Positions 1 through 64,000 of a stretch of 64,000 nt of DNA are shown here, in pieces (position 1 is the stretch's first letter; every line of letters begins with the position of its first letter). The notes below the pieces were generated by a model. The model made no database searches and had not been told where the DNA came from. It saw only the letters and a program-made list of their open reading frames with translations. The position numbers and the translations under genes are program-made. Location: the NCBI GenBank assembly GCA_010093815.1, contig ML996567.1; one strand, written 5' to 3'. The DNA is from Pseudovirgaria hyperparasitica (lineage: Eukaryota).

Positions 1-63
1 GGTTTTAAACCCTTTGACCCTTGGGTGGCGGTACAAGTAAGCGGGGCTTTGTAAGGAAACGGC

Positions 64-104
64 CCAATCAGGTCAAAGTCCTGCTCTGAAGACACCGTGG
101 ACAC
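64..104 (+). promoter_or_regulatory. CCAAT box and possible UPRE-like element upstream of PDI
   Basis: CCAAT at 64-68 and imperfect palindrome GACACCGTGGACAC at 91-104, ~200 bp upstream of the PDI ATG. PDI is a classical HacA/Hac1 target, but the motif match is only approximate. Confidence 0.25.
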
Positions 105-295
105 ATTGATCAGCTCGCCTCTACAAAAGCTCTACTGTTCTGTGAAGCTTCACCATTTCCTCCCCATTCATACTCCCTCCCTCCTCAATCCTCTCTCCCA
201 TATAGCCTCATCTCCTGATCGCCCTGTGACTTTGTCAGTCCGCTGCGATCACTTCCTTTATCCTCCTCTACTTCACTTCACGCGTACACACCACC

Positions 296-1975
296 ATGCG
301 TGGCTTGTCAAACGTCGCCTTCGGCCTGGCTGCTGCCGCCGTTGCCGCAGCTTCAGATGTTCACGACTTGAAGCAGGATACCTTCAAGACCTTTGTCGAG
401 GAGAATGATCTTGTTCTTGCAGAGTGTATGTGCCTGGTAGTTCTGGTAATTCCGAATTCAGCTAATTGGAATAGTCTTCGCTCCCTGGTGTGGGCATTGC
501 AAGGCGCTTGCCCCTGAATATGAAGATGCCGCCACACAACTCAAGGAGAAGGATATTCCACTAGTCAAGGTTGACTGCACAGAAGAGGTAGACCTCTGCA
601 AGTCATACGGCGTCGAGGGATACCCAACTCTCAAGGTCTTCCGTGGACCAGAGAGCATTACCGCCTACCAGGGCGCACGGAAGGCGGACGCGTGAGTTAT
701 TTTGCTACCACTCAAACTAAGAAATTGCTCGCTAACTCATTGACCAGCATCGTCTCCTACATGACCAAGCAAGCTCTACCTGCCGTCTCAGATATCACCA
801 AGGAAACAATCGAAGACTTCAAGATTGCCGACAAGGTTGTCCTAGTCGGGTTCTTCGCCGCCGACGACAAGGCCTCAAACGAGACATTCACATCCGTCGC
901 CGATAGTCTCCGTGATGACTATCTTTTCGGCGCATCTAGCGACGCTGCCTTGGCTGAGGCCGAGGGTGTCACACAGCCCGCCATTGTTCTTTACAAGACC
1001 TTCGACGAGGGCAAGAACACATTCACTGAAGCTTTCGAGAAGGAGGCCATCGAGGCTTTCACTAAGACATCAGCGACCCCTCTGATTGGTGAGGTCGGCC
1101 CCGAGACTTACGCAGGATACATGGCCGCTGGTCTACCCCTCGCGTACGTCTTCGCTGAGACCCCAGAGGAGCGTGAAGAACTTTCCAAGGAGCTCAAGGA
1201 GGTTGCCGAGAAGCACAAGGGTGTTGTCAACTTCGCTACCATCGACGCCAAGGCCTTCGGCCAACACGCTGGTAACCTGAACTTGGAGGTTGGCAAGTGG
1301 CCCGCCTTCGCCATCCAGAAGACAGACAAGAACGAGAAGTTCCCCTTTGACCAAGACAAGAAGATCACCAAGAAGGAGATTGGCGAGTTCGTCGATCAGT
1401 TTGTTGCTGGTAAGGTCGAGGCCAGCATTAAGTCGGAGCCAATTCCTGAATCCCAGGACGGTCCAGTTACCGTCATCGTTGCCCACAACTACAATGACAT
1501 CGTTCTCGATGACAAGAAGGATGTCCTCGTTGAATTCTACGCCCCATGGTGCGGTCACTGCAAAGCTCTTGCTCCCAAGTACGAGGAGCTTGCTGCTCTG
1601 TACTGGAACGATCACGCTGACCAGGTTGTCGTCGCTAAGGTTGACGCTACCGCCAACGATGTCCCTGATGAGATTCAAGGCTTTCCCACCATCAAGCTTT
1701 TCCCTGCTGGCAAGAAGGACTCCCCTATTGACTACTCTGGCTCCCGTACTATCGAAGACCTTGCCACCTTCATCAAGGAGAATGGTTCTCACAAGGTCGA
1801 CGCTTATGTTGCACCACCTGAGGAGGAGGTCGATGAGGATATGCCCTCGCAAGCTCCAGCCGCCACCGAGGATGAGGAGGGTGTGGCTGACAAGATCAAG
1901 AGTGCCGTCAAGGATGCCGCCGAAGCCGCTGCGTCCGTCATCAGTGACGACGAGGGTGTCCACGACGAGCTGTAA
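296..1975 (+). CDS. pdiA: Protein disulfide isomerase (ER)
   Basis: Signal peptide [19 protein letters not shown]. Introns 426-474 (GTATGT..GCTAAT..TAG) and 692-747 (GTGAGT..GCTAAC..CAG). Two thioredoxin WCGHCK motifs ([11 protein letters not shown] restored by splicing; [11 protein letters not shown]). C-terminal HDEL. Confidence 0.97.
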
Positions 1976-2583
1976 AATATTTTCTGCACATAAAAGAAAT
2001 ATAAGGAATGGTGAACTATGATATAATCACGGCTTAGTTGCTATCGTCGGAAATTGCAGCAGTGAGGCTGTCTCATTTTCTCTGCATGGAGGTCATTATA
2101 CCTGCCTGGACTTGATTGTCATTTGGCGTAAACGGGCACCGCTTCTGAATTACATGACGAAGTTCTAGAAGTAGTTTTTACCAAATCAAAAACATTGTAT
2201 CACGTTACTTAGAAATGAATTCCTAGTTGGGTGACGGGTCGGGTTTGATAAATGCCTGAATACGCCCGTAGCCTTTACTCTACCTTAAAACAACCAACAT
2301 CAATTTCTTAACATATGTGTTGTCTACTTAGGCATTCATGATTAAAACGCCTGACGATAAATCTACATATCCTGTCGCACTACCACCTCGACGCGGCGTC
2401 GTACATGATCCACACGACACATCTGCTTTACGTCCCAAATCCCAGTACTCTAATGGGATTCCCATTCGCGACGAAACAAGTATTCTCCAACGCGCAGAAC
2501 TTGGCCCGGGACGGAGACGAACAGAAAACATTTCACAGGCCTTTCAGATAACACCGGCTCGACCTGGTCGATGATCACCTGAG

Positions 2584-3687
2584 ATGGAAGACACTGGCGC
2601 CGGAACTGGTTCGTTGACAGACACTTGCCTTAGAGCGTGCGCGCACCTTGTGGAACACATAGATTCCCACGTCCTTCGGGATCGTGTCCCTTGGCGTCTA
2701 GGAAAACAAATATGGCTGCTTGCACGTGCATATCGCAGAGAGATGACGGTTTGGAGAACGATGGCGAATGCATACGCGGACGCGTTGGACGATGATCCGG
2801 ACTGGCCTGAAGGTTCTGGGCAACGGCCGCTGAGAATTTATCCCCTCACTCTACGTGCAAAGCACCCAAGCAAGGATCACTGCGCATATGTTACATTCGA
2901 AGATCTACGACTACACGGATCTTCTACTCCGTCTCGATATGTTGTCACCGTCACGCTTCGAAACGCGCAGGTGACATTGGCAGAGCTCGTCAGTCTTGCC
3001 TTCATGCCCAACCTTGCCGCTCTCGTTCTCAGTAACGTGGAATTCAAAGAGCGAGACTTGGATCTACGAACCATACGAGCACTAGAGGAAAAAGCATTGA
3101 CGGAGAACGGATTCTCTACCTTACGGCTTCTTATTATGCAAGGATACAATGGGATCCCAGCTGATGCTCTGCGCCGTCTGGAGTCAATCGTCGCGCTCCA
3201 AGTCGTAGCTTTGGAGCCTATCTGCGAGTATGCTTATTCTAGCGACCAAGTCTATGGCCAGGAAGTCGGTTCGTCCTTCAGACTTACCAATGGCTCTCAC
3301 CCAACGCACTCATCCTTAGCAAGAGCATTTAAAGGAACGGAGAGCCTGCATCGGAATATCGCAACCATGCTGAGCACATGCCTCGAGTCGAGGCCGCTCA
3401 AGCTTAAAGATACGGAGGGTTCTATAGTCATGAATGAGCGGGCACCAATACTCAGTCTGTTGTATAGTAGCATAGGAGTCAACGATGCTCGTATGCCACC
3501 GCCGGCCTCAAAAATGAACTGGTTCATTCGGGATGATCGTCGACTGACTTCACCGTCCAATGCGGTTGATGTTTCGAAAAGACTGCAAGATGGAGAGCTC
3601 GTCTCGCAGCACGGGCAGGGAAAGAGACGGAAGGTCAGAGCGAGTAAGACTGTAAATCTAGACGACATGCTCAGCGGCATGAGCTGA
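2584..3687 (+). CDS. Hypothetical protein (367 aa; may extend to ATG 2338 across a single in-frame TGA)
   Basis: Long open frame with LRR-like LxxLxL stretches and a C-terminal basic NLS-like KRRKVRASK. Upstream ORF 2338-2574 is in the same frame. Confidence 0.7.
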   Translation: MEDTGAGTGSLTDTCLRACAHLVEHIDSHVLRDRVPWRLGKQIWLLARAYRREMTVWRTMANAYADALDDDPDWPEGSGQRPLRIYPLTLRAKHPSKDHCAYVTFEDLRLHGSSTPSRYVVTVTLRNAQVTLAELVSLAFMPNLAALVLSNVEFKERDLDLRTIRALEEKALTENGFSTLRLLIMQGYNGIPADALRRLESIVALQVVALEPICEYAYSSDQVYGQEVGSSFRLTNGSHPTHSSLARAFKGTESLHRNIATMLSTCLESRPLKLKDTEGSIVMNERAPILSLLYSSIGVNDARMPPPASKMNWFIRDDRRLTSPSNAVDVSKRLQDGELVSQHGQGKRRKVRASKTVNLDDMLSGMS

Positions 3688-4050
3688 TGGTTGCATGATC
3701 CCGAGTCCCCTCTATAGACCTCTGGACTACTATATGCATAGGGTATACATAGATAATAATTTCACCATGAGAATGACCTGGTTGACATTCACTTTCTTGA
3801 TATCGTGACTAACTCGTTCTGACTAGCACTGTTTAATCCCTTGGCAAAGCACGTTCCCACTAACCTGGCACGTCATCTTCATTGGTGTCGCTAATTAATA
3901 ATACCTTGCAGCAAAGCATTGACGACCAAACCACTGGCACGATTACCGAGAACGGCTCATAATACGACCGACAGTGCTTTGTCCTCATTGGGGCCGCATC
4001 TTGTCATTGGGCTCTATCAATCCGCTTGTGGGTGAAAGACACTGTTTATA

Positions 4051-5234
4051 ATGGGCGCCGAAAGAGATATAGACGCGGACGACCAAGGCGTTAATCAGAC
4101 TCTGAAAGACTTGTTTGCTGGAGCAACTGGTGGGATTGCGCAGGTTCTTCTGGGTGTGTATCCGCTTCTCTCCTCCATCATTCGCCTGTTCATGAACATC
4201 TTCCCCGATTCACGTGCTATCTATTGGTCTTGCTATGAATTCGAGCTGACATGATCAGGCCAGCCGTTCGGTATGATCTCGCATCAAGTTTGTGGAAGCA
4301 CGTATATTCACATCTATAGATATCGTGAAAGTACGCCTGCAGACAACGACAACGTATAGCGGCGCACTCGATTGTGCGACAAAGATATGGTCGAACGAGG
4401 GTCCATTGGCCTTCTATAAAGGCACGCTCACACCGTTGATAGGCATAGGTGCTTGTGTAAGTGTTCTCGGTACCGGAGGAGACCTCACGAATGGATTCGC
4501 ATCATCTAAACAAGACACCAGGTATCCGTGCAATTCGGAGGTTTCCATTGGGCACGCCGTGCATTCGAGCAACGGAACGTTGCGAGCGGTAAGGACGCCC
4601 AGCTATCATACGGCCAGTACTACCTCGCAGGTGCCTTTGCAGGCATTGCCAATTCGCCATTATCTGGACCTATTGAGCACGTGCGCATTCGTTTACAGAC
4701 CCAACCCCATGGAGCTGGCAGACTGTATACCGGTCCGATCGACTGTGTCCGGAAGCTCTCCGCCCATCGCGGCATCTTCGCAGGCGTCTATCGCGGCGAG
4801 GCGGTGACGATCCTGCGTGAAGCGCAGGCATACGGAACCTGGTTTCTCACGTACGAGTATCTCATGAATGCGGACGCAAAGCGGAACGACATCAAACGGG
4901 AAGAAATCAGCACGCCAAAGATCGCCTTGTATGGCGGTCTAGCTGGGGAAATGCTCTGGTTATCTAGCTATCCATTCGATGTGGTGAAGAGCAAGATGCA
5001 GAGCGATGGCTTTGGCGAGAAGATGAGGTACCGCAGCATGAGAGACTGTTTCTCCCAGATCATGAAGACGGAAGGCCTGGGCGGGTTCTGGAAAGGCATA
5101 GGCCCGACGTTGCTGAGAGCGATGCCCGTGAGCGCTGGCACGTTTGCAGTGTAAGTGCGCTCATTCATCTCGGATTCCTGCCATCTAACAATTTCATCAG
5201 AGCGGAGTTTACTACGAGGTTGATCAACAGCTAG
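4051..5234 (+). CDS. Mitochondrial carrier protein (YMC1/YMC2-like)
   Basis: Three Px[D/E]xx[K/R] carrier signatures: QPFDIVKVRLQ (built across a 12-nt microexon 4259-4270), GPIEHVRIRLQ, YPFDVVKSKMQ. Last intron starts GTAAGT at 5151; stop TAG 5232-5234. Confidence 0.92.
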
Positions 5235-6209
5235 GCGCAGTAAGCATGGTGGTAAAATTGATTAAATGCATTTGCAGCTTGCTTGTAGCATTACGATAGT
5301 ATATCATGATCTGCAGACATTAAGAAGTATCCTATCATTTCCAATGCAGGACGCAGTTCCAAAAAACTCGCGACTCCGCCTGCCGCCCTACAACAGGCCG
5401 CGCGCAACGATGGTACTATGCTTGGAGGACAGATAGATAGACTAGATAAATGATAGAGCAAGCAAATAACATGAGAGAACTTCACGGGCGCGTTTCCCTT
5501 GCAGTGGCACTGCACACAAAATCATTGAGCACGCGAAGCCAAATATAGTAAAGAAAGACACATGGCATTTTCCATATCGGTGAAATAAAAATCCCATGTG
5601 CATCGAATCCAGCAGGATGGAGAGACTGAGACATCGGATGCCTTAATTTTAAAAAAGGCGGGTCTATCGGTCTCGTGCACTGTGTAACATACTGTGTGTA
5701 AGAATAAAATACAGTTAGTGAGATTTCTTCCCGGTTTCAGTCAGGAGGTGCAGTATGTTGTGAAATATATTTTGGTTACATGCATTTTTCATGTGGAGTG
5801 CCACGATTTACAGAACTCATTTCTTGCCTTTTACCAGAAGTGACCTTGAGTCGGGCACCAAACTCCACTCCCTCAATCTTTGGAACACCCCAGGTTCGAT
5901 CCTCGACCACTACATTTTGTATTTTCTATCCAGTGCTTCTACATACATCTTACGAGCATCAGAGGCTCATCTTTAATTATATTTTTACTATACACGCTAT
6001 ACGTATATTTTCACCTACTAAATATATTCAGATCGCTCATCAATATATTATTTTCTGTTTGATAATATACTTACAACCTTGAAGTGAACGTCGTGCTTGT
6101 CTGCCCCGCCAAGGGTCATCTGAAGCTCTAAAACCTTTCCCAAGGTACCGGGACGCAAATATATTCTTTCTGTTACAACGACACACGACCTCCGCCGCCC
6201 TTTAGAAAC

Positions 6210-7090
6210 ATGGCTTCTCCAGCTACGATGTAGGGCTGCTGCATCATCTGTGTTACTTGAGAATGCTAATTCGCACGGCAGAAGGGGCAAGGAAGCCCCA
6301 ACTAACGCACGCGGCATTCCGTACGCACCGTTCGTCGACAAGGTCGAAGACTACGTGACGTCGCGCGCCGAGGTCGAAGGCACGCTGAAGAGCTTCCAGG
6401 AGATGATATCGTATGTCGCGCCAATCAATACCTTCATCCTTCCCTCCCGCTCTCCTACCTGATGACACTCGATTGCTGTCTCATCACATCACATCGTCAG
6501 ACCCTAATCGGCCCACCCCCCAGTTAACCCCAAAGCCAGCAAATACCAATTCATGGAAGTAAACCAACAACGGCGCGCCTCAGGCCTCAAGGTCAAAATA
6601 CCCGACATCCAAAAGACACTCGACGTCGTGCGCTTCCTCTCCTCGCGCGCCACCAAGAACATCACCGCCCCACTAGAAACAACCTTTGAGCTCAACGACA
6701 CCCTCTTCGCAAAGGCCATCGTGCCGCCCACGGACGAGGTATATCTCTGGCTGGGCGCAAACGTCATGCTCGCGTATCCCATCCGCGAGGCGGAGGAGCT
6801 GCTGGCGGATAAGCTGCGGGTTGCAAAGGAGAGCTTGGCGAATTGTGATGAGGATCAGGATTTTCTCAGGGAGCAGATTACGGTGAGTACGCATGGGGAG
6901 ATTCGTGTGTGTGTGCCTGGGACGGGACTGGGTGAATGAATGCTGATGTGGATATACTCTGGTACTACAGACCCTTGAAGTCGCGACAGCACGAGTGTAC
7001 AACTGGGACGTCGCGCAACGGCGAAAGGAACGCAGCAGTGAGGCCGAGGGCGCCACGGGCGGCAAAGAAGGAGGAGACTCGAAGGGCTGA
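6210..7090 (+). CDS. PAC10: Prefoldin subunit 3 (PAC10/VBP1 family)
   Basis: Spliced product MASPATIRGKEAPTNARGIPYAPFVDKVEDY..FQEMISKYQFME..FELNDTLFAKA..VYLWLGANVMLAYP..FLREQITTLEVATARVYNWDV. Three GT-AG introns; stop TGA 7088-7090. Confidence 0.93.
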
Positions 7091-8064
7091 AGAATGAGAA
7101 CACAAAGAAAATAAGAAGAGCGAGATCTGTCTTGAGATCACCTTTTCTGTGGTTTGGGCCAAATTGCGCTCCGAGATATATTTGGATGCCGCGAGAAGAG
7201 TGCCTCCCCCCCCCCGGCAAATAGGGGAAAATGAAGCGATGTGTAGACATGTATCCATTTAGCTCGGCAGATCCTGTGGACGAGAGACCCATCAGGGGCG
7301 TTGACAAGACTGAAGACTGCGAATGCGAATGAATGCTACTGACACACGCGGTGTGCGACAAATACTTAGCCCGTTGTTGAATATGAGCATCATATGAGCT
7401 ATATCTGTTTATCGGTTATCGCGGGATTGAGAGTTGAACACAGTGATCGGTACACAAGAGTGAGAACATTACGAGTTTGATCATGTATTTCTGCTTTTAG
7501 CATGCAACTCTGCCCCCATAAGTCCGCACGTACTACGTTCAGCTATGAAACCCAGATTTCTCCAACAGTCTTATTCCTTTCGAGTACTTCTAGCATACTA
7601 ATGAAACATATGTTACGGTAAAAGTTGTTTTTTAACATTCCAGTCAGCGTCTTTTCTCGAACTTCTGGTTATTTGGTGTAGCTATATAGGATTGTAGTCT
7701 TAATTCATTCCCTCAATGAAGGCTCTACATTGTTTATCTATGAATGTTTACCACTTACTGTATATCATAGCATTCTCACTAAAGTCTTGTGGCGTTTCTA
7801 CGCAGTGTACCCAAACAACCCTGCGGAGTCTTAGTTTACAGTTCTAGTGTGTATTATACAGGTACTGAAGAAGTACCAAAAGCGCTGTATACACAACGTG
7901 CTGCTACTAGTACATATGTATAATTGACCTATAGAAGTACAATAGTTTGGGGATAAGACTGTCGTAACTCAGGTGAGTATACCTAATTTTGCTGTCTCCT
8001 GCTCTGCCTCGGAACAGGATCATCATCCATCATGTTATCACTAAGGGTCCACATTTGGCATCCT

Positions 8065-9320
8065 TTATCCCGTTTGCTCCACGGATTTCCCCGTCAGGGG
8101 CAGTTGCAGGCCGGCCGCTGGTGCAAAGGTATACTCATTTCTCTTAGCAGCCTCGAGTCGTGCCTGCCGTCCAGATTCAGCTGCTCGGCCCAACACACCC
8201 GCAATGACTTGAACACAACGTAAACTGGAAATGGATTAGCAAGGTATGAATCAAGCTCATGAATGTCTACTGACCTGTCATCGTTTGCAGGGATCGGATA
8301 GGTGACCTTTGTAGGATCTGCATTTGTGTCGATGATTCCGATAGTTGGGATGGGCTCCATAGCGCACTCGTGGAGGAGCACTGCATTCTCTATTGGGTTG
8401 AGGCACACAACGAGATCAGGCTTCAAGACAGCCCGCTCCGACGTGAGGTCGTCGAAACCTGGTACTTCTTGATCGTGCTCATCCACAACTTTTATTTCAC
8501 AATGGCCTAGAAGCTGTTGTCCATTGGTGATACTTCCAGGTATCCATCGCTCGAAAATATGGCAGCCCCCCGCGAGTTCGGCAGCTTTGACCACGCATCG
8601 CTCTTGTCCACCTCTTGTCCCAACGAATAGAATCAGACCACCACGGCGAGCGGTCTCTTCTACAACCCTGGCTGCTCGCCTAAGATGTGCGACAATGACA
8701 TCTAACGATATTATATGTACACCTTGTCGGATTCCGAATATGTAGCGCGAATTCATGGGATTCCAATTGGACGTTGAGTGACCGATATGGGCCTCCGAGG
8801 CGAGTAGAAGCTCGAGCGTGACATCAGAAAGTCGTGGCGGATTCGAGATGAGCGTATGGGGTTGGTAGTGAGGAGCTTGGGTCGCGCCGATTTTCGAGAA
8901 TTCCTGTTCTACAACGTCTTAGCATGGTAGAAGTTCTAGGCATGATGGCCATGAAGGACTGACTTGTTCTTAAATAATTATCAAACTGTTGTCGTACTAG
9001 AGCGTGTTGAGCGTCGTTGAAAAGGGCCGCGTCGGCAGTCGATGGAGGTAACGGGCGATCCAGGTGGCTATTTGCTTCCAGCTCCAATGCCTTGACACGA
9101 GTGTGGGACTCGGTGAGAAGGCTCTGCAGCTCTTCCGTGGTATGTTGGACAGGCTCAGTAGTCTCTGCTACGATTGTACTTTGAGCTCTCCAGTTTGTTC
9201 GAGTAGACCTCGCGTCTGGCAGCGCCCTCCGACCTGCATCTCGACTGATTAGACCAATACTCTTAAATGAATGGGATTCGCAAGCATACCCGCTCGTAAC
9301 AAACATCGCCGCAGTATCAT
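8065..9320 (-). CDS. MRP4: Mitochondrial 37S ribosomal protein S2 (uS2m)
   Basis: Presequence MILRRCLLRAG. After splicing three introns: LELLLASEAHIGH..WNPMNSRYIFGIRQGVHII..ILFVGTR..RWIPGSITN..IPTIGIIDTNADP..YPIPANDDSLRCV, the uS2 signature. Confidence 0.92.
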
Positions 9321-9618
9321 TGCGCTGTGTGCGTTGTGGTGCGTTTTTAGGCCGGTCAAGACGATATCTAAGAATCGATGTTATTTTCGGTGGTTAGTAA
9401 TTGTAAAAAATGTCACGGTCCAAGCCTAAGCCCAAGATCGGCAGCAACCCGAAGACATGGGATTACAGCGAATCCCCTTCCCCACTGCAAACCGGGGCCT
9501 CAGATCACCTCCATAGCTCTAAACAACCAGCAGCATTCACTGCGTATGCTCAACATCGAGTTCTGGACAATACTGCGCCTACATTCTCCTCCCCCTCTCG
9601 CCCTCCCGACGTGTCCTA

Positions 9619-9744
9619 ATGTCATCGTTGCATGACGCAAATCGACCGGTCGACTCCTCGAGGACAGCTAGAACGAGCTCGTCTGCCCACAACGCCGCCG
9701 ATACCATTACTGTGCGAATGTACGGCCCCCTGTGCCCACGGTAA
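9619..9744 (+). other. Candidate upstream ORF (41 aa) in the wc-1 leader
   Basis: ATG 9619 to TAA 9744, in frame with and ending 45 nt before the wc-1 ATG at 9790. Its ATG overlaps the TAA of ORF 9410-9619 (TAATG). Confidence 0.3.
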
Positions 9745-9789
9745 CCTGATCTCCGTACACGTTCAATCGTCGCGGAGATTCGGTGGACC

Positions 9790-12700
9790 ATGGCCAACAT
9801 GAATGACTATTTCCAACGTCAGTACTCGACCGACGCAAGGGCCAACATGATGGAGATGATGGAGTCGGATGGGTCTAGCCAGCAAGGCATGGGCGTGCCG
9901 CAGAATCTGAACGATATTGTGGAGAATAATTCGAATAATATCAGGAGAAGGAGTATGCCGGTTCACTACGCCAGTAATCAAGCACGCATGAACGACCCAG
10001 CAATGAGGAGGATATCCATGATGGACTATAATACTTCTTCGCCTACCTCCCTGGAAGGCTTTCAATTCGATCCGCAGTTACCTCTAGATGAAATGATGCG
10101 CAACACTTCATTCCCTGAGACATCGACAAATCCTCAACTCCGAAGGCAGACTTCAACAAACGCCTTGGTAAATGGGCCTACGTTTTCGGGCCAGGGCTCC
10201 CCTTACACATCGATGGCCATGGGTGGATCCACGTACGCATCGCCCATACATGCAAACACAAACCTGGATATGGAAATCGCAAACACTTTTGGACCCACAA
10301 GTCTGTCGATGGCCATGGATATGACGGATCCTTCACTGAACAATCTCATGAATGGAGACGCTAATTCCATGATGTTTGGTACAGATCAGTTTGGATCTCC
10401 TGTACTAAATTCACCCATGGCTCCAGACTTTTCGTCTCTCCAAGCAAATCCCCAACAACGCCCACCACCGAGTGTTCCAACCTTGCGAAGCCAACCAAGT
10501 CAAGACGGAAAGTCACCATATCCAAAGTCGGAAGCCCAGAGCAGCGCAACGCCAGATTTCCGTGCATCACGACTCGGCAGCCAGGAACAGAGTACGCGTC
10601 ACAATTCAACCCAAGGTAGTCTCTCGGCGTCAAACCAAGGCTCTTCCAGCAATGTACCACAGGTCGCGCAATTCCGGAACGATACCTCTTCGACCCATCA
10701 GAACAATACCGCAACCAGTCAGATCATCAAGGTTCCCTGGACTGCGCCTGAAGGTATGATACATCGTGAGATTTGGATTGCATTCATGCTCATATCAGAT
10801 TAGGGGGCTATCCTTCCACAATGGGCAATGCGCGACCCCACATGGAGTCACAATATAAGAACGCATATTCCTCAACGGGATTTGACATGTTAGGTGTCTT
10901 GGTATGTTGTTGACGTCTTTCGATTCGTTGGCACAATATGTATTGACCGCCGTCTGCAGATGCGAGTTGCAACACGACCGAATCCCGAAATCAACATCGG
11001 CTCCGTCGATCTTTCCTGTGCCTTTGTGGTCTGCGATGCTGAACAAGATGACAACCCAATCGTGTACTGCTCCGATAACTTTGAGCGCTTAACGGGCTAC
11101 AATAAGCACGAAATCCTCGGACGAAATTGTCGCTTCCTGCAGTCACCTGACGGCCGAGTCGAGCCTGGGATCAAGCGAAAGTATGTTGATGACGACTCTG
11201 TCCTGTACTTGAAGAACATGATCACGACAAGGAAGGAAGCCCAAATCAGTCTCATAAACTATCGTCGAGGTGGACAGCCCTTTATGAACTTGCTGACTAT
11301 GATCCCCATCACATGGGACGGAAATAGTACGAAATTCTTCGTAGGTTTTCAGGTCGACCTTGTAGAGCAGCCTAGTTCAGTGACGAATAAGAATCCGGGT
11401 ATGCGAGCTTCGAATTTTGATTCCTCTATGAAGATAGCTGACCTGCTTAGATGGCACATACAAAATCAACTATCAGCGGGGGCTGACCATGCCGAGATAC
11501 ATCGCCCCTGACCAAAGATCACAGTTGGACTTAGGCCAAACGATCACACGCGACGAAGTCTCGAATGTTCTGAGTACCTTTGGAACGCAAGGCGATTCCG
11601 AGTTTGCTAAACGGATTTGGGATAAGATTCTTCTCGAAAATACTGATGACGTGGTACACGTGCTGTCTCTGAAAGGCCTATTTCTCTACCTGTCTCCGTC
11701 CAGTCGAAAGATTCTAGAGTACGAAGCGAATGAGCTGGTTGGGACAGCACTATCTTCTGTCTGTCATCCGAGTGACATCGTACCCGTTACCAGAGAGTTG
11801 AAAGACACCTCGAGTGGGGTCTCGGTCAATGTTGTATTCCGGATACGACGAAAACATAGCGGCTACATGTGGTTCGAAGGCCACGGATCGCTTCATACCG
11901 AACAAGGTAAAGGTCGGAAATGCATCATTCTCGTTGGACGTGAGCGGCCAGTCTATACTCTGAGCAAGAGCGATATAATGGAATCCGGAGGGATCGGCGA
12001 TAACGAGTTGTGGACGAAGATGTCAACTTCTGGAATGTTCTTGTTTGTGTCTTCAAATGTTAGACAACTCCTTGACCGCCAGCCAGAAGAGCTTGTTGGA
12101 ACGAGTATTCAGCTTCTGATGCGCGGGGATTCGAAGAAAGAGTTTGGCCGTATTCTTTCCATCGTCCGGACGGGAAAAAAGGCATCGGTCAAGCACGAAA
12201 TGATGAATAAGCGGGGACAGATTCTCCAGGCATTCACGACTGTATACCCGGGTGACGCTATTGAAGGACAGAAACCGACGTTTCTAGTAGCCCAGACTCG
12301 TATGCTCAAGTTTTCCCGGGGAAGCACGCAACGTCAATTACTATTAGCTAAAGTGGATGCGACATCCCACCATTCTGGATCCTATGCTCTTGGTACAAGC
12401 CAAGGCACAGGTAATGATACACCTGCATCGGGTGTATCTGCGAGCCAATTTATTGCCACGAACGAGTCAGCCGCGACACATGCTGGTAAGGACGGCCTCA
12501 AACTAGGACATCAAGACGCCAAATTAGCATCCGACGAGAATGTCTTTGATGAGCTGAAGACGACGCGAAGTACAAGTTGGCAGTACGAGCTCAGGCAGAT
12601 GGAGAAGCGTAACAGACTACTGGCTGAAGAAGTACAGAGCTTACTGGCAGCTAAGAAGAAGCGTAAGAGGAGAAAGGGCGCAGGGCAACTGAAGAAAGAT

Positions 12701-13108
12701 TGCGCAAACTGCCATACGAGAGTGACGCCGGAATGGCGGCGCGGACCCAGTGGCAATCGTGATTTGTGCAATAGCTGCGGTTTGCGGTGGGCAAAACAAG
12801 TGAGTTTTGATGGAAGCAGATTGTCAAAGATTGCAGCTAACGATGCCACCTTACAGAACGGTCGGGTTTCACCTCGAACTTCATCTCAACACTCTGCATC
12901 AGCCCAAAGCGACAAAGGCAGCAAAGGCAGCAAGACCAGCGCATCTCCGCGTGGCCATATCATTGGCAAGCCAGATTCGCAGACGTCGCCAAAGCAAGTG
13001 AGTGCTGACAATCACAATGCTAAGGTTGCTAGGATGGAGGTGGCAGCCTCCCAAGGCCTATCTGGCGGCGTGCCTCCGAAGATTGACGAGGGTGTCGAGC
13101 CAGAGTGA
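9790..13108 (+). CDS. wc-1: White collar-1 blue-light photoreceptor / GATA transcription factor
   Basis: Low-complexity N-terminus; LOV domain with [12 protein letters not shown] and [19 protein letters not shown] finger [30 protein letters not shown]. Introns ~10754-10803, 10882-10939, 11399-11450, 12800-12856. Confidence 0.97.
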
Positions 13109-14102
13109 TGATAGACGGAATGACAACCATCTATGGCTATTTATTCAACATCTTCTGTAATTTGTTAGGGCTCCGGCTTGGTCGCAACGATACCCATCGT
13201 ATTCTGGATAGAGGAGTAGGTCTGGTGTGCAGAAGCTTTATTGAGTACTGACCACTCTGGTGTATTCCCGTTAATGTAAATTCAGTATTGGGCGATTTGG
13301 CGTTGCATTTGGCGTTTCTGTGGGATCGTCTAGCGCAATTTCTGGGACGTGTCTGGTTAGATTTGTACGTATGGTGGTGTGATGATAGCATCGGACGACC
13401 TCAGGTTCCGCTGAGCGGCGAAGGATTGATGAGATGAGCGACGCATATATTGTTTTGTTGTAGGTACGCGAGTACATGCGAAAGGCACACATCTGCTTGA
13501 CACAAAACATACAGAGTACACAAAGTGCACAAATGCAAAGAAGAAACAGTCGACATGGTGGAGGCGTCGTGGGTTTCTGCATAGGTAATTTTAGAGACTC
13601 GAGATATCGTAGCTCAGCTAGCGAGCACGGACCCCCATTGCGGGAATCCAACGGTGTGGCGCCAGGGGGCAGAAACCTACTGCTATCGAGCGCCAGGAGA
13701 GAGAGTGAAGCTCGCTCGGGCACTATTCTGAGCCCTGGGTCCCCAGCCGCGGCTTGGGTAGAGATTCATTGGCCAATTGTCAGTTGGGGTTCTATCAGGT
13801 TTTTTGATGCCTTCATGGGCTCGTTCAGTACTTTTACTTCGGCCTCGCTGCTCATGAGAGAATGAATGGGACTGTCCTGTTGCTTGCGCATGAAACACCA
13901 ATTCTTCCCTGCCACTTTCCACCCCTGCTTTTTATAGCATTGCCTAAATCCTTCTGAGCCTTTCCGGGTCGACACGCGGCCCCAATACGAAACAATCGCT
14001 TGCGAGTAGCAAAACACACTGACTGCTGGACGTGTCGTCTCTTGTCGCGCGACACGCTTTCCTTACAAGTCCGAGCACAAGAAGAGCGAGCACAGCTGGA
14101 GA

Positions 14103-15059
14103 ATGGACGAGGACAGCAGGATTTCCATAACGATATGTGGCGACGGAGGATGCGGTGCGTGAAGCAGGCATGGACCAACAATCTATGGGGCTTGAAGACT
14201 GACTTGCGCAGGCAAATCTTCAATCACACTGCGGCTGGTGAGGAGTGAATGGACACATGAGTAAGTGCATCCACTCACCAAGATCCAGTATGCCAAGCTG
14301 ACATGATTAATCGCGCAGATATGACCCTACGATCGGTATGCTCTTCGACCTTTTGCATCCATGTACAACCAGTCACGGCATTGTTTTCCAGCAACGCACA
14401 AAGCTCCAAGGGACACCTACCGAAGCTGACACTATCTAGAGGACTCATACTCGGTAACTCGAGTTATTGATGGAAAGACATATCACCTCAATATCACCGA
14501 TACTGCTGGCCAAGAAGAATACCGTGGTTTGTGGGCCACGTCGAATCTCAAGAGCGATGCATTCCTTCTCGTCTACGACATCACCAGTCCCATGTCCCTA
14601 GACGGCCTACAATACTTCACAGACATGCTTGAGATAGAAACCGAGCATCGTCTAGATACCGACGGAGTACCGCCTGTGAAGATCGTTACCGGAAACAAAT
14701 GTGATTTGCAGACGGCGAGACAGATTCGAAGTCAACAGGGTCTTGAGTGGGCCAGAGCTCGGAAATGTGGGTTCATGGAGACCAGCGCGAGGGAGATGGT
14801 CAATATTGAGGAAACCTTCGCTCGTACGTGGCTCACGCCAGGCGACCAACGTGATATCCTGAAGGAATGCTGACTTCAGAATGTAGTTCTTGTACGGCGG
14901 GTGGTTGAGTCTCGGAAAATCCATGCGATGGGAGGCGCCGCAGCATTTGCAAAGACACAGCCTATAGCGCCAACCTCGGAGAAGAAGCATCTACCAGATA
15001 TCGAGCAGGTGCATAGAGAAGCCAGACCGAGTCTTTGGAGACGTGTGAAGTGCTGGTGA
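14103..15059 (+). CDS. Ras-family small GTPase (fungal Ras-like, C-terminal CW)
   Basis: Spliced G-boxes: G1 GDGGCGKS, G2 YDPTIEDSY (17-nt microexon 14319-14335), G3 DTAGQEEY, G4 NKCD, G5 ETSAR. Ends LWRRVKCW-stop at 15059. Confidence 0.9.
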
Positions 15060-15714
15060 CGGCACATTGGCGTACGGATCAACGCGAGTGCGAGAAAAAA
15101 AAGTTATAGAGCGTATGTCACACTTGGGCCTCAAGAGCGCAGAGTACCTTTGGTTTGGAATCCTATTTTGTCATTTGTATACATATAGCTAGGCAACTTT
15201 CCTTTTGCTAGGCGCTTGAGCGAGTCTGGACAGGCACATCCCATTTGTTTAAGGGCCATTTTGTCTTATTTATTCCCATCCTGTAACCTGTTGCCCGTTG
15301 TTTGGCTTCTGCATACAGCGATTTGGTTGTTCCAGATGAGTGTACGATAGGAAAAGGACACTAAAAAGCACGGTCATAGGCAATATTTCAATACTGGAAT
15401 GCGAACGAAACGTATCTTGTTATCCCTGTGTACAAATATCCATTCACTACACTAGAGGCGTGCATTGACTTACCCCTCCCGTGAGTTGTGTGGCGTTCAA
15501 ACTTCAGCCCTAAGAATGCTTACAGTATGCTTGCCCCACTCCGATCTAAATCATGCAGGTAGAGTGGGTTTCGTTGCCTACCCACAGTCTTCCTCTTCCT
15601 CACAATTATTCGAGCGTTATATCCCATCAAGCAAAGAAACATATATACGATACACCCACTATGCTCTCCCAAACGTGCGCGCTCTAGAGGCCTCGCCTCG
15701 CTGGTTCAAACACC

Positions 15715-16569
15715 ATGCGCGCCGCTTTGCTCTCCCCGCAGTATGCCCTTCATTCACCAAAACGCAAACGCGCTGACAGCACGAATGATTCCGATACAAA
15801 GCCCTCCACTCACTTCATCCCCCGGCTCAATATACCGGCAGTGTCCGAAGATGCAAGAACGCCTCCTGACAGCCCAAGGGACCGTGTGGCACAGGAATTG
15901 TCGGGCTTACGACTGAAGGAGATGGACGAGGGTGTCAGGATCATAGACTTTGGAGTTGGACACGCTGGATCGGGAAACATCATGGACCCGGCAAGCAAAA
16001 GAATAAAGATTGATGAGAACGTGGCCCACCCCGGCGGTTGTGGTCGATCCGAGAATGGAGATACGCAGATGCTTGAGATACCCGAGACACCGCAGACGTC
16101 GTTTGGCAGCACGGTGTCCCGCAATGCTGCAATACCAGAAACGCCTCAGATATCCGTGACTACGGAGCTCTACGAGGCTATGGGGCACCACAAAGGCTCA
16201 CCGCCGCCGAGTCATCCTCAAGATGACAGATTGAATCCAATTCCTATACCACCATCCAACACCCCACCTCCGAAGCAACGCTCACCCTCACCCGTCCCTG
16301 TCCTGAATTTCTTCTGGCGGGACTCTGAGATCACCGGCCATCTTGGTGAGGACCCGGAAGATGATGGCGTGGGGATCAACGGCGTGGGCTTCAGGCCAAC
16401 CCCACAGATCGCACAAGCAAGGACAATAAAGAGACGACAGCAAGTCAATGACTGGAAAGCCCGTGAGGCACGAGAGGCTCGGCAGCGACGAAGCGAAAGG
16501 AGGCGAGGGGAAATAACAAGGGCCAAATCCGAGACTGGCGGGCAACGGAGGGTGGTACGGTTTGCCTAG
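15715..16569 (+). CDS. Hypothetical protein, P/S-rich with basic C-terminus
   Basis: 284-aa single-exon ORF. Structured C-terminal block WRDSEITGH..DPEDDGVGINGVGFRPTP..WKAREAREARQRRSERR. Confidence 0.75.
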   Translation: MRAALLSPQYALHSPKRKRADSTNDSDTKPSTHFIPRLNIPAVSEDARTPPDSPRDRVAQELSGLRLKEMDEGVRIIDFGVGHAGSGNIMDPASKRIKIDENVAHPGGCGRSENGDTQMLEIPETPQTSFGSTVSRNAAIPETPQISVTTELYEAMGHHKGSPPPSHPQDDRLNPIPIPPSNTPPPKQRSPSPVPVLNFFWRDSEITGHLGEDPEDDGVGINGVGFRPTPQIAQARTIKRRQQVNDWKAREAREARQRRSERRRGEITRAKSETGGQRRVVRFA

Positions 16570-17066
16570 AGTGGCACCGGTTATGTCTTTGATGAATTCT
16601 ACGACTGAGTTGGCTATGGCGCACTTGGCGTTCCAGAACGGAGCGTTGGATAACTTATGGTCGACTTTCTCTTATCGGGATTATTAGGCGTTCGTTATTC
16701 TTGATTTATCACCCTGTTGTGGGTCAAACACCTCACGCTCCGAAGCGAACTAGGCATTCCTCGTGTTGCATGCATATGCTGATATCAAGCTGGCGGAATG
16801 GCACAGTTGGGACTAAACCTTTCAGCATATCGGGCTTGTGCTCAATAGATGCCAGCATTCAGCGAATTTAGAATTGCGCTTGTTATACCTACAAGCGTAA
16901 AGTGCACTCTCTTACAGCCCTTTTGTGTGGTGTCGTCGCCCCACTCAAACGTGTCACAATTCCGTTACTGTGCCAACGTCCGCATTGGGTACAACCACAA
17001 CATCTCAAACTTGGATAGACTATTGCCAACGAGTGAAGAGAATCGGTTTATTGCTATACGTACAGA

Positions 17067-19234
17067 ATGGCACGTCTACGGAAGGTTATTGAATGCTCGA
17101 GCGATAGCGACGATTCGCTCCCAGACTTGCACACCTTGTTAGCAGTCACGCGGATAAAACCCCAGGCTAAGAACTCGCCGAGTCAGACGAGCTCAACTTC
17201 AAACACACATCAGCAACAGAAATCGCCTCAGAAGCTTTGCATTTCCTCTACTTCGTCACTTTCCGAAGATTTTTCAGCATTAAAAGTCAAGGTACCGTCA
17301 AAACTGGAGCAACGGAAGGTCAGTCCTAAGGATGGACAAGTTTCAACTGTTCATAGTCCGAGGAAACAGCGTGCGTTGAAGCCATTGAATCATGATCATA
17401 CACTGCTCAATCGATTGTCTCCCGTCGAGCTGGCCTCGAAGAAGGAAAAGGAGGTATCAACATCCAGAGGAAGCCAGGTTAGGAAAATCAGAAAGGAAGC
17501 CATTTTACAGAGCTCAGCAAAGAAACCAGAAAGCAGAGCTTGTAAAAGCGATCCCAAAGAAATCTCTGTTGTCGAAGAACCTGTGAAGGATGTAGGTTCA
17601 GACTCGGACTCGGATGCTCCAGTCAGAAGACGAGCAAGGAATAGTCCTGTCAAAGTCGGAACAAGAGAGCCGCCCAAGGAGCATGACGATACCCCGGACG
17701 ATTTTGAGTTTGAGCAAACTGAAGTAGAGGTGGAGGAAACTATTATGTGTGGGTCTGATATGGATGAAGACAGTTTCATTGTACACACAGACTCTTCAGA
17801 GGATGAATGTGAGGACCGAAAAGTCGTGGAACGACCGCTTTTCAGGCCGGCAAAGTCGAACAAAAAGTCCTTGAAAGATATTTCAATCAAGGATGAGCTG
17901 CCAGCCAGGTCATTATATCAACCGCCTGCTTCGATAAGATCCACTGTTCGACCAGGAAGCTCGTCAGACAATAATGCGGGTGCCATTCTTACATTGTAGG
18001 CCCAAGTAGATGAACGTCTCTATGTCATCGCTAATTGGCATATAGTTCTCCACCCAGGACTCGATCTCCACGTAAAGCACCACCACAAGAACCACCTACG
18101 ACTCCACCCTCTCACTCTCCTGTCCGGAGGCTTGTATCGCCCAAGAAACAGCGACCACGGATACCGACACCTCCTCACGGTAGTCCCAGCGTGGAAGGTT
18201 TCTGGGACCCTCAATTAGTCAATGAATGGCATGACAAGTACTCTCCGCAGAAGCCTCTAGTGTCTCCTCACAAGAGCCTCAAGCATCGATTTGGCACGAA
18301 CGCAACTTCCTCGTCTCCGGATCTCATTGAACCACCGTCTCCAACTTCATCCCCACGCAAAAGAAGCCCCCAGAAGAAAACCCTAGCTGACTCTCGCAAA
18401 GAATTCGAGTCCCGCAAAACCGAATTAGCAAAATCATTCGTAGAAGAACTCGACCACAAGATCACCCAAGACCGACTACGAGAGCTTACCGCCTCTGCTG
18501 GTGGCATCAAGATAATATGGTCCACCAAACTAGCCACCACCGCCGGCCGCGCAAACTGGCGCCGCGAAGTCTTCCGCATCCGCGGGCCCTCAACCACTTC
18601 CACAAACGGAACAACTACTTGCTCAACCCTAACCACCAAAACCCTACACCACGCCTCTATCGAGCTCTCCACCAAAGTCATCGACTGCAACACACGCCTG
18701 TACAACGTCCTCGCCCACGAATTCTGCCACCTTGCAAACTTCATGATCTCCCAGGTCACCGCCCGGCCGCATGGCGCAGAATTCAAGGCCTGGGCCTCCA
18801 AAGTCTCGTCAGCATTCTCACACCTCGATGTCGTCGTCACAACAAAACACACATACGAGATCGCGTACAAGTACATCTGGGCCTGCGTCGGCTGCGCAAC
18901 AGAGTACAAGCGGCACAGCAAGAGCGTGGATCCGGAGCGACATGCCTGCAGCGTGTGTAAGGGCCGTCTAGTGCAGATCCAGCCCGTGCCGAGAGCAGGG
19001 AAGGGCCCCGGTGGTGAGCGCGGCATCAGCGAGTATCAGCGGTTCGTCAAGGATCACTTTAAGACGGTGCAGGGTGAGTGTAAGGGGCTGAGCCATGGGG
19101 TGGTTATGGAGAGGCTAGGGAGGATGTATAGGGAGCAGAAGAAGAAGGAGGGGGAAGAGGATGGTCGGCGAGGGGTGGGGAGGGAGAAGGATGATGAACT
19201 GGAGAAGGTCTTGGGTGGGTTGTCGTTGGGATGA
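17067..19234 (+). CDS. SprT-like metalloprotease (GCNA/ACRC-like) with Zn ribbon and HMG-like tail
   Basis: Disordered acidic N-terminus; intron 17996-18045; HEFCH zincin motif; HGAEFKAW; CVGC..CSVC Zn ribbon; YQRFVKDHF HMG-box-like segment. Confidence 0.88.
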
Positions 19235-19817
19235 GATGCGGGTTTTTGGGTTGCATTTGGGTGGTGTACCTCTTTTTCTGGCTCGCTTTGGCGTGGGTAG
19301 AATTGCATTGCGAGGAGTTGTGTGAGGAAATGATGCAGGGCTGAGATAATTTCACGGATCGTATCTTCACCTGATGTGCCATGGATAGATATCTAAGCTG
19401 TGGATTAAAGCATTGCCGGGCTTTCCCTCGTGGCTCCGTTCCTCAATCCCAGGAGAATAATACATTCAGGCATCTCAATTGTGCAGTTAAAGTCACGAAA
19501 CGAATAGCTCTGTGAGCAGTAAATACGCGTGGATCGGGTGAAAAGTGAATCTATCCCAGTATGCGGCATTTATGTGATTGTATCGAGATACCGATGTGTA
19601 TGTAGGGAGATATCTATATTTCGACATGACTGACATTGAAAATGGTAGAGGTGCTATACATATACTACACATGTGTCAATAGCTACCATATCTAAATACC
19701 AGTAACATGTACTGCTGAGCGATATACACACAGACTGAATGACTGTAACGATGGGATATCTCCGAGAACAACGGCAAAGTGTGTCATGAATATACAAGAT
19801 CAAGACATTAGGTCCAC

Positions 19818-22211
19818 TCAGTCAACGATCCCACCACCCTCCGCCCTGACTCCCCATCTACCCACCTCCCTCATCGCATCTTCGCCTCCCTCGGCCAGCA
19901 TTGGATCCTCCAGTGCCTTGCTGATGAGCTTCCATCCATCTCGTCCCCCGCCCCAGCGCAGCACATCCTGCTTCAGTTTCTCGCCCGCCGCACGATCGAT
20001 CGCGCCGCCATCCTGGCCCGCATTAAACACAACCTTCCAGACGCGCCCCGCAATAGCACGATCAAACAGATACGAATAGTACGTCGCGCCGTAACCAAAA
20101 AGATGGCCGAAGAAGCCCTGCCAAGCGGTGCCCGCGGGCTCAGAGACGCTGCATTGGGCATAGACGTCATGGTAGGTGCGCGTGCTGTTGAAGCCCGGCA
20201 GCATGGGCAAGCTAGAGTGATAAGCCTGGTCGAGGCAGGACAGCAGGATCTGGGCCTCTGTTTCGGCGCCGCCCATGCGAGTGTCGAGACGCATGCGTTC
20301 CTCGAGGGCGGGCATGGGCAGCGGGGCGTCGGTGTCCCAGTGGCGGGCGAAGAGGCCGAGGACGGCGGGATCGGCGGCGAAATGCTCCATGAGGACGGAG
20401 GGCAGCTCGGCGAAGTCTGTGGCGCAGCGTGTGCCGGCGACGTTCTGGAGCTGGGTGCGGCCGAGCATGGAGTGGACGGCGTGGCCCATTTCGTGGAAGA
20501 GGGTTTGGACTTCGCGGAAGGTGAGCAGGGTTGGGCGGTCGCGGGTGGAGGAGTAGGTGGTGGAGCGGGCAAAGTCGCAGATGAGGGCGATTGTGGGGAG
20601 TTGGTAGAGGTCTCCGTCGTCGGGGTTAATGTTGGAGGCCATGCCGTCTGTTGCGGCATCTTTGGGCGAGGAGAAGGGATGCGGGATGCGAGAGGCATCT
20701 TCGATTTCGGACCCGGATATCTTTCGTGAGCAGCGGAGGGTGAAGTGGGCTGGATTGGGGCTTTTGCCTGGACGTGAGAACAGGTCGCAGTAGACCACGG
20801 CGATATGCCCGGCTTTCTCGTCAATCACATCGAGTCTCCGAACGTCGTCGTTCCAGGTCTCCCCGGGTCTGGTCTCGCGCGGCACAAGTCGAATTCCATA
20901 CAAGCGGTTGAATAGACGTGAGAGACCTTGCATGACTGTGCCAAGCGAAAAGTATGCGGACAAGAAGTCTGGCGACTTTATCTTGGTATGCATGGATGAA
21001 AGGAGGCGTGATGTGTAGTAGTCACGGTCCCAAGCATTGAGGTTTCCGGGGAAGTTGTTGCTATGCGCGTCCGATTTCTTGAACTCTCGAATTTCGTCAA
21101 GCTCATCCAACACCTTTGCATGATTGTCGGTCGTCAGCGCCTGCAAAAACTGATTGACAGCTTCGGGCGTTTTCGCCATCTTGTCGGAAAGTGATAGATG
21201 AGCAAAACTCTCGTAGCCAGACAACTTTGCGAGCTCAGCTCTGGCTTTCAGGAGCTGTTCCAGACGTGCTATGTTATCGGCGGACGACGTCCTGCTTGCC
21301 ATGTAGATCTCCCTGCGTACGTCTGGATCCTCGACCTGCCGCAAGGCCAGCGAAGCCTCCATACCGTTCATCTTCATGACCAGAGTCCCCCATTTTGTTA
21401 ATCGGCGGGCGACCTGCGGATCGAGTCCTTTCATTTCGCTACTCTGGAAGGTAAGAAACTCCTTCTCAGGCGCCAGGTTGTTCACAAAGTCCGTGCCAAC
21501 ATTTACGATCTCGTTGGACAAGTCAACGAAACGCTGTCGTGTCGCCTGGGGTAGATTGATTGCGGACTTTGAGAAGTCTCGGATCAGGATGTTGGCCGTG
21601 ACCTGTTCCTCCTCATTCCACGAATCCCACACTTCAGGTATGCTTGCAGCTCTTTTCAGTTGGTCATTCAAGGCGGTCGTAGTATTCAGCTCATTCATAT
21701 ACTGGAACATGAGTCCGTATGCTCTGGTCGCCGCAATCTGTGTCTTCTGGTCGGGATGTGTTGCGCGAACGAAGTCCGCCAGGTCGATGACACGACATAG
21801 TAGATCGGATAGGCGATCGAGGTCTCTTGTTATTGGTTTGAATTCTTCTATACTGTTTGCGCGCACCACTCTGTCTATGATCGGGGCGCACTTTTGCAAG
21901 GTGACCTCGACGAACTGTTGAAAGCCTTCCGGCCGAGTAAGGTACTTGTTCTGGAGGAGGCCTGCCGACTTCCCGCGCTTAGAGCTCTGGGAGAACTCCC
22001 TCCAAAATGCATGCGAGTCGAAGATCTGCCGAAGGTTACGGTCGTCGCTGTTCGTTTCGTGGGGGACATGGCTCGGGAGTGAGAAGGCTGTAGGAGGCGG
22101 TGATGTGGCGATGGCGGATGTCGCGGCGGCGCTGTTGTGCCTCTGTTGCTGACACTGGCGACGGAGACATCGAGAACAGGTCCATGATGGTCTCACGAAT
22201 CGCTTTAGCAT
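19818..22211 (-). CDS. OCT1: Mitochondrial intermediate peptidase (M3 family)
   Basis: 797 aa. Mitochondrial presequence; LSDLLCRVID; FHEMGHAVHSMLGRT; TRCATDFAELPS; FGHLFGYGATYYSYLFD. Confidence 0.95.
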   Translation of the reverse strand: MLKRFVRPSWTCSRCLRRQCQQQRHNSAAATSAIATSPPPTAFSLPSHVPHETNSDDRNLRQIFDSHAFWREFSQSSKRGKSAGLLQNKYLTRPEGFQQFVEVTLQKCAPIIDRVVRANSIEEFKPITRDLDRLSDLLCRVIDLADFVRATHPDQKTQIAATRAYGLMFQYMNELNTTTALNDQLKRAASIPEVWDSWNEEEQVTANILIRDFSKSAINLPQATRQRFVDLSNEIVNVGTDFVNNLAPEKEFLTFQSSEMKGLDPQVARRLTKWGTLVMKMNGMEASLALRQVEDPDVRREIYMASRTSSADNIARLEQLLKARAELAKLSGYESFAHLSLSDKMAKTPEAVNQFLQALTTDNHAKVLDELDEIREFKKSDAHSNNFPGNLNAWDRDYYTSRLLSSMHTKIKSPDFLSAYFSLGTVMQGLSRLFNRLYGIRLVPRETRPGETWNDDVRRLDVIDEKAGHIAVVYCDLFSRPGKSPNPAHFTLRCSRKISGSEIEDASRIPHPFSSPKDAATDGMASNINPDDGDLYQLPTIALICDFARSTTYSSTRDRPTLLTFREVQTLFHEMGHAVHSMLGRTQLQNVAGTRCATDFAELPSVLMEHFAADPAVLGLFARHWDTDAPLPMPALEERMRLDTRMGGAETEAQILLSCLDQAYHSSLPMLPGFNSTRTYHDVYAQCSVSEPAGTAWQGFFGHLFGYGATYYSYLFDRAIAGRVWKVVFNAGQDGGAIDRAAGEKLKQDVLRWGGGRDGWKLISKALEDPMLAEGGEDAMREVGRWGVRAEGGGIVD

Positions 22212-22984
22212 AGCGAGTTAGGGTGGTAGTATGTACATGAACGGACAAAGCAGAAAGCAAAAGATGATGGGCGGATCCCTCGAGATGAATGGTGCAAATC
22301 AGGGTCCAAACAAACCCTGGAAGCAAATAGATGCACCCGCTTTTATTTAAAACGCCGACGAACTTCTATACTATTTGATAGTATTAAGAGGGCACATGTC
22401 TGGCTTTGAGGGAGTCCTATGTTTTCTATGTCTTATAAGGGTAATTATATATTCGTTGTAGCAGGCATTTCTGCTCAGGAGGCTGCTGGAGCGGCGGGCG
22501 GAGTAGTATAAGAATGGCCAGGAATGGATGAATGGACTATAGATGTATATATCTTCCTTCAATGTCATGATACCGCACGTACAACCAATGTTCATACTTA
22601 AACACAGCATCCCTGAGCAAACAATTCACTCTGATCAGGCTTCAACTGCCAAGCAGAAAGTCGCCCGGACGCGTTCCCGAGTGCCAAGCTAATTAATTAC
22701 AGCTCGTGCACTCTTCCCGTCGATCCATCCATCTTCTACCACGCGAGTGAATACCTATACTTGTCTCCAATTCCTTCAACATTGCCCTATATCAGCGCGA
22801 CGCTTCTGCGGGATTCTTTTCCACCTCTATACACCAAACGGTGCCCTTCTCACTTCCACCTCTCCCTTCATCCCGATGTCTTGATACGCCTGGAATCCTA
22901 CTCCCTTCGAGCACATAACCTCGAACCATACCACACCACCCTTAACGCTTGTCCGGCGCGGCATCCGCTCCTCGATCAGCAGCG

Positions 22985-25900
22985 ATGCTACGACTAAGAC
23001 GTTACCGAGTCTTCCTTTTCTTCGCCATAATCACCATCTTTGCGTTCTACAAGTTCAGCGGCTCCTCACAGTGGCAGCAGTCGTCTTTAGATCCGGCGCC
23101 TCTCCCAAACAAGCCAAAGCCCCACGTCGAAGACGTCGAAGAACAAACAGTTGAGGTTGATCAATTGCCTAAGCCTGTTCTAAATGAAGTCGTAAAAGAG
23201 ACCAAGAAGTTGGATGTGCATGTGCCCGCCGCTGAGACACCCCAAGGTCCCCTGGTAACACCACCACCTGTTGCGCCGGTTGAGAAGCCTGCGCAAACTT
23301 CTGCAGCCAAGAAGCCATTGCTACCAGACGAAGATAGGCCTGTAGAACAACCAAAAGTTCCGGATCAAGGCCCTATACCAGGCAATCTCCCTCACGCTGT
23401 CGCCGCCGGAGACGCTGAACCTGAAACAGTCCCACCGGTGTACTGGAGCAAGCAGAAGGAACACTTCCCTCTCAAGACCGAATCCATTGTTCAACTACCA
23501 ACGGCGAAGCCCATAGCTGTCCCGAAGATCCAATATGCTTTCAAGAAGGAATCAGCGGACCAGAAAACCACCCGCGAGGCCCGACTCGATGTGGTCAAAA
23601 AAGAATTCTTATGGGCCTGGAAAGGTTACAAAGAGCATGCTTGGCTTCACGATGAGTTGAAGCCTGTGACTGGCGAATCAAAGGATCCATTTGCTGGCTG
23701 GGGGGCCACCCTTGTAGACTCTCTCGATACCCTCTGGATCATGGGCTTGACAACAGAATTTGAGGATGCTTTAGAAGGCGTCAAGAAGATTGATTTCAGA
23801 ACAACGACACGGGATGACATTCCAGTTTTCGAGACAACTATCCGCTACCTCGGCGGATTGCTCGCAGCATACGACGTAAGCGAGGGGAAGTATAAGATCC
23901 TTCTAGACAAGGCTGTAGAATTGGCCGAGGTCTTGATGGGAATATTTGATACCCCAAACCGTATGCCGGTGCTATACTACCATTGGCGACCGTAAGCACC
24001 CTATCAGATTCAAATCTAAAAACAGTGCTGACATCTCCATAGCATGTTCGCGAGCCAGGCTCATCGTGCAAGCACAAACTCTGTCTTAGCAGAGATCGGC
24101 TCACTGTCGATGGAATTTACACGCCTTGCTCAGATCACAAAGGAACCGAAGTACTACGACGCGGTTGCAAGGATCACTAACGAGCTCGAGAAGTCCCAGA
24201 ACAACACCAGACTACCTGGAATGTGGCCCACGTATCTAGATGCCAGTGGCTGTAAGAAATATGATGCTCAACATGTTTCATTGGCTACAGCTGAAAAGCC
24301 CGAGACCGACAAGCTCCAGAATCAACAAGCACCGGTCGACACAACTGTCTCGTTGGCGGATAAGACTCTGACAAAAGAGGATGAAAAGATGATCCCTGAT
24401 GATCAGAAGATGGTCCCATTCAAGAGACCACCTCCTGCCGAGTCCACAGCAAAAGCAACAGATGATGATATGTCTTCTGCGCCCCAGGCAGGCAATGATG
24501 GGCGTATTCAAGGGTTCGATGGTGAGAAAGTTGATGAGACCAGCCTACAAAGGCCCAAACCCCAACAGCATCCGGGCCCCCCCAAGGACAAGAACCCAAA
24601 CACTCCTCAGGCTGGTAAAGCTAGCCAGATACTTGGCATGAACGGCGAGAAGGTGGACGAAACTAGCTTAGGGAGATTATCGAAGCCCGGAGATGTCAAG
24701 CCAAATACAATGTCTCGGGAAGATGACGTACCGGAAGCTAAACTCGAGAAGAACCCAATCGCTGCGGGGGCCGATAAGTTTGGTAAGATTCTTGGTATGG
24801 ATGGGCCTGACGAGGACGGTACCAGCCTCGGGACGCTTAAAAATGATCCACGACTTCCGGTACAAGAGAAGCCACTGCGTGTTCAAGACTGGGACGAGGA
24901 TCGGAAGAAGGACAATACATTGAAGCCGCTGTCACCTGGTCAGCCTGGCAAAGTTGCAGGTTGGAATGAGAGAGAAGAGGAAATTTCTGGTCTACGCAAG
25001 CGACAGCTTGATCTTGAAGACCAGCCGACATTCGAAGATCTGATTGATGGAGTGGATAGCTCCACATCACCTCCTCCGGTGACAGGCTCAACTCTGGAGG
25101 CAAATGACAAGGAGGCGCCCGATTGTATACCCCAGGGGCTTGTACCAACAGTCTCAAATGGTAGAAATACCTTCACCCTGGGTGGCATGTCTGATTCTAC
25201 TTACGAATATCTTCCCAAGGTACGTCGAAACATGAAGTCAGCGGGTTATGTACTGACAGACGCAGCAATATTTGTTACTTGGCGGTGTCGTAGACCAGTA
25301 CAAGAATATGTACGAGCTGGCTATGAAAGCCATTCGAAAGTATCTCATTTTTCGCCCTATGTTACCCCACGGAGTCGACGTACTCATGTCTGGCGCTTTT
25401 GGCATCTCAGGCAGGACAGGCGACGTCGATGTCGATGATGGCGAATTAGATCCGGAGGGCGCCCATCTGACATGCTTCGTCGGCGGCATGATCGGCATGG
25501 GCGCCAAAATATTCGGGATAGAACCCGATCTGAAGCTTGCTGAAAAGCTGACAGAAGGTTGCGTCTGGGCCTACAACAGCACTGCTTCAGGCATTATGCC
25601 AGAGTCATTCCGCGCAATACCGTGTGACGATCCCAAAGATTGTACGTGGAATCAGACACAGTATTATCTCGAACTCGATCCATACGCCGAATTGCGTCGG
25701 ATATCGTACCTCAAAGACGTGGAGCAATATAATATTCAAATGGCAGAAGCGACCGCCAAAGCTTCAGCTGCTGTTATCTCCAAGCAAGAGGCCGTAGCTC
25801 AACCGACACCTGCACCCGAGGTTGAAGCCGCTCCCGCACTGGCTGATCCAGCATTTCCTGCTGACCCAGTGACTCCTCCCAGTCCAAAGTCTTTGGACAC

Positions 25901-26514
25901 GCCTAATACGCTCAAGAAGCGTCAATTGGATCTTGACCGTGACGAGCCTGAGATGTCGGATGAGGCTAAGACTGAGCAAGCCAATAGCGAAGCTGATCCG
26001 TTTGCTCGGGAGTTCAAACTTCTTACGCAATACATCACGAAGCCTCAAGTTCCTTTGACTCACGAAGAGCGCGTTATGCAAATACTCGAAAAGGAAGGTA
26101 CTCCACTTGGCATGAAGACCGTCAACGGGCGATCCTATATCCTTCGGTACGTCTCATGTGATGTCTTATGATGTAGCCTGATACTGACATCTCACTAGCC
26201 CAGAGGCCATCGAATCTGTATGGTACATGTACCGCATCACGGGCAACGAGCACTGGCGCGAAGTCGGCTGGAACATGTTCGAGTCTATCATAAAGCACAC
26301 ACGATCAGATTTCGGACACAGTGCCATACACGACATTCTGCAGAATGAAACGACTCAGACAGACAGCATGGAGAGTTTCTGGCTCGCAGAGACATTGAAG
26401 TACTTCTATTTGTTGTATTCTGAAGAAAGCCTGATTAGTCTGGATGAGTGGGTGTTGAATACGGAAGCCCATCCATTCAAGAGACCGTTGCCAGAAAATG
26501 TGGCAGCTTCGTAA
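22985..26514 (+). CDS. Class I alpha-1,2-mannosidase (GH47), type II membrane protein with two long insertions
   Basis: N-terminal anchor [110 protein letters not shown]. Three introns (~23992-24042, 25220-25266, 26147-26198). Confidence 0.94.
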
Positions 26515-27340
26515 GGTTAGGGAAAGCCAAAGTGTAATGCATTTTTGGGCGTTTGGGTTGTATATCTGGGCATATGCTCTTATGGAAGCAGAAATAGGTA
26601 GATCTTGTACGCGCACATACTGTCAGACACGCGTATTCCACCTGTTCTGTTGGAAATGTTCGACATCTGATGTAGGACCTTCTGTCTCTCCTTCCTCTGT
26701 TGATCATCCATACTGCAGATGCATGAGAAATTAACAGACATTTATTCATCAACTAGTCAACATCAACCCTTACGTGAAGATAAAGCTATACAGTGTTGGG
26801 AACAAACTACCAAGACCAGGATGGATACATGGATTTCATATATCACCTCCGGAGCAAATGGGACGTATATCAAGGCTAAAGCGTCGGGCAATATGAACAG
26901 CCTATCAGCATGTGCGCGTTCAGTCCATCAGAAATGACCTCTACTGCCAGGAGATGAAGCACACTCAGGGGCTGAGAGGCCGCCAGTAATCTCCCGATAG
27001 TGATTGGGGGTATTGCTTACTACGTGCATGAGGCTCCTCACTCAACTTACATCCGTCAAAGACTATCTGGACGTCCTCTTTCTCATGCAAGATTCTGCCC
27101 CAAGCACATCAATAGTCCGATATATGAATACATTCTCAAGATCTTCACTTTCGGCCATACTGACTAGAAAGCAAGCAGTTGCACTGATGGATGAGGTGTA
27201 CGGGGGTTGAGGACATTTCATCTGACGTTCCCAGACGGTCGAGCATTCATTTTTTTTTGAAAGATGCTTTCCGTCTCGTTGCTGCGACGAACAACTACCT
27301 TCAGCTTTCATCACCGCCGGCGAATTGCGGCTTCTAAGCT

Positions 27341-28348
27341 TCAAAGTCCTCGTAGATGCCGTAGGCGCCACAGAGTCCATCCCACCCCGAAGAATAGACC
27401 ACCCAGATGCCCGGCGTGCGCTGTTCTACTAGACTCATCGTTTATGAAAAATAGATCCCAAGTCGCAAAACCTACTGCGGCCACTTGGATAGGAATGGGT
27501 ACGGCCCAGATAATCAGCTTCTCGTAAGGTGCCAGAACTGCTGCAGCACCCCCGAGTCCCATGACGAGTCCACTCGCGCCACATGTTATGATCTCTAATC
27601 CTTCATTTCGCGACTCCTTGACACTGGCCCCAATCAGAGCACCGACGCTGCTCGATAATGCCGATCCAAATGCAATCGTTGCAACGTTCCACACTTTTAG
27701 ACCAGGAGCTCTTGCGAGTATCGTCCCGAAAGCATACATGCCCATCATGTTACTAAGGATGTGAAAAGTGTCACCATGAACAAACGCGCTGGTCAGGAGC
27801 GTCCACCAACGACCCTCTTGCCAATTCTTTACGCTGAGGTACAAGTGCTTCACCTTAGCGCTCCAGACTCTTGCGGCGGTCCTCTTAGCATTCTCTGTGT
27901 CCCCCCCAACGTCAGCAGAACCACGTCTGTAGTTATCAATCGCGATAGAAAGGGGCGGCTCAAGCATATAGACAGCTACATTCAGACCGATCAAGCCGTA
28001 AGTGAGATTCCGGATCCTTTTGTAGTCCGCTTTCGGTAGTGAACGTGCTCCCCGATTCATAGCATACTTGACCTCGGCTTCTATAGCCTCCCAGTTTGTT
28101 TTGGGCAGGCCAAGTCTCGCTCGCGCAGCTTTCCTTGCTTTTGTACGGCGTTGGTGAGTGAGGGCGGCTTGAGTATCGTAGCGAAGGACAGGCATTGTGG
28201 GTCGACGTTGTGAGCGCTGTGTGTAAGTACGCGAAGGAGGCGAAGGCGTGAATTTAGCCGTCCGAAAGGGACATGAGCATAGTGTGGTAGATACTCGACT
28301 GCATTGTCGCTCTATACGTAAGAGAGCAGAGAGCCTGATGGACGCCAT
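27341..28348 (-). CDS. Mitochondrial rhomboid-family intramembrane serine protease (PCP1/PARL-like)
   Basis: Arg/Ser-rich presequence from ATG 28348; WWTLLTSAFVH, HILSNM, catalytic GASG and AHAGHLGG. Confidence 0.88.
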   Translation of the reverse strand: MASIRLSALLRIERQCSRVSTTLCSCPFRTAKFTPSPPSRTYTQRSQRRPTMPVLRYDTQAALTHQRRTKARKAARARLGLPKTNWEAIEAEVKYAMNRGARSLPKADYKRIRNLTYGLIGLNVAVYMLEPPLSIAIDNYRRGSADVGGDTENAKRTAARVWSAKVKHLYLSVKNWQEGRWWTLLTSAFVHGDTFHILSNMMGMYAFGTILARAPGLKVWNVATIAFGSALSSSVGALIGASVKESRNEGLEIITCGASGLVMGLGGAAAVLAPYEKLIIWAVPIPIQVAAVGFATWDLFFINDESSRTAHAGHLGGLFFGVGWTLWRLRHLRGL

Positions 28349-28951
28349 TGTGTGGGCTTGAGGTCGACGCAAAGGTCAACTCATCTAGATAGACACGCTG
28401 AAAGCTCGGAGGTACGGAGTACAGTCACAGAGTGTAAGGTGCATATGACGGGCTGCGAAAGTCCGACGCCAAGTCGAGTATCATTGTTGTTGTCTCTTCC
28501 ATCGCTTCTAATCAGGCAACAATTTATTTCTGCCTAAGGTTCACGGTCTCGCTCGACCTCCATCCGCAACCCCAAGTCTGCCAATGCACACAACCTGAGC
28601 TCGTGTGTTCAAACGCCTTCTCCCATAACAAGCCCTTCCCCTCTCCCAAAACATTCACACTTGCACTCACTCTTGATTACTGCCTAAGACCAAGCCGCAT
28701 ACACGCCATTGAAACCGTTGCTCCGTTGCCGCAACTCGAAACTCGAAACTCGAAACCGTTGGCGTCGAGCTATACTTCATCTCCTCTACAAAGCACATTC
28801 TTCCCTCGCACACAGTCTTACGGGACAGGACAGGACAGCTTTGTGCTACGGCTTATTCCAATCTACATAATTGCGCATAGCAATCGATCAATCTGACACG
28901 CTCTTGAACGAAAGATCTAGACATACCTTACAGACGACCTCGAGCGCACAA

Positions 28952-28968
28952 ACACACACACACACACA
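28952..28968. repeat. (AC)n microsatellite in the DHH1 leader region
   Basis: ACACACACACACACACA read directly. Confidence 0.85.
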
Positions 28969-29087
28969 GACACACCACTAACACTGAGACACTCAGAATA
29001 TCTAAAGCCATAGGGAAAAAGACTCGCAAGTCCATCAGGTGCCTCTATCAGAGGGCATAAATCACAGCTAGGAGCCCGTTCTCCACA

Positions 29088-30772
29088 ATGACGACCGAAA
29101 TTACTAACAAGCTTGCCGCCACAACATTGGGGTACGTATTGCATTAGACTTCGACGGAGCTCTAATACTAACCTGTTCCCAGTGAGTCCTCGACAGATAC
29201 TAGTGCATCATGGAAGCAGGGTCTTAACAAACCTGCGAAGGATACACGCGTACAAACCGAGGTATGATTGTCAAAAGTCCATGTACGATGCCATCTAACA
29301 CAACGTCAGGATGTTACAGCCACCAAAGGCCTCGAATTCGAGGACTTTTATATCAAGAGAGAGCTTATGATGGGCATATTCGAAGCCGGGTTTGAGAAAC
29401 CATCACCCATTCAAGAAGAGACGATCCCGGTCGCACTGACCGGCCGTGATATCCTTGCGCGCGCAAAGAACGGCACTGGCAAGACCGCTGCTTTCGTTAT
29501 TCCAACTCTAGAGAAGATTAACCCCAAAAGTACGAAGACACAAGCTCTGATACTTGTCCCGACTCGAGAGTTGGCACTACAGACAGCTCAAGTCTGTAAG
29601 ATGCTTGGTAAACATCTTGGAATTAATGTCATGGTAACAACTGGTGGCACGGGTTTGCGAGATGATATCGTACGACTTAATGAAGCCGTCCACGTTATCA
29701 TTGCGACTCCAGGAAGAATATTGGATCTGGCCAGTAAGGGTGTGGCGGATCTATCATCGTGCCCCACATTTGTTATGGACGAGGCTGATAAACTCTTGTC
29801 TCCCGAATTCACCCCTGTCATTGAGCAATTACTCGGATTTCATCCAAAGGATCGCCAAGTCATGCTGTTCAGCGCTACCTTCCCAATCGTTGTCAAGAGC
29901 TTCAAGGTTAGTGCAATGCTGTAGCGCAGGATTGATTCCGCTAATGTGCATGTACACAGGATAAACACATGAATTCGCCATATGAAATCAATCTGATGGA
30001 GGAGCTGACTCTTCGAGGTATTACCCAATACTATGCTTTCGTGGAAGAAAAACAAAAGGTACACTGTCTCAACACCCTATTCAACAAGCTCCAGATCAAC
30101 CAGTCCATCATCTTCTGCAACTCCACGAACCGCGTTGAACTTCTTGCCAAGAAAATCACTGAGCTTGGCTACTCATGTTTCTACTCGCATGCCCGCATGG
30201 CTCAGCCTGCACGTAACCGCGTATTCCACGACTTCCGCAACGGTGTCTCGCGAAACCTGGTATGCTCCGATCTGTTAACTCGTGGTATTGACATTCAAGC
30301 TGTGAATGTCGTCATCAACTTTGATTTCCCCAAAAACGCCGAAACCTATCTTCATCGCATTGGTCGATCAGGTCGTTTTGGACATCTAGGTTTGGCCATT
30401 AATCTCATCAACTGGGATGACAGGTTCAACTTATACAAGATTGAACAAGAGCTTGGTACTGAGATTCAGCCCATCCCACAGGTGATCGAACGATCACTTT
30501 ACGTTTACGATACCCCCCAAAATATCCCTCGGCCAATTTCTGATCAGCCAGTGCAGGCGGTGCAGGATCCAAATTCGAACCAAAACGCTAGATCCGGAGA
30601 TCCAGGTGCACGAGGAAACCCGGGACAGTCCAACAGCCGGGGCAACTTCCAACAACGAGGTCGAGGAGGCGGCGGGTATCAAGGAAGACGCAACCCGAAT
30701 CCGCAGCAGAATCGACCACAGAATGGTTACAACGGACCTCGGAACAACAGGCCTCCTCCTGCTCAATCGTAG
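29088..30772 (+). CDS. DHH1: DEAD-box RNA helicase Dhh1/DDX6
   Basis: ATG 29088 with three introns; [52 protein letters not shown]-rich tail. Confidence 0.97.
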
Positions 30773-31846
30773 GTTGAACTGCGAGACGGAATGGTGCGGT
30801 TTGTTTCCTCGTTTCTGTTTATTCTGTTCTGGATTTCACGCGGTACTTGTCAACTCTCTCTGTTGACATCTTGCATTCTGATACCCGCAATATCAGGGTG
30901 CGTTGTGGACCCACATTTTGTGTTTTTTCTCATATGGTGACGATTATGAGAACAGACATGACCCCGACTAGTTTCTTTTTTCTTTGACTCGACTTCCCGG
31001 ACTCAGGAGGATACCCGTCTTGGGTGACGAAAGCATTATCGACTGTATATTATACGCCTCTGGACGCTCGTTGTGTCTTATTCCCTCTCTCACGCAAGTT
31101 CCCGCTTCTGGCGAAACTCACGATGACCCCTCTCTGACGAAATCACCGTCCGAAATCGAAACTCTACAATGCATCACAATATGGCGGTGTTCCTGGCCAA
31201 AAGTTTAGCATGTGGCGCAAACATCTCGGTGGCGCCTCTACCTACCGTTCTGGAAGAGTACCTTACGCATTCATCTGGAGCATATATATGTCAGCGGAGA
31301 ACAATATCTTCCTTGGCGCACCCAACAACCTGAATTACCAATCTCCAATACGCTACACCAACCCTGGCTACCAAATCCCATGTAGCCCTGCACTAACACA
31401 ATTATCCCCATTCACCACCCTCATCCCCCTCCCTCTGCCATGATACTCTTGGCATCAATGTTACTGTTGACCACTCCTGCTCGCAAGAAACGGAGCCAGG
31501 TCAGTCTGGAAGACTTTGCGAGCTCTCGGCATCGATGGCAGAATTGGACCGAACTTGCTAGCTGGCGGTATGAAGCTCGAAGCTTAAAGTCACGCATCGT
31601 ACCTTCTGGTAGAAAGAAACTCCTCATAAAAGAATTTTCAAGAGCTGGATTGTGGAAAACTGGTTGGTAGCGCATTGCAAACTACCTGGTAGCTGTTGCT
31701 ATCACGTAACTGAAACCTCAATCGCAACAATTCTCTTGAAACGTCATTACATAAGGGTATATCCATGATGTGCGTCTAATCTTCCTGTCCAAGGTCACAT
31801 GGCAGGTCGTCCGATTCCACTAATTCCCCTTTCCAAAGAGCCTTCT

Positions 31847-32401
31847 TCAGAAATAACAGTAATAGCCCGAATAACACTGCATCTCATCAGAGCCATCACG
31901 ATCCTCAAACAACACCCGATGATCATCCTTCCAGCACGTATACCTCTTACCAGCCCCATCCTTCCCACCCGCCTTCCCACTGCCAGCCCACTCGCCATAC
32001 GTCCCACTCGTGACCTCCATCTGACTCTCAAAGCTAAAGACGTCCGCGGGGGTGCCTTGCCCCTCAAAACAGTCCCAATGCACCCGACTGCCCCAATCCA
32101 CCCACGTGCTATTCGACACCCGGCATTTATGCACCGGCTGTCGCTCCGTGGCGGTGATGGGCGTGGCCCGGTTCACGTGCCCGGTGTAGTATGTCATGAT
32201 GGAGTAGTGCTTAGAGGGCGCGGGCACGTCGCAGTCGGTCAGGTAGACGACTGGGCCGTGGTGAAGCTGGTTCTTGGGGTCGGTGGGGTCGGATTGGCGG
32301 GCATGGAGGTGTTGGAGGGGGTCAGAGCGGCGGAGTGAGAGGGGGTTTGAGAGGACTGTGGATGCTGCTAGGAGGAGGAGGAGGGGTGCGAGGTGATACA
32401 T
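31847..32401 (-). CDS. Small secreted cysteine-rich protein (184 aa; effector-like)
   Basis: ATG 32401. Signal peptide MYHLAPLLLLLAASTVLS; short propeptide ending LHAR; six Cys (YLTDC, HKC, WDC, YTCWKDD, QCYSGYYC). TATATATAA ~240 bp upstream. Confidence 0.82.
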   Translation of the reverse strand: MYHLAPLLLLLAASTVLSNPLSLRRSDPLQHLHARQSDPTDPKNQLHHGPVVYLTDCDVPAPSKHYSIMTYYTGHVNRATPITATERQPVHKCRVSNSTWVDWGSRVHWDCFEGQGTPADVFSFESQMEVTSGTYGEWAGSGKAGGKDGAGKRYTCWKDDHRVLFEDRDGSDEMQCYSGYYCYF

Positions 32402-33416
32402 AGTGGTAGGTTTGGAGAGATTGTTTTTTTTTTTTGGAAACGCTGGTTTGTTGAGAGGGCGAAGAGCGTGGGCGGATGAGTGTCCAGCCAGGTAGGTATT
32501 TGGGATATGGATACAGCCTTGTGCGTGTCTTGTTGTCGTTGTTGAACAGCCCTTTGCTGTCGCCCTTGACGTGTACACAGAAGCCAACTTAGGAGAATCC
32601 GTGGGCAGATCAGAATGTCTGCTTAGTGACAATCGAGCCTTATATATATCCCCTCCCACAACGTCCACCATCTCGACTACACTACTCAAGTGCACCACCA
32701 CCACAACCACCAGCCTCGCGCCTCTCAGCCTCGTGCACTGCACTAGCAAATACACAAGCACACACGCACATGCCCCGAGGGGCCGGATATGTCCTGCAAG
32801 GATAGCTAACGCAAGGATCTAACCACGATACACTCCCGAGCCGTCCAACACACAACTCCCCCGGGATGCATTGAGGTAGGGAGGGACCATGTAATGACTC
32901 GCTAGACGGCACGCCATATCATTAGGACGGCCAGGCTGAGGTTCAAATATAGAAACTGTTGCTGAGAAGTCGGATTTTGGGGGCTAAGTAGGTAGGTAAG
33001 TAAGTGTTCTTATGAGGCGTTTTGTAGTATGGGATTGGGGCCAATGAGAGGGGAGGGTCGATGTTAGCGTGGAGCCTTGTGTTAGGTGATGGGCTCAGCT
33101 GTGAAATGGAGTACGAGCTGCGCCTGCGAGGCTGGGGTTTCGTGGTCTGTATGGGGTTGAGACGCGTATGTTTGTGCTTTTTCAAGCCTCTGGGATTGTA
33201 TGTTGATGGGGTGGGCGCCGGGTTGTGAGATTTTGATTTAGGAAAGCTGTATAGCCTTCTTGTTATGGGCCTGACGACGAAACATAGACTTTAGTAAATG
33301 ATGACGGCTAATGATTTAGTAGAGCCGGGACTTAATTATGCATTACTATGTCGAGCAACTAATGTGCTGGGTATATAACAAACCACATAACCACACTTGA
33401 AAGCAGCCTTATCCCT

Positions 33417-34548
33417 TCACCTCTTCGCCCGGCCTAGCCACCGTGCTAGCATCACGCCAGCAGCGACATATCCCGCCCACCATGCAATCATCGTACTTCC
33501 TTGCGTCGTCCATACGCTCTGCGATGTCTTCGGAAACGCCCGCGCCACATCTGCGACATCGACAGATCTACTCTTCTCTGGTGTCGACAGAGGGAATGCG
33601 AAGAGCTGGTCAGGCTTCAATGGGCCTTCAAGCGCCTTTATGTACGCATCAAAGTCATGGCCCTTGGGTCCAATAGGCACGGCGAGGTTCGGCGCGCCTC
33701 CGAATGCATGAACAGCAATGGCGTAGTTGTCGCTCGTGCGAAGGACGGGCGCGCCGACAAGCCCGCCTCCAGAGTCAATGGGGGTGTATGACATTAGACC
33801 CTCGCGGGTGAGGTTGTATGAGATCTGTTTGCCGTCAACTTGCTGTATTCCAAGAATTCGAAACGTGGTTGTCTGCTCACATTACTATTCACGCTCCACA
33901 CTACACCCCCGAACTCTCTCGTCCCGGGATCCTCTCTGTCTGCAGCGTAGCCGGCGACCTCGACCTCGCCAGCTCCCGTCCCGGGCGCGTACGCATAGCG
34001 CACGCATGTCACGCCCTCAAAGGGCCGGTCGAGCTGGATGAAAGCGACATTGTCTCGTCTTATAGCGCCGCGGCTAGTGACCCAGCCTTCTGGTATGACA
34101 GTCTTCTTCCCGGAGCGAAACTGTGTATACCGCTCTGCGACAGAGGCGCTGCCGCGGTAGCCAATGTATGCCTTGATTTGTGCGGCTGGAGCCAGTGGGG
34201 AGAGCGCAAAGACGTTGTGTGCGGCGGTGGCGATGATAGAGGGCGTGATGAGGAAGCCGGTTGCAATGCGCCATGCGGTGTCGTCGGTACGGGAGAAGTT
34301 GATGTAGAGCTTAGTGTGTGCTATGGGGGATCAATGTCAGTCAGTCAACAGTTCTGAATCGTAGTTGAAATTGATTTCTTACCACGATACTGTCCGCCTG
34401 GTTGCACGTCCAGCTCGCGGGTTTCATCGAGCTGTGATGTCGAGGGAGCGGCGGTGGAGACCAGTGATGATGAATCGGTGTTCTTCTGGATGGGCGGATT
34501 GTATGAGGCGTCTTGGAGCTCCCAAGCAATCACACGCGGGTCAGACAT
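33417..34548 (-). CDS. Trypsin-fold (V8/glutamyl-endopeptidase-like) protein, probably catalytically dead, with C-terminal hydrophobic anchor
   Basis: Exons 34548-34383, 34320-33881, 33824-33417 splice in frame to 337 aa: ATGFLITPSIIATAAHNV, RRDNVAFIQLDRPF, EVAGYAAD, DSGGGLVGAPVL, AIAVHAFGG; tail AWWAGYVAAGVMLARWLGRAKR. Confidence 0.82.
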
Positions 34549-35271
34549 GTTGTGCGAGATACCAATTGGGATTTTGGAGTAGGCGTATGAAACCGGCGAT
34601 GGTCTAATGACTTCGAAGAGTGACAGTGCTGTAGTGGTGATTCCTGAATCATGGATGACCAGTCCTAGCTTTGCACGAACATGCTACCTAACAAAGAACT
34701 CGTAGAACGACGAAGACGAGAGACAGGTAGTCCCGAGGGCATGGCGGAGACTTTTCAGCGAGATGGAGAAGCGGCCAACCGCAACTCGGTAAAGAAATAC
34801 GCCATGGACTGCGAGCGATGCTGTTTTGCGAATAGTTTGTGATGGAGAACATAGAGGGGTGCTCGGCATATACAGCGGTTTGCCATTTTGGGAATGGATT
34901 GGACTTGGGGCATTGATATTTGCTTTTGATTTCTATGTGTAATTACTGCTATTTCTGTATCCTACGTAGTCAATTGGTGATGTGGGCATTCTTAATCAAT
35001 CATACCGTAATTAATAGTGAATGATTGATGATTGCGGCTGAATGCAAGGGGAAGCCTCATTGTTGGGGGCACGGCTCGTCCTAAAGCAGCTTAGCGTCCG
35101 CGCGTCGACAGCACCGCCACAGCGTGGCGCCACCTCCAGCTTGTTTAAAGGCACAACATACCGTTGTACAACACATCATTCACTACGCACAGCATTCCTA
35201 CATTGTGTACTTCCACCTCCTATTCAACTACCAAAAATTAATTATTCTCCGATATCACGCAGACTATCAAT

Positions 35272-36641
35272 ATGGGCGGCGGTGACGGATATCGTTCTGT
35301 TGCTTATTTTGTGAACTGGGTAAGCAAGCGTCCGCAATATTTAGGGTCCCATGGTTCAGTCTAACATGAGAAGGCTATCTATGGACGTGCCCATAATCCT
35401 CAGGACCTGCCTGCGGACAAGCTCACGCATGTACTCTATTCTTTCGCCAATGTGAAACCTGATTCAGGAGAAGTGTAAGTCATTTCAGCCCAAAGTCCAG
35501 TATAGGGAGTGTAAACAAACGTGGAAGCACGAAGAACTATCAGCACAATTATTAACCGTCTCCCAGATACCTCACAGACTCCTGGTCTGACGTCGAGAAA
35601 CACTACCCAACCGACTCCTGGAACGACTCGGGCACTAATGTCTACGGCTGCATGAAGCAACTCAACATCCTCAAACGCCGGCACAGAAACTTCAAAGTCC
35701 TCCTCTCAATCGGCGGCTGGACCTACTCGTCGAACTTCGCCCAACCGGCCTCAACCCCTGAAGGCCGCCGCAAATTCGCCGTCTCCGCCGTGCAAATCCT
35801 CAAGGACTGCGGCTTCGACGGCATCGACATCGACTGGGAATACCCCCAGAACCCCGCCGAAGCCCAAAACCTTCTCCTCCTCCTCCAGGAATGCAGACGC
35901 GAACTCGACTCCTACGCAAACCATATCGCCAGCACCCATAGTAACATCCCCCGCCCGCATTTCCTCCTCACCATCGCCGCGCCCTGCGGACCCGAAAAGT
36001 ACAAGGTCCTCCCCCTAGGCGCGATCGCGCAGACACTCGATTTCATCAATCTCATGGCCTACGACTTCGCCGGCAGCTGGGACCAGTGCGCCGGACACCA
36101 GGCCAATCTGTACCCGTCGCACTCACGCCCCAAATGCACGCCTTTCAGCATCGACCGCGCCATCCACGACTACGTAGCCGCGGGCGTGCCGCCCACCAAA
36201 CTCGTGCTCGGAATGCCGCTGTACGGCCGTGCCTTCCAGAACACCCAAGGTCCCGGCGCGCCCTTCTCGGGCGTTGGAGAGGGTAGTTGGGAGAATGGTG
36301 TATGGGACTACAAAGCGCTCCCGCGGCCCGGCTCGGATGTGCACGTGGACAAAGACGTCGGGGCGAGCTTTTGCATCGACAAGAATACGGGGCTGATGGT
36401 TAGCTACGATACCCCGGAGGTTGCTGACCAGAAAGTCAAATACATCCAGAAGATGGGTCTCGGGGGCTCCATGTGGTGGGAGAGCTCTTCGGACAAGGCG
36501 GGGCAGGACAGCTTGATCTGTAGAGTTGCAGATCAGCTAGGCGGTGGGAATGGCGGCTTGATTGAGCAGCGTGCGAATGTGATTGATTACCCGGAAAGCA
36601 AGTATGAGAATCTGAAAAAGGGGTTTGCGGGCGAGTTATAG
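35272..36641 (+). CDS. GH18 chitinase, no signal peptide (subgroup A type)
   Basis: [41 protein letters not shown]; catalytic [20 protein letters not shown]. Two 5' introns. Confidence 0.95.
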
Positions 36642-37221
36642 GGAAGGCTCTGGTAAGAGCAACAGTCCCAAGCATGCTTGCTGGGACCCAACAGTCACAG
36701 TCATCAGGTCCTCGTAGGAGTGGCTGATATCCTAGCCATAACGAATCATGACCACCTTCAAAGTCGACCCCTCACGTGAATATATGTCTACTTATGAATT
36801 AAGATGAAGCGATATATATTCTGAATCTGTATGGTACGAGTAAATATCGTGCCTGATGAGACCAAGATATCTCTGTTGCGTGGAATTGGCTAACTAGCTT
36901 TTCACATGGCTCCACGAAGAACTGAATGGTCCAGAGGCAACAATAAATACGGGCGGATTTTCCAGGCCTGGGAACGAAGCCCATGCGTGATCTTGTTCTC
37001 GGTTCAGGATAGAGTCAATTGAACATGTATGTATAGGCGACGTCATGCATCATATGCGGAAGTGATTCTCCGTACCAGCGTCGAAACGACACTACTATAT
37101 GGTCAACCTGATTTTTTGGCTATACAACAGTCGCCAGCGCTGTGAACCTTCATGACTACACAAAGCAGCGCACCACGGGTGAGCCTGTCAACGGCACCAA
37201 GGCTACCCAAGAGCATCTCTT

Positions 37222-39534
37222 CTACTCTCTAAAGCCCAAACCCTCCAGCTCCTTTCGGATCTGCGACTCGGTTGTGATCTTCTTCACTTGCGTATCTTCT
37301 AACTTTTCGCCTCCTGCCTGGCGCATCTTCAGGTCGTCAATGGCTCGAATCTTCTTCAGTAAGGCTCGGACTTTCTTTTCGTGGGGGCTTCCGCCGCCAG
37401 GAGAAGTTACAGTCAAGTCAGGAGGAGGAGCCGCAGCAACAGGTGGCGTAGCTCGATTCTCATCATTATTTGTGAAGATGCGCGAATGTGAAGGTTTGCC
37501 TCGTTGGTGGGCAGGATTCCTACTGTTCGAATGATTACGTCTGTTGGACTGGCTACGACGGTCAAAGTCGCTCTTTGATCTGCTGCGCTGTTGTCTGTCA
37601 CGGCGCTCAGGGCTACGATTCGGACCAGTTGGAATGTCGCCGTCGGCAGTGAGACCTTGTGATTTCTCGGCGGCCTCCTTCGCCTTCTTCGCCTCCCGCT
37701 TCTTCTTGTTCTTCAGGGCGGCCTTCGAAAGAGCCTCGTCGCCATCATGACCAGCAAGGCTGACACCTCCACCGGGTGCGGCACCAGGGGGGAGGGCTTC
37801 GGCAGACTCGGCTCCTGGCACTTCTCGGCGGCGGTTCTTGCCAAATCCATTCACACCACCACTAGTTGAGGCGATCCCGTTGTTGACAAACGCAGCACCG
37901 CCTTCATCCTCGCGCTTGAAGTGCAGAGGTGTGCTTGTACCACGGGCTCCCGGTGGACGGTAAGCTCCGGCTGGCTTCGAGGGTGTTTTTCGGGTTCCCA
38001 GGTAAGCTACAGCTGAAGCATGAGGAGTCGGGATTGGGTTCATAGGATCTCCCAGAGGCTGCTCCTGAATGGTCTGAGGCCGCCACACAACATGGTAAAG
38101 CTCGTGCATATCCTCATTATACATCAATGCGCCACTGACGTGGTACATTCTGATCCCATTGTCCACGCGTAGACGAGGGCTCGTAGTAGCAGTCAAGATA
38201 TGTTTCCCATCTGGGCTCCACTCACACACGCTAGCGTTGCTTCCCTCAATCGTCGTGATCTTGGCATAATCCTTCTCCAGGTCATATATGTCCATCTGTC
38301 CAGCCAGATTTCCGAATCCGGCCACGATGACAAATCGCCCATGAGGCGAAAACAAGATGGTATTGCGAGGTCCGAGGTTGAAATGATGCTGTGCGACCGC
38401 TCGTGAATTGAATATGGTCGTCTTCGCAGGCATGAATCCATATATAACACCAAATTCTTTCCCGTTTGGTGACCATGTTACATCATGAATGGGGCCCTCT
38501 TTGTCTGTAGCACACGATTAGCGACTTCAGCTCAGTGTGTTGGTTTCGTGAACCTACCCAGTGTAATTCGAGAGTCGAATGCCCCATTGGCACTGAGGAT
38601 GTACATGTTGCTTTCTCCGTAGTAGCTTTTGTTAGACTTGTCTACCTCAGTTTGTGCGACAACAATAAGACTTGTGCCTGGATCGTTCCACTTGAATTGG
38701 ACCTTGTCTCCCTTAAAGAATGTCTTCTGCGAGACTGGCGTAACAAATTGAGGCACGTTGAACACTTTCACGGCTGCAGGGGATCCCTTGCGCTCCGGAA
38801 CAAAAACAGCAACTGAATGGCTCTTGCCCGGGGATAGCGCAAAATCTGTGAGTCCTTCCACGCGCAGCTTATTCCAGACAGTGCCTAGATCTCCACTTTG
38901 ATAGAATTGGACCTCATTTGTGACAGTGCGAGCACATATTTTCTCGTCAGGAGTGTACTGAAGATTCCAACCGGTCTGAGATCGTTGCACAAACTTTCCC
39001 ACCGAATCTCGCTGGCCCTCGGAACCGGCATTGGGATCCACGGTTTGCCATACTGTGAGATTCTTGATTGCGTTTCCATCCTCATCTTTACCAGGTCGTT
39101 GCCAAGTTATTATGAATGTACCCTTGGGCGAGAATCCGAGCTCGAATACATTCTGCGCGGGAAGTGTAGTGACGATGTGTCCAAGCGATGCGTCAACGAC
39201 TGAAACTCTACACCGTACGAGTCAGACATGTCTTTCCAGATCTCGGGAAAATGAGGGAACATACTGTTCAGGTGACGCCCAAGCAAAGAATCTACCATCG
39301 GGGGAGTACGTGCAACATCTGAGATTGCCTTCCGGCCTACGGACAGAGTTAGGATCTACCAGGCCGTACAGGCATGTAGTGTGTGAAGATACCTCACAAA
39401 ACCCGGTAAACTTTCGTAAACTGGTGCGGCGTTGAGAACTCCGATGCCTTTAGAGGTACGATCTAAAAATCGTTGAGCAGACATTCGCGGGTTCATAAGG
39501 GAACCTTACAAGCAACCTGAGTGGGAACTGCCAT
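37222..39534 (-). CDS. eIF2A: Eukaryotic translation initiation factor 2A
   Basis: ATG 39534 (MAVPTQVAY|RTSKGI); WD40 propeller with KSYYGE, GPIHDVTWSP, GFGNLAG, TATTSPRLRVDNG, YRPPGARG; C-terminal EKKVRALLKKIRAIDDLK coiled coil. Confidence 0.95.
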
Positions 39535-42500
39535 GACTAGCTAAAGTCACAGTGGAGAATCCGAGGAGGTGTGTAAAGTACGCTGTAAAGGGTTGTGTTG
39601 AAGTCGTAGTCTTGGTAACTTGTGTTGTGGTAGTACAGCGGTGAGAGCGTAGCGACAGGCGATACACAGCGCGTCCGAGCTTGTTGGCTGGGATGCTGAC
39701 GGAGCAAGTTACTTTGTAGACGGAAGCGGAGGCTCTAGTGCCGGAGCGGAAGGAATTGAGAAGAGACACGCGTGGGAGCGAAGAGGACGAGTGTAAAGAA
39801 GAAGAAAAGAAAGAAACAGATCGACAACTCACACGTCGACGAGAACGTTTGTGGTTTTCGGTCGGTGAACTAGTCAGCCGCACTAAGCCGGAAGCAGAAT
39901 CATCAGCCACAGCAGCCACAGCGCCATAAAGAGTAGCCGCCGTTTACCCCAGCCACAGAAGCTGCTTGCGTCTTTCTCGACGTCTTCTAGATGATTGTTC
40001 GCCATCACTCGGTACCACAGTCCTATTACCAATTGTGCTTGCGATATTGTGTTCATACTGACTCATAGACATGGTCTCAGGTAAGGACTTCTGCATCAGT
40101 GTAGTCAGTCTTCGTTTCTACGCAGCCATCGCACCGCTCTTCGAAAAACCGTAATGAGGACAATGATTCAGTGTTTACAGGCTCTCTAACAAAAGATCGG
40201 ACTGTATGTCGATCCATGAATCATATTGGCCGTTTGTCTGGTATCAGAATGTACCAGAAAGTCAAACTTCTCTCGCCTGCAAGCCAGACGGAGCCTCATC
40301 AGATCGATATCCATTTGAGTCATGGGAACGGATATTGATCAATCTCATCCGAACCATGTGCTGATGTGATGGCACATGCTCATCGGTAGTAGCTCTCAGA
40401 TTAGACACTCCAGAAGCAATATTGAGAGCGTATATGAGGGGAACATTTTCGTTAGGTATGTGTGTGTTAGACAGGCCTCTCGAAAGAAGGCGTCTTTCGT
40501 CAACAGTCACCAAACGTAGCAACACGTAATGAGAATAATGCATACATAGCAGCCTAGGTTTGTTCCACTCGCGTAAATGGAGACTCAGGCCCAGGCCCAG
40601 GCTCTTTCCATACGAGGCTATGGAGGAAACCCTCAAGCTGCCGAGTGTCGTTTTTTCATGGTGTATCTTAGACGATTATAGTGAGTAGAGTTACGTGGAG
40701 CTAATTATACGCCTTAAGAGTAATTTTGGTGTGAGTGGACGGAGACAGCCGCTCTGTAATGAACTCTACTAACAGCTTATAGATGCTTATAAGTGCGTTC
40801 CACTGTTGTCCCACGCTATATAGTCACTGTTACATTAACTCGTGAAAACAGACGTCTACTCCGCACTGGCAGGACTAGTGCTCGTGGGAGAAGTTCTAGA
40901 CTCCATACATTCACTCGCAGCACTAATACGTAGTTACGGTAGATACCACATCTGACTAGGAGTGACAACCGACAATGAAAGAAAGGGCGCGTTACAACCT
41001 GCATCTTGGAGCAATCGGAAGGTCTTCGCAGTCACGGCAACATCCGAACATATCATTAGAAGACGTTTTTCTTGCGCCACCCGCATTGTTGAGATCATGT
41101 TTTGATTCGAGTGGCGGCCATCTGCGGTACCTCGTGGGATCTTGAGGTACGGTCTTGGTCAATGGAGAGAGCGCTTGAGGGTTTTCTGAGAAGCTACGAA
41201 GTGGAGATACCTAGCTGGAGTGTCTGGTGTCAGACAGGCTATGGCAAGCTTTACTGCTACACATGAACAGCGTCTCTAATGCATACTTACAATTAGCGAC
41301 GCACCAACGCCATGTTTACTTTGTCCTCAAGGCAGTCAGTCCGAGACGACGATTACGCAAGCAGGAATTCGCAATAACAATGCCGTGATTGGTTCCCAAT
41401 CTCCTGTTTCAGGGTTTTACATTCGCAGGAAAGTGACTATGACCACAAAACTACTGGGGAGTTCCGTCAGCTGCAGAGTACCTAAGACTCTGAGTGGTTT
41501 CGAGAGGCAGCGCCACATCCAAAACTATATGGCCTATCGATACGTCGAAGAAATAGCGGGCCGCAATCGAAGATGCAAGTCAAAGAAGCTGATGTGAAGG
41601 CGGATTGGTAAAACCCCACAAGCCTGAGAGGCGATACGCACGTGGCGTCCGACATGCGTAGATGCAGACTGCGAATCGTAATCCAAGACCGTAATCCAAG
41701 ACCATAATCGACGCTTACTTCTGAAGGCACGTCTGTCTGTACAGATGACCGCAGCACGACCGACTACTGGTAGCACAGGAATGAAAATGGACCTCCTTGA
41801 AATGCTTGGCCGTCTTACGATGGTCGATGCGACTCGTTTGTTCAGGCAGCTTGACGTCAAAGAGTGGTGGAAAAGCCATGAATGGGATTGCCATGTTCGC
41901 CCAGCGAGAATACGATGTCTGCCACCCGCACCCTGATGAGAAGCGCGGGTGGTATTCCCCAACATTGAGCATCACAGCAAGCGACGACGTCAGCCCTCGG
42001 CCTGTTTGCTGGCTTCTGACAAGAGACGCCCTGAGAGGTTCTCCAGCCTTTCATCGTCAACGCTAAACCCCGCGATTGGAAATGTCTGTTGCCCTATTTG
42101 GGCAAAGTTTCACACTCGTGGCGTAGATCTACAGCAGCGGTCCTCTTTCACCGGGGACAAAACGTATTTAGCTCGAGACTAACGGGATGGATCCCTTCGC
42201 CTCCAAAGAGCTAAGAGCAAAGTCAAGATCACGCTAAGCACTAGGAATGATGCGCCTCCAGAAGTCCCACACAGTTTAAACGTACTGTTGACATAGTATG
42301 GTACTGTACTTCCTTTTGCAGAGCCAACGGCCAGCGAATAGCAGACGATCAATAGCATGATATGCTAATCTCCCAGCACGCTAAGAACAACATCACTCGG
42401 CCAAGGACATGGGCCTGGGATCGGCTAATGCATCGTTCTTGACATTGGCCGGCGCGACTTACGGAGTCTAAAGCTCATAGAACGGCAGTGGTGTGCACCA

Positions 42501-42610
42501 GGCATCATAACAAGTATATATAGGGGCTCGCACCATGTCTGTATTCATGATCAGTGTCGATCCTTCAATATTTAATCAACACGCGACGACTCTTGCATAT
42601 CAGCATCGAT

Positions 42611-43986
42611 ATGCTTTCCAAGACCTCTGCCGTCGCAGCTGTGCTGTTTGCACAGTCTGCTCTCGCCTTCCCCAGCCTTGCCCACCTTGACCAACTTCCA
42701 AAGGTTCAAGACGGAGAAACTGTTGCTCGCAGCACTCCTGCAAGTGAGCTACACGCCGCCGACATCGAGAATGCCATCAGGGCTATCCAAGGCGTCTCGG
42801 GCAACAATGTCCCTGACCCATCCCTGGCTATCGGTTTCGACGCTGCGAAGCAATACGTTAGCAATCAAGGCAAATACGCCTACGTTGCTCCAGGCCCCAG
42901 CGACGCTCGTGGACCTTGCCCCGGTTTGAACGCCATGGCAAACCACGGTTACATCCCACATAGTACGGTACTTCTTGACTTATTTTATAGAATGCGTGCT
43001 AACAACGTTTTGCAACAGATGGCGTGGCAAGCCTTCAGCAATTCATCGATGGAACCTACACCGTGTTTGGCATGGGTAAGGATCTCGGCGGTTTCCTCGC
43101 CATTCTCGGAGGTGTCCTAGATGGCCCCTTGACCAAATGGTCCATTGGAGGACTCTCCGCTGCAGCACCAGGTGGAACTGGTCTTACCGGCAGCCACAAC
43201 AAATATGAAGGCGATGCTAGCCCTACGCGACCTGATCTGTACCAGTATGGTGATAACTGGACGGTCCGTCGGGAGCAGTGGCAAGCTCTCTACGACACTC
43301 AAGCAGGTGTGTCTGACGCAGACGCCAACTACAACTTGAAAGTTCTTCAGGAGTTCCGCAGCAAGCGATTCGACGAGTCCAAGGCTCAAAACCCTTACTT
43401 CTTCAACGGTCCATTCTCTGGAGTCGCCGTGCAACCAGCGGCATATACGTTCATCTATCGCTTCATGGGCAACAAGTCTGCAGAGCACCCTGACGGTGTG
43501 TTGAACCGCGAAACTCTCAAGGCCTTTTTTGGTATGTCTCAAGACAACCAAGGCAGCTGGACCGGCGGTGCTGGCTACGAAACTATCCCAGACAACTGGT
43601 ACAAACGTGCCATCGGTGCCGAATACACCATCCCCTTCTTCATCCTAGACCTGATTCAGGAGGCCTCTGTGTACCCAAAGTTCCTTGATATCGGTGGCAA
43701 CACTGGTACACCCAACTCATTCACTGGTGTTGACATTGAAAACCTCACCGGTGGCGTCTTCAACGCCAAAACTCTGCTTCAAGGCAACAACCTCTTCTGC
43801 TTCGCCTTCCAGTTCGTGCAACAGGGCGAGCCCGACTTGCTCACCTCGCTTCTCACCACGCTGACTGGCGATGCTGGACGGGCCATTCTGTCCCTTGGCT
43901 GCCCAAGCCTATACAAGATCAATGAGGATCAACTGAAGGCTTACCCTGGCTACATCCGCAGCCAGAACGGTGAAAATGGAGTTTAG
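42611..43986 (+). CDS. Secreted heme-thiolate peroxidase / unspecific peroxygenase (long, EGD-type)
   Basis: Signal peptide MLSKTSAVAAVLFAQSALA; proximal RGPCPGLNAMANHGY; SHNKYEGDASPTR. One intron ~42967-43018; TATATATA at ~42516. Confidence 0.92.
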
Positions 43987-45879
43987 ACATTTTATCTTTT
44001 TGAAGTTGCAGTACCATTTGGCATGATTCATGAGGGGCGCATATACGGGCATACTGTTTAGACACGGTCTGTTTAGGCATTGGGTGGGGGCTGGCGGACT
44101 GGGAAACATTGTATGATCGTTTAGCGCTGCATGTAAACAAAACGAAGCATTTTTCTAATGAGCATTCTTAAACGCACAGTGTTGTCAAGTTTCGTCCACT
44201 CACAGGGTGAGTGTAATCTTCATCAACATCATGATTACATTCTCCTCCACCCTCCTCCACACAGCTCTGCTTTGAGTCTCCAGTCTTTCCCAGACGCAAT
44301 CGCTCTAGACGCCTCATCAAAACACTACTGTGCATAGCCTGAATAACGGCCCCTGTCTAATCGTCGATGTCCTCCACACACACCCCGTCCACAGCCCCAC
44401 CACTACCCCAGGCGTGCTTCAAAATACGCAATCCCTGAACGTACCGAGGCCGCACGCTAGTCGTCGCCACTCCATGTGAAAAAAGCACAAGATACAGTAT
44501 CACAAGCATGCATTTGTTTTAATCCTTTCGCCTAGAGAAGATCGATCTTGATCTGAAGACAACAGATAGATGTGTTCTTTGTTCGATTCGCGGCTTCCTT
44601 TTCATATATAATTATGTCGGTTTCTTGTTTGTACTACCCCCAGCTCCCTCCTCCTTCCCCTTCTGAAGTCTAATTCATTCATTCATGGGCTTGGTGGGTA
44701 TGGGCTGTATGGGAAGGGTAGGAAAGTGAAGATTGTCTTGTGCACTTGGCATCTCTTGAAAGAGATTCAATATCTACGTGCATGCATTCGGTGATTGCAT
44801 CCACATCTACATGCACGCAAAATTACCCAGCCACTATCTAGTAGGTACTTGGCATTTTGCGCAGCCATAAACACTTGGCGCGGACCCTGTGCCTTCATCC
44901 GATGATGTGGATGGGGATTAGGAGTGGTAGGTACTGGTGGTGTAGTTAGTATTGGACGTGAGATACCCAGAGACAGACGCCACACACATAGACATAGGGT
45001 ATCGCATCCGACTCCCCTACCCTGCGACCCTCCCTGCGTCATCTGTATGAGGTGTCTGTGGCTGTGGCTGTGACGCAGGAGGAGCTGGTAACTATTAGAC
45101 TTCTGTTATGGATTAGTACTAGAAGTGAGTGGGACTGCGTTCTCCACCAGCAGACAGATCTAAGCCCCCTTAGAAACCGTCCAGCTTTGTGAAAGATGAC
45201 AACGGCCTTTGACACATATGGCTAGCTGCAGGTCTGAAGATCATTTAGAGACACATGGGTGTAGCACGAGAACGAGTACAAAGTGCCCTAAGTCGTTGTC
45301 TCGTCGTGCGATGAGTTGATTTTCCTCGCCATATTTAGCTACCATACTACGATACATACGTTCGCGAGAGAAAGGGCCTGCATCCTGCCGGTCGGACCGA
45401 CATGGGAGGATAATACTGTGAAGTTTCCCCAGCTTTTCGAAAGTTTGGATGTGGAGGTGGCGCCCGCCGGGATCTGCACCGGGGACATATGATGTGGGGA
45501 TAAGAGCAGGAGCAGGGGCATGTGAAAAGGTTAGTGGTGTTGTTGAGATAATCAAGAAAATGTTTAGTTTCGTCTGCGATATGATTGGATGGGTCGTTGG
45601 GAATTACTACGTAGTACTGTACTACAATCTGTGTCAATCATAGACCTTTGCCTTGTATCGTTGGTTAGCATGTGGGTCTGGGCTTGAATGATGTTTCATA
45701 TGCGTTCATGATGGATGGGTAGGCATATGGCTTTGTACAGGTGGGCTTGATCTGGGGCATGTATATGTCAGGGTCTAGGAGGTCCCAGAGGCGGAATGGC
45801 TGTGACACTTCACTACCATTACCATTGCATCAAAGACGTCTGGTCAGTCGTGATATATTAATCGTCCTCTCAGGTCTCA

Positions 45880-45975
45880 ATCCGTTTGTCCATAGTTACA
45901 TGGGAAAGCTTGGCGCCCGATGCACGTCTGTGCCACCAACACGCGTTTTTATATGTAATTAACATTTTACGGCAT
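45880..45975 (+). repeat. Left terminal inverted repeat
   Basis: ATCCGTTTGTCCATAGTTACATGGGAAAGCTTGGCGCCCGATGCACGTCTGTGCCACCAACACGCGTTTTTATATGTAATTAACATTTTACGGCAT is the reverse complement of 57331-57426 except one C/T. Confidence 0.96.
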
Positions 45976-46079
45976 TATCGCCGCACCACACGTATATAGA
46001 GTCTATAACTATATAATATAGTATATAAGAGTTAGTATATATAATATTTAGTATTTTTAACTTACTAACGTGTGTATAT

Positions 46080-47180
46080 ATAGTACCCTAGGGCGTTATC
46101 TATCCTGATTCCGTATATAGATAAATCGACTTCCTCCTATAACACGATATACCTATTAATAAGATTATCGCTATTACTAAAGTTAGTAAGAATATAGTAT
46201 ATAGGACGAGGTTTAACCTTAAGACGTACGGATAGAGAAATAAACCGTAGTTAACGCGTTATGGTCCACCTCGTTAACTAAGTAATTATATAATATAATA
46301 ACTACTTAAGAGACTACTTTGTAAGGGCTAGCTATACCTTAATAAGATAGCTAGATAGATATACGAAGAGTTTAATCTTACTATATCTAAATAGCTTCTA
46401 TCTAAAGAGTTATCCAAGCGAGGGTAGAATTATAAGCTATTAAAATATATTAGTAGTACGTGCTTAGAGATAGCGCGTACTTTATACCTTAAGGATATTA
46501 CGGAGCTACTAGTAGACTTATATATCTTCTTAGATAAGGTTATTTTTAATAAGAAAATTAGATAGAGGCGTCGAGCTAGAGTACTAAAAGGATAGACTCT
46601 AACTAAGATTAGTACTCTTAATTAAGGATCTATATATAGCGTATATAGAGCTATTACGGCTAATAGTTTTATCTACTATTAGATAAAGGAAGGTTATTTC
46701 TTAACGGATAAGTTCTATACCTAGCTATAAGTATACCTATTACCTACTCTCGAGGTAAAATACCCCGGGTATATAATAATAATTATTATAGATAATCTCG
46801 TACTTTATACGAACTAATAGATTAAGCTACTTATACTTAGCGCTAGCTATATTATATAGTATATACTACCGTACTTACCTAACTTTAATTCTATTAAGCT
46901 TATATAGGCGGTAATAAAGGTATAGATTCGTAGGTAGTATATCTAGATATATTAGTAATCTTAAACTTTTAAGGACTTTCTCTATATCGTATTTATATAT
47001 AGCTATACTAATTAGTAGGCTCTACGCTTCTTTAAATATACTATAGATAGGTACTATATTAATAAGATGCTCCGGTAGAAGGTAGTCGCTAATTTAGAGA
47101 GGTTTAGATAAGGTAGAGATAGTAGAGAGGTTACTAAAGTTAAGGAGATTAGGAGACTTTTTTATAAACTTATTAAGTAA
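46080..47180 (+). pseudogene. IS630/Tc1 DD34E transposase, RIP-mutated
   Basis: One frame from ATA(ATG) 46080: IFLD[E] (GAT 46533), [M]DN (GAT 46791), [P]PY[S]P[D]FN[P]I[E] (AAG for GAG at 46896), with exactly 34 codons between the second D and the E. Stops are TAA/TAG explicable by C>T/G>A. End coordinate approximate. Confidence 0.9.
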
Positions 47181-47339
47181 CTTACTCGTTACTAACTCGC
47201 CGATAAGTAAGTCGCTTAGCTAGCTAGTAATAGTCTATATATATATCCGTTTTAGGTACTATTCGTCGAGTATATAGCCTTAATATATAAATATATACTC
47301 CTAAATACACTCTAAGAAATACTATACTATCCCTATCTA

Positions 47340-48210
47340 AATACTAGTTATACTAGTTATAGTAAACGCCTAGAGCAAGGACGCCGCCTTACTTATCTTA
47401 AGTTACTTCTTATACTTATAAAGGTATAGACGTGCGTCTAGTAGGATACTAAGTAGAATACCTACTATCTTCGCGGCTTTATAATAAGTAGTTCTAGACT
47501 AAGTTATCTCCTTAATATAGCGGTAAGTATAGTAGTTATTATCTATATATAGTCTTAATTCGTGTATTCTAGCCCTCGTCTTATCGTAAGTCTCTATCTC
47601 CTTACGCTATTTAAGAGCTAATAGTACTATATCCGCCTAGTAACGCCCTAGTTATACTAGACTACTAAAGGTTTCTATAACTCGTGTCTAAGGGGGTATT
47701 TTATAACGAGTCTTACGAGTTAGCGAATAATTTAAACTATAAGTAGATAGAGGACGAGGTTAAGGTTAAGGTTAAGGAAACGTAGGTATCTATATAGGTA
47801 TTATAGGATTAAATCTATAATACTATAATTCTATCTAACGAAGTAGTTAAGTATATACGAGCTTATCTTTATTATCTTAATAATATCTTACCGCCGCCTC
47901 CTTACGCTTAATTATTATCTATCTTATCTACTTATCTTAAAGCCTCGTATTCCGCTCCTTATAATCTAACTTAGCCTCCTTATATCGTAATCTCTTTATT
48001 TTAAGGCGCTCGAGTATAGAAGTAGTACTTCCGTTAACGGCGGTTAACGAGGTACTAGTTCTACTACTAGTTCGAGACTTCCTTAGGCACGGTCGAGCGA
48101 TAATCTTATAGAATAAGTCTATTAACGGCTTATCCTTAGTTACACCTTAAATACTATTAATAATATTATTAGCCTATAGCTCTAAGATAGTCTTATCTAC
48201 CTTATAGTAG
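47340..48210 (-). pseudogene. Transposon ORF2, 3' half (coiled coil, QP-rich linker, C-terminal domain)
   Basis: Frame continues from 56254-57139 once the retrotransposon and one AGTAG copy are removed (..CTC TAC TAT AAG GTA GAT AAG..). End approximate. Confidence 0.7.
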
Positions 48211-48448
48211 TGTAAAGAGTAAAGACGTAGGATAGTAGTCTAACAGTTTATAGAGAGACATAGGAATGTATTTATAGAGTAATCTCACTCTTATACGAGG
48301 TTAATTCCTAACGAGTAGGAATTGGTTTATATAGTCCACTTATATAGTGACCTTGCTTAACTTAGCTAACTTAACCTAGCTCTGGCCACTACGTGGCTAT
48401 ATAGATTAGAATAGTCTATATAGATCTATTATGGTTCCCGTCCTAATA
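48211..48448 (-). repeat. 3' LTR
   Basis: TGTAAAGAG...CCGTCCTAATA. Colinear with 56016-56253; ~20 differences by manual alignment, all transitions. Confidence 0.95.
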
Positions 48449-48465
48449 ATATCCTTCTTCTTTTT
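48449..48465 (-). other. Polypurine tract
   Basis: Minus strand AAAAAGAAGAAGGATAT directly abutting the 3' LTR. Confidence 0.8.
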
Positions 48466-48927
48466 ATACTTCGCCCTAAAGTACTTAAGTATATATAATT
48501 CTAAGTCTCTATAATCTATCGTGTACCTATACATCTATAACTAAGTTTCTATAACGTTATAACTATCCTTAATATAGGTGAACTTAAGATTCTAGTTCAC
48601 TTTTATTAGTTTATACACGCGCTTATCCCTTACTTTATAGCTACTACCTAGGACACGTAATCGCTACTTTAGTCAAGTATATATTTAGCTTCGCTCGCCT
48701 TTAATTTTATTCTCTAGTATATCTACTTCGCTCTTAAGGTAAGTTATTAATTTATATACTATCTTCCCTAGTTTAGGTTTAGAAGGGTCTATAGTAGTCT
48801 ATTCTTATTAGAACCGGTCCTATATAACCTATTCGCGTTATTACGGTTACTGATTTAGCTTTATTAATCGCCGTTAAGGGTAGACGAATATTCCTTCCTT
48901 AGATCTCTAGCTAACGTATATATATAG

Positions 48928-50240
48928 ATGTCTAATACTAGTCCTATCTCTAAGCCTACCTCCTCCTCTTATAAGACTCGCTCTAAAGGTATCGCCTCCT
49001 CCCCGGCCACACCAGCTAAGAAGCCTACCTATTACGGTGGCACGAAGGCGCGCTCTAAGTTAGAGAAGAGAGTAGCTAGGGCTACTACTACTACTACCTC
49101 TACTACTAATATAGCCACTAGTTACTCTAATCTAGGTAATCCTAGTACTAAACTTATAGATAAAGTGGTCGTAGGTTCCCCTCTCGCTCTAAAGCGTACG
49201 CCGCCTACTCTACCTCCTCTAGAGGATAAAGAAGATCTCGTCATAGACGATAATCGCGAGCCCTTACGCTCACCCACGCCGCCGCCTCGCCGCTCTTCCT
49301 TCCGGTCTAATATAGACTAATTTAGTCGCTCTAGGTCCTTTTAGGACCTTAATATTCGCTCTAAACCCTAGCCTACTAATAATAAGGCCTAGGTCGCCGA
49401 GGATACTAAATGTAGTCGCGGTTTACGCCATAGGAAAACGGCGAACTACGGTTCGATATACTATAAGTATATTAAGGGCTATACGGCCGGCTCTAAATAT
49501 CTCTTTCGCTCTAACTCTAGTATTAGCTACTACTCTACTAACCGCGACGGGCCTATACGCCCTATCTTTACTCTATCTACCCGCTACTACCGCTATACTA
49601 TAACTAGTAAGACTTATCTATAGGTGAGTATAATAGGCTATCTTAATCTAGTATAATCTAAAGTGGTCCGCGCTAATATATTCTTAGGTTCCTATATATA
49701 TATAAGATATATATAACGACCTTCGCGTCCGCGAGACCCTCGGGGGTCCTTATAGCCGCCTACCTACTATATAGAGGGAGTTTAGGGAGCGCTATAAGCT
49801 CTTCCTAGAGGTTATTAAAGTATAAGTTATGAGCACGTTAATTATTTTTAACATCTATTAATTTTTCTAGCCGCCGCGAGATCCCTAGCGCCTAGGCTAT
49901 CTATTCTAGGGAGTCTATTCTAGCTATAGAGGCCGTAGAGAGAATTCGCTCTATCCCCCCCCGTCCATCTCGCGCTACTAATAGATCTTATAAGAGGTCT
50001 ACTATTTCTCCCTCTAAGTCGCCTCGTAAGAGGGTATATATTCCCTTCTAGATTATTCTAGATCATGTTAGCTAACTTTAGACCTAGTCGCTACGCTCCG
50101 GCGCTTAAGGCTCTTCCCTCTAGACTCTAACGGATCGGGTTATTACTCTAGAGGCTAAGGTTATCGTCCTCCGCCGCCATGTTATATAGTTAGAGAGGAC
50201 TACGCTAGAGGTTAGGACGGATAATAAGATAGAGAAGTAG
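48928..50240 (+). pseudogene. Antisense, intron-containing accessory gene of the retrotransposon (Cys-cluster + basic + coiled-coil protein)
   Basis: ATG 48928; frame continues past RIP-type stops to 49623. Introns 49624-49687 (GTGAGT..GCTAAT..TAG), ~49820-49870, 50034-~50081 (GTAT[G]T..GCTAAC..TAG). Confidence 0.7.
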
Positions 50241-50699
50241 CTCTATGGTTCTAGCTCTATATGTTGGCTCTATACCTGGCTCTATATATTCTAGATCTAC
50301 TATAGGTGGTGCGCGCCGGCTCTATTTACCTAGCTTTTATCCGTTTTAGTCCTTTTTAGACCGTTTAGATACCCGTCGGCCAGTTTCTAGTAATTTAATT
50401 CTTAACTTAATGATATTATGTGTGCGCTCGCTTAGCTTATGACTATCGGTTTCTATATTCTAATTTTCCTTGAGTTACCTAAGTGTAGGCACCGCATATA
50501 AATTAGTTTATCTCTATGAATTCTATTAGAGTACCCGAACTAGTAGTCTAGTAGTTATCGGTTTAGATACTCTAACCTTTTATATTTCGTATTAAGAGTT
50601 TAATTCTATGGTAGGGTACCTTTTTTTAGGTTCTTGGTCCTATATTTTTCTCGTGTATAATAGTCCGTATTAGTCCATTCTAGACTCTTCTATATTATT

Positions 50700-53600
50700 C
50701 TATTATGGTATGTCGCGTCGCGTTCCTAAAATGGTTATTTACGCTTTCTTCGCGTCTAGTAACTATATAACGCTTAAATTATAGGGCTACTATATAGAGT
50801 TTTCCTAGTGCGCGTCTGGATTTCCTAGTTTGGTACTTCGTTCTCTACGGTATTCTTCTTCTTTTTATAATAACCGCGACGTCGCTATACTTATATTAAT
50901 AATACGCTATTCTATATCTTTTGCTTATACGCAGCTATTATAGAACTTAAGATATATACCGCTAGTTCCTAGGTGTCCTCGTCCTTAGTATAGTCCTTCT
51001 AACGGATTCTATATTTCTAAACACCGTCTTTATCAATCCTATATTCGATAATATGGTCCACTTCGAACACGTCTAGTCTATCTTAGGGTATAATAGAGTG
51101 TAACTACACGTTCGTGCGGCTATATATATTAGGTCGAAATCTTTCGAGTAGTAAGACGTAGAATACCTTATAGATTCTTATATCGCTTCCTAAGTTAAGC
51201 TCGTAGGCTCTTATACTAATATAACGTTTAATTCGGAAGGGACCAGCTATTTTATAATCGAGCTTCTTATTTACTCGTAATATTCGTATATTATAGACGT
51301 TAAGAAGGACCTTATCGCCCTCCTTATACGTCTAATCCTTAGTTAACCTATTATAGTACTTCGTATACGAGTCGTTTACTTATTGGATTATAGTATAATA
51401 GTTACGTGCGGTTTCGAAGATTTTAATCGCTAATTCCTAAGCGTGGACGTTCACGTCTATTATTCGATTAAATTAGACCGTCTAAGGCTTAAAACCTATC
51501 CTTAGACTATATCTAAGGTTCGCCTAGAAAGGTATAATACCTATCGTGCTATAACGACTATTATTATATACGAACTCTACTATACTTAGTAGAGAGGCCT
51601 AGTTATTCTACTCGAAATTATAGAATACGCGTAGGTAGGCCTTGAGCGTCTAGTTCTATCGCTCTATCTAGCTATCCGTCTAAGGATAAAATACTATAGA
51701 TATATTCCTATTTATACTTACTATTTTATAGAATAACGTCTAGAATTTAGACGTGAAGGTACTTCCTCGGTCTATAACGATCCTTTTTAGTATACCATAG
51801 ACCTTAATAATCTCGTTCTAGAATACCTACGCTAGTTCTTTAGATGTAATCGTCTTCCATACCGGGATGTATCTAGATATCTTTATAAGTCTATCCACGA
51901 TAATAAGAATAGAATTATAACTTATTCTAAGCATCTCGCTTAGAGATAAGTTAACTATAAAGTCTATAGTAACGTCTTCCTATATAAAGAGGAGGGCTGA
52001 AAGAGGCTGTAAATTCCTATATAGCTTATGCCTAGGGGCCTTCGTTCTTTAATAAATTAGATAAGTAGCTATCTATTCTTTAATATACTTAGATATATCT
52101 TTCTAAAAATAGTACTAACGAATTAAGCTTAGGGTACGTATATACCTAAAGTGTCCTACTAGGTTAGCGTTATAGTATTAGCTAACTATATTAAATCGCG
52201 CGTTACCTATCGGTATATAGTACTTTCTATTATAGTAAAGTAAGCTATCCACGAAGGTCTACTTATAGTCTACTTTAGTCCGTAATAACCTATCTTACTA
52301 TATTTTACGTAACTTTAAAACTATTAGGTCTATCTTCTATAGATCCACGATTAACTAGGCGAGGTTAATTAGATATTTATACTGGGCATTATCGCCCTTC
52401 CCGACAGCGCTAATAAACGGCCTACTAGGAACTTCGGTACCGCGTCTTTGGTTACCGGCTTCGGTCTTAGAGATTCGATTACCGGTATCGATATTAGCAT
52501 CTCGCTAATTACCTAATAACTTAAAATCCAACCTCGTCCTTAAGAGTTAGGCCTATAGCTACTCTAGGACCCTATAGCTACTATAATCCTAGGCGCCTTC
52601 TTTATAGTTAGGTCTTCTTAATATTCTATTAGCTAGGTTTATACTTCTAGGTCGATAGTAGATTATAAAGTAAAAGTTTATAAGCTACTTAGCCTATTAG
52701 ACCTATCGACGGTTTAAAACTATCGTGCTTATAAACCCCTTTAAGTTATAGTAATTAGTTAGTAACTCGACGTTATATATAGTACCTTTAAGATAATATC
52801 ACTACTATTTAAATGACTCTACTATTACTAGTAGCTCTTAGTTATAGATAGTATATCTAGTCTTAATATTAACTATTTTGCGTAAGAAGAACGTAACTAG
52901 ATACTATTAGACCTTTTTAGACTTAGTTAGTCTAGGCTAGAAGAGAATACCTAAGATTATAAATCCTAACGCGTCGGTTTTAACATGGATAGATTTAGTT
53001 AGGTCGAAGTACACTAGTAATAGGGTAGTTATAAATGCCTCTTTGATTTTCTCGAAGGAGGCCCTTTCGCCTTCTAATAATTCTATAGGCTGCGATTTAA
53101 TATTACGCTATTTCTATCTACCATGGACCGTAATAGATAAATCTATAGTAGTAGTACACGTGTTAAGCGGTGCTACTAGCCGGGAGAAATGCTTAACGAA
53201 TTTTCGGTAGTAATTAGTAAATCTAATAAAGACACGTATGTCTCGAACTAATTTTAGTTTAGGCTAGTCCACGATAGTAGCGACCCTATCCCTTTCTATA
53301 GTTATACCTTAATTAGTAATAACGAAGCTAAGGAAGTTAACGTGGTTCTAGTAGAACTTATATTTAGATAGCTTAATATATAGCTTATGTTTTTCTAGCC
53401 TATCTAGGACTACGCGTACGTACTAGATGTGTTCTTCTTCGTTATTAGAGAAGATAAGGATGTCATTAAGGTATACGATGCACATCGTATCAAGTAGGCC
53501 TACTAGCGCGTTATTAATGTACGCTTAGAAGGTTCCTAGCGCGTTAGTTAGTCTAAAAGGGACTACTATATACTCGAAGTGTCTATAACGGGTCCTAAAC

Positions 53601-54600
53601 GCCGTTTTCTACTTATCGCCCTTCTTAATATATAGGCGGTAGTAGGCGTTACGTAGATCGAGCTTAGTAAAGATCTTCACACACCCTAGTCTATTAATAG
53701 ACTCGGAGATAAGAGGTAGTAGGTAACAATTCTTTCACATAATATTATTTAGGCTATAGTAGTCAATACATAGACGGAGACTCCTATCCTTCTTCTTTAT
53801 AAAGAGGATTAGAGCTCCGGCTAGGGATATACTAGGCCTAATCTATTCTCGCGTAAGGTTCTTTTCGATATATTCTCGGAGGACCTATAGCTCGGGTTCT
53901 AATAGAGGGTAGATGGGTCTATATAGGGGTTATTAACCGTCTTTAAGGTTAATAGTAAGGTTAGTAGGTTAGTATTAAGGTAATTCGGACGAGTCGATTA
54001 CTAACGCGATATATTAGTATATTTTATACTAATATAGTAGGTTTTCGTCTACTTTAATACTAAGCTCTCTATTTTAAGTAAGTAAGAGAACGTAGATAGC
54101 GGAGATTATCTTTTTGTAGTCCTTCTAGAATTATTCGTCGTCGACTAGCTATACTAGGTTCTATTATAGTAGGTACATGCGCTAGCTAGCTGTTTTCTAG
54201 ATGAAGTCTAGTTTCGGGTTATATTTTTCGAGCTACGGTATACCGAGAATCATATTAAAGGGACTATCTACCACGATAAAGGTTAAGTAGTAGGGTTTCC
54301 ACTTCCCCCCGCTATCCTAGATACTATATTTAATAGTATAGATACCCTACGATTTAATAGGACCATTAATACTATAGAAGGTAGCATCTATTAGTGCTTA
54401 AATATCGACGTTAAGTTCTCGTGCTTGTTAAGTCGATATAACGTTAGTAGCTAAACCGCTATCGAGCATTACGGTCTAATATTATCTATAAGAGACCTTG
54501 ATGGGCCTAGTCTATAGTTTAATATACTAGTTAGCTAGTTATCTCTCTATTTTAGTTATACCTATAAGTCGCGAGGGTTCCTTATAGGCAGTTAGTTTTT
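50700..54600 (-). pseudogene. pol polyprotein relic (protease, RT, RNase H, integrase, chromodomain)
   Basis: VMLDSG ~54460; CIVYL[D]DILIFS ~53465; [E]TDA[S]GF ~52970; F[H]P[Q]TD[G][Q].ER ~51670; IAGPFRI ~51240; VFEVDHIIE..KYRIR[W]KDY..EDT[W]E ~51000. 3' end approximate. Confidence 0.92.
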
Positions 54601-55974
54601 TATATTATATACCGGGTAGTTAGGCGCGATGTATCCCGGCTACTAATACTTATAGTATATAACTAACTTAGTATCTATATTAGTATTTAGTGGTTTCCCT
54701 AAGCGGTACTTAGGTGCTATATGGCCTATCCTACTATAGGTATAGTAGGTAACTTTAGGTCGTTTATACGAGTCGTTTCTCGCGTCTTAATATATCGACT
54801 AGTAGAAAGATCCGCGGTACGGGCCTCGTCTTCTCGAGTTCGTAGAGTAGTAGCGCCCACGAGGTATTCCGCGCGATCTATTACTAAACCGGTCCTCTTT
54901 AGATGATTTTATATCGGATTAGATTAATAGGGATAGTCGTGCGCCTATACGACGTTAGTTATTCATTATACGCTAATATTATTCTACGAGATTCGCGAGT
55001 ACCTAAAGGTTAGTAGGGATAGACGTTATAAGGTTAATATATTTCTTTACGCTTAGGTTAAGGGACCTTTTAAAGTCGTCGTATTATTAAACTATATAAT
55101 CTTCCTTAGCTTCTCTCTAAAGAGGTCGGAGGTATTCGAGAAGTTATAACGGGGATTATCTCTCTCGCTATTAAGTCTTAAAGATATAGCTCTAAGCCTA
55201 TTCGCGTCGCTCGGCTCTATCGCCGAAGTATTAAAGAAGGAATTCAGTGAACGTGTCCTAGTTATACGTATCCTTAGGGTGTTTAATTCGATGTACCATC
55301 TAACGTTTAGATGGTGTTAGGTCTAGGTAGTTCTATATAAACCTAATCTTATTACTATCGTTCGTGAATAGGTGGAAGAATCGGCTATACTAGTAAGCCT
55401 ATTTATAAAAGCTCCTCCTAGTTTTACCGTTAAAGTAAGGTAGTTTCTTAGACTAAGGTAACTAGGATAGTAATAGACTTAGTTAGACTATTTCGGCTTA
55501 AGTTAATCCATATTAGTATAGATTAGTTACTACTAGTACTAAAGCGCGTAGTGCGGCTTTAAGTCTAGCGGTTCGTCCTCACGCTTTATTAAGTTTATAA
55601 AGTTATTACTTAAGCTAAGCCTAATACTACCTCTCCGTGTATAGCTTAGTATATACGTCGTTATAAGGCGTGGTTAACGTTAGTTAGTTCTAACGAATTA
55701 ATTTATTAACGTTAATAGGGTCTGGTCTTATAGTAAGGATGGGTCTAGTATAGTATAAACTAGACCGCGATAGAGTATAATGGACTCCTTCCTTATTATC
55801 TAGGTAATCTTCTACGGTTATATAGAATACCGTACTAGTTATTAGTATGATAGTCTATAGGGTATACTTATTAGTAGAGGTGGTCGTAGGGAGACTATTC
55901 TCTTCATTTAGATTTAGAGAGAGTCTCTCGTGTAAGGTAGTACTACGGGTATTATAGCGCGTAGTAGGAGCTAT
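54592..55974 (-). pseudogene. gag relic with CCHC zinc knuckle
   Basis: ATA(ATG) 55974 in frame with TAA 54594-54592; [C]YK[C][Q][Q]PG[H]IAP.[C]P near 54615-54660. Confidence 0.8.
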
Positions 55975-56015
55975 CTCTATAAGCTACTATCGTACTATAT
56001 AGAGAGGAATTAAAA

Positions 56016-56253
56016 TATAAAGAGTAAAGACGTAGGATAGTAGTCTAATAGTTTATAGAGAGATATAGGAATGTATTTATAGAGTAATCTTACTCTTATA
56101 CGAGGTTAATTCCTAACGAGTAGGAATCGGTTTATGCGGTCTACTTATATAGTAACCTCGCTTAACTTAGCTAACTCAACCTAGCTCTAGCCACTACGTG
56201 GCTACATGGATTAGAATGGTCTATATAGGTCCGTTATAGTTCCCGTCCTAATA
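56016..56253 (-). repeat. 5' LTR
   Basis: TATAAAGAG...CCGTCCTAATA, RIP'd version of a TG..CA LTR; contains a minus-strand TATATAAG box. Confidence 0.95.
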
Positions 56254-57139
56254 AGTAGAGTATTCTATTAGATAATATAATCTTATAGTACTAACCTTAG
56301 TAGTTTATATACGTCGCCTTACTATACTAGAGCTTACTCTAAATATTATTAATAATGACTTCTCGGTCACGGCCTCGCTATCTTCGCTTCTCCTATAATT
56401 TAAATAGCTATTTTAAGCGTCCCTTAAGGTTTGGATCTATAGATAACGATACTAGACTAGTAGAAACTATACTAGTAAGTAGTAATAGCGTAGGAGACTT
56501 CGGATTAGATACTATAGCCTTCTTACGTCCTAGTAGCTAATAAGACTTATAGATAATAGTATTCTTAAAGGTAAGGAATATAGCCTCTAGTAGATCCTTT
56601 CTTACTAGGCTATAGATCTTATTAAGGAAGGTAAGAAGCTTATTCTAGTTATCTAGACTCTAGTCTAGAAGTATTAACTATTTTCTAGTACGACTAGATA
56701 TTCCGAGCTTTATAGTAAAGCCTTAAGTCTTAAATAGCTAGTTATTAGTACTAAGAGCCTTATTAATTAACTACTAAATCTCCTCCTTATATAACTCCTT
56801 CTTAAACTTATACTAGGCTTCTATCTTTAGTAATATAGCCTTAATAATCTTTCTAAAACCATCTACTCTAAGTTACTAATTTATATAGATAGACTATATT
56901 ATCTTATTAAGAGCCGCGTTATTATCCTATAGATTCTTCTTCTCCTCCTCCTTAACTATATCTCTATAAACTAAAGTAGAGTTATTAGTATTATTAGGTA
57001 TATTACCTAGTAAGGCTAGAGGATTACTTAATAAGGGTACGTTAGAGAGTACTAGCGGTATATTTTTATGCCTTACCGCTATCTTCGTAGCCCTTAATAC
57101 CTTATCTATACTATACTAGAGCGCCTTCGACGTAGATAT
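56254..57139 (-). pseudogene. Transposon ORF2, 5' half (ends in Cys-rich motif at the insertion point)
   Basis: ATA(ATG) 57139 is in frame (807 nt) with codons CTC TAG TAT AGT AAG GCG ACG TAT ATA AAC at 56332, which back-correct to L-Q-C-S-K-A-T-C-x-N. All stops are RIP-type. Confidence 0.7.
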
Positions 57140-57330
57140 ATATAGCTATAGTCTAGAAGGTGGTAGTAGAGGTTCTATTAAGTTATTCTATCCGAATTAA
57201 ATACCTTTACGCTACTTAGGAGATATAATAGATAGTGTAAAATAGTTAAAAAAATACTAATATATGGCTAATATCATATAATACTAATATATAATAGGTA
57301 TTTTAATAGGTATATGAGTATTCGTCGACG

Positions 57331-57426
57331 ATGCCGTAAAATATTAATTACATATAAAAACGCGTGTTGGTGGCACAGACGTGCATCGGGCGCCAAGCTT
57401 TCCCATGTAACTATGGACAAACGGAT
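57331..57426 (-). repeat. Right terminal inverted repeat
   Basis: Reverse complement of 45880-45975. Confidence 0.96.
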
Positions 57427-57923
57427 CGCCCATCATGACGTTGTTGGCATGTCGCAGTGCCACTCCTGCTACCCAGCACTGATTGGCTGGTCAGCATGAC
57501 CCGTGCCATCCTCACGCCCTCTCGATCCGAGAAGAGCGCTCAAGCACAAGCCGGAGATACTGCTCGTCACACCCTCGCCTAGCTATCCAGACAAGACATG
57601 TTACCATGTCTGTCGTCGGCGACAGGCAGCAGAGTGTGGACGCTTCATCTCTCGCGTGGTATACTGAGCTTCAAGAAATGGGCTTGTCTTGTACTCCACC
57701 TTGGCCCCGCGAGTGCATACGAAAAAAGTGAAAACTACCAGAGAGAAAGAGACAACATCTAGCCAGCACGCGTTGCGACCATGCCGATAGACCGTAATAC
57801 GTTGCTGCTTGCTATGCACGGACAAGATCCGCCCTGAAGTATAAGGGGTATATTATACGAGCTCTTAGAGACAACATTTTCCAACCATGTAGACATACAG
57901 GGCCCTTCTTACTTACTACAAGA

Positions 57924-59991
57924 CTATGTCGCGAAGCCTACTCTGCGACCAGTCGGTGCGGTGGTGGCGCCAGAGGCCATCCCGTCAAGCATGTTGTCAA
58001 TGCCATCGAGGTTCAATTGGCCTCCCTCGAGGAGCTTCTGATCGATATCCATCTCTTCCTGTACTATTATTTCGTCATGCTCTGCCTCTCGCGCAAAGAG
58101 TATTCGTCCTCGTTCGTGAGTATTCGTGTTCTCGGTCAAAATGAGCAAGCGATGTTCCGCGACGACCAGTAAGTCCCGTGGACTTGCTGGTCTAGCCTTC
58201 GCCGCTGGAACGTCGAACTGTTGTATGCCATTGATGTATTCACCACGCGTGTCGATGCCTTCAACGCGGCTGAGCCCAGGCCCATGGAGGGAACCTGATG
58301 AGCCACTAGCACTACGAGCCCAGAATTGTGCGAGGTTGGAAATACGACATACGTATGTTCCATAACGAATGACAACCGAATCTTCAGGTACGCCACCACT
58401 GGCAGACACAAGGCTTGCCACCGAAATGCCACCTCGCGCGACAGGACCTATAGGAATAGAGTGGTCTTGGAACAGATTCTCTTCTCGTGTCCGCCGCGTA
58501 TTCGGTGTCATGGGAGCCAAAGCACGAGAACTGCGTGGCTTCTGACTACCAGCTACAACTTCTGATCCAGATACTGCCACTAAGAAGCCGCCGATGGCGA
58601 AAGTGGTGTTGTCAACTCGTTTTGTCGCGGAGGTGCGAGAAGCATTCGAGCCAGTATGATCGATATCCCAGACACCCCATTCGCCATCTGCCAGTAGGGT
58701 GATTATACTACGTCCTCCTGTTGCCCATTTTGCATCAAGTATTCGCTTTCGCTGTGCAGTAGCCGGTGCGTTAATACTGCCCGTCTTAGGTACTTCAAAT
58801 CCAGTATTAAATGAGGCAACCCATTCGCCAAGGCGGCTTATGGACTGCTCTGGCGTGAGTAATTCTTCTGCTCGTACTACGCGCTTGCTATCCAGCGGCG
58901 TTCTGAATGGATCGTAGACCTTGATGCATCCTTTGCTGTCTGCGACAAGCAGTTGCATGTGTCGTGTTGCCGGAAATGTGTTTGGACTGAAAGCAACGCA
59001 TACAGCTGGACTGGGCAGATACCTCGTTTGGCAGGGAAATATTGGAGGCGCGCTTTCTGGCAAGACGCGTTTCCCCTGGCCCGAGGCCAACGGAAGGCGA
59101 AATATCTGCAGAATGCCGGAAACGTCGGCAGAGTGCGAGGCGATGATGAGATCCCATTCCACCTTTTGTCTAGCAGACCTAGGAGCTATAGCTTCATCGA
59201 TGTCGAGCATGTCAACGTCCGACCGAGAGCCTCCAAGCAAAGAATGCCGTGGTGTCCACGTCATTGCTACACCACCAGGTATCTGTGCATGGCCATATTG
59301 GCCGTGTATCACAGCCATCTCCTCGCCCCATTTTGAGGCGGTCTTGCTTGATTTTGCGGCAGCCTTTCTCGCATTGGAGGGTGGAGAGATGGGAAGTGAA
59401 ATTACACGAATACTGCTGTCTACAGATGCCACAGTGAAGACGACCCGATCATGAAGTATCTGTGGTACTTGATCCTTGGTGACACTAGTTCCTGCGGATG
59501 GGAGCCCGGGGATGGCTATATGAAGGACCTCTGAGGGAATGGCGAGGTCCACGTGCTGTATTATGGATGGAACTGGGCTTTGGGCGTCGAGCTCCTCTTC
59601 ATCTGATTCAAATTCCGCATCTTCGAATGCCTCCAGCCGTCGAGCTTCTGCGACTCGATTGTTGTCGTCGACTATGTCATTTTCCACCGCAATAGCGTCG
59701 CCTTGTGTGCCATTGGTCTTTGCCTGCCTCTGGTTCGTCTTTGACGTCTCACTCGATTGCTTCAGCCGTCGACCACCTCTCCACAATATCCGTACACCAG
59801 AAGTATGGCCATAGATTATGATGGTCGACCCATTCGGCGCCTTCTTGGGATATATCTGAGCCGTGTGGACGCGATGTGGAAGCTCGTAGCTGGTGACAGG
59901 ATTAGCGTGCGGAGAAGATCAGCACCTCCGCTATGGGTTGGACAGACCTCAACAGTGCAGTCTTGCCTTTCTTGAAGACCGTGGGCTTCAT
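57924..59991 (-). CDS. NUP37: Fungal nucleoporin Nup37-like WD40 protein
   Basis: ATG 59991, one intron (~59947-59890). SYELPHRVHTAQIYPKKAPNGSTIIIYGHTSGVRILWRGGR resembles the Pezizomycotina Nup37 N-terminus (from memory); LLVADSKGCIKVYD; ILDAKW..LLADGEWGVWD. Confidence 0.8.
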
Positions 59992-60093
59992 TGAAGAGCG
60001 GTAATATCAAGTTGAAAGTGGTGGTACAGTTACTGGGATATCAGAGCGACAGTGTTGATGATAGGTTTTTGTTGAAGCTGAAGTTACTCTACA

Positions 60094-60131
60094 GCGCGAC
60101 GCGTCCAAAATCGGACGTTACGATCGCGTCG
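60094..60131. promoter_or_regulatory. MCB-like (CGCG/ACGCGT) cluster in the NUP37-APC1 bidirectional promoter
   Basis: GCGCGACGCGT at 60094-60104 and TCGCGTCG at ~60124-60131 within a ~290-bp divergent gap. Confidence 0.45.
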
Positions 60132-60282
60132 CCCGGACCCCACTATAACTTCTATAACTAATTATAATTAATACAACAAAGCAATAGAACCACATTTTTC
60201 TCGGTTGCGCACTTCCAATTCGATCTGATTCTCTTCAAGGCTCGCTGATCTTTTCCATGGCTTGGACTATGCGACATATTAC

Positions 60283-63200
60283 ATGGCCTCACTTCGGTCG
60301 CTAGGAGCTCACACTCCTTCAGCTCTCCCCTACCTAGTCGGCGAATCGATCCTTAACGAAGATGCCTCGCAGAAAGACTACCAGTGGGAGACATACACCT
60401 ATCAGTCAGGGGACCACTGGGTAACCGAAGAGCTAGTATGGACAGACTATCGTGTCGTATGGTCTCAGGGAGGGGTAGTACAAAAGACCTTCGACTTTGA
60501 GATTGAGAAGCAAAAAGTCGTTCAGTCGGTCTTGACTTGGTTCGCCACTGATGATGCTGCTTTCGTGAGTAGTGAGCCATCGAATATACCAGGAAAAGAG
60601 GAGCAAGAGGAAAGACTTTCAAGGCCAGGGAGACATGCGACCCACACAAACTGTACATCCAGCACGATATACGGTAGTCATGACCAGGCAACCAACCACC
60701 ATCGAGAAACACTGCCAGAAACTCGCTCTCGTGCTCTGGTTGTTTTTTTGAAGTTTCAAGCCCATCTTTTCTTCCTCCGAGGCTCGACCCATGTCGTGAA
60801 CTTGCCGTTCGAAGTCGAAAAGGTGCATGCAACTCCTTATGGCCTCCTACTACAGAGACGCCTACCCCCCGAGAAAGGCGTTGTTACAACGCCATCTTTG
60901 CCTTTAGCGCCGAATACTACCTTTGTATCATCTCAACTGTTCAGTCAACCGACTTTCAGACTGTCGACCTCGATTGGGCAATCCTTCGTTGCCACCAAGA
61001 AAGGTCGTCGAATTAGTCGAAACGCAGCCAATGGTAGACTCCTCGAAGATATTCTGAAAAGTGCAGAAACTCCAGTGGTCGACACCGTCCCGCGATTGTT
61101 CTCATTTACCGATCCATTGTCTGAACTGGGACTCGTTGTGGGCACAAATTCGAGCGCCCATTTCAACACATCGCAGTCTTCCACCGGCAATAGACGTCTG
61201 GATCCTATCGATCGTGCAGAGGAAGTCATTTACGTATCTCAAGACGATGAACTGGCCCACACAACTACCCAACACCTTCCATTGATCCTAGTGGTCACTT
61301 CTAATATTCAGAGCAGAACCTTTACAATATGGAATGCATCTTACTCTGCCGCAACCTCCATCTCGGGGAGGAAGAAGCGAAGAACATCGTCCTTATCCGC
61401 CAAAAAGACACGGCGACGAAGCTCGTACGGTCCAGGTACTGGCACCGGGACGACAACACCCGGTGTACGAACAAGGGACGCCATACGGACAGAATCTGGT
61501 GCACAGGACCCCTCGAAGCCACTTACAAGGTCACAGAAGCATGCTATGGTACCGAGAGCAGAAATAACGAGCAAGAAGGAGGCAGAAGCAGCCTTTGCAT
61601 CTCAGTTAGATCCCGATTACAGTCTGTCACAGCAGCCGCCCAAAGACTCGCGGCGTGTCAGCTCTTTACTTTCCCGGGGGGACGTCGGGACAAGCTTCGA
61701 TCACACTCCTTTCCAAGACCTTGCGGCACATGCAAGCTTTGGTGCTGGACAGAAGCGTGGTCCCTCCTTTGGGGGCCCTGCGGATCGGATGAGCTTTGGT
61801 GCATCACAAAGGCAGCTCCGCGCATCTACTCCTGGGAGCATTGCTAGGCTCAGCATTGCAGAAACTGGCCCTGATACAGATGATGAAATCCTCGACGACT
61901 ACTGGGAGGAGGACTCCTCTGAACACCTTGAGTTGGAGCAGCCAATGAAAGGCCTTCGCAGAGAAGTCGTCTTGATGAGAGTTGCTGAAGTTCCCTTCGG
62001 CGGGACTGCGCCAATCTTCAGTAGCTCATTGTCTTCCAATGATGACAAAGTCAGTCTAAGCCTATCTCTTCTCTTGACTTCTTTTAGTAAATGGGTTTGC
62101 TGATGGTCATAGAATCTACCTAAGGTTTCGGTCTTGGTACCTCCTTGCACAAGAGCCATAAACGGTGAAGTCAGGCAAGATCTCTTCGTTTATGTCAAGA
62201 GGTCTTCTGACAACACTTATGCTGAGGTCCAGCTGGCCATACAACCTCGCAAGAGACGACATGACCCCCAGCAAGTGAAACCTGAGCGCTCGGAGAAGCC
62301 ACTATACGCTATGCAGCCTGTCAAAATAGCCGACAGGATCGTTGAGGGCCCTCTGGATTTGGTGAAGGTCGTAGATGGCCCTGTATCCCGCCTTATCAGT
62401 CTAGGAACAAGCTCGGACGGGGGGATCAGCCTTTCTCTATACCCCAGTGGGATGCGTCATCTGCCAGTGTTGCTACCCCTAAGTCATCTACGACTATTCC
62501 ATCCCTACGATATTCACGGCTCGTCACCTTCAACAAGAAAGACTGCTGGGCTCAAAAGGACGCTGAGCATACCAAATGCTATCCATGGGTTCTCTCATTC
62601 TGCGTCCGATGGTCGCTTTAATATTGTAGATGCCGAGGGAGTGCACCATAGATTAAGCGTAGAACTTACACCTCACGACCAACTGCTCAATACTATTATC
62701 GACTTGCTACGGTTTGTTCTACCCGAGCATGGAGCGGATCTCATTCTGTCGATCTGGTGGAGCGCAGCTCAGTCCGCCCGCAAGCGTAAAGCAGGCGATG
62801 TACATTGGATAGCGCTGGCTGCCGCGCTATTCAGTATACCACTGGTATTTGTCGAACATCGAGGCACAAAAAGTGGATCGGACCGCAACGATAACGATCA
62901 ACACGCAGTGCCACGTACTGGAGCCAAAGACGGAACTTCAGAGCTTTCCTGGGATACAATGATTTTTGTCGAAACAAAGTCGAACGAATCAGATCCAGTA
63001 GTCGAGGCGTGCTGGGGATGGACAGATCGTCTGTCTCCTCCACAAGATGATTCGAACAAGCAGCAAGCGTTTCGAAACTACATCCCTACGAGCATACAAA
63101 TCGCAAGAGAATTCAATGATTCTCCACTCGGTAAACAGGCTAATGAACTGTGGAGAGACATGTCAGTTGATAGAGACCGAGACATACGTAGTGTATACTT

Positions 63201-64000
63201 GCCCAGACTGTTTGTTGCTTTGCATTTGCTTTGCGAGGAGCAGAAATTGAACAAAGTTGCGGACCGTGAGTCTCATTCCGGTCCAAAGTATCTGACAGCT
63301 GTTATTGCGCAAATAGGCCATTGGCTTGGTTGGGACAGGTGGGGAGTTGATGATGATAGTTACTATGGCTTGGACGAGATCGTGCTTGCGGACTGGTATT
63401 TCGAAACTTGTGAGTCCAACGATTCCCTGTCTACACCCGCGGAGGAATCAGTGTGTGTGGTGCTAGTTTAAACTAACGACTTCAAGCAAACCTCAATTTA
63501 GTTGGCATACCATGTTCGCCTTGGGAGTCTCCTCCGTCCATATTGTCATGGATCGAGAAGGTATCCTCTATGCAGAGTTTTGTGCCGTTTCCCCTACTCG
63601 ATAAGCTTGTTGACGATATTCCGGAGGAGGATCCCTGGGAATTCACACAAACTAGTATTGCCAAAATAACGCCTCGAACTCACGCCTTGTCTGGATTCTT
63701 CCGCAACGCGCACGCAGAGCGCGCAAACGACTCTACGGAGCGGGTCGAGCTTTTGATGCGTAATGGTATCGATACTAAAATGCTTGAAACTTTGCCCGAG
63801 TGTGCAGTCGCACCTTTGAGGGAGGCGATAGTATCGTGTCAATCAGCTCCGCCAACAACGTGGTCCAACTCTCTCCTTCATTTGATCGGCAGGGATGATC
63901 TTGGAAGTATCGCCACAATCGAACGCGAATGGAAGCACAGCCAGCCACCGATTCCAGTAAGCCCTGCATCGCTGAAGATGTCGGAATACCTGCTGATCTT
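60283..64000 (+). CDS. APC1: Anaphase-promoting complex subunit 1 (BimE), 5' part, runs off the window
   Basis: MASLRSLGAHTPSALPYLVGESIL; VVWSQGGVVQKTFDFEIEKQKVVQSVLTWF; HVVNLPFEVE; PRLFSFTDPLSELGLV; RRVSSLLSR; LHLLCEEQKLN. Introns ~62050-62112 and 63410-63486. Confidence 0.9.

Follow-up and report, generated by a model that had tools for sequence, protein, structure and literature searches.

A reading frame of approximately 590-615 codons (ORF2), lying opposite the transposase within a Tc1-like element of Pseudovirgaria hyperparasitica, may represent the second gene of a multi-copy Tc1-family (DDE_3, DD34E-like) transposon in a RIP-proficient ascomycete, a reading to which we assign a probability of about 0.5. 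The element was analysed within a 64,000 nt stretch of contig ML996567.1, here termed the window. Since it has a homologue, a coding signal and repeated copies, ORF2 is very probably a genuine protein-coding gene carried by the element; it is probably part of the mobile unit, and the odds that it is needed for, or modulates, transposition are close to even or a little lower. An earlier note on this DNA had claimed a second convergent gene inside the terminal inverted repeats (TIRs), which is supported by homology to the protein P0004, the RIP-compatibility of that alignment, codon statistics and multi-copy contigs.

Tc1/mariner elements are the textbook transposons needing only their transposase, a self-sufficiency that lies behind both their spread across kingdoms and their use in gene transfer. 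A large second gene kept through amplification would mean either that there are fungal exceptions to this rule, with a new accessory protein, or that a complete foreign gene can travel and multiply within Tc1 elements, which matters for how genes are duplicated and horizontally transferred among fungal genomes. The analysis also provides a worked example of gene recognition in RIP-saturated DNA without ORFs, combining the scoring of RIP-compatibility with a codon model derived from RIPped genes.

Structure of the element

The 3,499 bp RIP-saturated element is bracketed by 104 nt TIRs and interrupted by an 8,043 bp Ty3/gypsy insert, giving the following arrangement in the window:

45880..45983, plus strand: left TIR of the Tc1-like element (inverted-repeat pair of 104 nt with 96% complementarity; not RIPped)
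45994..47130, both ends approximate, plus strand: RIP-inactivated transposase (translation, Pfam DDE_3)
47131..47339, no strand: spacer between the convergent genes, containing the region of the ORF2 3' end (translations, contig comparison)
47340..48210, minus strand: C-terminal half of ORF2 (290 codons and 1 base of the junction codon)
48211..56253, minus strand: Ty3/gypsy (chromodomain) LTR retrotransposon, RIPped, splitting ORF2 (LTR pair, target site duplication, Pfam domains)
56259..57226, minus strand: N-terminal half of ORF2 (322 codons and 2 bases of the junction codon; start ATA, from ATG, at 57226-57224)
57323..57426, minus strand: right TIR of the Tc1-like element (inverted-repeat pair, alignment of both ends)

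When the two ends are aligned, the TIRs are identical for around 96 nt inward from the tips at 45880 and 57426, and contigs representing other copies diverge exactly at 45880, where loose ends with unlike flanks begin. No TA target site duplication is found at the window copy, the flanks of which read ..TCTCA / ATCCG.. and ..CGGAT / CGCCC... The TIRs begin and end with the dinucleotide AT, flanked by CA and CG; this AT, common to both ends and to other copies, could be either a duplicated target or part of the TIR. The RIP indices of the element (TpA/ApT of 1.75; (CpA+TpG)/(ApC+GpT) of 0.156) identify it as RIPped, and the differences between copies listed for one contig run (X1) comprise 63 A>G, 54 T>C, 59 C>T and 58 G>A changes, against 13 transversion places.

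The transposase was assigned through a Pfam DDE_3 match at approximately 46524-46934 (E = 1.5e-7; 31.8 bits, relative to a cut-off of 28.6), using a query read with X at its 40 stops. It is likely to contain a 53 nt intron at 46031-46083, the corresponding GT..AG joint (46030 to 46092) appearing in contigs of runs X3 and X4 only. Counted by eye, 34 residues lie between the second Asp (..IIDN..) and the third acidic position, suggesting a D..D(34)E arrangement; this third position is now Lys (AAG), which is RIP-compatible with GAG.

The nested retrotransposon has LTRs at 48211-48449 and 56016-56253, a 5 bp AGTAG target site duplication (48206-48210 and 56254-56258) and, in a single minus-strand frame, RVT_1 (1.2e-20), RT_RNaseH_2, Integrase_H2C2, SH3_Tf2-1 and Chromo domains; the LTRs, 5 bp duplication, RT-RNaseH-integrase order and chromodomain are those of a chromovirus-type Ty3/gypsy element. 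The window copy of the Tc1-like element is dead: all the Gln and Trp codons of ORF2 are now stops, and the gypsy element sits in codon 323.

The reading frame of ORF2

ORF2 runs tail to tail with the transposase, starting around 96 nt inside the right TIR, and its minus-strand frame extends from 57226 to 47340 as 613 codons interrupted by 45 stops (32 TAG, 13 TAA and no TGA). The claim that the frame continues through the insertion point holds, as it is in phase across the gypsy element, from the junction codon 56260-56258 to the next codon beginning at 48209. Candidate stops marking the 3' end fall between approximately 47405 and 47322; nearby, at 47181-47200, one other copy differs by eight small indels, 1 nt long in six cases and 3 nt and 4 nt in the other two.

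TG and CA dinucleotides are almost absent from the element, so TAA and TAG are the only stops in all of its frames. The earlier observation that ORF2 contains only RIP-type stops is therefore true, but it is weak evidence, every frame of the element being the same in this respect. Stops make up 7.3% of ORF2 codons, compared with 5.8% in the gypsy pol control, about as expected from saturating RIP acting on an open frame. Stop density fails to single out the ORF2 frame, another frame in the right part also having 28 stops; because saturating RIP leaves frames barely different, stop counts were rejected as a test of coding.

The 613 codons encode no Gln, Trp or Met, 39 Tyr, one Cys and two His. 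A putative metal-binding motif of the form C-x4-C...H had been described within a Tyr-dense region (approximately 56326-56261), but it arises only if Tyr codons are taken to stand for original Cys or His, since TAY can derive from TAY, TGY or CAY. Seven Tyr fall within residues 301-330, and residues 541-570 are just as dense. The C-terminal half comprises a Ser/Thr-rich stretch, a Lys/Arg/Glu-rich helix, a (QP)n repeat and a Tyr-dense tail. The proposed (QP)n linker is present, as XPXPXP at residues 469-474, encoded by 3.5 copies of AGGTTA at 47757-47777 (TRF); a charged helical stretch lies after the junction.

Homology of ORF2

A search for ORF2 homologues, proposed in the earlier note, was made with phmmer, using the N-terminal half with X at stops against 1,835,955,588 representative proteins; it returned one match, P0004 (E = 2.1e-6; BLASTP, 1e-11), and virtually no relatives in host proteomes. 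P0004 is a 138 aa hypothetical protein of the Dothideomycete P. hyperparasitica (NCBI record) homologous to the first ~122 residues of ORF2. Across 119 aligned columns, 49 are identical and 90 are RIP-compatible, meaning that C>T or G>A changes alone could turn a codon for the P0004 residue into the window codon; among 2000 shuffles the mean was 21.1 such columns (sd 3.9) and the maximum 35. Six of the eight stops within the alignment lie over Q, W or R. The alignment also relocates the start of ORF2, previously placed at the ATA at 57139: this codon sits over an Ile of P0004, which aligns without gaps for 29 codons further upstream, its Met1 lying over the ATA at 57226-57224, and hence the start is at approximately 57226, the former position being 87 nt too far in.

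The remaining protein comparisons were negative within their scopes. Query residues 94-293 of ORF2 and the entire C-terminal half, the latter by word-index search only, returned no homologue, and word-index protein searches with the ORF2-derived sequence P0002 and with P0004 gave no match. Pfam searches assigned neither ORF2 nor P0004 to a family, a DDE_Tnp_Tn3 hit at E = 0.07-0.1 being far below the cut-off and taken as chance, and a sequence search of the PDB with both ORF2 halves gave only chance matches (E > 0.1). The ESM Atlas provided no feature match for P0004, with all structure rows at TM < 0.4. AlphaFold2 models from single ORF2 sequences with X at stops had mean pLDDT values of 38.0 and 46.4, too poor for a fold search; the only segment predicted with even modest confidence is a long helix (P0002 residues 62-89). 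Metagenome scans with the N-terminal alignment and with a TIR-tip pattern, and a scan of viral contigs, found nothing.

These results bear on the explanation that ORF2 is a passenger: all or much of a host gene, captured between Tc1-like TIRs and amplified passively with no role in transposition. The usual fungal Tc1 element is around 1.8-1.9 kb long, making the present one ~1.6 kb longer, and canonical Tc1 elements need transposase alone; additionally, ORF2 has no transposon-related Pfam domain, and the one relative found for it carries the annotation of an ordinary hypothetical protein. Nevertheless, capture appears unlikely, as no host gene family emerged from a collection of 1.84 billion representatives that includes fungal proteomes, where there was a single match and none by word-index search. 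Furthermore, agreement with P0004 of up to 76% after RIP correction, over a low-complexity N-terminus, resembles that within a shared mobile family rather than that with a diverged host orthologue, and ORF2 seems complete, with its own start inside the TIR. In transduplication of the Pack-MULE type, what is captured tends to be a gene fragment whose host parent can be recognised. The present element is similar in that non-transposase coding sequence has been multiplied between TIRs, but differs in that ORF2 appears to be a whole gene and the searches revealed no parent family in a host.

Copies of the element

Matches to public contigs from the same species, consisting of 853 pieces in run X1 and 498 in run X2, point to the second gene being multiplied along with the transposase. 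Summed contig depth in X1, not to be read as a copy number, amounts to 279 for the flank and 5,655-13,305 for internal element bins up to 48210, and the ORF2 half on the left of the insertion, to which this multi-copy evidence is confined, is as repeated as the transposase part. Contigs of runs X3 and X4, which look spliced elsewhere, are probably transcript assemblies, judging from the one GT..AG joint and patchy cover. Over ORF2 these begin at approximately 47310-47315 and span 47314-48119; their differences from the window are mostly A>G and T>C, and so they derive from less RIPped copies.

The TIR bin has ~4 times the summed depth of the element interior, implying that ends exist without it as well. 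This would suit a composite origin, in which ORF2 came from a different, unrecognised element that inserted into the Tc1-like element, the Tc1 transposase then mobilising the composite; nesting is common in the region, as with the gypsy element inside ORF2, and ORF2 is itself an orphan. Such an origin is nonetheless improbable: no second set of TIRs or target site duplication surrounds ORF2 within the element, the only long repeats reported being the LTRs and TIRs, and ORF2 matches nothing transposase-, RT- or recombinase-like beyond the insignificant DDE_Tnp_Tn3 hit.

Codon statistics

That ORF2 is coding in both halves is further suggested by codon usage. A model trained on gypsy pol only ranked the transposase frame, which served as a positive control, highest in four consecutive 300 nt windows (element positions 301-1050), and the ORF2 frame highest in 10 of 12 windows (element positions 1351-3300). 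With a second model, trained on pol, DDE and ORF2 codons 1-122, residues 123-323, which lay outside the training set, scored +27.0 bits, against -21.1 for the next-best frame, and the likewise untrained C-terminal half +7.1 bits, against -34.3 or lower in the other five frames. The transposase frame and ORF2 mirror each other in base composition by codon position. Downstream of 47340 the codon signal is ambiguous, because the ORF2 frame is antisense to, and in register with, the transposase frame, and within 47530-47979 the ORF2 frame ties with a plus-strand frame (-1.7 and -1.8 bits).

Least probable is that only the first ~120 codons are real and the remainder is non-coding, open by chance in RIPped DNA: homology ends at residue ~122 of ORF2, P0004 has just 138 aa, stop counts separate frames poorly and the tie falls in the C-terminal half, but codon scores of the untrained remainder prefer the ORF2 frame by margins of 48 and 41 bits, the phase holds through the junction and also to either side of the ambiguous stretch, all three length differences listed between copies of the left ORF2 half (6, 6, and 151 versus 76 letters; one contig per run) are multiples of three, and one 1,602 nt X3 contig starting at ~47310 covers the C-terminal half.

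Proposed role and related systems

If ORF2 is the second gene of the transposon, its product may be an accessory protein specific to the family, with a part in transposing the element or in controlling this process. The protein appears to combine a basic, Pro-rich N-terminus with an acidic patch and a long charged helix, the last perhaps able to pair or multimerise. The role of helper that the earlier note suggested, in DNA binding, target selection or anti-silencing, is speculative. PIF/Harbinger transposons are a two-protein system, consisting of a transposase and a Myb/SANT-like DNA-binding protein; by analogy with the latter, ORF2 might bring the transposase to the element ends, or hold it there, in the nucleus. 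The likeness lies in the two genes between TIRs, and this division of labour is a working analogy by function only, as the sole transposase family match is to DDE_3, not to the PIF type (DDE_Tnp_4). No Pfam match to Myb/SANT at E <= 1 was found in either ORF2 half, in a search weakened by the conversion of Trp codons to stops, for which X was substituted.

The element resembles fungal members of the Tc1 family (DD34E, DDE_3) in its long TIRs, its DDE_3 transposase, which has a paired-like N-terminal part and, as judged by eye, possible D..D(34)E spacing, and in being multi-copy and RIPped. It is unlike them in its length of ~3.5 kb, in its second, convergent gene of ~600 codons and in the lack of a visible TA duplication at the window copy. 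It is a tentative, rather doubtful proposition that this is the first two-component fungal Tc1-family transposon, with ORF2 serving in nuclear import, TIR binding, the choice of non-TA targets or the blunting of host genome defence; if true, the family would offer a new model of cofactor acquisition by the simplest cut-and-paste transposons. The literature searched, which included PMC7325037, PMC4112212, PMC5751038, PMC3441728 and PMC3562529, most subscription journals and Repbase being outside its scope, yielded no description of a second gene in a fungal Tc1 element. The earlier note's statement that a transposase is all that Tc1/mariner elements encode stands as the rule but is not absolute: according to PMC7325037, the ciliate Tc1/mariner elements TBE and Tec have three ORFs, those of TBE including one for a zinc-finger protein and one small ORF, and those of Tec one for a recombinase. 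These are likewise DD34E elements with extra genes, with no sequence relation to ORF2 observed, and they differ from the window element in kingdom and gene content.

A Tc1-like element interrupted by a retrotransposon

The G+C content of the window, at around 50% that of ordinary fungal DNA, falls to 29-40% across 46000-57200. This AT-rich block has terminal inverted repeats (TIRs) at its two ends and contains a nested LTR retrotransposon, itself bracketed by a target site duplication (TSD):

45880-45983 and 57323-57426: terminal inverted repeat, 104 nt, arms 96% complementary, bounding the AT-rich block
48211-56253, minus strand: full-length, RIPped LTR retrotransposon of 8,043 bp, lying in codon 323 of the second frame discussed below (ORF2)
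48211-48449 and 56016-56253: LTRs, 239 nt, placed by alignment of the LTR regions and reading of their ends
48206-48210 and 56254-56258: 5-bp TSD, AGTAG, on either side of the LTR element

The LTRs were first seen as a 237-nt direct repeat of 92% identity; the TG start of the right LTR is now TA. One minus-strand frame of the 8,043-bp insert holds RVT_1 (1.2e-20), RT_RNaseH_2, Integrase_H2C2, SH3_Tf2-1 and Chromo domains, and the insert is a Ty3/gypsy chromodomain retrotransposon. Without it, the host element measures 3,499 bp (numbered as 'el' where stated) and is near-saturated by RIP, with a TpA/ApT index of 1.75, a (CpA+TpG)/(ApC+GpT) index of 0.156 and 28 CA and 31 TG dinucleotides remaining. 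This saturation runs throughout the interval between the TIRs; the TIRs themselves are unmutated, their G+C being normal and numerous CpA and TpG dinucleotides retained, and from the tips inward the two arms match exactly over about 96 nt.

On the plus strand, a frame read from 45984 has 40 stops; with these translated as X, it gives a Pfam DDE_3 match (E = 1.5e-7, over the curated cut-off). Judged by eye, its N-terminal part is paired-like, and 34 residues separate the second Asp from the third acidic position, which today is Lys (codon AAG). The match upholds an earlier description of the element as Tc1-like. DDE_3 and the TIRs are features of the Tc1 family, of which two usual characteristics are absent: the element carries two genes instead of one, and no TA target duplication is visible at the ends of the window's copy. 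Both repeat ends read AT-CCGTTTG, with flanks of CA and CG (45878-45883 and 57423-57428), and other copies have sequence in common from 45880 onward. AT is either a duplicated target site or the opening dinucleotide of a TIR without visible TSD.

A second gene convergent with the transposase

The earlier note had described a continuous minus-strand frame, convergent with the transposase, from an ATA at 57139 to about 47340. The continuity was confirmed: the frame runs from 57139 down to 56261 and resumes in the same phase at 48209, the junction codon being formed by 56260, 56259 and the first base of the TSD. The start was misplaced, as became clear from the sole match (P0004) returned by an exhaustive phmmer search of 1.84 billion representative proteins with the N-terminal half of ORF2, stops being translated as X (E = 2.1e-6; BLASTP, 1e-11). 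P0004, from the Dothideomycete Pseudovirgaria hyperparasitica, is a hypothetical protein of 138 aa with an Ile aligned to the ATA at 57139; the gapless match continues 29 codons upstream, to the ATA at 57226-57224 beneath Met1 of P0004, which is the start of ORF2. Word-index protein searches, metagenome scans and a viral-contig scan yielded no further homologue.

ORF2 and P0004 are identical in 49 of 119 aligned columns. In 90 of the 119, C>T or G>A changes alone suffice to derive the window's codon from one that encodes the homologue's residue, against 21.1 ± 3.9 (maximum 35) in 2000 column shuffles; of the eight stops in the aligned stretch, six are opposite Q, W or R. RIP turns CAR and TGG codons into stops, ATG into ATA, and TGY and CAY into TAY. 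The 613 codons of ORF2 from 57226 to 47340 include 45 stops (32 TAG and 13 TAA), no Gln, Trp or Met, one Cys, two His and 39 Tyr, a content that matches the product of saturating RIP on an open frame. Stop density is 7.3% in ORF2 versus 5.8% in gypsy pol, which is undoubtedly a gene and is RIPped to the same degree. Stop counts by themselves are not evidence for ORF2, because similar counts occur in other frames; with TG lost, every frame has TAA and TAG as its only stops.

Codon usage was modelled in two ways. With gypsy pol as the only training set, the transposase frame, as a control, ranked top throughout a run of four 300-nt windows (el 301-1050); of the 12 windows whose starts lie at el 1351-3001, ORF2 ranked top in 10. 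A second training set combined pol, the DDE part and ORF2 codons 1-122; in the remainder of the N-terminal half, which was not trained on, the ORF2 frame scored +27.0 bits versus -21.1 for the next. Alternatively, ORF2 might consist of a real but short gene with non-coding DNA after it; over the C-terminal half, the retrained model gave ORF2 +7.1 bits versus -34.3 for the next frame, the exception being 47530-47979, the Lys/Arg/Glu-rich and (QP)n part, where ORF2 ties with a plus frame (-1.7 versus -1.8). The codon positions of ORF2 are composed like those of the opposite-strand transposase frame, the first being A-rich and T-poor and the third G/T-rich and A-poor. Homology, the two codon models and codon-position composition are four independent lines of evidence that ORF2 is coding.

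Over el 901-1500 (46780-47379 in the window), the ORF2 and transposase frames are antisense to each other in register; both are consequently coding-like over the transposase 3' end, and neither gene's end can be located from codon statistics.

Features of the ORF2 product

Searches of Pfam and PDB found no family and no relative, respectively, for ORF2, and predicted folds of the RIP-corrupted protein were unusable (mean pLDDT 38 and 46). Its features are:

N-terminus: basic and Pro-rich, then an acidic run, both common to P0004
Ser/Thr-rich stretch
Lys/Arg/Glu-rich predicted helix (pLDDT 63-72), with 12 Lys and Arg in residues 391-420
(QP)n repeat, differing in length among copies
Residues 301-330 and 541-570: two Tyr-dense patches

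The Cys/His metal-binding-like motif proposed earlier is one among possible back-readings of the Tyr patch at 301-330. Tyr, Cys and His usually sum to about 6.9%, so just some of the Tyr in ORF2 can be Cys or His; which of the codons these were cannot be told from the window's copy, leaving the motif undecidable there.

Amplification of the element

Logan contigs from four sequencing runs of the same species label (X1-X4) were matched to 45500-48210 at 80% likeness; X1 and X2 are DNA-like, and the kind of X3 and X4 is not on record. With 853 (X1) and 498 (X2) contig pieces placed, summed depth was 279 in the flank, 5,655-13,305 (X1) and 1,299-10,558 (X2) in internal bins to 48210, and 39,757 (X1) and 20,751 (X2) in the TIR bin, values that are not copy numbers and support 'many copies' only. 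Loose contig ends with dissimilar flanks accumulate at 45880 in these two runs, and copy-to-copy differences are nearly all transitions. In X1 and X2, repetition is as high in the segment with the C-terminal half of ORF2 as in the transposase segment. The summed depth of the TIR bin is about four times that of the interior, so there may be solo ends or short derivatives consisting of TIRs only.

Origin and possible role of ORF2

From these sequence comparisons, we read ORF2 as a gene of the transposon family rather than a captured host gene, because it has nearly no relatives in host proteomes, looks complete, starts around 96 nt inside the TIR, has been carried through amplification and shows at most 76% RIP-corrected agreement with the P0004 fragment. 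As rivals to this reading, it might be a passive passenger, or the element a composite of two. A gene retained by a transposon most likely serves transposition or the control thereof, as ORF2 may. The nearest working analogy would be the DNA-binding partner protein of PIF/Harbinger elements. The earlier proposal of a second gene with a helper function is supported in part, the gene being real and its role putative, and only a demonstrated role in transposition would make the finding clearly interesting. Ciliate TBE and Tec elements are known multi-gene members of the superfamily (PMC7325037). A fungal Tc1-family element with a second gene was not found in the literature searched, a set of accessible texts with Repbase and most subscription journals outside its scope.

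Less mutated and rearranged copies

Differences in X3 comprise A>G and T>C at 87 and 68 places versus C>T and G>A at 16 and 12, and the A>G/T>C excess in X3 and X4 indicates that their contigs come from much less RIPped copies. A GT..AG joint from 46030 to 46092, with 8 letters between, occurs only in X3 and X4 contigs and likely represents a 53-nt intron (46031-46083) with a TACTAAC branch site near the transposase 5' end. This joint and patchy cover hint that X3 and X4 are transcript assemblies, and the absence of 46031-46083 from their contigs alone suggests that other element copies are transcribed and spliced. Contigs of both runs also span 47314-47415 plus 47567-48119. One, of 1,602 nt and starting at about 47310, fits an ORF2-sized RNA ending shortly beyond the last candidate stop, its match covering the C-terminal half only; its 873 remaining letters do not match 45500-48210.

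All three length differences listed for the compared half of ORF2 are multiples of three (one contig per run, hence weak evidence), two being of 6 nt each in the QP repeat. Between 47415 and 47567, 151 letters here correspond to 76 in one contig of each of the four runs, an in-frame difference of 75 nt (25 codons) in the C-terminal part; TRF found no tandem duplication at this site. The spacer at 47181-47200 has eight small indels (six of 1 nt, one of 3 nt and one of 4 nt; again one contig per run, and weak), and other copies have, in their transposase part, some deletions whose lengths are not divisible by three. In X1 and X2, contigs connect 46545/46546 to 47294/47293 on opposite strands, a sign that the genome has a rearranged (inverted) element copy at another site.

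What the first reader, a model, noticed from the sequence alone, without database searches (positions are those of the whole stretch)
48480..50240. Chromovirus carries an antisense, spliced accessory gene with a Zn-cluster-like motif
Seen: ~2 kb lies between pol and the PPT. On the strand opposite gag-pol are a TATATAA-like box (~48490), possible leader introns (GTAAGT 48739; CTAAC..TAG ending 48927), ATG 48928 and three internal introns. Back-corrected protein: S/T/P-rich N-terminus, C-x2-C (TAC TAT AAG TAT, ~49459) ... R-C-x2-C-x6-C-L-Q|V-P (49582-49693), basic SPSKSPRKR, and a terminal coiled coil (TDRVITLEAEVIVLRRHV). Established: sense-strand introns are purged by retrotransposition, whereas antisense introns survive; extra antisense ORFs are known mainly from plant LTR elements. 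Inference: a retrotransposon-encoded nuclear regulator (trans-activator, silencing suppressor or copy-number control) resembling a degenerate Zn2Cys6 protein.
Basis: partly seen in the sequence, partly recalled or inferred. Interest (0 to 1): 0.8.

Follow-up and report, generated by a model that had tools for sequence, protein, structure and literature searches.

The report
Dead antisense gene inside fungal retrotransposon
A mutation-riddled fungal jumping gene carries the remains of an extra, intron-containing gene on its opposite strand; extra genes in this position and orientation are already known from a few plant and fungal elements, and the proposed zinc-binding motif cannot be shown in this copy.

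Summary
A RIP-mutated Ty3/gypsy chromovirus lies on the minus strand (LTRs 48211-48448 and 56016-56253, TSD AGTAG). About 2.45 kb separate its chromodomain from the PPT.

On the plus strand there is a plausible 4-exon, about 373-codon ORF starting at ATG 48928.
- Its first 130 codons are open (2 of 1000 simulations).
- Its codon periodicity is stronger than pol's.
- All 11 stops are TAA/TAG, as RIP makes from Gln/Trp codons.
- Contigs 80% or more alike (mostly under 99% identical) from two DNA runs of the same species label cover the whole region.

Intron 2 needs its acceptor moved to 49895.

The zinc-cluster reading is unproven. The "Cys" residues are Tyr codons now, the pattern arises by chance in about 8% of shuffles, and no homologue was found. 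In this copy's own pol, 4 of 6 conserved Cys are now Tyr, so the back-correction is possible.

Twelve of 84 metagenomic chromovirus loci carry real antisense, spliced ORFs with a Zn2Cys6-like Cys spacing plus a coiled coil. They show no detectable similarity to this ORF.

An antisense gene (brtn) in fungal Boty elements was published in 2011. Verdict: likely a real, dead accessory gene and a new variant of a known kind.

The parts
48211..48448 (-). 3' LTR of the chromovirus (238 nt; TSD AGTAG at 48206-48210)
   Evidence: Direct repeat with 56016-56253, 92% identical, all differences transitions. The matching 5-bp flank AGTAG lies at 56254-56258.
48449..48470 (-). Polypurine tract next to the 3' LTR (the minus strand reads ...AAAAAGAAGAAGGATA then the LTR)
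   Evidence: Read from the sequence.
48471..48927 (+). Putative promoter and leader of the antisense gene. It holds TATATATAA at 48490-48498 and a candidate leader intron 48739-48927 (GTAAGT ... CTAAC ... TAG).
   Evidence: Signals are present. There is no codon periodicity here (chi-square 7.7). TATA-like strings are common in the block. This part is inference only.
48928..49623 (+). Exon 1 (232 codons, frame 1). It holds ATG, an S/T/P-rich N-terminus, and the Tyr-rich stretch with Y-x2-Y-x6-Y at 49585-49617. It has 5 TAA/TAG stops including the last codon.
   Evidence: First 130 codons open. Periodicity chi-square 62.6. Frame preferred by 45-83 bits over the others.
49624..49687 (+). Intron 1 (64 nt): GTGAGT ... 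CTAAT ... TAG
   Evidence: Sequence. It was the best-scoring intron candidate in the enumeration.
49688..49819 (+). Exon 2 (44 codons, frame 2, 2 stops). The frame is the least certain part of the model.
   Evidence: Composition favours frame 2 by about 5 bits over frame 0. An alternative model starts at 49707 in frame 0.
49820..49895 (+). Intron 2 (76 nt): GTATAA ... TAG. The donor is weak.
   Evidence: Frame arithmetic and enumeration. Not verified by RNA.
49896..50033 (+). Exon 3 (46 codons, frame 0, no stop). It ends in the basic patch SPSKSPRKR.
   Evidence: Frame 0 preferred by 26-35 bits over the segment 49872-50033, which includes the first 24 nt now assigned to intron 2.
50034..50087 (+). 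Intron 3 (54 nt): GTATAT ... CTAAC ... TAG. GTATAT is one RIP-type transition from GTATGT.
50088..50240 (+). Exon 4 (51 codons, frame 0, 4 stops including the terminal TAG): a heptad-like helix TDRVITLEAKVIVLRRHV...
   Evidence: Frame 0 preferred by 9-15 bits. Beyond 50240 the frame preference is lost.
50903..55999 (-). RIP-damaged gag-pol. Pfam hits: RVT_1, RT_RNaseH_2, RT_RNaseH, Integrase_H2C2 (below cut-off) and SH3_Tf2-1. The chromodomain lies at 51067-50915. The pol frame has 77 stops in 1166 codons.
   Evidence: Pfam. Pol relatives. Stop count.
56016..56253 (-). 5' LTR

Best explanation
The stretch 48450-50900 is the 3' internal region of a Ty3/gypsy chromovirus that repeat-induced point mutation (RIP) has killed. 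On the strand opposite gag-pol it holds the remains of an accessory gene of about 373 codons in four exons.

Shown:
- The ORF signal.
- Its frame-specific composition.
- Its place and orientation.
- That the region belongs to the repeated family.

Inferred:
- The gene was transcribed from its own promoter just inside the 3' LTR, towards pol.
- Its introns survive retrotransposition because they are antisense to the genomic RNA and so are never spliced out of it.
- The product was an S/T/P-rich, basic, probably nuclear protein with a C-terminal helix suited to dimerising. It would have acted on the element's own expression or on host silencing.

A Cys-cluster DNA-binding module is possible but not shown. 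In this copy the gene is dead, with 10 internal TAA/TAG stops.
For: Element anatomy:
- LTR pair, 5-bp TSD and PPT.
- RT, RNase H and integrase domains. Chromo domain at 24.2 bits.

RIP: TpA/ApT is 1.79-2.0 and (CpA+TpG)/(ApC+GpT) is 0.18-0.22 in the block, against 0.72-0.75 and 1.18-1.19 in the flanks.

ORF signal:
- The 130-codon open run is the longest in the block.
- It was reached in 2 of 1000 simulations; 5 or fewer stops in 232 codons in 1 of 1000.
- Periodicity chi-square is 62.6 for exon 1 and 19.2 for the original exon 2-4 join, against 10-25 for pol and 5-8 for the adjoining untranslated parts.
- A position-specific composition model prefers the proposed frames of exons 1, 3 and 4 by 9-83 bits and of exon 2 by 5 bits. 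For exons 1, 3 and 4 this check is partly circular, because the model was trained on those segments; only exon 2 was held out.

Stops fit RIP of an intact ORF:
- All 11 are TAA/TAG, with Q=0 and W=0 in the translation.
- In pol of the same copy, 12 of 12 conserved Trp and 8 of 10 conserved Gln columns are stops.
- Stop density is 1 per 34 codons, against 1 per 15 in pol.

Introns 1 and 3 have GT, a CTAAY branch site and TAG, and restore the frame.

Family membership: in two DNA contig runs of one study, contigs at least 80% alike cover all 30 bins of 48211-51100, and nearly all the differences tallied by kind (140 of 142 places in X1, 150 of 154 in X2) are transitions.

Precedent and analogues:
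- brtn in Boty-like elements (citations seen in PMC8365987, PMC7264820, PMC4227169).
- Antisense spliced ORFs at the same place in 11 of 84 fetched chromovirus loci.
Against: No relative of exon 1 was found:
- 0 of 465 word-sharing candidates.
- 0 hits in 1.84 billion representatives.
- 0 in viral or metagenome contigs.
- Nothing for any exon in the 84 loci.
- Pfam: 0 families for the 4 exons.

Other weaknesses:
- The N-terminal half is low-complexity S/T/P, which by itself lowers stop frequency.
- Periodicity is strand-symmetric, so the strand call rests on stop counts (5 stops, against 10-46 in the three minus-strand frames) and on intron signals.
- The intron 2 donor (GTATAA) is poor, and two alternative models fit almost as well.
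- No RNA evidence and no unmutated copy was seen.
- The three closest pol relatives among the fetched loci (L078, L014, L063) have no comparable antisense ORF.
Confidence: 0.65

Rival explanations
1. The region is a long non-coding 3' internal region. The plus-strand 'gene' is then a compositional accident of a C+T-rich stretch that happens to be poor in stops.
For: - No homologue in any search.
- Two overlapping plus-strand frames are both unusually open at 49316-49623, which points to composition.
- The intron 2 donor is weak and alternative models exist.
- TATA-like boxes are common in the block.
Against: - Simulations that keep the local dinucleotide make-up rarely reach the open run (2 of 1000) or the low stop count (1 of 1000).
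- Three-base periodicity exceeds that of pol and is absent in the adjoining 48450-48927 and 50241-50900.
- The translation has no Gln and no Trp while all stops are TAA/TAG. This is the footprint seen in the RIP-damaged pol.
Confidence: 0.12
2. The ORF is real but is a transduced host gene fragment, or an old nested insertion, carried passively by this family. It would have no role in the element's life cycle.
For: [quoted passage not shown]
- The closest pol relatives fetched lack such a region, so it is a lineage-specific gain.
Against: - 0 hits among 1.84 billion representative proteins argues against a conserved host gene, though RIP and low complexity weaken that search.
- The region is covered throughout by contigs of sister copies.
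- Several unrelated chromovirus lineages keep intact antisense genes at this same place, which suggests the position is used, not accidental.
Confidence: 0.15
3. What matters is the antisense transcript itself, for example pairing with the 3' end of gag-pol RNA to feed RNA silencing or to limit copy number. The ORF would be incidental.
For: The gene is convergent with pol, and its presumed 3' end (about 50240 onwards) approaches the pol stop (about 50900), so transcripts could overlap (inference).
Against: A purely RNA function does not explain the codon periodicity, the frame-preserving introns or the RIP-type stop pattern.
Confidence: 0.08

Closest known systems
[quoted passage not shown] 2011, Virology 417:248). 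The paper is not held. I saw it only as cited and sketched in PMC8365987, PMC7264820, PMC4227169 and PMC5987419.
   Same: A fungal, chromodomain-bearing Ty3/gypsy element with an extra gene on the opposite strand between pol and the 3' LTR.
   Different: No BRTN sequence was available, so homology is untested. Whether brtn has introns, a Cys motif or a coiled coil I could not check. The present copy is RIP-dead.
Plant antisense aORFs between pol and the 3' LTR: maize Grande, rice RIRE2, Silene Retand with its TRP28 domain (passages read in PMC7264820 and PMC11963269)
   Same: Same position and orientation and a long pol-to-3' LTR region. The proteins are proposed to be nuclear or DNA-binding regulators. 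Function is unknown there too.
   Different: Different kingdom. Retand elements are described there as non-chromoviruses. No TRP28 or any other Pfam domain is found here. Intron content was not compared.
Unannotated antisense Cys-motif proteins of metagenomic, basidiomycete-like chromoviruses found here (loci L028, L029, L036, L037, L057, L058, L061, L064, L068, L083; named relatives are Scleroderma citrinum hypothetical proteins such as P0182)
   Same: - Antisense gene just downstream of pol, about 340-370 residues.
- Starts near the 3' LTR and has an S/T-rich N-terminus.
- Contains a spliceosomal intron.
- Cys pattern, then a basic patch, then a long helix.
- The window shows the same order of features only if its TAY codons are read as TGY.
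   Different: - No sequence similarity to the window's ORF: tblastn found nothing.
- A RIP-aware profile alignment was no better than codon shuffles: 298 of 500 shuffles scored as high.
- Pairwise tests gave 31 to 146 of 200 shuffles as high.
- The intron sits before the Cys motif there and after it here.
Gal4-type Zn2Cys6 transcription factors (Pfam PF00172); the spacing rule C-x2-C-x6-C-x5-12-C-x2-C-x6-8-C is recalled
   Same: Small N-terminal Cys module, then a linker, then a coiled-coil dimerisation helix. This is the layout of the metagenomic antisense proteins and, hypothetically, of this ORF.
   Different: As encoded, the window has none of the six Cys and no Pfam hit. The candidate first and second triads are 28 residues apart, outside the canonical spacing.
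HBZ of HTLV-1, an antisense-encoded, spliced basic-leucine-zipper protein of a retrovirus (recalled; antisense genes of HTLV/STLV are mentioned in PMC11963269)
   Same: An antisense, spliced accessory gene at the 3' end of a retroelement that encodes a basic nuclear protein with a dimerising helix.
   Different: An animal retrovirus, transcribed from the 3' LTR. No sequence relation. This is an analogy only.

Membership tests
Ty3/gypsy chromovirus (Metaviridae) | Two LTRs in direct orientation flanked by a short target-site duplication, with a PPT next to the 3' LTR | tested here: met
   238-nt LTRs, 92% identical. TSD AGTAG on both sides. Purine tract abutting the 3' LTR.
Ty3/gypsy chromovirus (Metaviridae) | Pol domain order RT - RNase H - integrase | tested here: met
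   RVT_1 at residues 734-893, RT_RNaseH_2 and RT_RNaseH at 978-1104, Integrase_H2C2 at 1268-1321 (23.7 bits, cut-off 25.5), SH3_Tf2-1 at 1561-1621, all in one minus-strand frame.
Ty3/gypsy chromovirus (Metaviridae) | Chromodomain at the C-terminus of integrase | tested here: inconclusive
   Pfam Chromo E 3.2e-5, 24.2 bits against a cut-off of 25.1, over the full profile, in a RIP-damaged sequence. All 11 aligned relatives carry PF00385.
Ty3/gypsy chromovirus (Metaviridae) | Primer-binding site next to the 5' LTR | not tested
   The sequence next to 56015 was seen but was not compared with tRNAs.
RIP-mutated repeat | TpA/ApT well above 0.89 and (CpA+TpG)/(ApC+GpT) well below 1.03 (thresholds recalled); differences between copies are C-to-T and G-to-A transitions | tested here: met
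   Indices 1.79 and 0.22 in the element, against 0.72-0.75 and 1.18-1.19 in the flanks. Nearly all differences from matching contigs are transitions.
Antisense additional ORF between pol and 3' LTR (aORF-3R class of PMC7264820) | ORF on the strand opposite gag-pol, lying between pol and the 3' LTR | tested here: met
   The ORF model 48928-50240 (+) lies between the chromodomain end at 50915 and the LTR at 48448.
Antisense additional ORF between pol and 3' LTR (aORF-3R class of PMC7264820) | Present in most copies of the family | tested here: inconclusive
   Contigs at least 80% alike cover all 30 bins of 48211-51100 in runs X1 and X2. Contig depth is not a copy number, and four single-contig joints that skip the region have short sides of 21-29 nt.
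BRTN protein family of Boty-like elements | Sequence similarity to BRTN | not testable with these tools
   No BRTN sequence was returned by any search, and the paper is not held.
Fungal Zn2Cys6 binuclear cluster (PF00172) | Six Cys with spacing C-x2-C-x6-C-x5-12-C-x2-C-x6-8-C, and a Pfam match at or above 21 bits | tested here: not met
   - As encoded there is 1 Cys in 373 codons, and that codon is CGT in most matching contigs.
- No Pfam hit.
- The motif exists only if three to six TAY codons are read as TGY. Its chance frequency is 383 of 5000 shuffles.
- The ancestral state could not be seen.
Metagenomic antisense Cys-motif family (alignment A3) | Detectable sequence similarity to the family profile | tested here: not met
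   - tblastn found nothing.
- RIP-aware profile alignment scored 27.9 against a shuffle mean of 29.8.
- The Cys-triad sub-profile ranks the site 49576-49626 / 49585-49617 3rd to 4th of about 23,000 positions. Given 381 in-frame positions, that is about p 0.07.
Metagenomic antisense Cys-motif family (alignment A3) | Antisense position downstream of pol, with a spliceosomal intron | tested here: met
   Same position and orientation. Introns are present in both, but at different places.

The most novel reading that the evidence does not exclude
Fungal chromoviruses of several lineages, this ascomycete family among them, encode on their antisense strand an intron-bearing, Gal4-like (Zn2Cys6-type Cys cluster plus coiled coil) DNA-binding protein. 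That would be a sequence-specific transcription factor owned by the retrotransposon, used to drive or tune its own LTR or to counter host silencing. The window's Y-x2-Y-x6-Y at 49585-49617 would be the RIP-converted second triad of such a cluster.
Probability: 0.25. Interest if true: 0.75.

Novelty: new variant of a known kind. Interest (0 to 1): 0.5.

Why it matters
LTR retrotransposons are usually thought to need only gag and pol. Antisense accessory genes between pol and the 3' LTR are known from some plant lineages and from Boty in Botrytis, and none has an established function.

This window adds an ascomycete family with an orphan, multi-intron antisense gene. It also shows how such a gene can still be recognised after RIP, by periodicity, a stop spectrum limited to TAA/TAG, and an internal calibration from pol.

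The larger point came from the comparison set. Many unmutated chromoviruses in root and soil metagenomes keep an intact antisense, spliced gene with a Zn2Cys6-like Cys spacing and a long helix. A profile search found 553 relatives. Of the 120 best listed, the four that carry a source's name are Scleroderma citrinum 'hypothetical proteins', and none of the 120 has a precomputed Pfam domain.

If these are DNA-binding regulators, retrotransposon-encoded transcription factors would be common in fungi, and they are easy to test.

Tried and rejected
- Own genome: none held, so sister copies could not be aligned directly.
- Earlier findings of the scan: nothing relevant.
- RNA evidence: no RNA holder listed. 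Runs X3 and X4 (same species label) laid 1 and 0 contigs. This says nothing about expression.
- Joints: four single-contig joints skip from about 48446-48466 to 50375-51038. Their sides are 21-29 nt, too short to count as deletion variants.
- Hidden differences: only 40 of 160 differing sites were printed.
- Homology searches with exon 1, stops read as X: all came back empty. Exons 2-4 were tried only against Pfam and the 84 loci.
- RIP-aware scoring. Each T was allowed to have been C and each A to have been G, with a penalty. I scored against a profile of the metagenomic family and against single members. None beat codon shuffles. Basic-patch and helix sub-profiles ranked 76th and 70th or worse in frame.
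- Extension of the ORF beyond 50240, a hydrophobic tail in frame 0: not supported by composition.
- TATA box as evidence: rejected because such strings are common in the block.
- Closest pol relatives (L078, L014, L063): no long post-pol region with an antisense ORF.
- Several 'LTR pairs' at contig ends are probably assembly overlaps of permuted contigs. I did not use them.
- PDB sequence search with the A3 profile: only designed or viral coiled coils.
- AlphaFold model of the L064 C-terminal exon: the Cys part had pLDDT of only 57-67, so I ran no fold search on it.
- ESM Atlas structure rows had TM of 0.22 or less and were not used.
- Papers linking retrotransposon antisense genes to zinc clusters in fungi: none found. 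Only CC-licensed PMC papers and bioRxiv are covered. The Zhao 2011 paper and all supplements were unseen.
Full report
**What the window holds**

The window has about 50% G+C, except for a block at roughly 46-57 kb with 29-45%. In that block TpA/ApT is 1.79 and (CpA+TpG)/(ApC+GpT) is 0.18. The flanks give 0.72-0.75 and 1.18-1.19. This is the signature of repeat-induced point mutation (RIP).

Inside the block, two 238-nt direct repeats that are 92% identical lie at 48211-48448 and 56016-56253. They differ only by transitions and are flanked by the same five bases, AGTAG.

One minus-strand frame between them gives RVT_1, RT_RNaseH_2, RT_RNaseH, Integrase_H2C2 (23.7 bits, below its cut-off) and the Tf2-type SH3 domain. 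It also gives a full-length Chromo match at 24.2 bits against a cut-off of 25.1. Its best database relatives are fungal-type chromodomain pol proteins at 32-41% identity.

A purine tract abuts the 3' LTR at 48449. The chromodomain ends at 50915.

The whole block is itself bounded by 104-nt inverted repeats and holds a DDE_3 transposase remnant. The retrotransposon therefore sits inside an older DNA transposon.

**The observation**

On the plus strand, ATG 48928 opens a frame that runs 130 codons without a stop. That is the longest open stretch in the RIP block. With four TAA/TAG interruptions it continues to TAG|GTGAGT at 49621-49629.

Sequences simulated with the same local dinucleotide make-up reached a 130-codon run in any of six frames 2 times in 1000. 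They reached 5 or fewer stops in 232 codons once in 1000.

Three-base periodicity:

| Segment | Chi-square |
|---|---|
| Exon 1 | 62.6 |
| Original exon 2-4 join (exon 3 from 49871) | 19.2 |
| Five in-frame pol pieces | 10-25 |
| 48450-48927 (flank of the model) | 7.7 |
| 50241-50900 (flank of the model) | 5.0 |

A position-specific composition model picks the proposed frame by 45-83 bits for exon 1, 26-35 bits for exon 3 and 9-15 bits for exon 4. These three checks are partly circular, because the model was trained on those segments. For exon 2, which was left out of training, the preference is 5 bits.

**Gene model**

Introns 1 (49624-49687) and 3 (50034-50087) have a good donor, a CTAAY branch site and a TAG acceptor.

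A GT-AG intron 49820-49895 does. It gives 373 codons with 11 stops. A second model (exon 2 from 49707 in frame 0, intron 49820-49870) gives 375 codons, also with 11 stops. Its donor GTATAA is weak, so this is the softest part of the model.

All 11 stops are TAA or TAG, and the translation has no Gln and no Trp.

**Calibration from pol**

The pol of the same copy gives a calibration. At columns conserved in at least 8 of 11 relatives:

| Residue in relatives | Columns | Window reads |
|---|---|---|
| Trp | 12 | stop in 12 |
| Gln | 10 | stop in 8 |
| His | 17 | Tyr in 11 |
| Cys | 6 | Tyr in 4 |

The ORF's stops are therefore what RIP would make of an intact gene. Their density (1 per 34 codons) is lower than in pol (1 per 15).

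**Is it part of the element?**

No genome is held for this window. Two DNA contig runs from one study hold the element. At 80% likeness, 9591 and 3448 contigs were laid on 48211-51100. About a quarter were at least 99% alike, so most come from sister copies. They cover all 30 bins, and nearly all differences from the window are transitions. The region thus belongs to the repeat family and is not private to this copy.

The majority base at 49411 turns the only Cys codon into CGT. At 49588-49589 it turns the second Tyr of R-Y-Y-R-Y into Arg. Only 40 of 160 variable sites were printed. None of the 40 falls in the three candidate Cys codons of the 49585-49617 triad, so their ancestral state stays unknown.

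**The zinc-cluster claim**

As encoded, the motif is Y-x2-Y-x6-Y.
- Such a pattern (Y or C) appeared in 383 of 5000 residue shuffles of the ORF's translation. It occurs 13 times in the six frames of the block.
- In pol, a Tyr of this copy at a conserved column goes back to Tyr 23 times, His 11 times and Cys 4 times out of 44. Cys is a possible but minority origin.
- Pfam finds nothing in any exon.
- On the other side, the integrase C-x2-C-Q of the relatives reads Y-x2-Y-stop in this copy.

**Relatives and analogues**

Exon 1 has no detectable relative.

A pol-based scan gave 84 chromovirus loci. None matches the window's exons, and the three closest by pol have no such region.

Twelve of the 84 carry antisense-strand ORFs of two sequence families. 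In 11 of them the ORF lies directly downstream of pol. These are intact genes.
- In L064 an ATG lies 186 nt inside the 3' LTR.
- One GTAAGC...CTAAC...AG intron follows, and the product is about 370 residues.
- A GT-AG intron at this position was found in L029, L037 and L057; L083 matches L064 by eye; L061 shows a GTAAGT donor; L028 gave none.

Their proteins show C-x2-C-x6(or 8)-C-x8-11-C-x2-C-x6-C, then a basic SPRGGEKRKK patch, then a long helix. AlphaFold gives the helix a pLDDT of about 95, the Cys part only 57-67 and the linker under 50.

Pfam Zn_clus matches are sub-threshold, at 14-16 bits against a cut-off of 21, in 4 of the 8 C-terminal or full-length members scanned. A profile search finds 553 proteins. 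Of the 120 best listed, the four that carry a source's name are Scleroderma citrinum hypothetical proteins, and none of the 120 has a precomputed Pfam domain. The nearest named ESM Atlas cluster is "Zn(2)-C6 fungal-type domain-containing protein" at 0.92, which is a lead only.

I tested whether the window's ORF is a RIP-damaged member of this family. Profile and pairwise alignments that allow RIP reversals score no better than codon shuffles. The Cys-triad sub-profile does place 49585-49617 third to fourth among about 23,000 positions in the block. For the 381 in-frame positions that is roughly p 0.07.

The resemblance is therefore one of position, orientation, splicing and, hypothetically, layout. 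It is not a demonstrated homology.

**What is known**

An antisense gene, brtn, between pol and the 3' LTR of Boty-like chromodomain elements of Botrytis and Sclerotinia was published in 2011. I could read only papers that cite it, and the paper itself is not held.

Plant Grande, RIRE2 and Retand elements have antisense ORFs at the same place. Proposed roles are nuclear or DNA-binding, and none has a proven function (passages).

My searches found no paper that links fungal retrotransposon antisense genes to zinc clusters. Those searches cover open-access papers and bioRxiv only.

**Verdict**

The observation largely stands and the ORF signal is more than chance. The best reading, at 0.65, is a once-functional antisense, spliced accessory gene of a chromovirus family, now inactivated by RIP. 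It would be a new, orphan variant of a known kind.

The Zn2Cys6-like reading is not supported for this copy by any direct test. It remains open at about 0.25, because conserved Cys became Tyr in this copy's pol and because other chromoviruses carry such genes at this place. Function is inferred, not shown.

Noticed in passing
window 45880-45983 and 57323-57426; 45984-48206 (+): 104-nt terminal inverted repeats (96% identical, not AT-rich) enclose the whole RIP block. A plus-strand frame inside hits Pfam DDE_3 (E 3.5e-7). This is a Tc1/mariner-type DNA transposon, and the LTR element inserted into it. Both ends are flanked by AT.
   Followed up: partly
L064:6732-7865 (-), L029:13140-14382 (-), L083, L058, L061, L036, L037, L028, L057, L068: A large, unannotated family of intact antisense genes with a spliceosomal intron, lying directly downstream of pol in metagenomic chromoviruses. 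The proteins have a Zn2Cys6-like Cys spacing, a basic SPRGGEKRKK patch and a long helix. A profile search found 553 proteins at E of 1e-3 or better; the named ones are Scleroderma citrinum hypothetical proteins. I found no description in print.
   Followed up: partly
L004:5918-6613 (-), L053:5377-5982 (-): A second, unrelated antisense ORF family downstream of pol. It has C-x2-C-x6-C-x8-C-x2-C-x6-C (complete in L053) followed by a coiled-coil-like stretch. Pfam Zn_clus does not hit it.
   Followed up: no
L008:6308-7012 (-): Another antisense 235-residue ORF with several Cys pairs in a contig that looks circularly permuted. Its place relative to the LTR could not be fixed.
   Followed up: no
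window about 52200-52150 (-), integrase zinc-finger region: The conserved integrase C-x2-C-Q of the relatives reads Y-x2-Y-stop in this copy. Across pol, RIP turned 4 of 6 conserved Cys and 11 of 17 conserved His into Tyr, and 12 of 12 conserved Trp into stops. This is a usable internal calibration for reading RIP-damaged genes.
   Followed up: yes
window 47392-48087 and 56300-56995: These RIP-block pieces outside the LTR element show codon periodicity (chi-square 25.6 and 33.6). They are probably further coding remnants of the outer DNA transposon. Only the 45984-48206 frame gave a Pfam hit.
   Followed up: no
window 57924-59918 (-): A 664-codon open frame in the normal-GC flank just right of the RIP block, presumably a host gene. 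Not examined.
   Followed up: no
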